Source of the DNA: Schmidtea nova
Taxonomy: Eukaryota
Reading direction: 5' to 3'
NCBI GenBank assembly: GCA_044892505.1
Contig: CM097883.1
Coordinates: 421,104,001-421,168,000, forward strand
DNA length: 64,000 nt
Part shown: positions 1 to 64,000 of the stretch, piece by piece
How positions within the stretch are numbered: position 1 is the first letter of the stretch
How the letters are laid out: each line of letters opens with the position of its first letter
Position numbers and translations under genes: made by a program
The notes under the pieces: model-generated
Databases searched by the model: none
What the model was told of the DNA's origin: nothing
What the model saw: the letters and a program-made list of their open reading frames with translations, nothing else

Positions 1-27
1 CTTATGGCATATTATTTATAAATTGCG

Positions 28-490
28 ATTTTGTGTTGCATAAGTTCCCGCCGTTTTTTAAACATTTATTTTGAAAGAAATCAAAGAATTTAACAGAAAA
101 AATAATAACACTTCAATCAATTATGTACTCTCCTTCATTGTTCACTATTTCTTCCCATCTTTCCACCAGTTTGTTGATTCCATTTCGCCAGAAATCACTA
201 GGTCAAGTGTCGAAGAAGTTGTTGAGCCAATTCTCAAGATGATCCTGATTTTCGAAGCTAAGACCCCTTATTTCATATGAAAGGCAGCGGAAGAGATGGT
301 CAACTTCTCGGGGAGAGGTCTGAGGAATAGGGAGGACCTCCCAAACGAGCTCTTGAAGTGCCATCTTGATAGTTTTTGCGGTATGTGGTCGAGCATATTT
401 CTAATGGTATATAACACTTCACCAAACATCAAAAAATCCTTGTATAACAAATAGTTTTATTTAATGGCGAGAACTTATGCAACAACCTAA
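28..490 (-). mobile_element. Internally deleted mariner element (transposase C-terminus between two TIRs)
   Basis: Manual minus-strand translation of ~118-400: ARPHTAK...WEVL...HLFR...GINKLVERWEEIVNNEGEYIID* (one internal stop). Inverted repeats TGTTGCATAAGTTCCCGCC (34-52) and GGCGAGAACTTATGCAACAACCTAA (466-490), the latter followed by TA. Confidence 0.8.
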
Positions 491-1009
491 TAAATACTGT
501 TTGTTGTTTTAAATACTGAAAAGCAGATCTAGTTCAATTTTGTATATGTATAATTCAAATTAAAAATACCTGGCCCCTAAATTAGATGAGTGGGGGTAAT
601 TTTAACAAATACTCGGAAAAATTCTAATATATTTTGGTAATATTATCTAATTATTAACAACTTAAGTATGTTTATAACTTTTTTCTGATTTTTTTTCGTG
701 GTCCAAAATTAGGCTCCTTTTACTTTTAAAATGGTAAAATATATTTTAGAAAAAGTGAATAACACTGTTTAACATGGTTCGTTTAACAAGTTCCTGGTCT
801 AATATATTAGATTAGAATTAAAAATAATAATTTAATAATTTTCAATTTTGAAATAGTCACATACTTTATAAGTGAAGATTTATACAAATCAGCATCTTAA
901 TAGTATAAACTTTCTATAGGAGTTAACACTGTTATCATACGGTAAATGAATCAAACTCTTTTGAATAGATGATGTCTATTTTTTATCAATTGAAGATTTT
1001 TTAATATAG

Positions 1010-2043
1010 TTTTTCAATTTATTGAACTATTCAACCATAAACAACAGACTATTCCAACTGGCTCTACACTCAAAAATTAGCTTTAATTCCTTTCCATATT
1101 CTTTTTTGAAATGCTTTTATAAATACACTTCATTTTTTTTTGGAGATTGTCGAAATATTTTTACAACTCTTCTTACTTTGAAAGTTTGCATTTCAATGTG
1201 CTCGTCACAATCATCATCAGAAACCTGTTCATCATTGTCAACAGTTTCATAATTATCTTCTCCTTAATATTTTCATATTATGATCACTTTGTTTTATATA
1301 AAACGACATTATTAGCTAGTTTGGTGAAAAGTTGCTACTCAGTTCTTATAATATTCCCCATCTTCATCGTGGATGCTACGTATGATTTCAATGAAAAACC
1401 AAACATATTTAATTTACTATCTAAAATTTTGATGCATTTCAGCAAGCATCGTTCCATGAATACGACCCAATACGAGGTTTCAATAAGTATCTGTTGTATG
1501 AAGATTTATGTTTAAGTATCTTCTATTTCTAATTGAAGTCCACTCATCGAAAGACTAAATTTTTCATTTTTGTAATGTTTTATGTCTTATTTTTACTCCA
1601 TATTTTTTCACAAATTATGAAATAGCGGACACTGATTTTATAATGTCCGAAAACACATGGGAAATTAGTCATATATCTTATGTCAATAGATTTGCTTATT
1701 GAATTAAACGACATCCCATCACTGCAAACTAACCGATGGCAAAGAATTTCTGTTTTGGGAATCAAAATAGTTTGTTATTATATTCTTCGATAAATTTAGC
1801 GCTGTAAGTAGTACGACATGTAGAAATATTAACATTTTCATTCGATAATGTTGATTCCCTTTTTCGTAAAATAATGTTAATCAACGCTTTTTTTCTGCAT
1901 TCCACTGCTGCTGCCTCCTGAATAGATAATGATTTTTTTTCACATTTAGTACGTTTGATTTGATTTTTGTTTGTCTTTCGAAGAATAAAATATTTCCATA
2001 TTAAATTTATTTTTGAAACTTCCGAATTTTTGCTGCATGGCAA
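1010..2043 (-). pseudogene. Degenerate hAT transposase (BED-finger type)
   Basis: BED-like IWKYF (ORF 1762-2043), LVCSDGMSFNSI, FSL.FDEWTSIRNRRYLNINLH, and VRRVVKIFRQSP...CRASWNSL; multiple stops and frameshifts. Confidence 0.7.
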
Positions 2044-3687
2044 AATTTCAATGAATAGTTTCTAAGTAATCGACTAACGCTAAAATTCGTTTATAGCTAA
2101 ATAAAGCTTAATAAAACATCTAAATAAAAAAAGATTATTTGAATTTTTCTGTTTATTTTGATACAAACAGTTTAATCTTGAAGTATTTATTTTACAAAGA
2201 GGTTTTTTTATTTTTCATTTTCACGGAACACACTTATTGATATATAAACAAAAAATTAAATTTTTTAACAATATCTTTTAATAAGGCCACAAAAACCTTT
2301 GAAATACAAAAAAAACAAAATTTAATTATTTAAAAAATTATAAAAATTGTTTTCGGATTTTTAATTTAAACTAAGCTGACATTATTCAATTGATAAAAAT
2401 TTTAAATTCTAACATTTTTGATTTTATAAAAAATTGAAAGCTACAGTAGCGTCGTAAGTTTATGTGAGAGGAAATAAAATACTATTGGATAAGTAATTTA
2501 TTCTAAGTTGACACTTCGTGGTCTTGTGTAAACTTTCAAGGGTTTTATGAATAAACCGGTTTCTTTGGTTCTGTATTTCTCTATTGGATTTTGTCCTGTT
2601 TGAGTAATACCGGTCCTGGAAACCCTATTCAGTTGAGCTAGTGAAATTTGCATGCGATAGAATAATGTTGGTAGAAATTTCGAAAATTATAAGTGTATTT
2701 TATTTTAAAAATATTTGTCGGGTGACAAAACAAGTAATAAGAGGTAAAGCTTTGTGATACCCATTTCAAAATCCCAATAGCAGACTATTTTGGCTCTCAT
2801 CAGTGCTGTGCGGGAGATGCACAGGTTGTTCTTTGGAACAACTTTATTAAATACTTTTCCTGGTACAATGGATATCACATCACGTGAAAATGCACGAAAA
2901 ACACGAAAATCTGTAAACTTGCAAACATGGTGTATGAACCTCATATTCGCCTCTTCGCAATAGTAATTAGTTTAACACAGAAACAGTTTGCAAGCGTAAT
3001 ATTGCAAAGTTATATTTTTGAAAAAAAATATTTTTCGCTTGACTATGTTTTTTTTTAAAACATAAATAAAAGGTAAAGCTTTGTGATACCCAGTTTCCTG
3101 AAAATGTTGTTTTTATGACAAGAAGTTATTTTCAAGTAGAAAATGACTAAAATGCATTATAAGTTAAATCTTTAATCTTTTTGACTACTTATCGATTTTA
3201 TATTCCCCCTGAAATTAACAATGAAAACTACCGGGAAAATTTCATATCAAAACCTATTGATTGTATTGTATATATGTTCGCTTAGAAATTTACATAATAA
3301 TGTTGATAATTATATCGTCATTTATCATTTATAATGAAAGTTATTCAAATCGAATGAATCCTTATAAATGTTTAACCAGTCAAATATACTAATCTGGTTG
3401 ATTAGTGTTACAAAAATTAAAAATGTAAATTGATCAATTTTGAAGATTAAGATTTTACAAATTGGATTTTATTGATGCTAATCAATTTTTGCAGAATACA
3501 TTTATAAGTGCATTCATTTGTCAATAATATGAAGGTTTTTCTAGATTGATAATGCTATTAATAATAATATTATTTATTGTTTGTGTTTTAAGCTATCAGT
3601 AATGAAATTAATAAAAAATTCCTAAAATGCAAAAGCAGAGCTCATTTATGAACTGATAAATTTATTTATTATCGAATATCCTTTTAG

Positions 3688-3864
3688 GATTCTTTACAAT
3701 CAACTAGAACTGAAACTCTTGATAGACAGATGGATATAATTGCGCAAACAAGTAGTTTTTTAAGAGATAGGGAAGCTGGAGAAATGATTTGTGAATTACG
3801 ATGCACTGAACTTGATCAGGTTGATTGCTTATGGCGAGATTATCAAACAGGTGTATTGAAAAAG
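3688..3864 (+). CDS. Internal exon resembling the C-terminal domain of DEDD (death effector domain-containing protein)
   Basis: Flanked by TTTTAG and GTATTG. Translates DSLQSTRTETLDRQMDIIAQTSSFLRDREAGEMICELRCTELDQVDCLWRDYQTGVLKK, which aligns by eye with DEDD LERQFERFNQANTILKSRDLGSIICDIKFSELTYLDAFWRDYINGSL. Other exons not resolved; not in the ORF track. Confidence 0.55.
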
Positions 3865-4211
3865 GTATTGTGATAATTATATATTGTAATTTGGTATCGA
3901 TATCAAAAAGTTACCTGAAAATTAATATTTATTTGTCTAGGTCTAAAAGATTAAAATTAAATATTTGTTGAATTACAGTTTGATTTAATCGATAATATAA
4001 TCTTCTATGACTTTGGTCCATGAATCTCAAAGCGTATAACGGATGCGACACAAAAATTTTGACAAACTTAAAGTGCTTATATATTATAGAATCTATAATG
4101 AAGATAAATTAAAATTAAAATAAATTTTTTAATATGGCCTGAATAATGTAAAGGTAAGTTAAAAGGAAGTTAAAATGACACTTGTAAAAGGCCATGTCGA
4201 AAATTTGTTAA

Positions 4212-6302
4212 CACGTTCGCGGGCTCACGAAATGTGAATTAGGCTAGAAAAAAACACTTATTTTTATAAGGTGTTTTGATTCATGACATCATCTCAAGTT
4301 GTATTTTGAAAAAAAAAAATATTTATTTTATTTTCCAAAAAAATGCGTGCGGCAATAGCCGTTTTGTTCATATTCATCGCATATTTGAACATCCAGGGAC
4401 GCAACGGCTATTACCGTAACGGGGTAAATAAGGCTGTTTTGAGCAAATAAAAGTCACATTTAGAAAAAAAACAATATGTAGGTATATTTATTATTATAAT
4501 GATGAAGTAATCAAAAAAAACAATGCTAAATATTTTTTGTGCCAATTTTCAAAGCATTCACCTGCACACAAAGGTGGATTATCCTCACAGTTTTTACATC
4601 TATATGATGTTTCTTTTCGTAATTTTTTTTACTGCATACGACGCATCTTCTAAAATATGTCTTCCGTTTGAAGCCCTCTGGAATCGGAATTTTCTCAATG
4701 AAGTGACCGTAACTGGATTCATCTACAGCACTGGAACTAGGTTCTATGTTTCTATTGGAATAGCCTCCCTTACCTGGTTTGGAAGTGACATTTTTTTCCA
4801 TCAATTTCTGTTTCGGAAATTCCAATCAATTTCTTGATGATTTGTCCTCTAAATTCAAGACTTGAAATGGATGATGGATTCAGCTTTTTATATAGTATAT
4901 ACGCATTGTCTACGGTGTTATCGAGTATGTGAAAAATTACTTTTTTGTTCCACCATACAGTTTTTCTTGGGCAGGAATAATACGAAATCATCTGATCGCA
5001 TCTATCGACTCCAGATATGTTTTCGTTATAACGAGCAATCTCATTCGTTTTTGTTTTCGTTTTTTGAAAACGATTGGTCACTTGGACCATTTGAGGCTTA
5101 TGACCAGTTGTTAAAACCAGTCTTAAAACGAGGGAGTCTACGCTTGAATTATTACTAGAGTTCTTGCCCTTATAAATTTTAAAATTAAACACATAACCTT
5201 CTGGTGAACACAATTCGTAAAATTTAATTCCATATTTGGATTTCTTTCCTTTCATAAATTGACGAAAAATTAATCGTCCTCTGAACAATAAGAGTGACTC
5301 ATCTAAAGACAATGCAGTGTCCGGATACATTGCATTTTGATATGACTTCAAAATTATTTTCTGCAATTCCTTGACTTTAGCCAGACGATCGTCATTCTCT
5401 TCGGTATTATCGTCACTCATATGAGAGCTGAAGCATCTCAAAATTTGCTCGAAACGTTGTACAGGCATCGTCGCACCAAAAATTGGATGGTAATATAATG
5501 GATCCCTTGAGAATAGGGTCCTCAGTGATGGAAACGACAATTGCCCCTGTAGAAGGCAAAGACCCAAAATTTTTTTCATTTCCATCATACTGACTTCTTT
5601 GAAAATACGCGATCTACTGTGTCTTGTTTGAGGACGAGAATTATTCGACATGCTTGTTCCATAGCTATTCGTTGAAGAAAGAATCAAATTCATTATGTCC
5701 TCGTTCCACAATTTTTCAAAAACTGTAAATGGTGAAGGATTTTCTCCAAAATCAATTTTAACTCCACTTTGTGTTTCATCAAATGGATAATTTGGAATAT
5801 CTGTGTAATTGTCGTACCAATAAGTATCATCATTCTCATACACATTTACTGGAATGTTCTCAGGAACTAATTCGTCCTCGCTTTCACTCCCACTACTATT
5901 ATCTTCAGAACTACACTCGTATTCAGTGTCTGATTCACTGAAATCCATTTCTTCGTCCAACATTTCACGTATATTGGGGCTATCCATTTCTGATAATAAA
6001 TAAAAGAAATTTGATTAGCAAAACACACGAAACGCATACTAATACTGAGGTATCATGTAGATAAGTCGCTGAAGTGAGTCATCTTCAAGCCATGTTTATT
6101 ACCGCGTGTTTTGGCGCCAAATGAATTCAAACCGTGTTCGTTGTATTTCTGTAGGGATATACGAATGCTACATATATGCAAGTTCTAACAAAAATAGCCG
6201 TTTCGTCCCTAGTGATAACGTTTTATCATGACGGCTATTACCGTTTCATTCCGTCCTAGACAAGCTCCTAGAGCGGCTATAACCGTTTCGTCCGTGAACG
6301 TG
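4212..6302 (-). mobile_element. piggyBac transposon, 2091 bp, non-autonomous
   Basis: TTAA TSDs at 4208-4211 and 6303-6306; termini CACGTTCGCGG / CCGTGAACGTG; subterminal CGGCTATTACCGT-type repeats at both ends. Confidence 0.92.
4526..5987 (-). pseudogene. piggyBac (PGBD4-like) transposase with internal deletion and frameshift
   Basis: ORF 4770-5987 has an acidic N-terminus, LSLDESLLLFRGR, KYGIKFY and YNENISGVDRCDQ. The Cys-rich tail (RRCVVC) lies in another frame (4526-4825). The middle DNxY segment is missing. Confidence 0.88.
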
Positions 6303-6599
6303 TTAAATTGAAAAGATTTTGATCAATAATAGGAAATAATGAAAATTAACGAATTTGAAGTAGATCAAATATAATGAAGGTCTCAATCTTCGGTTTTTCT
6401 CCAGTTTTTCAACGATGGCTTGCAAATACTTTTTTACAATCTACAGATATTGTAAATCTGGAAATTCCTTCAGTGAGAAGTGGGGTTTTATTCTGGCATT
6501 TCTTTAACAGGGTGTTTACATAAATAGTTTTTTATGAAAATTTCGTTGACATTTAATTTTTACGAATGATATAATAATAAATAAATTTGCAATAATAAA

Positions 6600-7426
6600 T
6601 TGCTATGCACTATTTTTGTCGTCTTATGTTTACATACAAGATAAATGGGGTAGTGTATTGTCTGAGCTATATGAGAGGTGAGGCAGAATATCCATGAAAA
6701 CTCACAAACTTGTGCACCGTGTTTATAGATGTGTGGGATATCATGTTATCGAAATGAAAAAATAGTCGTCTTCTATTAACCAATACATGTTGTTTTTGAA
6801 CAATAGTTACCTTCAAGTTGTCCACAATAATTAATCCAATTGATAGCAGCCCATAGTATACCATGCTATTAAAATCTCACTAAATACGCAACATTACTTT
6901 CTTTAATCAGAACAATATCTGAAGAGCAGTGACTTTTTACCACGATCTAAGGTGCACAACGTTTTTAAAAAAGAATCTATTTTTCATCTCCTGTCATTAT
7001 ATCCTGAATAAACGGTTGCTCTGATTCCTTTATTGAGCTAATAATAAATGAGTATATGTTGCTTCAGCTAATCATTAATATTATGTGGAACTCACACATA
7101 TGCATGATTAACCCTTTAGCCTGGTAGTGTTTTGAACTGTTACATGAGAAACTCTAACGATATCCGCAATCTCATGCAATGTAAAAGGTTCTTATCATTG
7201 TCGTGTCAGTTATATCAAGTCCTCCCGAGTGCTCCAAATCCTTAAGCTCGAATTCACAATTCCTAAATCGGGCATACCCTTTTTGCAGCACCCTATTGGT
7301 AATTGCATATATCTTGTATACTTTGCTGATTATTTTGACTGCCTGAGTTGCGTTTTTTCCTCCACGGAAATAATATAGTATGACATGTAGAAAATTCTCA
7401 TTTTGTTTGTCCATTTCACGATACAA
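6600..7426 (-). pseudogene. Degenerate mariner transposase relic
   Basis: 7172-7426 is an N-terminal HTH (LYYFRGGKNATQA...RFRNCEFELKD); 6667-6864 contains LVNRRRLFFHFDNMISHTS, a decayed HDNARPH motif. Confidence 0.75.
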
Positions 7427-7479
7427 TATAAATAAAATGCACTCCGCAGAACCCTAAGAATGGCAAAAATGCAGTAATC

Positions 7480-8100
7480 TATTATTGATCTGGTTGCAGA
7501 CCATGCATTCCGATGCTCCACAAGAAGTTTACACGTGGAATTGAACTTTTTGAACAGTATTCTAGTTGATGTTTGATCCGCCGGCTCATTTGTCGGGTTT
7601 GTATTGGTTTAGTGTACCGTGATTGTGGTGTTGACGCAACAATCGATGATATCGCGTATCACTATGGTTCTTACGGGTTCTCCTTCGACCCAAATTTTGT
7701 TTGACTGTTTGCTACCGATTTGTCTCCAATAAAATCACGACTCATTCCCTGTCAAAACATCGCAAAGCCGTTAAATCTTGTTCTTGAATTTATCTAGATT
7801 TTTAATGCCGATCTGTACATGGTCGCCTTGTTTTTTTCTCTCAGAACATGGGGTACTCTATGTGGCGGAATCTTTTGCATCTTCGTGCAATCGTGGATTG
7901 TATGATTTATTGTGCCATTACAAGGGGATATATTAGCTTAAGAACGAATTCTCCTCTATAACGTCACAAATAAACTTGATGTTTGTTAGCGTTTTTGGGT
8001 GACAAACTATCCTTGTCTTCAAGCTTCTCTTGTCCCTACTTAATATGGTTGACTCGCCTCGACATTGCTTAATTATGAGGTGTTTGGCCCTCGTTTAAAC
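7480..8100 (-). pseudogene. Second, different mariner transposase relic
   Basis: Manual translation: HRVPHVL...KNLDKFK...RLCDVLTGNES*FYWRQIGSKQSNKIWVEGEP (WVPHxL and TGDESW motifs), with many stops. Confidence 0.7.
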
Positions 8101-8594
8101 TGATATAATCAGCATTGATATACGATGGATCAAAGCCAAATGTAAAACCATATATTTTTTAAAGGGCCTTGCATTAAACAATTATTATTTGATATCAATT
8201 TATGTAAGTTTATAGTGTTACACGTAATTTTTAAGCTGAATGGATATGACTTAGTACTAGTCAATAATTTTTGTCTTATAAGTCAACTAAATCTGAAGAG
8301 TTGCAAAACTTGTTTATTGCCCTTAGTATTAGTACTTGAATGTAGCTTTAACAAATTAAAATTTATCAATTTTCAATTGGCTTCACATATCTTTTTGAGG
8401 AGCAATTACAGAAATTTGTATTTGTGCAATTATTTATTTTAAAAATACAATACAACGTTTTAGATTCCTTTTAAACAATAGAAAAATCTTAAATTAGGTT
8501 GGAATAATAATAATTTTGAGGTTTTATATTCTAAAACGAATTAATTTATGAAATTTTGAATCTTTGTCTTAAATTTATTTATTTTATTTTTCAG

Positions 8595-9182
8595 AGATTG
8601 TCAGAAATTTTACTGGCCTCCACAGAAACCAATGTGAGGCATATTAATGAAAGAATTCCTTATATTTCCGGTATGATGATGCCAAATTTAAAGTTGCATA
8701 TATTTATAAGTCGTCATGAATACGAGAGTTGTAGAGCTATTCTAATGAGAAATCTCTATCCTGTTTATGTTTATAGACAACCGTCACAAAATGGAAAAAA
8801 TTGTAATGGAAATAATCCTGTCAATCCGACTGTTCTACACAATCCAGGAATGCATAATGATCTTCACTGGAATAATAGAGCTCCTGGTGGAAATATTGAT
8901 GTTTCAAATCGTCAAAATCCTTCGTATACTAATAATCAGCCACAGAGATTTTCTGCTGTTCAGCATCTTATCGCCCATTTAAGAGAAGTACCTCAAATGA
9001 ATATGTGGTCTATTGGTCAACCGCAGATTTCAGTCGCTAATCGTCCGGTTTTGATGCACATGTTTTACCCACAAGAATCATATATTCCTGTAACAGTCAA
9101 TCCATTACTGCGGCCTATTCATTTAATGTCTCCTTTTGGTGGAGTAAATAATCAGTCTTCCACTTCAAGAACTCCTCAATAA
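8595..9182 (+). CDS. Terminal exon of a hypothetical protein with an N/P/Q-rich low-complexity C-terminus
   Basis: 195 open codons after a strong acceptor (TTTTATTTTTCAG); GC higher than flanks; AATAAA follows the stop. No family recognised; upstream exons unresolved. Confidence 0.6.
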   Translation, partial: RLSEILLASTETNVRHINERIPYISGMMMPNLKLHIFISRHEYESCRAILMRNLYPVYVYRQPSQNGKNCNGNNPVNPTVLHNPGMHNDLHWNNRAPGGNIDVSNRQNPSYTNNQPQRFSAVQHLIAHLREVPQMNMWSIGQPQISVANRPVLMHMFYPQESYIPVTVNPLLRPIHLMSPFGGVNNQSSTSRTPQ

Positions 9183-9454
9183 TAATAAAATATCTGGTTT
9201 TATTAAAAACTTTCGTTTTATCTAATTTGTATGAATTAATAATAATAATATTAAATTGAATTTAATTAATTTTGGGTTTGTTTAAATAATATGATATTAT
9301 TTACTTTTGAATATTTTTACATGTCTCATTGTAATATATTGTGTAGAATAAATATTAAATACAGAACGTCTTACAGGATTTTAATTACATTTTTGAAATA
9401 TTAAATAGTTTATTTATTATATCTATCTTAAATTTTGATAAATTATAATTTTAG

Positions 9455-9676
9455 GATCGCAAACAACGGTTATCTGAAAAATTTGTCAGTAAAGCGTCAT
9501 CTTACATTCCAGCTTTCAGTGATGTATTCGATGAAGAATCATTTTACATATTTTTTGCTGTTATGGCATTGTTGACATTTTTCGGTGCCTACATCTTATC
9601 GCATTATGTTACAATTGAGGATATAGATGACCTTGGCAGGCGTAGGAAAAAGAATTGTATCAAGAAAAATCAATGA
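9455..9676 (+). CDS. Terminal exon of a small single-pass membrane protein
   Basis: After TTTTAG: DRKQRLSEKFVSKASSYIPAFSDVFDEESFYIFFAVMALLTFFGAYILSHYVTIEDIDDLGRRRKKNCIKKNQ*. One hydrophobic helix and a basic tail; not in the ORF track because it has no start codon. Confidence 0.65.
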   Translation, partial: DRKQRLSEKFVSKASSYIPAFSDVFDEESFYIFFAVMALLTFFGAYILSHYVTIEDIDDLGRRRKKNCIKKNQ

Positions 9677-10599
9677 TAATATGAAAGAATTAATGATCTC
9701 AATTTTATTGGCCATTTTAACGAATGTATTTTTTGGCAAATGAAACCATTTTCATTAAAATTTTGATATAGTATTATAAGATTTTCCTAATTTAATTTTA
9801 CAATTCATGTCATATTGCGTTATTGTTTATTTGTCTAATTATTATAAACATTCTAGTTTTTATTACCTAATAATAGTGTTTACAATTTACTTTATTTATT
9901 TGTGATTAATAGTAAATAGAATTGATATATAATTTGACAAATTAAAATATAGGAAATACAATATTTTGTAAATAATTTTATTTATAATTTAAGGATGTGA
10001 ATGTTACTGAACAAGCTGTGTCGTGTAGTTAATTTATTTAAATGTTCCCAAATTGATAAATGAGAAAATGATTATCAATTGTCTTTTAATGAAAATATAG
10101 AAGTTAATAAACGCAAATCATCATAACAGTTTGAAAGTGTTTATTTATAGGCAACAGTCTATTTAAAAAAATAATTTGTACACTTTTAAGGACTGCAAAC
10201 TGGAAGAGGTCACTATCATGTAAATAAGAGTTGATATAGTTGAGTACACTCTTTCAATATTATTGTTTTTATAGAGATATTTTGAATGATTGTCTCTTAT
10301 TTTGTCAGTCTTTTGATGAATAAAATATGAGGTCATTCATTCCTACGATTTATCCGTGCTATTAGACAACAAAATTAATCACAACTTTTGTTTTTAATAT
10401 ATGGTTCCGCTATTAAAAGCAACCTAATATATTTTCAATTTTTACTCTTATTAGTTTTAATTGATTTACTGATCACTACACATACTCATATTATTCCATC
10501 TGGAATAATGATATAGAATTAGATTGATTTATCTATTATTCCAGCTGGATTCAGTATAAATATTCATTGTACTAATTCCACCAGGATTAATGTTATTGT

Positions 10600-10880
10600 C
10601 GGATTTCATTTTACATAGCAATTTCGACTTATTCCTCTGGCGTGGATAACTTTGCTCGGTTTAAACCTTTTACGAGCGATTGTAATTGAGATGTTAGTAC
10701 CATCCTGGAGTTTCGCTGGAAATAACTCGGTATGGTTGGTCAAAGTGGACTACATTACCGCCATGATAATCTTAAAATCTGCCTGGCACTTGGCCAGTTG
10801 AGCATTATACTCTGAGGATCATTTTTAGAGCACCCATTATCGCGGCATTCTGCTCTGCCGGTTTCTGTGGGAGTTTATTC
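10600..10880 (-). pseudogene. Possible highly decayed Ty3/Gypsy integrase C-terminus
   Basis: Fragments FDQPYRVIS and ISITIARKRFKP resemble GPYRV and VSIDRLKP; many stops. Confidence 0.25.
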
Positions 10881-11310
10881 TGTTTTCTACTATGATGCAA
10901 TAAATACATTCAAATTATATCGTTTCACTCATTAACATCCCATACACATAATGCTGCATCCAGAGAATCCATTCATTTATATTCTTCCTTAGGCTACCCA
11001 TTTCATCTAATAACATCATCACCACATTGAAAATTTGCTATTTAATCCATAAAAGTACACACAATTAATCAATTTGCAACTTACAACGCCCTATAACCGA
11101 AATCAAATTGCATGCATAACACTGAAATTGTCTTACTTGCAATTCATAACATCCTACATCATTAATAAAATATCTCACAAATCACAACAGCCAGTAACAT
11201 AAATTACTTGCAAATCGCAACATCATATACATGAATTACTCTTGCAGCTCACAACATTAATCTTTTTTTTACAATGAATCACATCACATCCCATCGAATT
11301 TACTTTATTT

Positions 11311-11669
11311 GGGTGTTTGTTTGAGTATATTCTTGTATGAGATAAACAATAAAATATAATAAATTGCAATTAACCAATTGCTCAACTATTTAAATTTTAT
11401 TTAATGAAAAATAAAATCAAATGTTTATAAGAATTACTCACGGTATATGTACATCAATGTTATTTCTAATTTCTTTTCTATTATATTCCTTTATTAATTT
11501 CCTTTTGACAATCGTTGATTTTCTTCTTTGCTTTAACTTCTTGATTTTCTTTGATTGTTCTTAGTAATTTTAATCTGGTAATTTGCTTGCTAATTTTTTA
11601 TCAATTCCTTTTTTTTGGTTTTTCAATTTTTATAGTATTTATTTTACTAAAGAAATTGTTTTATTGATT
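11311..11669. repeat. Dispersed direct repeat, copy 1 of 2
   Basis: Starts GGGTGTTTG(T/C)TTGAGTATATTCTTGTATGAG and ends TTGTTTTATTGATT; closely similar to 17531-17953. Confidence 0.9.
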
Positions 11670-11694
11670 ATTAATTTATTTAAACTTTAATTTT

Positions 11695-12808
11695 GGTGTG
11701 CCGACATTAAACATGCGAAACTTGAACATATACAGATTAACATGCGACATTTTAACATAGACCCACTTTAACATACGACATATTAACATTGTGACAGATT
11801 AAGATAGTGACAGTTTAACATGGACACACTTTAACATACGACAGATTATCACACATTTTAATTTTGGAAGATAAAAATGGAAGTGATCATAGGCTAAATA
11901 AAGTTAAAATTTGCTATATATAAGCATTTAAAAACGTTACCAACTCGAATTGAACATACGAATTTTCTTAAATTTTTTCAAGTTTTCTTAAATAAATGTA
12001 CATAGATACCTCTTGCATGATACAATATATTTTAAGTGACAATAATATGAATGAAAATAAAATTATATGGTGTGAGGTCAGAATTTGAACAAAAGTTGTG
12101 ATGTTTTAAGTATCTTGTTCTTACTCCAGATTTTTTAAGTAGACTTGCCAACAAACTTACAATTTTAAAATTGTATAAAGTTAGAAAATATAAAGAATTT
12201 TCGGTTAATGGTTTTTCAAATCATTGATTCCTTCGGTCTCATTTGATCGTTTTAATTGCTTCATTTTTTATATTCAGTGATGTTTACGAAGACCGCTTCT
12301 TTAATTTTGAAGCACAAATTACTGCGAAAAAAACTCAAAAACTATGTTATTTAAATGTGTTGTGTGAACGAGGTGTTTATTTAGATTTTTTAGCTTTTTC
12401 CAATTAATAAAGGAAGCGATTATAATAACCGGTTTTTGAGCTGCACCGAACTTGCTTTGCACTAGGCTTACAATGACATAATTTTCACTTACAATTTTTA
12501 ATTCTTATGCGGTAGTTTTAAGGGGAGAAAAAAAAGATTCTTTCGGTGCAGCTCATCTATGTACATTTATTTAAGAAAACTTGAAAAAATTTAAGAAAAT
12601 TCGTATGTTCAATTCGAGTTGGTAACGTTTTTAAATGCTTATAAGTAGCAAATTTTAACTTTATTTAGCCTATGATCACTTCCATTTTTATCTTCCAAAA
12701 TGAAAAAATGTGATAATCTGTCGTATGTTAAAGTGTGTCCATGTTAAACTGTCACTATGTTAATATGTCACAGTGTTAATCTGTCGTATGTTTAAATGTC
12801 ATGTAACC
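11695..12808. mobile_element. Mutator/foldback-like non-autonomous element with long TIRs
   Basis: Ends GGTGTGCCGACATTAAACATG and GTTTAAATGTCATGTAACC; ~230-bp inverted arms (about 11780-12007 vs 12555-12795) with TTAACAT-based subrepeats; TTAATTTT on both flanks. Same termini as 61243-61500. Confidence 0.8.
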
Positions 12809-12953
12809 TTAATTTTTAATTTTTATTTAATTTTCCTGAAAATCAAAATGTAGGGATTAAACAAACATCTCTATACCCATACAACACTATACAGATCGTA
12901 TCAATAATAAGCATAAAAATAATAATAATAACATTATTACAACCTTTGCATAA

Positions 12954-15900
12954 CTTCCCCCTTTAAAACCGGAAGTTATTATGTTTACAAAGAAAATATA
13001 ATCTGTACATATTCCAACTTGTGTTCTATGTTCTTCCTCCTTTAAAACCAGAGGTTACAATATTTACAAAAAAAATATAATCTATACATGTTTCCATTTA
13101 AGTGTTGTTTTGTTTGTTTATGTACTATGTTTTACAGCTTACTATAACAAATAAAAAATGTACAACTCAACTTTGTTTATGCATGTATGTTGTTATTATT
13201 TGAGACAGTCACTGTAGCGTTTTTGGTATTCTGGTATGATTGCTGTGTTTTTATTGAGATGTTGTAAGGGTCTTTTGGTAGTTTGATTTTCTTTGTTAGA
13301 GGGGTTGTGTGTTGTTTGGTTGTTGTATTGGTATGGTTTAAATCTGCGAATGTTTATTCTGACATTTTTGTTGTTTATTATTAATGAATCCACGTTTCCG
13401 TTGATTTATAGTAGCGTGTAAGGACCTTCGTATTTTGATTCAAAACCACTGGTAGAAGGATTTTTTAGTACTGTATCGACGATGAGATTTGTTTTTGATT
13501 GTTTGAGTTTATTGTCTTTGTTTTTTGGTACTTCTTTTAGTTCGTTTTGATTTGCTTTTTCCTTAGTGATGGTACATTTTCCTGTTTTCACAATGTTTTC
13601 TGTAAGTTTTGGTAGGTTGGATCAGTGTCCGAAAGTTAGTTGGCTGGACTTTTGTTGTTTAGTGTTGAAGGGTTGTTTCGTAAACCGATTAGGATTTCTG
13701 GGAGTTTTTCTAACCAGTTCATATCGTTGGCTTTGACTCTGATTGCTTGTTTTAAAGATCTGTGTAGCTTTTCTACTTTGCCGTTTTATTGTGGGTTGTA
13801 TGCTATTATTCTGACTTTTTTTATTTTATATTTTGAGCACAGTCCTTTGAATAGGTCTGACTCAAATTGTGGTTTTTGGGCATCCGTATCTCGCAAACCA
13901 GTTTAATTCTAGTTTTCTGCAAAACGTTGCTGCTGAGATCTCTTTGGTTGGTATAGCCTCAAACCAGTTTGTGTTTCGGTCAATTATTGTGAGTAGGTAT
14001 TTGTGTTTGTTGTTAGGTAAGATTGGACCAACTTTGTCTATATGGATTGTTTGGAAAGGTTCTGTTTTAGGGAATTCAATTTTTGTTGTTTTGAATTTTG
14101 GCAGTTTATACATGAATTCACGAATTCTTTGATGTCCTTCCTCATGTCCTTCCTCATACCACTTTTGTGTGCATGAGTTCGTATGTGGTTTTTGTTCCTG
14201 GGCTGTATATGTTGTGAAATTGTTTGATGATTTTGATTCTGTGTTCCTCAGGTATTATTAGTCTTATGTTGTTTTCATTTGAGATATCGTGCCAAATTCC
14301 TTCGATCTCTTAGAACTAACGAGTTAAGTTTTGGTAAGTTTTTTATTGTCGTTTCTTTCTTGTTTTTCATTGTTTCTTGATTCACTATTGGGATCATGCT
14401 GATTGCGTTTGTTTCTGTTTTAATTCGTGAAAGGGTATCTGCGTATATGTTTGCTGCAATTGAATTGTGAAATGTAATTTAGCTGTCTTAGTTTTCTTGG
14501 TGACGATAATTTCATGTTGATTGCGTTTACTAGAGGTTTGTGGTCAATGAACACTTTGAACTCTTTCCCTTTTAAAAGGTATTGAAAATCTTTTATTGTA
14601 TCGTCTACTGCCAGTAGTTCCCTGTCGAAAGTGGAATATCGCATTTATGTACTTTGAGTTTTTTTTAGAAGAATGCAATGGGTTGTTTTTCGTTATTTTT
14701 CTCCTGGTATATTGTGCCTTACATCACTATTCCTGAACAGTCTTTGTTGATCATGTAGGTTAGGTTTGGTCGGGGTAGTTTAATAGACTTGTATTTGACA
14801 ATTTAGTTTTTGTCTTTGTGAATGCAGTTTCTAGGTTTTTGTTCCAGTTGATTTTTATGTTTCTTTTGATTTTGTTTAGTTCGTTTAGTGGTGCTAGGAT
14901 TTCACTGCAATATGGGATATGCTTGTGATAAAAATTTATCATGCCTAGAAAACGTCTCAATTTTCATTTTGTTTTGGGTAAGTGGAAATTCTTTGATTGC
15001 TTTTATTTTGTCTTCTAACGGTCTTGTTCCGTTTTTGTTTAGGATGTGTCCGAGAAATTTAACTTAGTGTTTTAAGAATTCGCATTTCTTTATATTGATT
15101 TTGAGATTGTGCTTGTTGAGGGTTTTGAGGACTTCTTTGATGTCTTGTACGTGTTCGGATTTTTTTGTTGACGCAATCAGCATGTCGTCTAGGTTACCCT
15201 ACTGTATTTCTGTGATTTCTCAGAATTTGGTCCATGAATCTTTGAAAGTCGCGGCAGCGTTTTTTAAACCGAACGGCATTCGGTTGTATTCGTATAACTC
15301 GATCGATGTTATTATTGCTGTCTTTTTGATATCATCTTCGTGTACTAGAATTTGGTGGTATGCTTTTTGTAAATCGATTTTGCTGAAATAGTTTGGGTTG
15401 TATATTCTGTTGAAGATGTCATTTGTTACTGGTATGAGGTATTTATCGGGAACTGTAATGTTGTTTAGAGCTCTGTAGTCTCCGCATGCTCTCCATTCGC
15501 TGTTTCCTTTTTCTTTTAGAATCAGTGCTGATGACCAGTTTGAGTTGGAATATTGGATGATTTTATTTTCAAGTAGGTCGTTGAATATTTCTTTCGTAAT
15601 TTTGAGTTTTTCGTTGTCCAATATCCTGACTTTGGCGTGGACTGGGTTTCCGTTTGTAATGATTGCATGCTCTGTTATGCATTTGTTTGTATTTGCTGCT
15701 GAGAGTTTATCTATAATTGTAGGGTAATTTTTGAGCAGGTCATTGATTTATTTTGTTATTGCATTGTTTGTGATTACGTTCGTTTTTTCTCGGTGTTTTG
15801 TATTTTTTTAGATTGTGTTTGAGGTTATCACTCCGATGTCGCAGTTTGTTTGGGTATTTGGGTTTTTGTAGTTAGTTTTGTTGTTTAGGTAGTTTTTGTT

Positions 15901-17480
15901 TCATTTGGGTTTTGAATTATTTTTTTATTTAGGCAGTCTACCAACAAATTGTAGTTTGATAGGAAATCAGCTCTTAAAATGGTTTGTTTCACAATGGCAA
16001 TGGTAAATTCCCAATTGTAATTTACTTCATTTATTTTGAAAGATAATTGTTGCTTGCCATACCTTTTTATGTTGCTCCCATTTGCTGCACAGAGTTTGTA
16101 ATTTTCTTCTTTTAATGTTTTAAATAAATAACTTGGTAATAAACTAACAATCGAACCTGTGTCGACGAGGAATTTTGTATTTTTACTTTGAACAGTAAAG
16201 GTTTCGCAGTCGCCAAAAGTCGGTGCTGTCATTGACGACTTTAGTTGTTTTCCGAATTTTTGTTGTGGAAGGAACAATGTGTGTTGCATTTGAAAACCTT
16301 GTATTTGAATCTGTTGTGGTAGTAACACCAGTTGTGGTTCTGTTTGTTGTCGTTGTCTGTATTGGTTGAATCGTTGTATTGGTTGTTAAAGTTTGGTCTT
16401 TGTTGTGTGTATTTGTTTTGGTAATTTTGTTTGTATTGGTTTTTCCTTGCTTCTCTCGTTTGTGCTTCTTGAAGATCGTTTCGAAATGTTTTGTTGTCTG
16501 TTATGACTTCGTCTACTTTCTTTATTAAAGAGTTCAATAGTTTATTAGTTTCATTGTTAGGGTATTCTTGTTCAAGACTGTTTTCTCGTATATTTTCATA
16601 GTGGCTTTGTTTTCTCGATGTTTTACAGATTGTTGGGAATATTTTGTCGTTTATTTTATCGGCTATTTCGGCAACCGTGTCAAGGCCTGTGCAGTTGCTT
16701 GCGGCCAAAATGCGTCTGATTTCCGATGGCATTGTCTTCATAAATAAATCTTTTACAAATTCGTTTGAACTCGAGCTTGTTATTTTGGGTTGTAGGTATT
16801 CCAACTTAGTTTTAAAGTTCCTTAAAAATTCACTGGATTTGTGGTTTCCTAATTGAATGTATTTTAGGCAGGATTCTAGCACTTCCCTTCAATTTACTTT
16901 ATTTCTGTTTATAAGAGTTGTGTATAGTAAATTGTAAGGGTCGTCGTTTTTTGATGTTTCGTCGATTCTATCGGATATTTTGTTTAAGATGTTTCTAGGT
17001 AGAGCGGCAATTAAGTGCGAACACAAGGTTTTCGTTGATTTGATTCCGGAGAGGGTAAGAATTCATTTTGTAAACTCTAACCATTTTTTGAGGTGTGCCG
17101 TTTTGGCCTGTCAAATAATTTGGGATATTTGCTTTAGTGTTAAGTGCTGAGCTAATTGTAAAGAAATTTTCGGGGTTAGGGCAATTATTTCTATTTTCAT
17201 TTTGCGGGTTTTCGTTGTCGTGATAATTAAAATTTTCATTGTTATTTGTTTGTTTGTGTGTCCAAAAAATGAATTTGATTTCAAGAATATGACCTATTGT
17301 GTTCGGTCAACAGTGTCGCTATTCTTTATAGCTCCATACTAGGTATTTTAAAAGAGCTAGCGGTTGGAAAAAAAGGTCGAATGCGAGTTTTTATGTTTTT
17401 ATTCTGAAACCAGTTGTAATGTAATATGGATATTATGTTATTGTGTGTAGAAGAACAATTGTTGAACGCAGCTGAGTCAC
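12954..17480 (-). mobile_element. Degraded Ty3/Gypsy retrotransposon, CsRn1-type (copy A)
   Basis: gag 16241-16882 with CHCC motif (CYYH-x9-C-x3-C), protease FLVDTGS (15885-16328), RT fragments (15220-15621), RNase H (14420-14960), integrase (13862-14113), GPY motif (13406-13591), PPT at 12954-12964; many frameshifts. Confidence 0.92.
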
Positions 17481-17530
17481 CGGTAAAATCTGTCTTGGGG
17501 CAGCTGGGGTGCGTGTTATGTAATTTATGT

Positions 17531-17691
17531 GGGTGTTTGCTTGAGTATATTCTTGTATGAGATAAACAATAAAAAATAATAAATTGCAATTAACCAATTG
17601 CTCAACTATTCAAATTTTATTTAATGAAAATAGAACCAAATGTTTATAAGAATTACTCAAGGTATATGTACATCACTGTTATTTCTAATTT

Positions 17692-17774
<83 letters not shown>

Positions 17775-17953
17775 CTTTATTAATTTCTTTTTGTCAATCG
17801 TTGATTTTCTTCTTTGCTTTAACGTCTTGATTTTCCTTGATTGTTCTTAGTAATTTTAATCTGTTAATTTGCTTGCTGATTTTTTATCGATTCCTTTTTT
17901 GGTTTTTCAATTTCTATAGTATTTATTTTACTATAGACATTGTTTTATTGATT
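17531..17953. repeat. Dispersed direct repeat, copy 2, with (TA)n expansion
   Basis: Matches 11311-11669 except for a (TA)n tract. Confidence 0.9.
17694..17771. repeat. (TA)n microsatellite
   Basis: About 39 perfect TA units. Confidence 0.98.
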
Positions 17954-18330
17954 TTTAGTGAATGCAACTAAATCAAAAATTGATAAAACGAGATATAAAA
18001 TATATTTCATTAAAATATTCATTGTTGAACTATCGGGAACTTGTAGGATTTAAAACTGCTTCTAGAATTATTGATTTAAATTACTTCTTTTAATACTGCT
18101 TTGAGAATTATTGCTTTTAAGTATACAGTGTTTTACAAATGGCTTGCTTTTTTGTACTTCTTTTTTAAACTACTTTCTTTTTTTCTTTTTTAAAACACAA
18201 ACTTTTTTAAAACAACAACTATATATTGATATTTTATTTTAATCTATATATAATGTGATATAATTAAAAAATATATTTATTTAAATTTTAGTTGACTTTA
18301 TATATAAATAATAGATAAATAACAGAGGCA

Positions 18331-19635
18331 CTACAATAGCCTCCACTGAAGTACGCGGAGCGTATGGGAAATGCGAAAACGGGATTCAAGGGTCGGAGTA
18401 AAAAAATTTGGAAGGCAAAACGCGATTGTTTTTGTACCGAAGAGCAGTATATGCGCACCGTTCGCGGCTATGGCAGAGGATGAGCAAGGTGTGTCTGTGG
18501 TGAAGGTGGTGGGTAGAATTGAATATGACGAGCCTGTTCTATAAGGAATGTTATTGTGCGTTGCTTGGGTTGACCGTATTCTTCGAACAGTTTGGGGTTG
18601 ATTATGAAATTTCCCGGAGTTCTGGTTAAAATTGGTGTGGTTAGGGTTGCCTTGTTTATGGTGGCGGTGGTAGTTGGTGGCGGCTGTAGTAGGATGTTCG
18701 TGTTGTCTGTGCGGATTTCGTCGTGAGGAGGGATGAGCGGTGTTTATGGCATCGACAGTGGTGCTTTTGGTGGTTTTGTGAATGTTGATGTTGGTGGTGA
18801 TGCTGGTTGTTCTGAGCATGATGTTTTTTGTGGTGGTGTTGGTGTTTGTGTTGTGCGAGGTGTGTCGAATGGTGTAGTGAGTGGAGCTGTGTGAGGTAAT
18901 TGTCGTGTGTGGAGAGTAGCGGTCATGTCTGAAATGGTATTTGCTGGTGGAGTTAATATTGTGTGCGTTGGACGTGGTTTGCTGTGAGAAAGAGTGTTCA
19001 CTGGCAGGAAGTCATCGAAGCATCCAGGAATATCTAATGACTCGATTAGTTTTTTGCATGGTAGTGACTGCTCGTGTGCCATGTACATCCTTTGAGGCAT
19101 GATTTGGCCTCGTTCTTGAAAAGGTGATGGTGAATGCACATTGAAAAGATTGGGTTATTACACGTATGGAATTCGGAAGTGCAACCGATGCAGCATTTCT
19201 GTGCATGTTGTCTAAATCTGTTATGGTAAAAGCAGATTAGTTGTGGGCCACTTTTGGGTTGTATGTTTTGTGTGTGTTGGTGGTGGTTAGTTCGGATGTT
19301 GTACATTATGCGAGGGTGGCGTGTGGTTGGCATATTTTTCGACGATGGGAGATGGTGGTGGTAATGTATAATTATCGGTGCGCTGTTTATGGGGTTGAAG
19401 TGCGTAAATGCGATCGGCTATTTTAGCAAGATGGTACAGGTCTTCAGAGTCTACCAATGCGAGTGAGGTTTGTAAATGGTATGGAAGTGCGGAAAGAAAT
19501 TGGTGTTTTAAGAGCTGTGTGTTTTTGAAAGTTCAGGTATGGCGGTGTCGTTGGAGCGAGTAATCTGTGCTAAGAAAATGCTGGGTTGTTGTCCGGCGTA
19601 ATTTTGTGATGCCAAAAGTTATGTGAGAGCCTGGA
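18331..19635 (-). pseudogene. gag-protease fragment of a third, more GC-rich CsRn1-type Gypsy
   Basis: QQPSIFLAQI...KHQFLSALP...LAKIADR; CFYHNRFRQHAQKCCIGC (CHCC); TGSSYSILP protease remnant. Confidence 0.75.
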
Positions 19636-19670
19636 AGTGCTTATATGTGGTTATATGTGGTTATATGTGA

Positions 19671-20790
19671 TTATATGTGGTCACTTCTCCGATACATGAA
19701 TGTTAGTAACGACTTTGTTGATATAATTAAACTCTTGTATACTGAAACAAGTTCATTTTATTGCTGCAATAAACTCAAAACACAAAGAATTGAAATTAAA
19801 CAAGGAGTCAAGCAAGGTTGTCCAATATCAATGATTCTCTTCGCAATTGCCATAAATCCTGAACTCAAAGCTACCACTTAATCAAACATCATTACATTCA
19901 TGATAGGCACATCTTCTGTATAAGTATTAGCATATGCTGACGACATTGCTCTTGTTGCAACAAATACTGCTGATTTACAAAAATTAATTGACGTGTGTGT
20001 TAATACTGCCAAAGAAAAATCAGATTCGAATATCGACTAGAAAAGTGTGCTTATATCGAATACATAAAAGCAGAAAGCATCAGCGAAATTTATGTCAATA
20101 AGAAATACATTAAGAAAATCACAAACAATGACTTTTATCAATATCTAGGCGTTCCAATAGGCAACAACAATGATCAAAGCCCGTATGAAATCGTGAAAAA
20201 AAGTCATTGAAGATACAAAGAAAATTGCAAACTCTGATCTTTTAGCTGGTAGAAACTCAAGGCTTACAAGATCTTTTTGCATTCTCGTTTGATATTCCCA
20301 TTTAGGACACGAAAAATTAAAACCAGTTCTCTTACAGATCCATTTCAAAATCGAAAGATTAATCTCAATAATACTAGTTTATTGAGAAGTCAGTTGAGAA
20401 GGATACTGAATCTTCCAAATCACTCAGAGATCTGTTATTTCTACAATTCTGTTGAAAATGGAGGAGCAGATTGCACTGATCTTTTAGATGAATATCACAC
20501 GCAAACAGTTGTGTACTTTTTCCTATTATTAACTTCGAATTGTGTGTATTCAAAAAAAAATAAACACAGATTTATTGTTGCTTTTAACAGGTCCAAGATT
20601 TGGAGTAAAGAATCCAACTCTTTCTCAAAGTTTGCAATCGATTAATGGAAAAGAAAGTAAACCTGGCCATCATAGCAGAAAAACAAGATATTACCGCTTA
20701 CGCACATCAATCGCGTACTTTAGCAGAGTTCACAATATCAAAATTCTATTTAAAACAGCACCAAAATTTTCCAACTTTCTAGTATAATGT
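19671..20790 (+). pseudogene. RT/thumb fragment of a NeSL/R2-clade non-LTR retrotransposon
   Basis: KQGVKQGCPISMILFAIAINP, LAYADDIA, YQYLGVPIG, HSRLIFPFRT, RRILNLP...YFY...GG. Same family as 52590-53750. Confidence 0.85.
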
Positions 20791-22331
20791 AAAATTTCGA
20801 GGCGATTTGGCAACTCTATATAAAATAAAATGGAAAATCTAAGATTTTAAGATAACTGTTGATAGTTACAAAGGCCTTGGTCAATATTTAAAATTTTAGA
20901 ATAATTTGATTTTAATTTAAATTTAGTATAATTTTATTAAAATGGCACAAATTATCCATCTTATTTCGATATGAACCAAACTCAAATAGATTTTCTTTTA
21001 ATTTGAATACATCCTAAACTTAAACCTTGTTAAGAACGGGAATATGCGCTACGTAGATCCAGTGATTGTAGGATCGAATATCTCCGAGTAGTGGATATTT
21101 CTAACGCCAATAAGCGTTTCAAGCTGGGTCGTAATAAAAATGTTTGAAAGTGGCTTTATAAATGAAATGGTTGCAGAAAAGCTGTTTGCGTTTTGGTTAA
21201 TATAATGCCTAGTGATCAAATGAAAATTTTGATGTTAATTTCTTCAGACATTAAGTCATGAATGATCAAAATTTAGAGTAATATTTATTTTAAGGGGTCG
21301 CTGATCAATTAAATTGACATTTCGATCTAACTAAGTTTTCATAAAAAATAGAAACAATGATTTTAATGCTCCTGTTTTGCCTATTGTTGTACTATCTATA
21401 TTTGGAAATGGTTCTGGAATAATATGAAGGGATTGTTGACATTTTGATGTTCATGATGTTCATTTTCCGATTAATCAATACATTTGTATTGATCTAATTA
21501 TTTATTTCTGTTTGCTTATAATTTGTTAATTAATAAGGAAATCATTAAGTTCGCTTTATGCTAATTTTTATGAAGCTTTTAATGAATAGCTATAGAATAC
21601 TTAACGAGTTTGGGACTAAAAATAGGCATTCGCCCTTGAACCCACCGTAATATTCGGTTAATTACAGTTTCGAATTTTTGACGCTCCTGTTTGTGAATGT
21701 CCACCCATTTGTTACATTACCAACGTTTCATTGTAGCAGACAACAAGAGGGTTGAATAATGTTTTATATGTTGAGTTATTGGTGTGAGTCATAGTAATGT
21801 CAAGGTCATATTGACGGTCAACAACTCACCATGTATTATCGTTCACTTAAAATACAGATCACTGGAGTTAAGTTTTTGCACATTATAAACATTACAATAT
21901 AACAACCTTATTTAACACCAACAGTGTTAAATAAGCTGCCATATACCAATAATTGGATACATGTTTGTGATTTCATAGAATTTGAATGTGGTATGTAAAT
22001 TATTTATAAATGTAAAGTACGAATTTGAATATCTCCCGGAAGGAGACGGTCTAAAAAACTAGAATTCAATTAAAATTTAATGTTACTGGTCTTTAAGTAT
22101 TACCATTTTATTTTTAATTATGTATCTTTGGAATTCTCGATAAGTCTAGCTTACCACGTACTTTATGATACATTTTCGAAGTGTTTTCACTTTATATTTT
22201 GTTTTTGTCTAAAAATTAGTATTATATTTGAATTTTCTTGATTCCAAATTATTTAAAATGAATTATTTAAAATTTTTTTAACTTTAATTTTTAATCTGTA
22301 TTTAAAATGTGAAATATTTTTTAATCTAAAC

Positions 22332-22677
22332 CAGTGTTTTTCAAAGTGGGTTCCGCGGAACCCTGTGGTTCCGTAGATTGATAGCAGGGGTTATGCGAAC
22401 TTTTTGTAAATAAATAATTTATAAATAAATGATTTATAAATAAAGATTAATAAATAATTCTTGATTTTATTCGATCCAATTTAAAATTCTATTTCAATTC
22501 CATTGATATTGCTTTCAAAAATGCATTTCCATTCTATTTCATATGTGCCAATTCCATTTCATTCACTATATAAAAACTAGATCTGGCAACATTTGCATTT
22601 GATTTTTGTAAATAGGGTTCCATCAAAAATTTGAAATCAAAAAGGGTGCCGCGGTGAAAAAACTTTGTGAAACGCGG
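22332..22677. mobile_element. hAT (Charlie/Buster-type) MITE, 346 bp
   Basis: 8-bp TSD ATCTAAAC at 22324-22331 and 22678-22685; starts CAGTGTTTTTCAAAG; subterminal GGGTTCCGCGG / GGGTGCCGCGG motifs. Confidence 0.85.
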
Positions 22678-22894
22678 ATCTAAACTATAAATAATTTAAC
22701 AATTCTAAATAATTCTAATTCTAAATTTCTTTTATTTTATACTTAAATTGTTTAAATAATAAGTTACATTTTATTCTCAAATTAGCAGTTTCAAATTTTT
22801 TATTTTTCTTAATGTTTTGAGGGTTTTATTATAATTCAATTAAAATCATAAAATTAAAAATTATTATTGTTTCCTTTGAATTATTATTTACAAA

Positions 22895-23495
22895 ATGAAT
22901 TTTTACAATTCTGAATTCATGGATAAAGCATTTGAATCAGCTGAAGAAGCGTTAATAAAAGGCGAAGTACCTATCGGATGTGTTTTTGTTTATGATAATT
23001 CGATCATTGCTTCCGGAAGAAATGAAGTAGTTAATTTGGACGTTTTTCAGTTTAACAATTACTCTAATCAAGGTTAATATATCGAAAAATGCAACAAGAC
23101 ACGCTGAAATTGTTGCATTAGATAGACTCTTCAACTGGTGTAAAAATAACAATCATAGCTTAAGCGAAATTTTAAAGAAAACAGATCTCTATGTAACCGT
23201 TGAACCGTGTATTATGTGCGCAACTGCTGTATTATTGGAATTACCGTCTCCAGTTCGATAGTAAATTTTATTTAAACGATTTCAATTATAATAATGGTAA
23301 CTTAGTATTTATTATGGGGCTGCAAATGATAGGTTTGGTGGCTGTGATTCAGTAATTTGTCTATGGAAACATTTTCATCATATTAACAAACCGTTTAAAG
23401 TAGACAAAACTACCGAATCTAGAGCTGTGGATTTATTAAAAAGATTTTACGATCAAGATAACCCAAACACAATTTCCAAGAAAGGTGTCAATTAA
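22895..23495 (+). CDS. ADAT2: tRNA-specific adenosine-34 deaminase catalytic subunit, 3 exons, 169 aa
   Basis: Exons 22895-23026, 23073-23260, 23306-23495 with GT-AG introns of 46 and 45 nt. Motifs GEVPIGCV, NATRHAE, VTVEPCIMC, YGAANDRFGGC, AVDLLKRFYDQDNPN. Confidence 0.93.
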
Positions 23496-23844
23496 ATAAT
23501 ATTTTTAATTTTTTATTCTATTTTTTCAATAATTATTTTTGTAATATTTTAATTGTTTAAAGTTACAATATTCCTTTTTTAAAGTTACAATTTTATAAAT
23601 ATATAGAAACTTAAAATTCATAAAGCAATTACAAGAAAATAAATTAGGATAAAGTTTATTTTTTAAACAATTTCTTTAGAATTAATTTTGCAAAACTTAT
23701 TTTACCTCTCGTTTAAAAGATATATTGAATAAATAAAAAGCTTCCAACCTTTTTCAACTGCGACTCAGTTTAAAAGAAGTCAAATATTTGTTAATAAAAC
23801 AAATACAATGCACAACAAGTGTACTTTTTTTTCATTTTTCTATT

Positions 23845-24358
23845 CTATTCATCTCGATCAAGTAATTCCTGGTGATTAGTGAAGTGGTATGATTTGAAAC
23901 CATTTTTGGTCAGGGTCTTATAAACAGACGATTTACTGACGTTCGAGAGCGTTGCTATGGCCTGTGTCGACAATCTGTTATTCGAATTAATATATCCAAT
24001 AATTTCTGTTTGTTTCGAAGGTGTCAAAACAGTTTCAATTCTAGTTCGGGTTGCGTGCTCGCTTTTAATGCAACCTCCAGTTGTAAATTTATCAAGTATT
24101 CTTGATATGGTTGAAATATTTGGCACGGGGCGTGCTGTAAATTTTCTCATGAATTCATTTTTGTATCTGCGAAAAGCTTAGATTGCCACTCCTCCATTTT
24201 ACAATTTGAATCTTTTCCTCAACCGTAAACATAAAATAGACTTTATTTTTTCTATTTATAATTATCTATTGCATTTTCAAAAAAACGATATTCATAATAC
24301 TATTATATATGGAAATTATCAATAAAAAATTACTATTGCATTTAAAAAAAACACCCTG
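23845..24358 (-). mobile_element. 5' part of a Tc1/mariner-superfamily element (DUF4817-like HTH)
   Basis: Terminus TA-CAGGGTGTTTTTT at 24360-24345; ORF 23845-24150 PNISTISRILDKF...SKSSVYKTL...YHFTNHQEL; truncated before the DDE domain. Confidence 0.75.
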
Positions 24359-25076
24359 TATATGTATCTATATGTTGTGAAAGTGTGTGAGAAGAGAAAT
24401 GAAAGTGGCAGAGAGAGTCCTGCGGTATTCGTGTGCAGACACTCGGAGTGTTTGCTGTGTAACTGATTGAGTTGCAGTAAGATTCACAATGACAGAATAC
24501 AAATACAAATAACAACAGAGTAACGCGATTAATTTAACAAATTTTATTTAAGCAAAATAAAACGAAAAACCACTATCAATTACATTGTTTTTTTGGTGGT
24601 GGTAAATATGATACTGTTGTTATCTTCGAATGTTGTATAATGGTTCTTAATATTTTCTTATGATCCTCTTCTAGATGAGATAGGGATACTAGATATGATA
24701 ATGTTGTTATCTTCTGTGAGAGTAGTGACAGTTTGATTAGAGGCAATTTGAGTAAGGACAATTTGATTATTTTGTGAGAATAGAGAGAATTTGAGAGTAG
24801 AGTCAACTTGATTACTTCTGGTTTTATTAACTTGTATTTCTAATTTCTTTATTGACTTCGTCTTTTCAATTTTCTTTTGTTAATTCTTCATCATTTCATA
24901 CATTCGGTATAATACTTTTGAATTCCAATTTAGAGTTGTAATCTTTTTAATCAATATTTTTTTAATTTGTATTTTGTAAGCTTACTATAGTTTATTACTA
25001 TAGTTAGCTTAATTATTTTTAAATTTTAAATTTAAAAAATAATAATAAAAATAATAAATGTTCCTTTGCCCTTAAT

Positions 25077-28000
25077 ATGTCGGGAAAAGGGGGAGGTCCA
25101 ACTCCAATAATGACAATAAAAAATAAAAATAAAACGCCTAGTGTAAAATAAAATCAACATGCCCAAATGTTGGGTTCGCCACACAACTTCCCCCTTTAAA
25201 ACCGGAGGTTACATTTGGACAAAAGAGAAAAACACTCACACACTCACACAATCACATCAAATATACATTTTTAATGATAACGGTAACTTGAAACCTTTTT
25301 TTCTGTTTTGTTTTGTTTTGTTTTTGTTATGTTTTGTTTTGTTTTTTTTTAAATACAATTTAACACTAAAAATTGCATATTTACAACAAAAAATAAAAAA
25401 TCTGTACAAATAGCTATGTTGTGCCTGTGTTTTTGTGTGTGTCGGTATTTTTATTTGAGGCAGTCGCTGTATCTTTTTTTTTAATAGATGTAATTGTTGT
25501 GTTTCTGTTAGGAAGTTGTTGGGGTTTTTTGTTCATTTGGTTTTGTGTTGTGTGATTGTTATACTGATAGGGATTTAATCTGCGAATGTTGATTCTGATT
25601 TCCCTGTTATTTATTAGTAGGGTGCCCACATTTTTGTTCAGTTTGATTAATTTGTAGGGACCTTCATATTTTCACTCGAAACCACTGGTGAACGGTTTTT
25701 TTAATAAAACCGACTCTGCGATGAGGTTTGTTTTTGCATGTTTGTGTTTGTCATTACTATTTACGAAAGCTTCTTTTGTTTCGTTATGCTTTGTTTGTGC
25801 TTTGACTTCAAATGTTTTGTGCTTTGACTTCAAATGTTTTGTCCGTGTTTTCGATATTTTTTATTAAATTTGGGAGGTTTGTTGAATGTCCAAAAGTTAC
25901 TTGGCTAGGGCTTTTATTATTTATCGAAGATGGATTATTTCGTAATCCGATTAGGATTTCTGGCAGTTTTTCTAACCAGTTTCTGTCATTAGCTTTAGTC
26001 CGTATCGCTTGTTTTAATGATCTGTGAAGTCTTTCCACTTTGCCGTTTGACTGTGGGTTATATGCTGTTGTTCTGACTTTCTTTATTTTGTATTTGTTTC
26101 ACAGTCCTTTGAATATATCAAATTCAAATTGTCTTCCTTGATCGCTAATAATTGTTTTTGGACATCCGTATCTCGCAAACCAGTTTATTTCTAGTTTCCT
26201 GTAAATTGTTGCTGTTGAGATCTCTTTGATTGGGATAGCCTCGAACCAGTTAGTGTATCGGTCTATTATCGTCAATAGGTATCTGTGTTTGTTGTTAGGT
26301 GGTAATGGACCAACTATGTCTATATGTATTGTTTGGAAAGGTTCTGTTTTTGGGAATTCAATTTTTGTTGTTTTGAATTTTGTTGTTATTTTGTTTTTCT
26401 GGCAGTTTATACATGAGTTTACGTATTCTTTGATGTCCTTCCTCATGTTCGGCCATACCACTTTTGTGTGCATGAGTTCGTATGTGGCTTTCGTTCCTGG
26501 GTGGTATATGTTGTGAAATTGTTTCATTAGTTCGATTCTGTGTTCATCAGGTACTATTAGTCTTATGTTGTTTTCGTTAGAGACATCGTACCAAATTCCA
26601 ACAATCTCTTTTAGAATTAATGAGTTGAGTTTTGGGAAGTTATTTATTGTTCTTTCTTGTTTGTTTCTCATTGTTTCTTGATTCACTATTGGAATCATGC
26701 TGATCGCGTTTGTTTCTGTTTCGATTCGTGAAAGGGTATCTGCGCATATGTTTGCTGCTCCTGTTATATATTTTATTTCGCAATTGAATTGTGAAATGTA
26801 ATTTAACTGTCTTATTTGCCTTGGTGACGGTAATTTCATGTTGATTGCGTTTACTAGGGGTTTGTGGTCTGTATACACTTCGAATTCTTTCCCTTCTAAA
26901 AGGTATTGGAAGTGTTTTATTGTATCGTGTACCGCCAGCAGTTCCCTGTCAAAAGTGGAATATCGCATTTGGTGAGTTTTGAGTTTTGAAAAAAATGCAA
27001 TGGGTTTTTTTTCGTTATTTTTTTCTTGGTATATTGTGCCTCCCATTGCTGTTCCAGAGCAATCAGTGTTGAGGATGTATGTTAGGTTTGGGTCCGGGTA
27101 GTTTAATAGACTTGTGTTGGATAGGTTTGTTTTTGCTTTTTCAAAAACGCTTTCTAGTTGTTTGTTCCAATTGATTTTGACGTTTCTTTTGTTGTTGTTT
27201 AGATCGTTTAGTGGTGCGAGTATTTCGCTGCACTTTGGGATGTGTTTATGGTAAAAGTTTATCATTCCCATAAAACGTCTTAATTCTCTTGTTGTTTTGG
27301 GGAGTGGGAATTCTTTGATGGCCTTTATTTTGTCGTCTAGAGGTCTTGTTCCATTTTCGTTAAGGATATGTCCCAAAAACTTGACTTCGTGTTTTAAGAA
27401 TTCGCACTTCTTTATATTAATTTTGAGATCGTGGTTGTTGAGGGTGTTTAGAACTTCTGTAATGTCCTGAATATGTTCGGTTTTGTTTGTTGATGCGATT
27501 AGGATGTCGTCTAAATAGTCTACCGTATTCCTATGGTTTCTCAGGATTTGGTCCATGAACCTTTGGAAAGTGGCGGCTGCGTTTTTTAAACCGAATGGCA
27601 TTCGGTTGTATTCATATAACCCGATAGGTGTTATTATTGCGGTTTTTTAATGTCTTCTTCTCGCACCGGAATTTGGTGATATGCTTTTTGCAGGTCGATT
27701 TTACTGAAATAATTTGGGTTATGTATTCTATTTATGATGTCGTTGATTATTGGTATAGGGTATTTATCGGGTATTGTAATACTGTTCAGAGCTCTGTAAT
27801 CTCCGCATGCTCTCCATTCGCCATTTGCTTTTTCTTTTAGCATCAGTGCGGATGACCAGTTAGAATGGGATTGTTGAATGATTCTGTTTTCCAGTAAATC
27901 GTCGAAGATTTCTTTGGTTATTGTGAGTTTTTTGTTGTTCAGTTGTCTTACTTTGGCGTGGACAGGGTTACCATTTGTTATGATGGCGTGTTCTGTGATG

Positions 28001-28430
28001 CATTTATTTGTGGTTTCTATTGATAGTTTATCTGTGATTGTAGGGTAGTTTTTGAGTAATTCTTTGATTTCTTTTGGTATAGAATTGTCTGCGTTTGTTT
28101 TTTGCATTTTGTTCTATTTTTAGTTTGTAAGCCTTTTGTTTGTATTTTGTTTGTGTTTACCGTTATTACTCCGATGTCACAATTTGTTAAGGTTTTTAAG
28201 TTTTTCTGGTTAGTTTTGTTGTTTGGGTATTTTCCTGTTTCGAAAGTATTTTGTACTATTTTGTTGTTTCGGCAGTCTACTAGCAAGTTATATTTCGCTA
28301 GGAAATCGGCTCCTACAATGGCCTGTTTCACGTCGGCGATGATGAATTCCCAATTGTAGTTTGTTTTGTTTATATTAATGGTTAGTTGTTGTTTGCCGTA
28401 CGTTTTGATGTTGCTGCCATTTGCTGCGCA
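25077..28430 (-). mobile_element. Ty3/Gypsy CsRn1-type copy B, 5'-truncated
   Basis: Protease tail (28017-28430), RT pieces, GPY tail, PPT 25187-25197 followed by TGTGTGG (putative 3' LTR start at 25185; the 25077 end is tentative). Same family as copy A. Confidence 0.92.
26099..27601 (-). CDS. pol fragment RT-RNase H-integrase (500 aa)
   Basis: MPFGLKNAAATFQR, YLDDILI, TDCSG, DRELLA, YTDHKPL, HHCC zinc finger, HIDIVGP, SDQGRQF. Confidence 0.9.
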   Translation of the reverse strand: MPFGLKNAAATFQRFMDQILRNHRNTVDYLDDILIASTNKTEHIQDITEVLNTLNNHDLKINIKKCEFLKHEVKFLGHILNENGTRPLDDKIKAIKEFPLPKTTRELRRFMGMINFYHKHIPKCSEILAPLNDLNNNKRNVKINWNKQLESVFEKAKTNLSNTSLLNYPDPNLTYILNTDCSGTAMGGTIYQEKNNEKKPIAFFSKLKTHQMRYSTFDRELLAVHDTIKHFQYLLEGKEFEVYTDHKPLVNAINMKLPSPRQIRQLNYISQFNCEIKYITGAANICADTLSRIETETNAISMIPIVNQETMRNKQERTINNFPKLNSLILKEIVGIWYDVSNENNIRLIVPDEHRIELMKQFHNIYHPGTKATYELMHTKVVWPNMRKDIKEYVNSCINCQKNKITTKFKTTKIEFPKTEPFQTIHIDIVGPLPPNNKHRYLLTIIDRYTNWFEAIPIKEISTATIYRKLEINWFARYGCPKTIISDQGRQFEFDIFKGL

Positions 28431-29132
28431 ATATAATATAAAATAACATTTTAATATAATATTACATATAAATACAAACTTAATAAAAAATAAATAAATT
28501 AAAGATTCTTAACCATTTAAATATTTACTAATACCAGGAGCATTTTCTCTTATTTTATCTATTATTGTAGAATTATTTAAATTAACCAAAATATCCTTCT
28601 CTATCGCCATAAGCATCAAAAACTGCAAATTATCTTGTGACAAGGAAGATCTGAGTCTATTTTTTATAATTTTTAATTTGGAAAAACTACGTTCACAAGC
28701 TACTTGCGTCGAAGATAATGTTAAAATAAATTTATATGCAAAATAAACATTGCTGTATACTTTGCTATATAAATTATATTTAGCCAAGAAATTAAAACAG
28801 CAATAAATACAATTTTTGCAACTCTTTTTGTTTTTGAGGCATACTTCACTTATTATTTCTGAATCTGAATCAGTTAATTCATCGGTGTTATATATATCTT
28901 GCATAGATATTTTAAAGTCGTCCCAATTTGTCATTAAATCAGTTAATTCCTCCCTTAAATTTGACGCTGTAGCTGTTTTATGATATTTTACTAGTAATTT
29001 ACTGAGCTCTTCTAAACTGTTTTCTGAACATTTATTGTCGGTAAAATTTTTAGGGTCTAATATTGCCATGCCTGCATATAATTTTCCATGATTTTTAAAA
29101 CGGTTTTCTATAGTATTTATTGTGGTATCCAT

Positions 29133-29263
29133 AGTAATGTAATGATTATTACAAAACAAGTTGTTTAAATAATCAACAAGAAGGAGTTGTTTTTAAAAAT
29201 AAAGATTAAGTTTTTCAATTGTTAAATTGTTTATTTTTGATGTCAGATATTAAGATAGTTACT
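29133..29263 (+). repeat. 5' LTR (AGTAA...TTACT)
   Basis: Matches 33552-33682 base for base by eye; the last T overlaps the PBS. Confidence 0.95.
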
Positions 29264-30436
29264 GGCGACCACGCCGAAATTAACGCAGTTAAAACACGTA
29301 GCCAAGATAAGAAATCAGCAAGAGATGTTTTACCAAAGAAGGCTCAAGAAATCTTAGACGTTGAAATTCGTAGATACGATGGAAGATGCGCTAAGGAAGC
29401 AGAAAAATGGATTAAAGCGATCGATGAGTGGATTATAAGAAATGATCTAAAACGGACGGAAGCTTTTGATTTGTTGTTATCGGAAGAAGCGTCAATCTTG
29501 TGGAAGAATTTCAAAACCGAAGAAACATCAGAGGATGATGCTAGAGAATGGTTTATAGAAACATTCACTATAAAAAAGTCAATATTAGATAAAATCAAGG
29601 ATCTTTCAACTATCAGACAAGATGACAACGAACGTTTTGCTACTTTCGAGATTCGAGTTCTCAAAATCGTGGAAGAAGTTTTATATTCAGGATTGTCAAA
29701 GGAAGAAATCGTAAGTGAGATTATTATGCACAGAGTGAGAGATAAAAGATTAAAAGAGGTACTTACGAAGAAACCTAAGATGGATCACAAAGAGAGAAAT
29801 GATTTAGCAAAAATTTATGAGAAAACAGAGGACAGATCTGAAGAAATTTTGGCAGTGAAACCAATGTCATATGCGGAAAAATTCAAAGAGGGTCTAAGAA
29901 ATCGAGAGGAATTGGAGAGAGGAAAGCAAAGACCATATATACGGAAAGAACCCAGAAGTTTCGAAAACAAAGTGGAATACGGAAGATATGAACAACCAGA
30001 GTCCCAAAGATGGAAAGGACAGCAGACGGGTGAAAAGAAGATGCCAACTGTATCTCTGAAACATATAGCCAAACGGTTATACAACAGACATATGGGGTTA
30101 CCAGAACCAAGGCCATGCGAACTCAAATCAGGTCAATGTTTTTGTTGCGGAGAAGAAGGACATAGGCGTTTTGAATGCCCTTTAAAGGATAAATGTTTGA
30201 TTTGCGGGAAGAACGGACACAATTTTAGAAATTGTAACCTTCTGAATGAACGACGAGGTTACAACACCAACGTCAAGAAGATATCATGTATACACGAAGA
30301 AATGGAGGATCAGCAGATAAATAGTTATGATTTTAGAGATGAATACGGAAGTGAGTGTCAACCACATGAAGTAGAAGTAAGAAAAAATGCCAACGATCCC
30401 ATCGCACACATTTCGTCAATGGGATCGCAGATATAA
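29219..30436 (+). CDS. gag: gag with two CCHC zinc knuckles
   Basis: CFCCGEEGHRRFEC and CLICGKNGHNFRNC; the true start lies downstream of the LTR/PBS (the track start is inside the LTR). Confidence 0.9.
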   Translation: MLNCLFLMSDIKIVTGDHAEINAVKTRSQDKKSARDVLPKKAQEILDVEIRRYDGRCAKEAEKWIKAIDEWIIRNDLKRTEAFDLLLSEEASILWKNFKTEETSEDDAREWFIETFTIKKSILDKIKDLSTIRQDDNERFATFEIRVLKIVEEVLYSGLSKEEIVSEIIMHRVRDKRLKEVLTKKPKMDHKERNDLAKIYEKTEDRSEEILAVKPMSYAEKFKEGLRNREELERGKQRPYIRKEPRSFENKVEYGRYEQPESQRWKGQQTGEKKMPTVSLKHIAKRLYNRHMGLPEPRPCELKSGQCFCCGEEGHRRFECPLKDKCLICGKNGHNFRNCNLLNERRGYNTNVKKISCIHEEMEDQQINSYDFRDEYGSECQPHEVEVRKNANDPIAHISSMGSQI

Positions 30437-30454
30437 ATGAAGAAAATCGAAATG
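30382..30454 (+). promoter_or_regulatory. Predicted programmed -1 ribosomal frameshift signal
   Basis: A_AAA_AAT at 30382-30388 in the gag frame; 5-nt spacer; 9-bp stem CGATCCCAT/ATGGGATCG; loop CATTTCG complementary to CGAAATG at 30448-30454; the pol (-1) frame is open from 30370. Confidence 0.75.
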
Positions 30455-30468
30455 ACAGGAGAAGAAGC

Positions 30469-32664
30469 ATGAAGTATCAGACGAGCGATGGAAGAGAATG
30501 GAGTAAGATGGTTATTAATACGGTTGAAGTAGAAATGTTATGGGATTCGGGGGCATCAATATCAGTGATGAATGAAGAAACATGGATAAACATCGGAAAA
30601 CCGAGGTTAGATGCAAGCGATTTGACGATTTGTGGCGTTTTTCCAGGAAGTAAAAGACCACTGGGACGTACTATGGTAGAGGCGAAATGGAACCAAAAAC
30701 AGAGGAACATATGTATTGTTGTTATGAGGGATATTCGACCAGGATTTATTGGTGGAGTAGATACAATGAAAGCGTTCGGCATACAACTGGTGGAAGTGAA
30801 AAGTATTGAAGACAATGAGATCAAGACAAACATCAACGACAAAGACCGACTATTAAAAGCGAAAACAGACTTGCTGAAAGAGGAAAATATCGAGCTCGAG
30901 AAATTAATCACGGATTTTGCTTCAATATTTATGGCAACCAAATTCGATTTAGGATATACCACGACGGTAGTACATAAAATTAAAACGACTGGTAATCCTG
31001 TGATGCAATATCCACGACGACAACCGATGCATCTGGAACGGAAGGTAGATGACTTAATACAAAAGTTAGTAGAAGCAAGGGTGATCAGGCGATGTCAGAG
31101 CCCATGGAACGCACCATTAGTCATAGTAGGAAAGAAAGACGGATCGATCAGAATGTGTGCGGATTATCGGAGTCTAAATAGTCTGACAGAGAAGGAATCT
31201 TTTCCGATGCCGAATATCACACAGCTACTGGATTGCTTGGCCGGAGCGAAGTTTTTCTCATCATTGGATCTGGGTCAAGCATATTATCAAGTGGCATTGG
31301 CAGCAGAGTCACAGGAGAAAACCGCGTTTAGTACGAAAAGCGGGCAGTTTTGTTTTGAGCGATTACCGTTCGGATTGACAACAGCTCCAGCTACATTTCA
31401 GAGATTCATGAACACTATGTTAGAAGGTATTCTTTTTAATGGGGCGGTGGTATATTTAGATGACATCCTCATATACGGGAAGGATAAATCGGAACATGAC
31501 AGCCGGCTAAAAGAAGTTTTTGAAAGAATCAGAAGTACTGGCGTGAAGATAAATTCGGAGAAATGTAAGATCTACAAAGATAAGTTAATATTTTTAGGGC
31601 ATACCGTGAGTGAGTTCGGGATTCAAACTAACGAAGAAAAGATACGGGTGATTAGGGAGGCTACAAGACCAAAATGTGCGAAACAACTGCGCTCATTTTT
31701 GGGACTGACGAATTACTATCGAAGATTTGTCAAAGATTATGCGCGTTTGGCAGCACCACTATATGCAGCAACAACGGGGTGTGATAAGACCTTACAATGG
31801 TCTCAAAAATGTGAAACAAGTTTCGAGAATTTAAAAGAAGCCCTGATGAAAACACCTGTACTGGATTATCCTAGGATGGACAGGGTATTTGTCTTAGATA
31901 CGGATGCTTGTTTTGAAGCGGTAGGTGCCGTTCTGAGTCAAATCACAGAGGAAGGTAAAGAAGTAGTAATTGCGTATGGGTCGAGACATCTCACAGCACA
32001 CGAAAAAGGGTATTGTGTGACCAGAAAGGAATTGCTGGCATTACATGAGTTTGTTACTTATTTTCGTCAATACTTATATGGGAAGGAGTTCATAGCGAGA
32101 ACCGACCACAAGGCGCTGGTATTTATGAATACGACAAAGAAAGCGATAAGTCCACAATTCCAAACATGGATGGTGAACTTATCAGAATATAATTTTAAAT
32201 TGCAGTATCGGAAAGGAGTAGAACATGGGAATGCCGATGGATTGTCGAGAATTGGAGGAATGTTGTGCGCACAATGTCAAGCACAACACGAAGAGCCGAA
32301 GAAGGAGAGAGCTAGGGTACGATATATTAATTCGATACAAAAAACTGGCACCATGATGAAAATTATGGAAGAACAAAAGAAGGACAAAGGGTTTCAAGGA
32401 GCATGGAATTATATCAATGAATTTTTGAATGAGGAAGAAGATTTTTTCAAGAAATCTTTCCTATATGCTCACAAAGACAGATTAAAGATCAACGATGACT
32501 TAATTACCGTAGAGAGAGAATCCAATGATTTAGTAGCAGTTTCAGAGAGCCATCAAAAACAACTGGTTAAGAAGATTCATGAAGAATTATGTCATGTGGG
32601 GGGAAAAAAGTCTTTCATTACATGGAAAATAGTTTTTTCTGGCCAAAGATGTGTGAAACAGTAA
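30469..32664 (+). CDS. pol: pol part 1: protease-RT-RNase H
   Basis: LWDSGAS, LDLGQAYYQ, LPFGL, YLDDIL, DTDAC, TRKELLA, RTDHKAL. Confidence 0.95.
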   Translation: MKYQTSDGREWSKMVINTVEVEMLWDSGASISVMNEETWINIGKPRLDASDLTICGVFPGSKRPLGRTMVEAKWNQKQRNICIVVMRDIRPGFIGGVDTMKAFGIQLVEVKSIEDNEIKTNINDKDRLLKAKTDLLKEENIELEKLITDFASIFMATKFDLGYTTTVVHKIKTTGNPVMQYPRRQPMHLERKVDDLIQKLVEARVIRRCQSPWNAPLVIVGKKDGSIRMCADYRSLNSLTEKESFPMPNITQLLDCLAGAKFFSSLDLGQAYYQVALAAESQEKTAFSTKSGQFCFERLPFGLTTAPATFQRFMNTMLEGILFNGAVVYLDDILIYGKDKSEHDSRLKEVFERIRSTGVKINSEKCKIYKDKLIFLGHTVSEFGIQTNEEKIRVIREATRPKCAKQLRSFLGLTNYYRRFVKDYARLAAPLYAATTGCDKTLQWSQKCETSFENLKEALMKTPVLDYPRMDRVFVLDTDACFEAVGAVLSQITEEGKEVVIAYGSRHLTAHEKGYCVTRKELLALHEFVTYFRQYLYGKEFIARTDHKALVFMNTTKKAISPQFQTWMVNLSEYNFKLQYRKGVEHGNADGLSRIGGMLCAQCQAQHEEPKKERARVRYINSIQKTGTMMKIMEEQKKDKGFQGAWNYINEFLNEEEDFFKKSFLYAHKDRLKINDDLITVERESNDLVAVSESHQKQLVKKIHEELCHVGGKKSFITWKIVFSGQRCVKQ

Positions 32665-33542
32665 GACACGTTGTAAAAGAATGTAGTATATGTGCGAGAA
32701 GGAAAATAGATCAAGGAAGAACGAAAGAACTTTTTATTCCACGCGGAAGTAACGGGTTTCTGGAACAAATCGTAGTTGATGTAGCACACATGGAAAAGAC
32801 AAGGTCCGGAAAGAGATATGTGATTGTCATAATAGATCGGTTCAGTAAATTAGTATGCCTAACTGCGACAGAGAAGCAAGACGAAATGACGATATTCCGG
32901 ATTATACTTCATAATTGGATTTATAAATATGGAAAGCCAGAAAGTATTCTTTCAGACAGAGGAAAAAATTTTGAAGGCAGATATATGAAAGAGAAATTCG
33001 AAGTTTTAGGGATTCGTCAAGAATTCTCAGCACCATATCAACATCAATCAAATGGATTGGTAGAAAGAGTAATTCGCACGATGAGAGATCTACTGGTGAC
33101 TTCAATTCTTAGTAACAACAGGCGATATGAATGGTGCGAGATACTTCCAAGGGTGGAATTCAGCATCAATGCGACGTTCCAAAGCGCAACTAAATATTCT
33201 CCATTTGAGATTGTGTATGGACGGAAAGTGTCACTTCATGCCAATGGACAAGGATCGGAGATCAAAGGCCAAAGAGTTGACGAGAAAGTGGTTCAGAATT
33301 CTAAGCTAGCTGCAGATAGAATGAGAATTTTAGAAAAAGATCGAAGAGGTAAACGTTCTTTTGAAGTAGGGGAGGAAGTATTGGTTCGACGGGAGCCACA
33401 CAGAAGGAATAAGAATGACATACAATACGATGGACCATATAAGATTGTTAGATTTTTGTCGGAACACCAGGTCGAGCTACAATTTCCGGATGCTAGACGA
33501 CCGAGACGGATAGAATGGCTGAAGAGATGGCATCAAAGTTGA
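32589..33542 (+). CDS. pol part 2: integrase in the -1 frame
   Basis: Second half of HHCC (CSIC), VDVAH, SDRGKNF, NGLVERVIR, YDGPY. Confidence 0.93.
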   Translation: MSCGGKKVFHYMENSFFWPKMCETVRHVVKECSICARRKIDQGRTKELFIPRGSNGFLEQIVVDVAHMEKTRSGKRYVIVIIDRFSKLVCLTATEKQDEMTIFRIILHNWIYKYGKPESILSDRGKNFEGRYMKEKFEVLGIRQEFSAPYQHQSNGLVERVIRTMRDLLVTSILSNNRRYEWCEILPRVEFSINATFQSATKYSPFEIVYGRKVSLHANGQGSEIKGQRVDEKVVQNSKLAADRMRILEKDRRGKRSFEVGEEVLVRREPHRRNKNDIQYDGPYKIVRFLSEHQVELQFPDARRPRRIEWLKRWHQS

Positions 33543-33551
33543 GGAGGGGAA

Positions 33552-33682
33552 AGTAATGTAATGATTATTACAAAACAAGTTGTTTAAATAATCAACAAGA
33601 AGGAGTTGTTTTTAAAAATAAAGATTAAGTTTTTCAATTGTTAAATTGTTTATTTTTGATGTCAGATATTAAGATAGTTACT
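33552..33682 (+). repeat. 3' LTR
   Basis: Follows the PPT; matches the 5' LTR. Confidence 0.95.
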
Positions 33683-35356
33683 TCCATAATTACGTTAAAC
33701 GTGGTTATTTTATATTTTTCGATTGGGTTTTGAAATTCATGATCTTCGGTTATTTCGTCGGGAATTCTCTTTCGTCGTCTAAATCTCTCTTCTGGTATAT
33801 CTTCTTCGACAATTATTTCACAATTTTCCTCTTCAAGTAGTGTATTCGCACGTTTAGCAAATGAATTTGCCTTTTCTTTAACATTTCTTTAAAATCACGT
33901 GAAAATTTTTTTAAAGAATTTAATGTGGAAGTTACCATGTTATAAGCTGTTAAATAATTTAAATTGCTGGTTTGTAAATATTTAGATAACGGTCCAATAT
34001 ATTGAAAAATTTTTAAATAAATATGCGCTGTAAGTATAACTTTAAATTTCAATAAAGACTCCATTAGTGTTGATGCAGTGTGTCTAATTTGAGCATTAAA
34101 AGATACATTAGACACAAAATAATTCAAAGTTATCAATAAGTCTACATATAATGAGGTTTCTTTGTTATCATAATGCCCAAAAAATTTTTTAAGTGCTGTT
34201 TCTTTTGCTGACCATCTTGTTTCACCTATAACGTTAAGTCTCTGATACCTTATTTTTACACTGGTGTTTTCCCAAACATCCATACGTTGATAAGATTCTC
34301 TTAGAAATACGGCACACGAGTTGAGTAATTGAAAGAGAGAAGTACCTTCAATTACCGAACTAGTAGCATCTGTGACAACTAAATTCAATACGTGGGCATA
34401 ACATCAAACGTGAATTTGACCAGGCGATTCTTTACTTAACCAACTGGTGAAGCCATGATACTGTCCACGCATGTTTGCTGCTCCGTCTGTCGAATTACCG
34501 ATACAATTTTTAATATTTAATCCACTGTTTTTAATAAAAGTACTAATTAAATTGCACATGTCTTTCCCTGTAGACGATTTGCAATTTAAAACAGCTACTA
34601 CACGTTCATAAATATTTCCCTTTACATATCGGACAACAATTGAGCACTGATCCTTTTGTGTTATGTCCTGTGTGGTGTCAATTTGCAAAGAAAAAATACC
34701 TGCTTCCTGTATATCTAACAAAATGCTATCTTGAATTAATTTTCCACTGGCCAAAATTACCTGGTTAATAGTAGATTTTGAAATTAATGAAATGAAAGTG
34801 TCTCTACCTTTAGTTCCCGCAGATGTCTCATTATTTTTCTTCTTTTCTTTGATGACTCTTGATAAATGTAATTTTAAAACAGCGTCATATTTAGAGAGTA
34901 GCAATATTATTTCTAAAAAATTACCATGGTCTTCTTGATTATTTTCAAGTGAAAGTGAAGAAACAGATTCAGATCGGTGAGCGCGAAAAGCTAATCCTCT
35001 TTTTCCAATTAATTTTACAACATCTATAATTCTTTCCAATACTTGCTTTCGTTCAATAATATTTTTCTGACGTATGCTTCCTTCATTTGTGAACATTAAA
35101 TTATAAATATCTTTGCCTTTAGATTTGAGCATATGACAATTTACACAATTTTCATGAGTTTTACTATTTTCATGTTCTTTAACACGTTGCAAAGTGTGCC
35201 TCCAGTCCGTCATTCCACGATTTACAAACGAACTCTCGTTTGTAATATCACTGTAAGCCAAACACATGGTACAAAATAGAGCATTTTTTTCCAAACTATA
35301 TGATAGCCAACGCCTATTTACTTTATCTTCTGTATAAAATATTAAATTTGGTTTAA

Positions 35357-35568
35357 CCCTTAATAACCTAGAGTTTGATACCAATTTTTTAAACCTAATG
35401 TTCACATTACTATTAGTTTTTTTTATAGGTTGGCTGTTCGTATTTTACTGCTGTATAATATTCTTTCCAACGAAATTTAAAAAAAACAAATGTCATTATT
35501 GTCATTATCATCAAGCAAACACAATAATATTAAAAAAAAATCACTTTCGTAAATCAGGCTACTAAGGG
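35357..35568. mobile_element. piggyBac-type MITE, 212 bp, inside the hAT ORF
   Basis: TTAA at 35353-35356 and 35569-35572; termini CCCTTAATAACCT and AGGCTACTAAGGG. Excision restores the frame (NLPF-KPNLIF). Confidence 0.85.
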
Positions 35569-37616
35569 TTAAAAGGTAAATTAGTAATGTCATCAATGGT
35601 TGGTTGGCATGGATGTTTTTTAAAAAACTCTTCATAATTTTGATTTCCTGGCCTTATGAAATAATTATCTGATAAGAAATTAAACATTTTGTTTGTTGGT
35701 GTTATCATTTCATTATTGGCTTGGGTGGAAGTTGAAACTGAAGTTATTTCTTCGAGAATTGATGTTTCAACTTTATCTGCGCCAATGGGACACATATTAG
35801 TATCATCATTCCTCGAAACTGATGAACTTAAATCCAAATCCTTATTCAAATTTTCAATATCAAATGCATTGATCTTAGAAGTTGAAGCAAACATATCACT
35901 TAATTTAAGAGTATTTTTAGCAGCTTCTTGCATGATTTTTTGTCGCTCTTCTCTCTCTTTTTGAGCGCCTCCTTTAAATTTTCTTTTTTCCATTTTTTCT
36001 AAATAATAAACGTAAATAATTTAACAATATAATACAATAAGTATTTATTTAACCCATTAACGCCTAAACAGAAATTAATCGATAATTTATTCTTAAAGTT
36101 TGCATTGATAATTGCATTGATAATTAGAATAATTGATTCGTTATACGGCTTTTCGCTTTGCGGCCAAGTTTCGCAGAACATATCTAGGCCGTAAAACGAG
36201 GTATGGGTGTATTGTATATTATTTCATTTATTTATTTTTTTTAATCAGAAGAAATAATTTAATAGTTTACATATCGCCGGCCTCGCGGCCTCTAATTTGA
36301 CCAGCTCACCGGGAAATGTCCTGGTGTCCCGCCGGCCCAGTCCGCCACTGTAATAGAGAATCACATTATTATTTTAGAAATATCTAATAACGCAATACTC
36401 TCATTATTATGGTATAGATTATTCATTCTATTATCATTATTGTTATAAAGTTATTGACGAAGTTGACGTTTGGTAATAAATCAAAATAAATATTTAAACT
36501 ATTGTTATTATTAGTATCAACTATTGGAGGGCCATAAATTAGAATAAATATTCAAAATAAGGCAACAGCAAAAATAAATTATTATAGAATAAATAATAAT
36601 TTTAAAAAATCAATAAATATCGGTCAATAAATGTAAATGCTTGCTGTCTGTTGGGGTCAGGTGCTATTTTGCCTCATTGATGTTGACAATTGCTGATTCG
36701 ATTTTTTTGGATTGTGGGATCAAGGGGTAGCTGGTTCCCAGTTGCTTGTCAATCTTACGGATGTTCCCATTGATTTCATTTTGAGTTTGTTTTTGTCGAC
36801 ATTTCTCAATACTTGCTTGCCTTTCAGATGAGTGAATCTTCGATAGATACTCATGCAAAATGGAATTGGTGAGAGGCCTGCGCCTGAATTTCTGGCTCTG
36901 CGGATGAAATGATATCAGTGATTCGCATAGTTAATCAATTTACTTTGTGCTCGATCACATCCAATTTCTTGGCTAAATCAGTCAGATCTGGGGCTGTCTC
37001 GTCTTTCGGTTCCCGGGTTTTCCCATATGGGGTTAAATAGGTGCAATTTTAAATTCTTTCGGTTGCATGCTGTCGAATATATTCTCTGGCATTTAGATGG
37101 TAATTTAGAATTAAAATTTTCAATGGGAATTCTAAAAATAATTTAAAAAAATTTTTAAAATTCGAATAAATTATACAAATTATACAATTATACAAAATTA
37201 CAAAATTAAAAATAATGAAAAAAATATTCACTAAAAAATGAAATAATTAAAACATTATGAAATATTAAAATAAATAACTACTAACTGCTCCCGATATAAA
37301 AGTTGAAACGATTAGAATTGTAGATAAAGAAATTTCCAAGCGTACACACAGAGACATTAAAAATTTCTTAAATTTTAACATTTTCAAAAAAAATTTTAAA
37401 AAGTGAGAAAAGAAGGAAAAATCCCCATTAAATTTCGGGAAGGAAATAAGAGCCATCAATGAGATGTAATTTCGAAGAACGCATCTCATTGGTTCCAGGC
37501 AGAAAATTTGGCGACACAAAAAATATTGTTTGAGATGAGCTAAAAGCTCATTAAATTAGGAGCATAGCTCCAAAGAAATAAAATTATAATAATGAGCTCA
37601 AATAGAATTTTAAAAA

Positions 37617-37915
37617 NNNNNNNNNNNNNNNNNNNNNNNNNNNNNNNNNNNNNNNNNNNNNNNNNNNNNNNNNNNNNNNNNNNNNNNNNNNNNNNNNNNN
37701 NNNNNNNNNNNNNNNNNNNNNNNNNNNNNNNNNNNNNNNNNNNNNNNNNNNNNNNNNNNNNNNNNNNNNNNNNNNNNNNNNNNNNNNNNNNNNNNNNNNN
37801 NNNNNNNNNNNNNNNNNNNNNNNNNNNNNNNNNNNNNNNNNNNNNNNNNNNNNNNNNNNNNNNNNNNNNNNNNNNNNNNNNNNNNNNNNNNNNNNNNNNN
37901 NNNNNNNNNNNNNNN
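37617..37915. other. Assembly gap (299 N)
   Basis: Run of n. Confidence 1.
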
Positions 37916-38749
37916 TTGGTAGCAGCATTAAGTATTAAATAAATTAATAAATAAGTAACAAAATAAGCCTTTGCTGCAAAAATAATTTTATTAAGTGAGA
38001 AAATTTTCGATTATAAAATAATCCTCGCCAATCTCTAATTCGGCAAATAACTGGTATCTTCATTCATTCTGCTGTTTCTTTTTCCTTGATTTCTCTTCTT
38101 TTTCGTTGGATGCTAATCTGAAAATTTTTTAAATTCTTAATTGTTTTTTAAATGTTTTTTGTTAAAAATTTAAAAAATATAAAATGAAAACTCAAAAAAA
38201 AAAAATAAATAAATAATAAAATTATCCTTTTTAACTCTTTCTTTTAACTTCCAATTTCTGTTTGTTTTCTTGTCAAACTTTGGATCGATTTTTAACCCAC
38301 TTCCCGATATCCAATCGATCTGAAAATTTGCGAGCAGACTCTTGGTGGCCCACCAATTATTCCATTGAAAAATTGAAAAATTTTGAAAAATTTTGAAACA
38401 ATGTGATTTTTCAATTTACTGTTGCCAAACAATGAAACAACAAAATTAACCGAGAACATGAGAAAAAGAAAGAGTTACATTAAAAATTTGTTTTTATGGG
38501 TTCCTTTTTTTAAAATTTTTACTGTTTGTATTCTACATTTTTAATTTTCCAACCCTTTATATTTGAATTTTATTTTTTTATTTTAAAATTTAATTATATC
38601 TCTTTGAAATGCCCATAAATTCTCTGTACTATCACTTTTATTACTCCTTTTCATATCTTCCTTTTACTTTTATACTTATTTATTTGTATAACCACATGTT
38701 TTTTAACAAGGTAGTAAGTGGGCGATTTCGCTAACTTCCTCTTTAGAGT

Positions 38750-39500
38750 TTATTTTGGGTGTTTGTCTCTAATGAGAATAGTTTCTTTAAGTCTGAGATT
38801 TTTTTCGTCGTTTTCGTTTGTCAATATTCTCACTGATATTAATTTTTCCTTATTTTCTGTCTGACATTGGTGAAGATGTCTATATACAGATGACTTTCCA
38901 CCAGGATCAAGATATTCTTCAATTCTCTGATGCAAAGTCCGAAGGGTGCTTCCGATATAAATTTCTTCGCATTTATTACACATGATGCTATAGACAATGT
39001 TCTTGCGAAAGCATATTTTCTTTGGTGTTTGGCAATTTTCCATCTTACATTTATTTTCCTTTCTCGTGTTGTTAGCCAGGGTTTGCCTTAATGTCTTAGA
39101 TCTATGTGCCAAACGAATTGGAAGGCCAGTAAGATTAAGTTCTTTGATGATCATAAAATTTATTCGGTCACTGATGAAAGGAATTCGAAGGTAGAAATAT
39201 TTTTTTTCCTTTTGTAGGTCTTTCTGCCTTCTTTGGTTGAATTTTACTTTGTTAATCTCATTAATATTATGGTATCCATTACGATGCAGGACTTCAGTGA
39301 ATATTGTTTGTTGTACTGAATTGTCCTCTTCCTTTGTGCATCGATTATCTATCCTTTGTCTTTCATTTCTAATGACGTTTACTAGGGTGGCCCTTAGCAC
39401 AGCAAAAAATGGAAGTCATAATTTCAACTCTGGCACCAATCCAATCTGTGCCAAATATAGAAATAATGAATTGTGCAAAAAATCATTACGATTGGACAAT
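38750..39500 (-). pseudogene. Penelope-like element 3' fragment: RT thumb and GIY-YIG endonuclease
   Basis: HRNGY; NIVYSIMCNKCEEIYIGSTLRTLHQRIEE; LRLKETILI. Confidence 0.88.
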
Positions 39501-39739
39501 ATTTAGAGGTGGCCCTCGAGTGTTTAAGTTTTGTAAGTACCACTATTTGAAGCTTGCAATGTTAAATTGCCACAGTTTTCTTGTTTAGTTTACATTTATT
39601 CCACACACAGTCACACACAACATCTTGTAAAAGTTCAGTTTACTGTAATATCACTTATTCAGAAATAACTCAAACTGCAAAGTGCAAATGTTAAGAATTA
39701 TGTCTCTGCCAGACTGCCAACTGTTCATCCGTATTACTG

Positions 39740-40560
39740 TTATTTCGCTAGGATTCGTTTGGTACAGTCAGGGATATGTCGCCTGTGTTCATTCACAATT
39801 TGAAGAAGAAACTGGAGTTGATCTTCATTTTTGGTCAATTTCTTGTTGTAATCCTGAATGAGAGCAACTTCACGCTCGGCGCTGTCGTTGACAACCGCCA
39901 AGTTCTTGACAATGCCCAGTGCTCGTGTGTACGACTCATCCTGTTCCCAGTCTGATGGATCCTTGTCGAGCAGTGCCTCGGGCAGATCAAGCATCTGGAA
40001 CAGTTTTTTGGAGTTTGATGTACAGAACTGCTCCAAACCGTGTTTTCCCAGGAATGCATCAGACATTATGCTGGATCGCTTCGATGGATGATCCGGAGCT
40101 TCTTCGTCCATCGCGGCAATCATCAGTCTCTTTGAGTCATGCGATAATCTGGAGTCAAACAGAACCAGACCAAAGAACTCCTCGGACAGATACCACAAAT
40201 GTAGACCAAGCTTCTTGCTGGTTGTAGCAGAAAAAGCCGCACGAGGATAGTTCAGAAGTTGTCCCATAAGCTTGAAGTCATTCAGAGGTGCTTCAACAGC
40301 CAGTGGTGCAGTCATCCAGGCTTTGAGGTGGATGATAACGGAAAAGATGGCGACATCACAAATACCACGCTCTTCTGAAGCAGTCATCTTGAACTGACTG
40401 CGAAAAAGCCACATTTTGATGGAATAGAGGACTTCTGCCATCCATCGTGCCCAGGCATTTGAAAGCGAATTCCACGTTCAGGAACAGTGCCAAGAAATAT
40501 GACTGCAAGCTCAAGGAATTCTCTGTAGTCATCTCTTGGGAGCACGCTTGGGAGTCAGAT
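39740..40560 (-). pseudogene. C-terminal half of a hAT-like (hATm/hATx-type) transposase
   Basis: PRDDYREFLEL...MPG[deletion]ARWMAE...HLWYLSEE...VVNDSAERE; conspicuously GC-rich. Subfamily label is from memory of such motifs. Confidence 0.7.
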
Positions 40561-40616
40561 ATTTGATTGGTAATAAAATTTACCATTTCACCAACAACCC
40601 CAGGATCTAACATATT

Positions 40617-40634
40617 TGGTGAGCCCGACGTGAT
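40617..40634 (+). other. Primer-binding site for tRNA-Trp
   Basis: TGGTGAGCCCGACGTGAT, 17/18 to the complement of the eukaryotic tRNA-Trp 3' end; partial echo CCGACGTGATC at about 40679. Confidence 0.75.
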
Positions 40635-40850
40635 CTAATGCTGGTAAAAAGATTATTGAAAAAATAACTGTGATATATCCGACGTGATCAGCGGTTGGTG
40701 AAAATAATTGTGATAAAGAGAAATTATTCAACGAAATTGTGAAAAGGTAAATTATTGATTATTGTAATAAATTTGAATTTAGATTTTGTGCGATTTGAGA
40801 AAATAATTTATTGAAATGAATTTATGAAATCAGACTAAAGAGAATCAATA

Positions 40851-42139
40851 ATGAATAGTGAAGATTTATTAGTTTATGTTGACAATGAATGCTATGATGT
40901 TCTCAGTTCTCAAAGATTACCGATAGATCAATACAGAGGAGATCCATTTTCATTTTTCGATTTTATGAACGAATATCATATGTATGCTACAGCTTATGGG
41001 TGGACAGAGGCAAAAATTTTACAGAGATTTCCGTTATATTCAACTGGAGTTGCTCGTGATGTATGGTGTATGATTGACAAAAAGAAAATTGGAAATGAGT
41101 GGACAAAATTAAATGATGCAATGGAAGATAAATTGGTATGCAAAAAAGTTAAAAGAATCATGAGAAGAAATTTTTATGAAAGAAAACAAAAATATGATGA
41201 ACCTGTTCTTGATTATGGGTATGAATTAATTTCATTAGCTAAAAAGGCATTTAGGGTAGACTCAGTTGACAATAACAATGTTAAAAATCTTATAATCGAT
41301 AACTTTTTAAATGGTTTTAATAAAACTTTGAAACTTGTGTAATTGAGTTTAATGATGTATTTGATTTAATAAGAAAAGTTTCAAAGTTTGAACAGCAATT
41401 AATTGAGAATAAAGTTATTAAAAATTACAATGAACCTTGCTATAAAAGTGGTGATCAATCCTGTGATAATGAAACGAATCCTTTCCTTTGTTGTTATGAT
41501 ACGAATAATGGAAAAAGTTTATTAACAAAAAAGGAGTTTAAATTAAAAAACGGAAGTTTAGAATATGAATTTTGGTCAGATGATAAAGTTGTTGAATTGC
41601 AAAGTATTCAGTATGAATTGAGCTGTTTTACAAAAAATGAAAATATTTATTTTGTTAATAAATGCTTGGTCCTACCTCAATTTGTTTCAGTAAAAGAAGA
41701 AGAAATTGTAATTGACAGCCGTAATCGATTTATTATAAAAATATCGAATCTCAAAACATGTAATGTTCATTCCACAATTGTTTTCAATAAATCCATTCCA
41801 TATGAACTCATAACCGTCACGCATGATACAGTTCATATTAACTTACCAATTTACAATAATGAGTTGATGTCAAGTACTAGAAACAATGAAAAATTGAAAG
41901 ATAATAAATTTATTTTGGAAGTTATGGAAGATCAAGATGAATGCAGAGAGCTCAAAAACCATGTATGTATTATTGATGAAAGATTTAAATGTTTGATTGT
42001 TTTATATGTGATTGTTACATTAATATGGATTCAGTTAAAGTTTTTCGAGAATAGACATAAAGAAGAAATAATTAGACATCATTTTGAGTATATATGTTCA
42101 TCTATAAAGAATTACATTTGCATTCCAGTGATTGTCTAG
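40851..42139 (+). pseudogene. Retrotransposon gag-like ORF with long unassigned C-terminal extension
   Basis: AYGWTE...GVARDVW...RKQKYDEPVLDYGYELISLAKKAF...FLNG (Retrotrans_gag-like); break at 41342, then an open frame to 42139. Confidence 0.7.
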
Positions 42140-44181
42140 GTCAGTGTTATTTATTTCAAATGTGGAAATCGTATTGGGTCAAATGGAGAATTAAATAATA
42201 GAGTTCACTTATCAGATGTGAGTAGGGGATTCTCAATTTGTAATTTTTACTATGCTATTATAGAAAACTCCTTCATGACAATGGAACGCAGATAAACAAG
42301 CTATGGTCTAAAGTGAAACTAACATGAAACCATATACCTTCATAACAAAACAGATCGAATTCAAATCGAAATTTATAATGATGAAGTAACAGCTTATCGT
42401 AAGGCAAAGCTCCAAGAAAGGGTAAATATTTTTGTAAATAATAAAATTCAGACAGTGTTGGACAAATACCAGTTACAAGCAAAATTCAACCCTCGATATC
42501 AAGAGACCAACCCGACATCAAAGAATTTCCTAATAGAAATTCAATACCACCGGAGGAAAACATATCTAGATTGATGGCAAGTCATATTCATTGAAAATAA
42601 ATACATTCATCTGCGCGACAATGAATTCGCTAAGGAAAAAACGGATGATCAGAATTCGACTCAAGCATTAACTCTTTCATCAATTAATAACAAAACTCAT
42701 TCATTAATCTGTAGAAAGAACTCTTCAAATGACAATTGTGTAGATATATTTTTCATATGCGCAATCATGACAATTCCAAGTGGTGTTCTACTCATTTACA
42801 CTATTATCATCTCAAAGACTGACAAAAGAAACTACCCCATGTTTGATTTTAGCTACGGTGAACCACAGGCATGATATTAACATTATATTATCTTGATTTC
42901 TTTTCAATGAACTCAAATGTAGTATAAGCAATAATATTTTTCATTGTAAATTTTTATATTTAAATTTAAATTTCTTTGGATGTGATTTGATTGGTCGAAA
43001 AATCACACTACTGAGGGGGATTTTTGGATATGAAAATTGGCGATTGTTTTCAAAATTTGACTTGGAAATTGCAAAAAAAAAGAGAATCGAATCAAAAGAA
43101 AACGAGGAAGAAAATTCAGAAAATAGAGAAACCAACGAGGTTATACGAGAACTATTATCATGAAAGAAGAAATTATACGGAGAAAATTATTGTGATAGAA
43201 GCAAAATTTGAAATGTCCGAATTGGGCGAGGTTATGGAATGAAGAAATGAGAATATGTATGGTAGAGTTGGGATGGAAATCCAACGCCAAATTTTCAGAT
43301 TTATTGGTAAGGAAAAACGATGAGACATGGGACATCCACGTTTTTAAAGGAAGAATAGAAATTTTAGAAAATAATAGAGCTATTCTGAAAACAATGACGT
43401 TAAGTATTGCATAAGAAAATGCGAGCAGCCAATGGAACGGTTTGCGTCATATTAGAATACCGAGGACCAGCTCCAACAATTCATACACTGAAACGAAGTA
43501 TATTCAAGGAAAAGACAATAAAATTTAGTTATCCTCACTTATTTTATTAAGCACCCCGTAAAACTTTTGTAATGAATAGTAAAAAAATGAGCAAAAAAAA
43601 TAAAAAAGATAAATAAAAAATTTAAATAAGTTTTCAAATAAATAATAATTAAACAATAAATAATTAAATCAATAAAATCAATAATTAACAAATATAAACT
43701 ACTCATAAAAATGGTAAATTAATAAAATGTATAGTAAAAATTAATATAGTAGTAATTTCAATACAAATATATCTGTAGTAAGAACTCGATGGGAAGCTAC
43801 TCAGAAATATAAATACAAATAAGTATAGGATAAATATATATCATGGAATTAATTAATAAAAATTAAAAGCCTATAAGGAATCAGATCTCGAACTTCGAAA
43901 TTTGAGACCTTTATGGCAAATTATCTTACCTGCCTGCAGCACGGGCGTAACCAGCAGGCAGAATAATTTTAAGTAATAAAATACCTATAGAAGGGTGAGT
44001 GGGAGGCGCAATAAAAAATAGAAGTAAGTTTATGATACAGCAGACAAAATCTAAGTATTTACAATTAAATGGCACTCTTTAAGAAAAACCATAATCTACT
44101 CAATAAATACAAAAAATTCAATTAAAATGAATATACTCCAAATCTTTATTAAATGCGTCAATTGATTAGTTACAGAATTAA

Positions 44182-44187
<6 letters not shown>

Positions 44188-44254
<67 letters not shown>
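44188..44254. repeat. (TA)n microsatellite
   Basis: Perfect TA tract. Confidence 0.98.
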
Positions 44255-44256
<2 letters not shown>

Positions 44257-44945
44257 ATGTGTGTATATATCTATATGTGTTCAATTTATGCATTATTAAT
44301 AATTAATTTTTAAATACTGATTTAATAAAATTTAAAAGAAATCAATAATAATTAAATATGAATAACAAAATGGAATTCAAGTTAATTTTAAAAAATATAT
44401 TTTATTACACATAATGTCTAAGTTGTCTTAGAAAAAATTTATACCAAAGATCCAGCGATTAGAATAAACTTTACAACAAAAGACATATTATATCCACAAT
44501 TTATTTTACGAAAGTCATTTATAAAAGTTCTTATAAAAAGTTTCACTCAATACTTCGATTTGTACATCCTAAAAATAGGATGCTGGCACTTCAACAGCTC
44601 ATAAATAAAATATTTTGATATCTCACATTTCATTAAATACAGGGCGAGTTAACTTTAGAATACACTGATTTGGTATCGGGAATAACACAATATTTTCTCT
44701 CAGTTGAATTATAAAAAAGCGCAAAGTAAAAATTAAATATTTTCTACATCAAAAAAACTTTTACAGAATTTTTACCAAATTTTAATAAATAAAAAATAAT
44801 ATTTATAAAACTTTTAGTTATTAATAATAAAAATAACTCGCCTTCAAAAAAAATTAAATGAAAAAAAAATATTAGTTGCTTTTAAAAAAAATAAAATCGT
44901 TAAATATATTAATAATTATTCAAAAATACAACAAGTAAATATTAA

Positions 44946-45631
44946 TTATTTATTAACAATATGAATAATACATATTATTAATTCTAAAAAGTCAATATAT
45001 AATAAAAAAAAATTTATGAATCTATTACTGAAAATCTCAACATATTCTTGAATTGGATCTTGGAAAACATCCCCAGAGTTGGCATGTGAATTGTTCAGCG
45101 TTTTGTGTGGTTTTCTGATTGAGCACGTCGATAAGGGTGTGTCTTCGGTGCTGTTTTTGTTTGGATAGATAGGATTCAAACCAGCATCTTCATCGGCATT
45201 AAAATAATTGAGCACCTCATCGACGGTCTTGGTTTGAGAATTCTCCAGAGTTTCGAGGGAAAGCAGCAGCTGTTGCAGCTTTGGTGAACTTTTCGAGTTT
45301 TCTGTCGGGGATTTCTGATGGACAGTTCTGAGAAAATGCGAAGTGCATAATATAGGAAGTACATATATAAGAATGCCACAGAATCTGAAATTTTTTCACT
45401 TGAATCAAATCAAAAAAAAAGTGCACAAAATTATCTAACCAAATCTAATGAATTTTGTTGTCTGTCTGTGGTGTGAAGTGGAGTTGTCCAGTAGGTGTGG
45501 TGTGTTTTTTGTTCGTCCGTAGCTGAATACCTGGAGCCATTTTCACCAACAGCAATCACTTTTTGGCATGTTTGTATATAAGGAAATGTTAGGACACAAT
45601 TTTGCCGCAAACGGCTATGCATAGGCGACAA
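44946..45631 (-). CDS. Possible host gene remnant or exons, product unknown
   Basis: About 148 open codons from ~45390 (FCGILIYVLPIL...DEVLNYFNADEDAG...) after an AATTTCAG acceptor; reading frame ambiguous. Confidence 0.25.
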
Positions 45632-48445
45632 TATCGCACCAAATTAATTTGATAGCGGCAATTCAAAAAAAAATTATGCACATAAGTGCTGGTAAAAGTT
45701 AGGCACATAAAAGCCAAAGTTGCAAAGGGAGAAGATCACAAAAGTCGGATTGATGCCTGCACTTTGCAAAGCACTGCAAATGCCAAGATAATTTTTAATA
45801 AATCCTCAGGGTATGAATTTGCACAATTAATTATTGCAGAAAGAAATTATCAAAAAGTTAGGCATGTTAATGCCATAACTGGGAAAACCTTTGAATTTTC
45901 ATGATGTCAAACATTAGGTCATGTCAGTAAAGAATTGGAATTGACGAAGCAAACATAATTCACTTTTAAATGCAAAAAAAATTTTTTATTATCAACCACA
46001 TTGAATAAAGTAATTTTTTTGATTAATGCTGGGTTCATGGAGGGGTTAGATTGAAAATTTCTAATAGTGGCTAGGGATTCCCCGTCCTTGACCATGCATA
46101 AATGATTACGATTCTCACTCGAGCGCCCTTGATTATTTCCCTTGATAACCAAGTTGGTGATGCGCAAGGTGATTGAACAATGATGGACAGGTGAGCTCTA
46201 TTGCTAGAACTACTCCCCATTTATGTTCACAAGTTCACGCTGCCGTTAGGAGGACTTACGCTTAGTTTACGAATTATTTAATTTATTTGTTATATGCTGT
46301 GAATTTATTATTTAGTTTACTAAAACTGTGCTAATTACAATTAACCATGTTTTGCTTAATTATATTTAAATTAACGAAAAATTTATGAGTCACAACAGAG
46401 ATTTCAGTACAAATATTAATCATTTTATTGATTACAACAAAGGAGTGAAATTTCCTTCTGGCGGGAAAATTTCAGCTAATAATTCAAGTTCGGTCAGTCT
46501 TGATAAATTGTCGACTTGGGTCTGAAATCGTTGCGCTAAAAGCTTCTTCTGCCTCCTTCGTTTTTGTCCGATTCGCTTTCGCTTTAAATGCGTATGGCTC
46601 GGGTGTGCACCATTGGTGACCAGTTGCGAGTTTTCCGTTGTTGTTCCAACTAGCCCTTCGACGTCTGTACCAATTGAGCATACCGGTTTTTTCTCGGATA
46701 TCCAACTCTGGTACGTCACTGGCCGGATCTGCGATTTCAGTTCCTTCTCGATATAGGTCGTGGTCACGGAGTGGAGGCATTTCCTCAACTCAATCTTTGT
46801 TGCCTCCACTCCAGCTTGTAGTCCTCGGCGGTTCTCTGAGCCCGCTCTGTTTTGTTGATTTGGTCTTTCATCCGCGCAGGAGCAAACCAACTCTTGCGCA
46901 GATATGTTAACTGGGCTTCTGTCTTAGATAATTGAGCCTTCACTTAGGCCAATTCTTTATCTTGGGCCCTTTTGATCCGCCACAACTTGTCGATCTCATT
47001 CTGTTGGTGTGAGTCTGAGCTCATACTAAAATATTTTAAACAATGATTATTCGTTTCCCTATTCACATTATTGATATTATCCATACAACTGGGCAAACAA
47101 AATCACAAAACAAAACAACGGAAGAAAGCCTTTTAAACAGCTATTTATTTGTACCAAATCACTATGAATTACGGAGAGTGCGAATTTTTTTTAAAACATA
47201 TGAAATGTGGAGCCTCTGATTGATGGGCGATTTTCGTAATTGGTGTAGGGAAATTTTCGGTTGATTCCGCATAAATTCATTTCCAAGAGATCTAGGCGAG
47301 ATGCGCTATTGAAGATCTAATGCAGCTTTTTCGCTTTGAGGGATGTGTCCCCAATAAATGATCTTGTCGGGTTCTCGGTTTGAGTCGTTTATCACCGCTA
47401 TCAGCCGTCCGAACTTGGATGAATAGTTCCGACTAGAATTCGGCCATCCCAGCCCTCCTCGATACAATATGCGATCGTTGTTATTAGCCCAAATAGAGAA
47501 CGGGCATTTTCTTCCTAAATATCTGCGCCATATAAACATTTGGGCGCTGACCCAATATAGGAGACCTCAAATCCTTCAGCCCTTTTGCATAGAATTTAAC
47601 ATCGACTGACTCCGACGATCGTCTATAATTGATTAACATTTGCTCCACTCTTCCTACTAACATCTGTGTTATTTCCAATTTAAATTCATGATTTAGATAT
47701 TAATTAATTTATCACAAAATTATGCGGAAATCAACTTATTAATTAACCCCGTCGCGATGTACCACGATCGGAATATATTTGTATTTAATTTATGTATTCC
47801 TGCGCTGTACAGCGATCAGGATATAAAATTTCTTATGGCATTCCTGCGCTATCTACAGCGATCAGGCTATAAAGTTTTATATAATTCAACCGGAACTTGT
47901 TTACGCGAAGTGTGATTAGGCATCGTATTGATCTTTGGTCTAATTCATTTTTAATTTAGTTTACTACACGACTATAGTGAACGATGTCAAGAATGCTTGG
48001 TAAGTGATCGATTAAATTTAATAATTGCATTTTTCATCACAAATCTGTCTAGTTGATATCGTTGGTAATTGAGATGTGCACACAATGGTCATACCTTCGA
48101 AGGTGTATGGTGTGTGCTCAACCTTCAAGGGGTCTGAAACCTTCAACCTTTTTCAATCCTTATAATGTACATATCATTCGAAAGGTCATTGAGAGGTAAG
48201 TATGATGGTCATACCCTTGAAGGTGTATGGTGTGTGCTCGACCTTCAAAGGGTGTAAAACCTTCAAACCTTACAAGTTATATATCAAACAAAAGGTAATT
48301 TTCAGACGAGTATGGTGTGTGTGTTATGTAATTCTTTCAACGACTTTCCTACCCCAATTCAAACAAACACATTGCAATCCATGTGCAACGAAACAAAGGC
48401 TAATGGAATTTTATTTATAAATATTCATTAAATAAAATATATAAT

Positions 48446-49619
48446 ATGATATATCAGAAGATATATTATTTTGCAAACCCATTCCTGGAAAGACCACCTC
48501 CATTGAAATTTTTAATAAATTGGACGGTTTTGTTGAAGAAAACGACATTTCGTGGAATAATTGCATTGGACTGTGTACTGACGGAGCTCACTCAATGTCC
48601 GGACACAAAGCAGGTCTTCAAGCATTGGTGGAAAAAAAAGCACCACATGTTATCTTGACGCAATGTATGCTTCACAGAGAAGCTCTAGTGTCAAAAAATA
48701 TGAGCGAGGAACTGAACAACATTTTCACAAAAATTTATAAAAATTATAAACTACATTAAGAACAGTCCCTTGAGAGCTAGGCTGTTTGCAAAACTTTGTG
48801 TTGATATGGAAGCTAATTATATTTCCCTTCTGTATTATTGTGAATTTCGCTGGCTATCTCGTGCAAAAGTCATTCAAAGGGTGTTTGAACTCAAAGAAGA
48901 AATAGCAATCTTTCTCGAAGAAAACCATCATGAAGAGGCACTTTTGTGGACTTGAAACTTGAAACTTGAAACTTACCTTTACTTGGATTCTTTAAAGGCC
49001 CAATACATTATTTGGCGAAATTTTATATATTTATTATATATGTATATGGATTTTTATGTCTTTCTGTTATGTGGGTATATATTTAACGATAATAAAGCAT
49101 ATTTTGTATTTCGTTATTTATTTTGGCATGGAAATTATAACTTATTAGAAAACAGACCATTTCGTTATTTTTAGCACTTCGAGTTTAAAATTACCAAATA
49201 AAAAATAACAAAATTTTAACTCTTTTACATAATAACAAGAAATGTCGAATTCCAGGCATTCTTTACCTTTAAACATCAAGATACTTATAACTATACATCT
49301 AAAAAAAATAGGCAGCTACTGAGACACACAAAAGCTCCGGGCCTTTAAAGATCCCACGCGACCGACGATGTAAGGAAAATGGGCGCTACCGACGTAGCGT
49401 TAATTAGTAATTTAATATACAAATAAATATACATGTTCGTATGTTATAGCAAAACCTTGTTTTTATTCTGTTAATTGCAGTTTTAATTTTTTTTTGTAAT
49501 AAAGTTATTTTTGTTTAAAAAGTGTTTTTCTTATTATATATAATAAAAAAAAGATGGGAACGCGCCAAGAAAAAAATTTTTTGGGGGAGGCTCGGTGGTA
49601 TAAAGGTTGGAAACCGCTG
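48446..49619 (+). mobile_element. hAT Buster/Charlie relic
   Basis: CIGLCTDGAHSM...CMLHREAL; LYYCEFRWLSRAKV; right TIR AAAGGTTGGAAACCGCTG ending at 49619. Confidence 0.85.
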
Positions 49620-49629
49620 CAGTAAACAG

Positions 49630-51560
49630 AAAGGAAATGATGCCCGTTTATTAGAAGGATGATGCAGAGAAAAGAAAGGACAACTAATGAAAGGACACGA
49701 ACAAATCACAGCAGAAGAAGCTGTAAAGTAATACAAAACGTAAACGAATCAGAAGAAAATAGATGGAGAATTTACATGATGACAAGTTATCAATCAGAAG
49801 TACAAAAACCTATAATCAAAGAAGCCCGCAAAGCAGAATTCAAATGAAGTAAATTTAAAAAATAACATGCCTTTGTCAAAGAAGAAGATTAGAAAAAGAT
49901 AAAATAGGAATAACTAAAAGCAGATATGTTGAAATTGGCAAACGGAAATTATCGTGCACAAAAAATAGAAAAATAAAGGAATAAACAAGAAAAGAGCAAG
50001 CCAAGGATCAAGTGGCTAATAACGATCAAACAGGACAGAACAGAAAAACAATAATTAAAAGCGAAGTTATAGAAGAAATGGACAAGATAGCGATAGATCA
50101 ACTTGTCACAGAAGATAGCGGTAATAAATATCGAGCAATAAATGATATAACAGAAGCCAAAGAGACGGAAGAGCAAATTAAAACGCAATACAGATGAATG
50201 CAGAAAATCAGCACGAAAAGAAAGAGAAAAAAGAGAATCAACAAGAACATTAAAATGAGTATACATATAAAAAGAACAAAGTTTCTAAAAATGGTCAAAA
50301 ACAATGACATTCAGAAAGAAATTGTTTCAAAGATAGAATCTGTTTAAAATGTGGAAAGAAAATATAAATGGAAATTGTCTGTAGAATTCGTGGGTGTTAT
50401 ATGTACAAGAAAAATGGGCATATCACGAAAAATTGTTGGGAACACAAGAAACAAATAGAAAGTCTCTAAAAAAAGAAATCATACAACAAGCGAAAATGTA
50501 ACAACGAAAAATAAAGAAGCAAAACAATACGAAGAGAAATGCCGAGGATAACTTAATAATAAATTATATATTATCACAAATAAATAAAATGATTGGACAG
50601 AAATGGCAGGGTATATGATGTGATGTTTTGAAATACGGAGAAGGAGAAGGAAGAGCAAAACTTAAGAAATGAGAAGATGGGAGCGAAACAAAAGAAATCG
50701 AACAAATAACCAAAAATGTTATTCCTAATTAAGAAGTACAAAAAGGCAAAAGGAATTTTGAAATCGAAAAACAAAAACAAGAAGAAATATTATATCTTGA
50801 CAGATTGTCAGAGATATCAAGAGTGCAGGAGAAAAGTCGGAATAACAAAAAAAGGAAAGCAGGGCATATCTCGACAACTGTCAGAAATAAAGCAGGGGCT
50901 ATGGCGAATGCCAGAGACAGAAATGGGGAAAACAAATTAATACGAATGCCGAGCTGGCGAACTATAAAATTGAAAGTCATCTTAGTTGAATCATAAGTTG
51001 AATTGTAGTAGAAACGTGAATTAGAGAAATTTGTAGTTGAGAAATTAAAAGTTTTTGGAAAAGTTATTGGAGAAGGCAGTAAAAAGAATAAATTGAAATG
51101 AGAGATCTTGGCTAGTGGAGAGCCCGAGCAAAGGGAAACCTGAGAGAAAATTGAATTAACAAAAGCGCGGATCAAAGAAATCAAATTAGAGCAAATTATA
51201 ATTAGTAAAATTCAAATTACGGAATATAATAATTGAATTTGACCTCCAGTTTGGAAAACATAACCAATTTGTTGACAAAATGGTAAAATATAAAAGCGGC
51301 AAGAAAACAGAAAATGGCCAGTTTGGTCGAAGAGAATTTTAAAGAGTTTTAAAGATTAAGTGAAAAGGAGATTTTCGTGCAGTAACATTAGCCAATCAAG
51401 CGTATCAGAAAGGCAATCTACCCTTGGTAGCCCTACTCCTATCGCTTAGACAAAGAGTGCAGTAAGAGAGGGTAGAAACATTAAAGATTTTACTGATTTT
51501 AGTTGTAGTGAATTCTCAGATTTGAATAAATAAAATTTATTGTGTTGGGTCTCAGTTATA
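49630..51560 (+). pseudogene. Highly degraded LTR-retrotransposon gag/pol relic
   Basis: A-rich coding-like sequence; decayed knuckle CYMYKKNGHITKNC at ~50395; RT-like KLKVFGKVIGEG at ~51040. Confidence 0.4.
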
Positions 51561-52589
51561 TTGCTTTTAAAGGAGAACGAGGAGTCAGAAAGTAGACCGA
51601 CTTAAATTAATAACCCAACAAAGTGAATAGTTGGAAAACGTGCATACAAAGGAAAATTAAAGAATATTTAAATTAAACGTATCAAAACAAGAATTAGCCG
51701 AATTAGAAAGAGCAAAGGCCTATCGAGTAAACACCCAAGTCAAATTAAGAAATTAATCATATTGATTTACCAATTATTGAATTAGAGGCATCAGTTAGTG
51801 ATAGTTAATTCAAGGTGTTGTACAAATTTATGCTATTCTTCATGTAGTATCGTAATAAACACTGTTTAACAACCGACGGTGATAAAAAATTGATAGTATC
51901 TTTGTAATTTTTGTAACCATTTGTAATAATCAATAAAGGTTTATATTGTCTGAAATTGTTATTTTGCTTGTCAATTAAAGCACGCTTAGAGTCAGGTAAT
52001 TAATTGATAATTTTATAATTCAACATCATTCCAATAGCCCAAAATAATTTTATCTGAGTAAACAATTTTATTTGATTTTGACAATAAAATATTGTTTTTC
52101 TTAAGCAATTAGGTATTTCTTATTTATTAATGGTAATTTAATTAAAAATAAATTCAATTGTTATCATTTTATTAAGAACTAAATACTTTAATTTATTTAA
52201 AAATGTAAAAAGACATTCGTAAGTTGGTTCTTGGTTGATTGATAGATTTTTTTATGCCGAGACCGTTCATACTTTGTTGGCTAATTGGAAGTTGGTGATT
52301 CTATAGAACTGGTTGTTGTTAGTTAGTGTGTATAGAGTTAATAGATAGTTCGTTATTTAATTAGTAAATGGCTAATGCAAATAACTAGTTGGTAAGTATG
52401 TAGATCTAGTAAGTTATTGAGTACTTAGTTGGTTAGTGTGGAAAGTGGGTCATTAGTTTTTTTAATGATTAATAGACGGCTAGTCTGTATAACTAGTTGG
52501 TAAGTAAGTACTTGGTGTGTGCTTGAATAGTGGTTAAAGAGTTATTAGGTGGTTGGTTGATATGTATACGTTTTATTCCTAGAATTAGT

Positions 52590-55500
52590 TAGTTCTAAAG
52601 GGGAAGATCAAGCGAGAATGGATAAATACTTTGTAAGCTTTAAGTTTTTGCCACCCACGCAAATCCGAATCAGCAAGTTTTTTGGTGTCTTTGAGTGCCT
52701 CTAGTAGAATGTCATAAGGATTTTTGTTAGTTCCTTCGCCCACTTGCACACCTGGTATTGATAAAATTCATTAGATAGTAGTTTTTTTATTTTAACTCCA
52801 TTGATTGAAATTTCACTGTCAATGTGAATTCTAGGAAGTTGCAGATAAGCACATTTCTCTGGCCGATATTCAAAGCCTATATTGGTTGCAGTTGTGACAG
52901 CAGTTTCAAGGAGTTTTTGCAGGTCATTAGAAGTTTTAGCTAAAATTGCGATGTCATCAGAATCCGCGAGAATTTTGACAGTTGATTCTTCAATAGTAAA
53001 AGCATCACAGACCGTTCTGGAAACAACTTCCAACACAGGATTAATCGCCAAAGCAGACAAAATCATGGAGATGGGACATCCTTGCTTAACACCCTTTTTA
53101 ATTGGGATTTTTGGTGTCAAAATAGGATCACAACTATAGAAGGAGCTCGTGTCAGAATATAAAAGTTGTAAGATCTAGTTGTAAAATCTTCACTTACCCC
53201 AGTGTATCGGAGTAAAGACAACATGTAATCATGTGGGACACTACCAAAAGCATCCTTTATGTCGAGCCAAGCAATGGAAAGAGGACAGTTTTTACTATAT
53301 TTGGAATGTTCCAGGGCAGCAGACAGAATCGAGTTGTGTTCAACGTTACCTTCATGTTGGGAGCCACCTTTTTGTCCAACATGTAATAGGTTATTAGAGT
53401 TTATTCAGCGTGTAAGACGAGAGGCTAGACAGGACGCACAAACTTTGTAGATGACGGATAGCAAGGCAATCGGGCGCCAGGATGATATATCTGAATATTT
53501 ATCATCTTTATTAGGTTTCGGAATTAGAATGGTTTTGAAGACCTTCCAACTGTCAGGTATGGACTTTTATGTAATGATTTTGTTGAACAAGAAAGTAAGT
53601 ATATGACATCAGGATCTAGACGCAACAAGTCACTATATTGTAATCCATCAATACCAGGACTAGTGTTGTCAGCCCTCCTAAGTTCATACATCACTTCCTT
53701 ATTCGAGAAGCATCACAGAGGAAGTAAATTTTGAGAGTGTTTACAAGTCAATGCCCATGTACAGGTGTTTCATGCGAAAAGTTTTTAACTATGTTCTGAA
53801 AAGTTGGTCGAGTAGGTACATCGAAATTGTTGATGACCTTATTGACAGCTGACTTCATATCTTTTATGAATATCAATTTATTTTTGCTAATTTTAGAAGT
53901 TTTAATTCTGGTTCCCAAGTATGGTCTTTTAGCTGGTTTCACTTTGTCAGGGAATTGCTCCATAATCGCATGAATAATTTCATTTGTACTATAATTTGCA
54001 CATTTAATTAAAAATAGTTCAGCATTATTTTTCTTTTGTTTTATCGGAACGCTCAATATAGTTTTATGAATAATTTTAGTGTTACCCGGGTTTTCTATAT
54101 TATCCTATTGCCTGACAAAGATAATCAAAGAACCAACCACGTCTCCAATCTAGCGCAAGTTAAAATTTCCAAGGGGCAAATTTTTCGAAAAATTATTAAT
54201 AAACGCACACAAGAGAATTTTACTAACTAGACCTGAGCTGCGGATTTCATGGGGACATTCAGAAAGATTCAAAACGCGGCCAGGTGTATCTTTTATGTCA
54301 TTTATTTTATTTCTCAGAATTCTACAAGTAGACAGATAATTATCGATCACAGTCAAAGATGTTGGGTTTACAAGATAAAAGGTGTCAACACTAATCAAGA
54401 ATGAGCAAATTTTCACGATGTTTAGGGGGAGCAACAATCGCAAAGATGATTTGTGATTTGCATACATTTTTAAAATTCAGAAAATCATTTATGTGTTGAG
54501 TACAATCGTCAAGAATAGCCGTGTACATGGTCGCACTCAAAAAAAAAGTCTTGGGTAAATTTAAATTATCAAAAAACATTGAAATTATTTTATCCGAAAT
54601 TTTAGTATTAAGTAAGTTAAGATTCTGAGAGATTTCATTTGTTTCCATTAATTTTATTGAGTTTAGTGATTTGTGTATATTTAAAAAATGAATAACTTTA
54701 TTAAACAAAAAATTCTCAAGAAGCTCAATAAAAACCGACGGAAAGAGAATTGTATCATCAGAGATGTTGGGCACCAGTTCCAAGCCGTGGTCTGGTTTAA
54801 AAAAATGTTTGTTGAAAGAAAGAACTTATTCAAGTAGTCAGTAATATTTTCGCCGATGCCAAGTAAACGGTCAGAAATATTTTTTCTTTATTGTTAAAAA
54901 CGTAACTTGCACCATGTGTAATAGAAAAAAGATCTAAACACCAATAATTATCATTTGGGATAACACTGATGACATGGTTAATCCCCAAGAAATTTTTAAA
55001 CGTGACATTTTCTCTAATAAATGAGTTATTTCTAGAGATTATATTTAGTGTCAGTTCTTGTGACAAGACCAAGATGTCTTTATGGTCTTTAAACCATTCG
55101 GCAATCAAAGACGTTTCATAAGGAAGATGTGGTAGTGTTTATTAGAAATATTTAGAGTTGTGGCTTTTTTCACTCTCTTAAGGTTAATAAGTTGAGATTC
55201 ACCACCTCCAGATGATTTTTGGACTATGCTATTTAAAGTAAGTTTAAATTGGTGGACATCTTTTCTAATATTTTCTATAAAATCATCAGGAAATTTTTGC
55301 CATGTACCACTTATCATCATAGCATAAGCACAGATGTAGGGCCCACAGTCATAGTTATTATATTGGTAGACAAAGTTTTTATGTGGGTGGAAAAATAGTG
55401 CAGCTTTAAGGTTAAAAAGACTATTCAAAGCGATTTTAGTTTGAAGAGCGGCGGTTCTATTGGTCAACGAATGGCGGTTGTTAAAAAGAGGATATACAAA

Positions 55501-58238
55501 GTATGAAGTTAAAGAAGTTTTACAATACACAAAAAGAATCCAATGAGTTTTATGAATATTTATTGTACATAGTAGAGTTTGCGCAGATAATGCTCTGTCT
55601 GTCATTCGAAAAATGGTTTCGCAAAGATTTGCCCGTAAAATTTCTATTTGAAAGCATTTTATTGGAGCAAATTTAAGGTCATTGATGTGACATTCAAGGT
55701 AGTTATCAATGTCATCATCAGTAAACCATATTTTTGGGTCACGCAATATATTTGTGATTTTAGATGGTTTAAATTTATTGGAAAATGTGCTGTCTGCATC
55801 AGTCTCTGTTGAGATTGGGGCAGATATTGAGACTGGCGCAGGCACACAACTTCATTTGTTTTTGATAGCCGTACGTTTGGTTTTTTTAATAGGCTTTTTC
55901 GAAGAGTCTTTAGACTCACTATCAATTAGTTCAGGGTTTGATGTCATATTTTCATCAATATCGACAGGAAGCTTATTTGTAGGGTTTTCTACCAAATTGT
56001 AATTTATTTCAGCCTCATCGCATTCAGGAATAGAAAAAAGAGGCTCATTTACAAGCTTTTCAGTATTCTCATTATTCCCCATCACAGGCTTATCAACCTT
56101 TTCTATAGCAGGCTTTTTATTGACAGTGAGCTTAATAGAGCCTAAGATTCTAGATATACATTCGCTCATTTCTGGAGTACAAATCTTTCTACAGTATTGG
56201 GGAACGCGGAAGGTAAATTTATATTTTTAGAAGAAAAGTTTTTTTATCTCTAACAAGAAAGAATAAAAGTCTTTTAGCTTTCAAGGTGTTTGAGTTATTC
56301 AAATCGTCTTGGAATTCGTTAATTCCACGTCCTATATTTTCAAGCGCCGTTAGTTGTTGTCCTTTATTTGGCAAAAGATTATCGATAGAATCAAAGAAGT
56401 TGTTAATATCCGAAATAGTTTTTGGAGAGATGATGTTGTTTATCTTATCGATCTCTTGAAGTATAAAAGTTTGTTTGAGTCTTAGGAAGCGCTCTTGGCA
56501 GCTTGTGTTATAATAGGAGTTGGTAGGTAGTTTTTTAATTAGTTCCATAGCCCATGATTCAATATTATCGCAGCATAGGGAGTCGACAGTCTCAAGGTTC
56601 ACAATCGAGTGCATTAGGAAGCAATTATGAATGTAATTATAAACATATATATTAAATGATAAATTCATTTTGCATTTTAAAGATCCTTGTAAGTTAAGGT
56701 AATTTAAATAAAATATTGTATTAATTAATTTCTCAGGTGACTGAGGCTGTTTTAATAATTTATTGAACTCAATGTCCACATTTGACATTTCTACAAAGTC
56801 TAATAAGCCAAGATTACACATTATGTTAGACGCACCATTATCGTGCAGTCCAGCAGAGTTTTGAAAAATTTTATTTTTAATAAATTTACCCTCCACAAAT
56901 GAAATCTCATTAGGAAAATCTTTTATAGTTTTTAATTCTTTAATTAAATTAATTAATAAATCAGGATACCTGTCCGCGTTTTCCAATAAGTAGAGCTTTG
57001 GAATTTCAGGAAAGGATCTTGTTAACTCTTCCAATTCAGAACGATAAAGATCGATTGGGTTTAGATCAGTGCTGTCGCCAACTAATTCATCGGTATTAAT
57101 AAGGTCCAACAGAATAAACTTTCCATTTGAATACTTTATCTGAGAATTGATCAAGAAATTCGGCATCTCTCCACGTTGTTTTAGTTCGTCAAAAATTTTA
57201 TTAATTCGGATCTCCCGATCCTTAACATTTTTTATCGTAATAGTTCCTGAAAATGTATCTGTGAGGGCATAAAAAACTTCTTTATGCAAAGAGAGGCAGG
57301 AATAAACTTATTACCGTTACTCAAGGGTTCAGTAACTTTCGAGCCTATTAGGTAAGTTTTATTTTTAGATTTTTTACCATCAAGAACATTTTTTTTATAA
57401 TCCCAAGCTCAACCAAGACACAAATATATCTATTTTTATAAAAGAGCTTACTAAATCCAGCGATACCCAGCAAGTTGTCCGTTCTCGGAATCTTACCTAG
57501 TAAATAATTTATTTTAGAAAATGTCTGTGCTGATTCTCTTAATTTTATCAATTGAGAAAATTGTGAGAATGATTCTAAAAGTTTTTGTCTTTCTCTTTTA
57601 TAAAGATGACGTGGGAAACTTGTTGGGAAACGTTCAACCTTTGAAAAAATTTTTACAGGACTTTTATCATGATTTTTCCCATCAAACTTAGTCTAAACTA
57701 TAGAATTTGACTTCTTAAGTTCAGCAGACTTCTTATCTACTTCCCCTCCGACAAGAAAACTTTCATTTGATTTGGCATTGATCAAATTGTCCAGTTTAAG
57801 CTCTGGCAAATCAACTTTTTCTGAATCTGCTGAAATTAATTGAGATTTTTTATTAATATCATTTTTAAATAAACTAATTTTTATCTGGGACGGCTCAATA
57901 TTATCCCCTTTCAAGTCCTCGACCAGAGAAATCCTCCTATTACCTCCTAAAGTAAATCCATCAACATTTGGGTGCTGATCCACAGATTGAACACTATCAG
58001 CATTTCCAATCTCATACAATCGTTGCGATTTCGCAAGATTGTCAAAAAAGGAAACATTATTTTTATCAAAAAAGCGTGTTTCATTGTTAGTTAAATTAAA
58101 AAAAATAACAATCAAATCAAGCTTAATAAGAATTTTCTTGAATGAAGCATCTAGCTCGTTCACACGAGAGGAGAGAACACATTGTTCATCTCCAAATTTA
58201 CTTTCACCATTAGGCATTTGAGTTTTAGTTGGAATCAT
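52590..58238 (-). mobile_element. NeSL/R2-clade non-LTR retrotransposon, one long ORF broken by frameshifts, 3'-truncated
   Basis: Collinear minus-strand ORF pieces from 58238 down through a C48 protease to RT (SPGIDG, ILIPKP, WRPIALL, QKG, WLDIKDAFGSVPH, GVKQGCPIS); ends at HSRLIFPFRT with no REL endonuclease. Confidence 0.85.
55105..55845 (-). CDS. Ulp1/C48 (SUMO-protease-like) domain of the retroelement
   Basis: WFTDDDIDNYL, INIHKTHWILFV (His), FVYPL (Asp position reads Tyr, codon TAT), QYNNYDCGPY (Gln, Cys). Confidence 0.8.
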   Translation of the reverse strand: MPAPVSISAPISTETDADSTFSNKFKPSKITNILRDPKIWFTDDDIDNYLECHINDLKFAPIKCFQIEILRANLCETIFRMTDRALSAQTLLCTINIHKTHWILFVYCKTSLTSYFVYPLFNNRHSLTNRTAALQTKIALNSLFNLKAALFFHPHKNFVYQYNNYDCGPYICAYAMMISGTWQKFPDDFIENIRKDVHQFKLTLNSIVQKSSGGGESQLINLKRVKKATTLNISNKHYHIFLMKRL

Positions 58239-58823
58239 TTTTAAAAAGAGAAGAATCCTAACCTATTATGTCATAAAAGTGCATTGAGAACTAGTTCATT
58301 TTGGAATTTTAAAATATTATGTCAATCTTTTCTCTTTATAAAAATCCTCTGTGCTTTTTTTCAAACTATTTAATTGTATGTTTGATGCTTAACTTGAACT
58401 GAGTACATCTTTATGATTTTTAGATAATCTGAAAGATGTAAACTCATGTATGAAAAATCAGTGTATAAATATACAGAGAACATTTTTTTTACCTTTTTAG
58501 GTTTTTTTTGTGAGCGTATTATTTGTAATTTTTTATTCAGATTTTTATTTTATGACTGGAAATTTAGAAAATTTTATTTGTATTTAATCTAATATTTTAT
58601 TTTATAATAATTTTACTTTAAAATAATTTAATCTCTCGAAATTATTGTCCACTTTCAGATTTTCAAAAATTTAATATTTATATTAGAAACAGGAAAAATG
58701 GTAGAAGTATTTGATTTAGATGAAGACTATAGCATAGGGATAAATAGATATAGGCTTAATATACACATTGATCCATCCACTAACAATATCTCTCCTGATG
58801 AAAAGAACAATTTACCATCATAA

Positions 58824-58990
58824 CAGCCTTGAGATTCAGATAATAATCTATTTTATCTTTTGACAATTATATTGTGTGACAAATTCATTCAGCCTTGTGA
58901 TCCAGATAACAATCAATATAATCTTTTGACAATTTTATTGTGACAAATTCATTAAGCTTTGTGATTTATATAACAATCTATCTCATCTTT
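58824..58990. repeat. Minisatellite, 64-66 bp x ~2.6
   Basis: Units begin at 58824, 58890 and 58954 (CAGCCTTG.GAT.CAGATAA...TGACAAATTCATT). Confidence 0.8.
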
Positions 58991-60215
58991 ATCTGACCTG
59001 TTATTTATTTGTACTTTTGTTTAAATTTCAAATTATTATTATTATTAGGTTAAAATTAATATTATTGTTAGAATTATTATTATTACTACTATTGTAAAGA
59101 ATTATTGTTGTTATTATTATTTTGATTATATACATTAAAATTAATTTTTCCTTTCAAACTAAATTTTAAAACTTGATAAAAATATTCATTTGTTTAAAAT
59201 ATGTAATTTGATAATTAGAATCTACACAGTAAAAATCTGAATTGTTGTCCAATTTTCTAAAATTCAATGCAAAATCTATTTTCCATGAATTGTCTAAGAA
59301 TATCTAGCATCGTAAGAAATTATGAATTTATATAAAAATTCACAATTTTAACCCTACAAAAATCAATAATTATTTATATTCGTAGAATTTGGTTTCAGGA
59401 ACTTTAGAGTAAACAAAACGGATATTTGCTGTTCAAAGTAATAAATATTTTTCTCAAAGGACTGAGACCAAATTAAAGACTAATGGAATTTTTCCTATAA
59501 TTTTGAAAATTTATTTTTGCAAGAAAGTTCTTTTTGTAATTTTAATATTCTTGTTTATTGGTAGCATATATTTAACTTTATATAATTAAATAACTAAGAA
59601 TTCTAAGTTTTTAAAGTTATATAATAAGTAATTATAAAAGCAAGAAAATTTTTAATTGGAAAACCGACAACATCAGCTTTGTTTCGTATTAGATAGAGTA
59701 ATACTTTTTAAGAAGAAAATTGTTTGCTTTTTATTTAATTAATGCTGCTATCAAGAAACTATCATTTTATTATAATTAAAATCATTATTATTATTTTTGT
59801 TGAAGTTATTATTATTATAATTATTTTTTAAATTATCATTATTGGTGAATTATTTTTATTTCAACAAGAGCACTAAAAGCTCATTGTTTCTTTTAAACAA
59901 ACAAAAGGCACTTAGTTCCAGAAAAGAAAAGCACCAACTGTTCAAAAATAAACACTGCACATTTTGTGCAAACGATTTTTAAAAAAATATAAAAACAAAG
60001 TGTGTTGACACTCAAAATGGAGTGTCAACAAAAATTTAATATATTAGTAGACGGATTTTTCAGTCAAACGACCCTTAAAATCTTGTAATCTAAGAAGAGT
60101 TACAATTTCGGTAGACGACATTTGTAACATAATTTAGAGCATACAGAATTTACACATCCGAGCTCAGGAAGCTGCATTCACTTACACAACAATAAAAAAC
60201 ATGAATAGATCTATA

Positions 60216-60710
60216 CAGGCCCAGCCCAAGGGCCAGGCGACCTAGGCCATAGCCTAGGGCGCCTTTTTTTAGAGGGCGCCAAAATTTATTATAAACAATC
60301 AAAGAAAATTATAAAATAAGCCTCCAAAACTTTATATTTTGAAATTTATCTATGAAACCAACCAGTTTTTGTTAACATTATCTGTCTGGTACGTACTTTT
60401 GTCAAAATTTAATATTGTCAGCAAATCCATGCAAAAAGCTACATTTGATATGAGTAACGCCATCGAGCTTCTTCGGAATTGTAAGATTTTTCTAGAAAAT
60501 TATAGAGACTCCGGTTTTTCTGATGCTTTAAAATCGGCCAAAGATCTCGCTGCGCTATTAAACGTGAACGCACAATTTAAAGCTGTAAGAATCAGAAGGC
60601 GAAAAAAACAATTTAGTTATGAGTGTGACGATGAAACTCTAGATGTAAATGACCCAGAAAAATATCTATACATATATATTGATAACAGTCTCATTTTTAT
60701 TAAAAGGTAA
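60216..60710 (+). mobile_element. Internally deleted hAT: 5' end joined to a transposase fragment
   Basis: CAGGCCCAGCCC...CCTAGGCC...CCTAGGGCGCC terminus; ORF 60339-60710 VWYVLLSKFNIVSK...RIRRRKKQFSYE. Confidence 0.75.
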
Positions 60711-61242
60711 ATTTTATTAACCTGTAAAATATTTCTAATAGTTAAATAAAACTTAATAATCAGACTTTGTGTTTTTATTTATATACGAGCCGTCAAGTTG
60801 AGATTCTCGCAACCTCGACATTTATTTTTAAAATTTTCTTCTTATATCATTCCTATAGCTTGCTTATAGTTCATTTTAAAATTTCTAAATATTATGTCAT
60901 TAAAACCCGCAGCTTGGCTTATTTTACCTTTTTTATAACTTTTTAAATATTATGCCATTGTTCAGTCTTTAAAAATTTTTCCTGATTTATTGTATATTCA
61001 AATTATTTTAATTTAACCACATGTTTCTTACCTTTCTTAAATTTAGTACAATTAAAATCTCAGTACAAAAATTTATAAATTATATTTTACTTGTTCAAAA
61101 TTTTTTCACGTGTTTTTATTTACTGCAAAAGTCTGTATTCAAAATTTTATTTAAAAATAGAGTTCTTTTCTGCCTGAAAAAATGTGAGAGTTGAAAATTT
61201 AACTATTGAAAACATCAAGAATTATTTTCAGTTCATTTTAAC

Positions 61243-61500
61243 GGTGTGCCGACATTTAAACATGCTACACTTTAACAGACAGATTAACATGCGACATTTT
61301 AACATAGACCCACTTTAACATACGACAGATTAACATAGTCTATGTTAATATGTCACAGTGTTAATCTGTCGTATGTTAATGTGTGTACATGTTAATCTGT
61401 CACAGTGTTAATTTGTCGTATGTTAAAGTGGGTCTATGTTAAAATGTTGCATGTTAATCTGTCTATGTTAAAGTGTCGCAAGTTTAAATGTCATGTAACC
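61243..61500. mobile_element. Mutator-like MITE, 258 bp
   Basis: Perfect 9-bp TSD CATTTTAAC (61234-61242; 61501-61509); palindromic body of TTAACAT/ATGTTAA subrepeats; same termini as 11695-12808. Confidence 0.88.
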
Positions 61501-63637
61501 CATTTTAACGCATGAAAAATTTAGTGGCCCTCTAACTCATTTGAAAATTTTTTACTAGGGAGGCGGTAGTGGTGCAGGAGCTATTAATTGTCAACTATCT
61601 AGAAAGACTTTTAAGGAGTCTAGGAACAAGATATACATAATGATGTTGAAAATTCAAAATTTGATACGTTTAAAGATTACTCGCACGAATTGACATTGTT
61701 TGAAGATTTGGATTGTAAAGAAATTGAGTTAAATATTTATTCATGGACGGAATGTGATTGACAAAAGGCAGGCTGGACATATTTAAATGATGGGAAAATA
61801 TTAGAAATGTCTTTGAATAATTTTGAAGTTAAATCAAATGAAAATTAAAATGCTATCGAACTTCCTGAGACTAAAACATTACACGGTGATGCGATAAAAG
61901 CTATAAATATTATTATAAAATAATAGGAACAGCAGGTTGAATATGAAAATTTGAATACAATTATTATTTATATTATAAAAAATTGACAGAAAAAGGGAGG
62001 GAGGAATGTAAGCAAATGAAAATTGTGGATTTATTTAAAAATTATAATTTTGTTTTTTTAAAATTAATTTTATGTTTTCATATCCAAATTATTTAAAAAT
62101 AGTTATCCTCAAAATTCGATTAATGGGAATTTTACTGTAAAGTTTGTTATTTATTTAAGGTAATGTTCATTACATAAGTATTTTTTTATTTTCTTTGTTA
62201 AGAAACGAAAAGGTAACGAAAGCCAGCATATATAGGCTTGTATTACTTTGGAAATTAAATATTAATGTAGGATTTCTCATTTAATAGTATGACCTATGCA
62301 TTAGATAGTGTTAATATTTCATTTATTAGTGTGTTTTTTTGGTAATTTTTATAATTTATTTATAATTATTCTTAAGATGAATTTAAATACAAAATAAAAG
62401 TATAAGTGACTAAATGACAAAAAATAAGTAATACATTTATTTAGTAATAAAATTCATCTAAATTATTATAAATAAATTATCACAATTACCAAAAAATACT
62501 AATAAAAAATACTAATACATTATCTAATCAAACATTAACAGTATACTATCAAATGAAAAACCCTATATAGATTTCCTGTTAACTGCATACCATTCCAGAG
62601 ACATAGTCAGTTGAATGATATGTGTAATAACGCTGAACATAGGAAAATTGTTTAAGGACAACAAATTTTTAAATTGTGCACTAAAATTTTGATAATTGCT
62701 GGTTAAGGGTTTTATGTGAAGTATCGATGGTTAAACGTTGAGCCCCGCTTTGTAAAATCGTATTGTTCATGTACGTACCGACAATTTCATTTATTGTAAA
62801 TGACGCATAGAATTTTTAAAATATTTTTTTAGTATATAATATTTTGAGTTTGACATTTTAACAGCTCTAATCAATTATTTAAATTTCTTCTTCAGGCTGG
62901 TCACCCTGTTCCAAAGTAGAATAAACCGTGTGCCCACCCGTAAGCACGTGGGGCGATAGTGTTGCAGAGAGGGTAACGCACCGGTGAGCATGCGGGGCTC
63001 AATGTGTCAAATACAAATCCTCTAAAAATTTTACACGAATGTATTGAAATTATATTTTATATTCAGTAAGTCATAGCTGTTTTCATATATAGTATTTGAC
63101 ATTGGTCATATATTATACTAATGATGAGGATCATTTCCTTTGAAATATATTTCAATTACTAAACATTTTAATTTATTTGTTTTAAATTTGATTACTTGTA
63201 GATTGAATTGCTGTGCATTTGTGGAGTAAACCACAAACATGAAACTATTAAACCAGAACAGAACAACATTACAAATTTATATTTTTATCGCTTGTCGGAA
63301 TAAATTATAGCTAACAGCAATGAAATACGGCAACAAAGATAGTGATATTGTAAGGCAAATGCTCAGTAACAAATAAAATGAGCCGGTTGCAAATTTCATC
63401 GACTGATTGGTTGGCAGAAAATGACCCAAATTTATTGGGTCATTTGATGAGCGAAAATCTATATAAATATTTCTCATGATTACAAAGAAAATAAGATAAC
63501 TTACAATAATTCATGAAAATCCACAAAAAGTTTATCAAACACAATTTGAATGAAAACATTGTTGAGAAATATTCTAAATTATTTTTGTTATGACAATTTA
63601 TATGTGTTATACAAATTGGACTCTAGAACCGTAGAAT

Positions 63638-63723
63638 GTATGGTGAAGTGCGTATGACATTGGTGGGATGAATGCACTTACAGTGCTTATGTATATCTTG
63701 CATAATACTTGAATGCTGTCGAG

Positions 63724-63761
<38 letters not shown>

Positions 63762-64000
63762 GTTATAACTTTTTCATAACCCCATTATCATGTGTCATAA
63801 ATAGTGTTGTTTCTATAAAGACAAGAAAATCATGCTTTATTTTAAAAATCTATTTTACGCAAATTTCTGCGTATTCAAACAAATCTTTACATCTCCCCGT
63901 GATTTTCGTCTTCGTTCTCGTTAAAACTTGTTTCAAAATCATCAAGATATCGAGGTCTTCTGGTCCTGACTCTACGTTCATCACGGCGCAATGAGTCGAG
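63638..64000 (-). mobile_element. 3' end of an LTR retrotransposon running off the window
   Basis: Integrase-tail-like RRVRTRRPRYLDDF, then PPT GGGGAGA (63898-63892) directly followed by TGTAAAG (LTR start 63891); LTR far end uncertain. Confidence 0.6.
63726..63757. repeat. (AT)n microsatellite
   Basis: 16 AT units, probably inside the LTR. Confidence 0.95.

Follow-up and report, generated by a model that had tools for sequence, protein, structure and literature searches.

NeSL-1 generally encodes one protein with N-terminal zinc fingers. Utopia is described as one protein with N-terminal zinc fingers as well, and NeSL-1 and Utopia-1_TSP, both from nematodes, carry a Ulp1-like protease upstream of the reverse transcriptase (RT), together with a C-terminal zinc finger and an RLE (PMC4640811). 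The locus studied here belongs to a family of Schmidtea nova, family A, which shares with them the Ulp1-like protease before the RT, the C-terminal zinc finger and the RLE; however, NeSL-1 and Utopia-1_TSP target SL1 or U2, whereas family A has no SL or U2 target (PMC4640811). It also differs from NeSL-1 and Utopia in having a separate 797-aa ORF1, ORFs split by a UGA, and three Ulp1 folds, two of which are dead. The nearest named RTs are nematode, scorpion, sawfly and tortoise proteins, and in a midpoint-rooted RT tree without labelled NeSL-1, R5 or Utopia, Caenorhabditis proteins fall into a different clade from family A. We provisionally place family A in the NeSL clade, perhaps nearest to the R5/LIN lineage, LIN being compared by description and by 3' termini. 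This agrees with the original prediction of a NeSL-like element with a Ulp1 protease upstream of the RT.

The planarian LIN families, above all LIN25_SM, are likewise RLE-type RT elements, and the AT-rich 3' terminus of LIN25_SM is by eye similar to those of B and Bt, two sister families of A (PMC4640811). Insertions of B and Bt lie immediately ahead of GAT/CAT, both within Pol III genes and within other repeats, which matches the behaviour of LIN25_SM in tRNA-Glu genes and Polintons, and target specificity varies among sister families in LIN as it does here (PMC4640811). The LIN targets given in PMC4640811 are 28S, tRNA-Arg and tRNA-Glu, and "5S rRNA" is absent from its main text, whereas a 5S target is found here; as far as its LIN accounts go, they describe no protease, stop-hairpin junction, 5S remnant or subterminal repeat. 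A literature search returned no description of the family A architecture; Repbase and the original R5 description, outside the scope of that search, could already cover parts of it.

TART of Drosophila is an APE-encoding element of the jockey group. Like family A, it repeats its 5' UTR and ORF1 start subterminally in the 3' UTR (PMC1636488, PMC5537684); however, TART is telomeric, whereas family A is dispersed, RLE-type and holds a host 5S remnant inside the repeated region. We regard this likeness as convergence, not kinship. In the Cassandra and Ajax TRIMs, too, 5S-derived sequence sits within a terminal part of the retroelement that is present twice, but these TRIMs are small, non-autonomous and of the LTR type, with PBS/PPT (PMC10886601). 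Family A, by contrast, is an autonomous non-LTR element, and from its 5S remnant the first ~20 nt of the 5S sequence are missing. Our main reading, which we hold at a probability of roughly 0.6, is that the locus is a dead, 3'-truncated copy, that intact copies have the architecture described below, and that their 5' ends are likely rebuilt by a template jump of the RT to the 3' copy of the ORF1 start.

The window copy and its family

The window is a 64,000-nt stretch of S. nova (GCA_044892505.1, contig CM097883.1, positions 421,104,001 to 421,168,000). On the minus strand, its segment 52592–58256 is what decay and a 3' truncation have left of one copy of family A, a non-LTR family that is young and dispersed and encodes an endonuclease of the RLE type. 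The features are as follows.

52592..58256, minus strand: decayed family A copy, 93.4–93.8% identical over ~5.7 kb to full-length dispersed loci
58153..58256, minus strand: 5' copy of the repeat core (~18 nt leader plus the first 29 ORF1 codons), which recurs in the 3' UTR of intact copies
55855..58238, minus strand: ORF1 remnant (797 aa in intact copies), dN/dS 0.19 versus family D
55852..55854, minus strand: in-frame UGA separating ORF1 and ORF2, in 40/40 family A copies and all sister-family junctions examined
55787..55845, minus strand: predicted 16-bp RNA hairpin, 6 nt 3' of the UGA, z -2.8 to -4.8
55237..55740, minus strand: Ulp1/C48 protease domain 1 (ORF2 aa 38-205), with His103, Asp120 (Tyr in the window copy), Gln163 and Cys169
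55201..55209, minus strand: Gly-Gly-Gly motif after the protease, a candidate self-cleavage site, GG invariant in 8/8 aligned proteins
54640..55113 (approximate limits), minus strand: Ulp1-fold domain 2 (ORF2 aa 247-410), no catalytic residues, by VIA-align and hhalign
54105..54618 (approximate limits), minus strand: Ulp1-fold domain 3 (ORF2 aa 418-590), catalytic Gln/Cys absent, by hhalign
52592..53740 (approximate limits), minus strand: RT and start of the thumb (RVT_1), broken by indels
19668..20654, plus strand: RT fragment of the more distant family C, ~65% DNA and ~50% ORF2 protein identity; not family A

As originally described, collinear coding remnants run on the minus strand from an ATG at 58238 down to 52592, and the RT is recognizable in the window (RVT_1, E 3.9e-11). 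Compared with the intact copy L033, the window copy has 13 indels, and it lacks the RLE, the 5S remnant and the 3' UTR. Of 39 fetched loci, 28 are full-length (5' end reached) and 17 are intact, many of the intact ones being near-identical (99.3–99.97% pairwise); natural intact copies such as L033 served as the reference instead of a consensus or a repaired ORF. Intact copies consist of ORF1, the in-frame UGA and its predicted hairpin, ORF2, and a 3' UTR that holds both a 5S remnant and a repeat of the ORF1 start. A single ORF of ~1,850 codons, as first proposed, is contradicted by the TGA at 55852–55854, which is present in 40/40 copies (39 loci and the window) and divides the coding region into ORF1 of 797 aa and ORF2 of 1543 codons. 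The N-terminal ~800 aa, taken for extra domains of one ORF, are instead a separate ORF1 that has homologs of similar length elsewhere. ORF1 and RT lie in one element in 28/39 fetched loci, and a host gene adjoining an RT fragment, the situation named beforehand as refuting the original prediction, is rejected because the two sit in the same element across full-length loci. The family was indeed mobile, but the fragment at 19671 that had been counted as a member belongs to a different family (~65% DNA identity).

ORF1 has a disordered N-terminus, a folded, mostly helical core (205-710) and an acidic/basic tail. Searches of Pfam, a word-indexed protein search, Atlas and Foldseek revealed no known domain, and the best structural match (VIA-align Z 6.9) is a single helical bundle. 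These structure-search negatives do not by themselves establish a new fold. A metagenome scan for DNA of relatives yielded one short locus among 155 candidates.

Family A copies are dispersed; they share a fixed 3' end, vary at the 5' end, and lie in AT-rich DNA that is unrelated between loci. Their insertion flanks contain no fixed target and no SL, U2 or rDNA site, the junction targets that had been suggested; spliced-leader genes were not found as an insertion site, family A lying in AT-rich DNA and its sisters in 5S/tRNA arrays. Sister B inserts into host 5S genes with an 18-bp duplication, at the point where the 5S remnant of family A begins, and Bt occupies a tRNA-Ala array and a second tRNA array, read by eye as Leu. 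The multicopy RNA gene targeted thus differs between the sisters (5S for B, tRNA for Bt), and family A has no such target. B is also dispersed within another repeat, C is dispersed, and no subterminal repeat was detected in either; the repeat is therefore not required for leaving arrays. Families A and D share the 5S-repeat design, with the 5S control region degraded in D, but in the ORF2 tree A branches with B/Bt (86% ultrafast bootstrap), and D falls outside that group. In the 7,140-bp arrays (L086-L089) and in L091-L092 the repeated unit takes in flanking DNA; these are tandem duplications, and rolling multimers were rejected.

The UGA-hairpin junction and the Ulp1 folds

The UGA between ORF1 and ORF2 is also kept in families B, Bt, D and C. 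As the sole internal stop of intact copies, located at one place in all families, it is not explained by decay or an alternative genetic code, and a -1 frameshift or an AUGA restart is rejected likewise, since ORF2 continues in frame 0 and the -1 frame meets a stop within 16-24 codons. In the predicted hairpin, whose 5' arm opens with an in-frame GUG, 96% of alignment cells are paired, and 27/32 stem positions are invariant over four families versus 4/22 loop positions. Synonymous divergence is 0.17-0.36 in the hairpin codons versus 0.49-0.84 in the other regions measured. Double-sided compensatory changes are absent among ten DNA rows. At the protein level only, two stem positions in ten homologs encode Ser with Asp (three) or Pro/Leu/Thr (5/1/1) with Gly, a pairing such as a compensating base change would give. 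Upstream of the first Met of ORF2, dN/dS is 0.085-0.114, which indicates that this stretch is translated.

A conserved in-frame stop, a conserved 3' structure and suppressed synonymous change together form the signature of programmed readthrough, and known readthrough stimulators share their geometry with this junction (PMC3159437). Alphaviruses, kelch and SEPN1 likewise show a UGA, a short spacer, a stem with suppressed synonymous change and a variable loop; the 6-nt spacer of this predicted signal sits at the lower limit of their 6-12 nt range (PMC3159437). The UGA and hairpin are thus likely a readthrough signal. No description of readthrough as an ORF2 expression route in non-LTR elements was found in the literature search; if readthrough holds, it would add such a route.

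ORF2 of intact copies encodes, in order, one intact Ulp1 protease, the GG motif, two dead Ulp1-fold domains, the RT and the RLE. The window copy retains His, Gln and Cys of the Ulp1/C48 domain, with TAT at 55492–55494 where intact copies encode Asp, as the original prediction had it; its C48 score of 15.1 bits is below the Pfam cut-off of 20.7, which an intact copy passes at 26.4 bits. What had been called a ~350-aa unknown spacer can be assigned to two degenerate Ulp1-fold domains. By VIA-align, domain 2 matches SENP5/SENP3 at Z 13.2 and Ulp1 at 13.0, with an rmsd of 3.0-3.2 over 155-160 residues. Domain 3 has the same order of secondary structures and gives hhalign scores of 32.7 against domain 1 and 43.6 against domain 2, versus at most 16.3 for column-shuffled controls against domain 1. 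The RT of an intact copy (RVT_1, E 2.4e-28) carries the YADD of the non-LTR type, and its best solved relatives are R2 (E 2e-43) and then L1. A C-terminal CCHC finger is present in 9/9 family representatives, followed by the D...DxK motif of the RLE, read by eye and missing from the truncated window copy. The conserved GG after the protease lends indirect support to polyprotein processing.

Two alternatives bear on how these proteins are made and used. ORF2 could arise by termination-reinitiation at the in-frame GUG 6 nt past the UGA; the hairpin would then play the part that a downstream structure has in SART1, and no ORF1-ORF2 fusion would form. The GUG-CCU is invariant across all families, annotated starts of ten homologs fall at the matching position, and the nucleotide 3' of the UGA is a purine; SART1 requires a downstream structure, and ORF2 of L1 is made by unconventional reinitiation (PMC5972666). 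However, the location of the GUG in the stem accounts for its conservation and would mask it, the zero frame is preserved in all families, the frame opened by the AUG that overlaps the stop differs from that of ORF2 and ends within 16-24 codons, and the 6-nt spacer with a 16-bp stem is as in SEPN1, mosquito kelch having UGA-AGC (PMC3159437). We therefore consider reinitiation possible, but give it less than even odds. The protease and its two dead copies might, on the other hand, act mainly on host SUMO/ubiquitin-like conjugates to counter silencing, with the dead folds as binding modules. Purifying selection on all three Ulp1 domains (dN/dS 0.03-0.21 where estimable) and a protease fold closest to SENP/Ulp1/NEDP1 fit such a role, but an internal substrate is on offer in the conserved GG directly after domain 1, missing from one homolog, P0020, and we judge a mainly host-directed action unlikely. 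An anti-silencing role and self-cleavage at the GG are compatible with each other.

The 3' UTR and the 5' ends

The 3' UTR of intact copies opens with the 5S rRNA remnant (Rfam 69.8 bits, ~90% identity to host 5S), whose similarity begins near 5S nt 20-22, and it also carries the subterminal copy of the ORF1 start. By blastn, the 5' ends of 11/28 full-length loci fall within ATG -6 to -28, and 17/28 bear a 5' extension derived from the 3' region; the window copy is of the short type, with no extension. The extensions vary continuously in length up to ~2.2 kb and join ORF1 with the 670-nt 3' tail left out. In 16 young copies, they differ from their own 3' region at 7 of 2964 sites, against a permutation mean of 21.1 with none as low in 5000 permutations, a result to which sub-lineage relatedness contributes; for the repeat core alone, every permutation gave 32, leaving the test no power. 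The fixed 5'/3' differences at +69 and +74 are retained in seven copies, as expected if that part were copied from the RNA's own 5' end. In L040, one target duplication of ~50 bp encloses both extension and element; target duplications beyond chance are absent in 25/27 copies.

Without any template jump per cycle, the extensions could come from ordinary 5' truncation of a longer RNA, made by master copies in which a long 5' repeat is already present, or from two copies recombining, an alternative also named for TART (PMC1636488). The continuous spread of lengths resembles that of 5' truncations, and in L034 and L039 the extension does not fully match the 3' copy of the same element (3 and 2 differences). 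However, 11/28 ends cluster within ~22 nt near the ATG, sub-lineage variants occur in both repeats upstream of the ATG and not at +69/+74, and the long target duplication enclosing the L040 composite excludes two-copy recombination for that locus. Truncation or recombination is thus an improbable source of the extensions, compared with a template jump. As for the 5S remnant, it may be a neutral scar of an old 5S-array insertion, with no promoter or chromatin role, an explanation we rate only slightly short of even. It is degraded in family D, it lies upstream of ORF1 in only 11-12/28 full-length loci, and the T runs that follow it would stop Pol III; a weak argument against, counted by eye, is that the internal control region (~nt 50-97) of the young L033 has 1 change/48 nt versus ~6/48 nt in its flanks.

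A putative cycle and its meaning

The template-jump reading enables us to propose a putative cycle. The RNA would start ~6-28 nt upstream of the ORF1 ATG. Most ribosomes would end at the UGA and yield ORF1p, and the hairpin would let a fraction read through. Cleavage of the fusion by the Ulp1 domain may follow at the GG, so that the RT-RLE protein would keep the dead Ulp1 folds. Nicking by the RLE and target-primed reverse transcription, known for the clade, would follow at AT-rich sites without a fixed target. On reaching the RNA 5' end, the cDNA likely anneals to the 3' repeat and copying goes on for up to ~2.2 kb, a mechanism proposed for the observed pattern of extensions. Such a jump would restore to ORF1 its upstream region, which often includes the 5S remnant. 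The arrangement possibly originated when elements sat in tandem within a 5S array and the DNA separating two of them was captured, which would let copies retain upstream promoter sequence outside the array.

Rebuilding the 5' end from its own tail, if it occurs, would explain how family A spread beyond the arrays used by its closest relatives. The full scenario is a tentative one, and as a whole more likely wrong than right: the lineage would have left 5S/tRNA arrays by capturing the inter-insertion stretch (cut-site 5S gene, spacer and own 5' end) into its 3' UTR, an RT jump would regenerate the promoter region in each cycle, and the RT would be made gag-pol style through hairpin-driven UGA readthrough and self-processing by a SUMO-type protease. 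If true, an LTR-like solution was arrived at independently of TART. A protein of the RLE type that cuts one strand of 5S rDNA at a fixed position also deserves attention next to insertion tools built on R2.

For R2 it is established that transcription is borrowed from the target gene, and site-specific RLE elements in general are believed to do likewise, which raises the question of how one of them turns into a dispersed family. With a 5S-targeting sister, a captured piece of the target and near-identical intact copies in one genome, both this transition and the TART-type jump can be put to a direct test.

The window copy and its family

On the minus strand of the window, the reading frames from 58238 to 52592 are collinear but broken, with a clear match to reverse transcriptase (RT) and a weak match to the C48 protease. 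As the original prediction stated, the catalytic residues His, Gln, and Cys of the protease are preserved, and TAT (55492-55494) stands where the Asp codon is expected. The element is real and belongs to a dispersed family, termed A. A DNA search of the source genome scored 40 of 1029 candidates, which are 93%–100% identical and include the window itself; 39 of the 40 loci were retrieved at about 10 kb each. In seventeen of these 39, ORF1 (797 aa from the ATG) and ORF2 (1543 codons) are both intact, and 24 young copies share pairwise identities of 99.3%–99.97%. Every copy that reaches the 3′ end closes with one common AT-rich terminus, and the flanks, many of them AT-rich or made of (TA)n, are mostly unrelated. 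Compared with these, the window copy is old (93%–94% identity, 13 indels against the intact reference copy L033) and ends after the RT; C/A-rich low-complexity sequence occupies 52240-52590 in place of its 3′ part. The other features of the window are as follows.

26102-28508 (minus), 29210-33539 (plus), 13865-16888 (minus): LTR-retrotransposon pol and gag-like frames, two of the three with RT, RNase H, and integrase matches
4773-6014 (minus), 33816-36020 (minus): DNA-transposon remnants, piggyBac-like DDE_Tnp_1_7 and DUF4371
48445-48759, 60315-60710: DNA-transposon remnants, hAT-like by eye
40839-42136 (plus), 8535-9179 (plus): open frames of 167-271 aa; two of them gave no match in a Pfam scan
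37617-37915: the sole masked stretch, away from the element

The fragment at 19668-20654, previously taken as a second fragment of the same family, instead belongs to a more distant family, C, whose ORF2 is about 50% identical and whose copies often end in (ATT)n.

Two reading frames and the UGA between them

For ORF1, Pfam, a word-indexed protein search, Atlas, and fold searches gave nothing usable. A full HMMER scan yielded 13 homologs, five of which are 814-960 aa long and end near the same point. The structure model has a confident core (205-710) and two disordered ends. Furthermore, the core is under purifying selection, with a dN/dS of 0.19 against sister family D; the comparison is saturated against sister family B and family C. 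For two ORF1 homologs the contig is exactly as long as that of an ORF2 homolog (8223 and 7638 bp), which hints that the two frames may be linked in other organisms. Judging from ORF1 proteins of other elements, ORF1 may act as an RNA chaperone or RNP protein. A C-terminal CxxC...CxxC motif is present in the distant ORF1 proteins P0001, P0003, P0006, and P0007 and in ORF1 of locus L151, and absent from families A and B.

The AlphaFold model of ORF2 (mean pLDDT 58.5, eight sequences in the alignment) revealed three domains with an identical order of elements. Domain 1 holds the catalytic set, and domain 2 aligns with SENP5, SENP3, and Ulp1 at Z scores of 13.0-13.2. Domain 3 scores 32.7 against the profile of domain 1 (at most 16.3 in 30 shuffles) and 43.6 against that of domain 2, with weak structural support (Z about 5). 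The Gln and Cys are missing from domains 2 and 3, which are nonetheless conserved. Behind domain 1, all eight aligned proteins have a GG motif, as do most of the other full-length homologs, with P0020 among the exceptions. Downstream lie the RT, a CCHC finger, and an RLE motif; among solved structures, R2 comes closest. We regard the anatomy of the element as a whole as shown, with high confidence. Of 106 RT regions, 104 entered a tree (two alignments were too short) that includes no labelled NeSL-1, R5, or LIN sequences; in it, the element families and 16 further proteins form one clade (support 0.98) separate from the Caenorhabditis proteins. A sister clade (P0031-P0033, P0036, P0040, and P0069) comprises shorter RT proteins of 874-1151 aa, several with a C48 domain.

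Every one of the 40 family A copies keeps the TGA separating the two frames (55852-55854 in the window), and the same in-frame TGA occurs in B, Bt, and D, sister families whose ORF2 is 77%–79% identical, and in C (about 50%). The first Met of ORF2 is codon 81-87 in A, B, Bt, and D, and codon 37 in C; codons 38-83 are under purifying selection despite the late Met of the former four. A predicted hairpin begins 6 nt past the stop (z of -2.8 to -4.8 in five representatives). In its alignment, 96% of 160 cells are paired, with three one-sided and no two-sided (compensatory) changes, and over four families the stem is invariant at 27 of 32 positions and the loop at 4 of 22. Synonymous divergence at the hairpin falls to 0.17-0.36. 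Ten homologs from other sources open with the same two peptide motifs, and their Ser/Asp versus Pro/Gly pairing, seen at the protein level, would fit a compensating stem change. The geometry of the junction resembles that of known readthrough stimulators (PMC3159437), and expression of ORF2 by hairpin-linked UGA readthrough appears, from the sequence, slightly favored. Alternatively, ORF2 might be made by reinitiation at a GUG, a mode known together with a downstream structure in SART1 (PMC5972666); we regard this as a distinctly less probable, though serious, alternative to readthrough. Expression of ORF2 has also been described for TART and L1 (PMC5009743).

3′ repeats and 5′ extensions

Directly past the ORF2 stop, family A carries a remnant of 5S rRNA, which scores 69.8 bits in Rfam and shares about 90% identity with the host 5S gene; real similarity begins at about nt 20-22. 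It is followed by about 170 nt, a repeat of the ORF1 start spanning 29 codons, and a tail of about 670 nt. The 5′ end was reached in 28 of the 39 loci. Eleven of these, like the window copy, start 6-28 nt ahead of the ORF1 ATG; the other 17 bear an extension that duplicates what precedes the 3′ repeat, reaches as far back as the RT at its longest (about 2.2 kb), and is joined to ORF1 without the tail. Across 16 young copies, 7 of 2964 sites differ between the extension and the 3′ region of the same copy (homopolymer columns and three older copies were left out, and the extended copy L030 lacks the 3′ repeat). Permuted pairings gave a mean of 21.1 differences and none of 5000 as low as 7, a contrast inflated by sub-lineage relatedness. 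Fixed 5′/3′ differences at +69 and +74 are retained in seven copies. Against a template jump, the extensions of L034 and L039 mismatch their own 3′ copies at three and two sites, respectively. At one locus, extension and element together are enclosed by a duplicated target of about 50 bp, and another locus has a duplication of 9 bp; the remaining 25 of 27 copies were within the control range. The 3′ flanks of L034, L040, and L042 share one site of another repeated element, and two of these three are the copies with target duplications. Family D (L123-L130) shares the subterminal repeat; its extensions reach about 2 kb, and its 5S-plus-spacer remnant is more decayed.

Sister families in host arrays and the proposed cycle

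The host 5S array, with a 318-bp unit, is interrupted by family B. The 3′ junction of B lies at 5S nt 21/22 in all eight array junctions listed, with 5S nt 1-39 upstream in all 10 of those listed and an 18-bp duplication. At L075-L083 (8.12-8.20 Mb on C2), three changes recur in this upstream piece at each of the 10 junctions listed, as though it were carried along by the element. A 522-codon ORF unrelated to the element family adjoins the end of the array (L084:7156-8721, plus strand). Since several adjacent units each carry a B interruption, a stretch of 5S from nt 22, spacer, and the next element's 5′ end exists in the array; A and D carry that stretch in their 3′ UTRs, and D retains a spacer piece too. 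In the ORF2 tree, A groups with B/Bt at 86%, and therefore the 5S design shared by A and D may stem either from a single capture with later recombination or from two captures. B is also dispersed (3′ junctions of L134-L142), always ahead of the same GATT-starting repeat followed by short GC-rich tandem repeats; the GATT-starting repeat is a second target of B. Bt lies in a tRNA-Ala(AGC) array and an intron-bearing tRNA array (Leu by eye) at L132 and L133, with many copies clustered at 598.0-598.35 Mb on C1. No 5S remnant or repeat was detected in family C. Because B and C are dispersed without the repeat, it is not required for leaving arrays.

Among known systems, planarian LIN elements target 28S, tRNA-Arg, and tRNA-Glu (PMC4640811), and on visual comparison the 3′ ends of LIN25_SM therein look similar to those of B and Bt. 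Other elements target Pol III genes (PMC5911963), and 5S sequence occurs in TRIM LTRs (PMC10886601). In the literature listed by our searches, outside Repbase and the founding papers on NeSL-1 and R5, no description of this architecture was found. TART has the same subterminal-repeat design, for which a template jump was proposed (PMC1636488); its repeats are also described in PMC5537684. We propose, with a probability of about 0.6, a combined mechanism in which ORF2 would be expressed by UGA readthrough, the product would cleave itself at the GG motif, and the RT would jump to the 3′ copy of the ORF1 start, rebuilding the 5′ end of the element.
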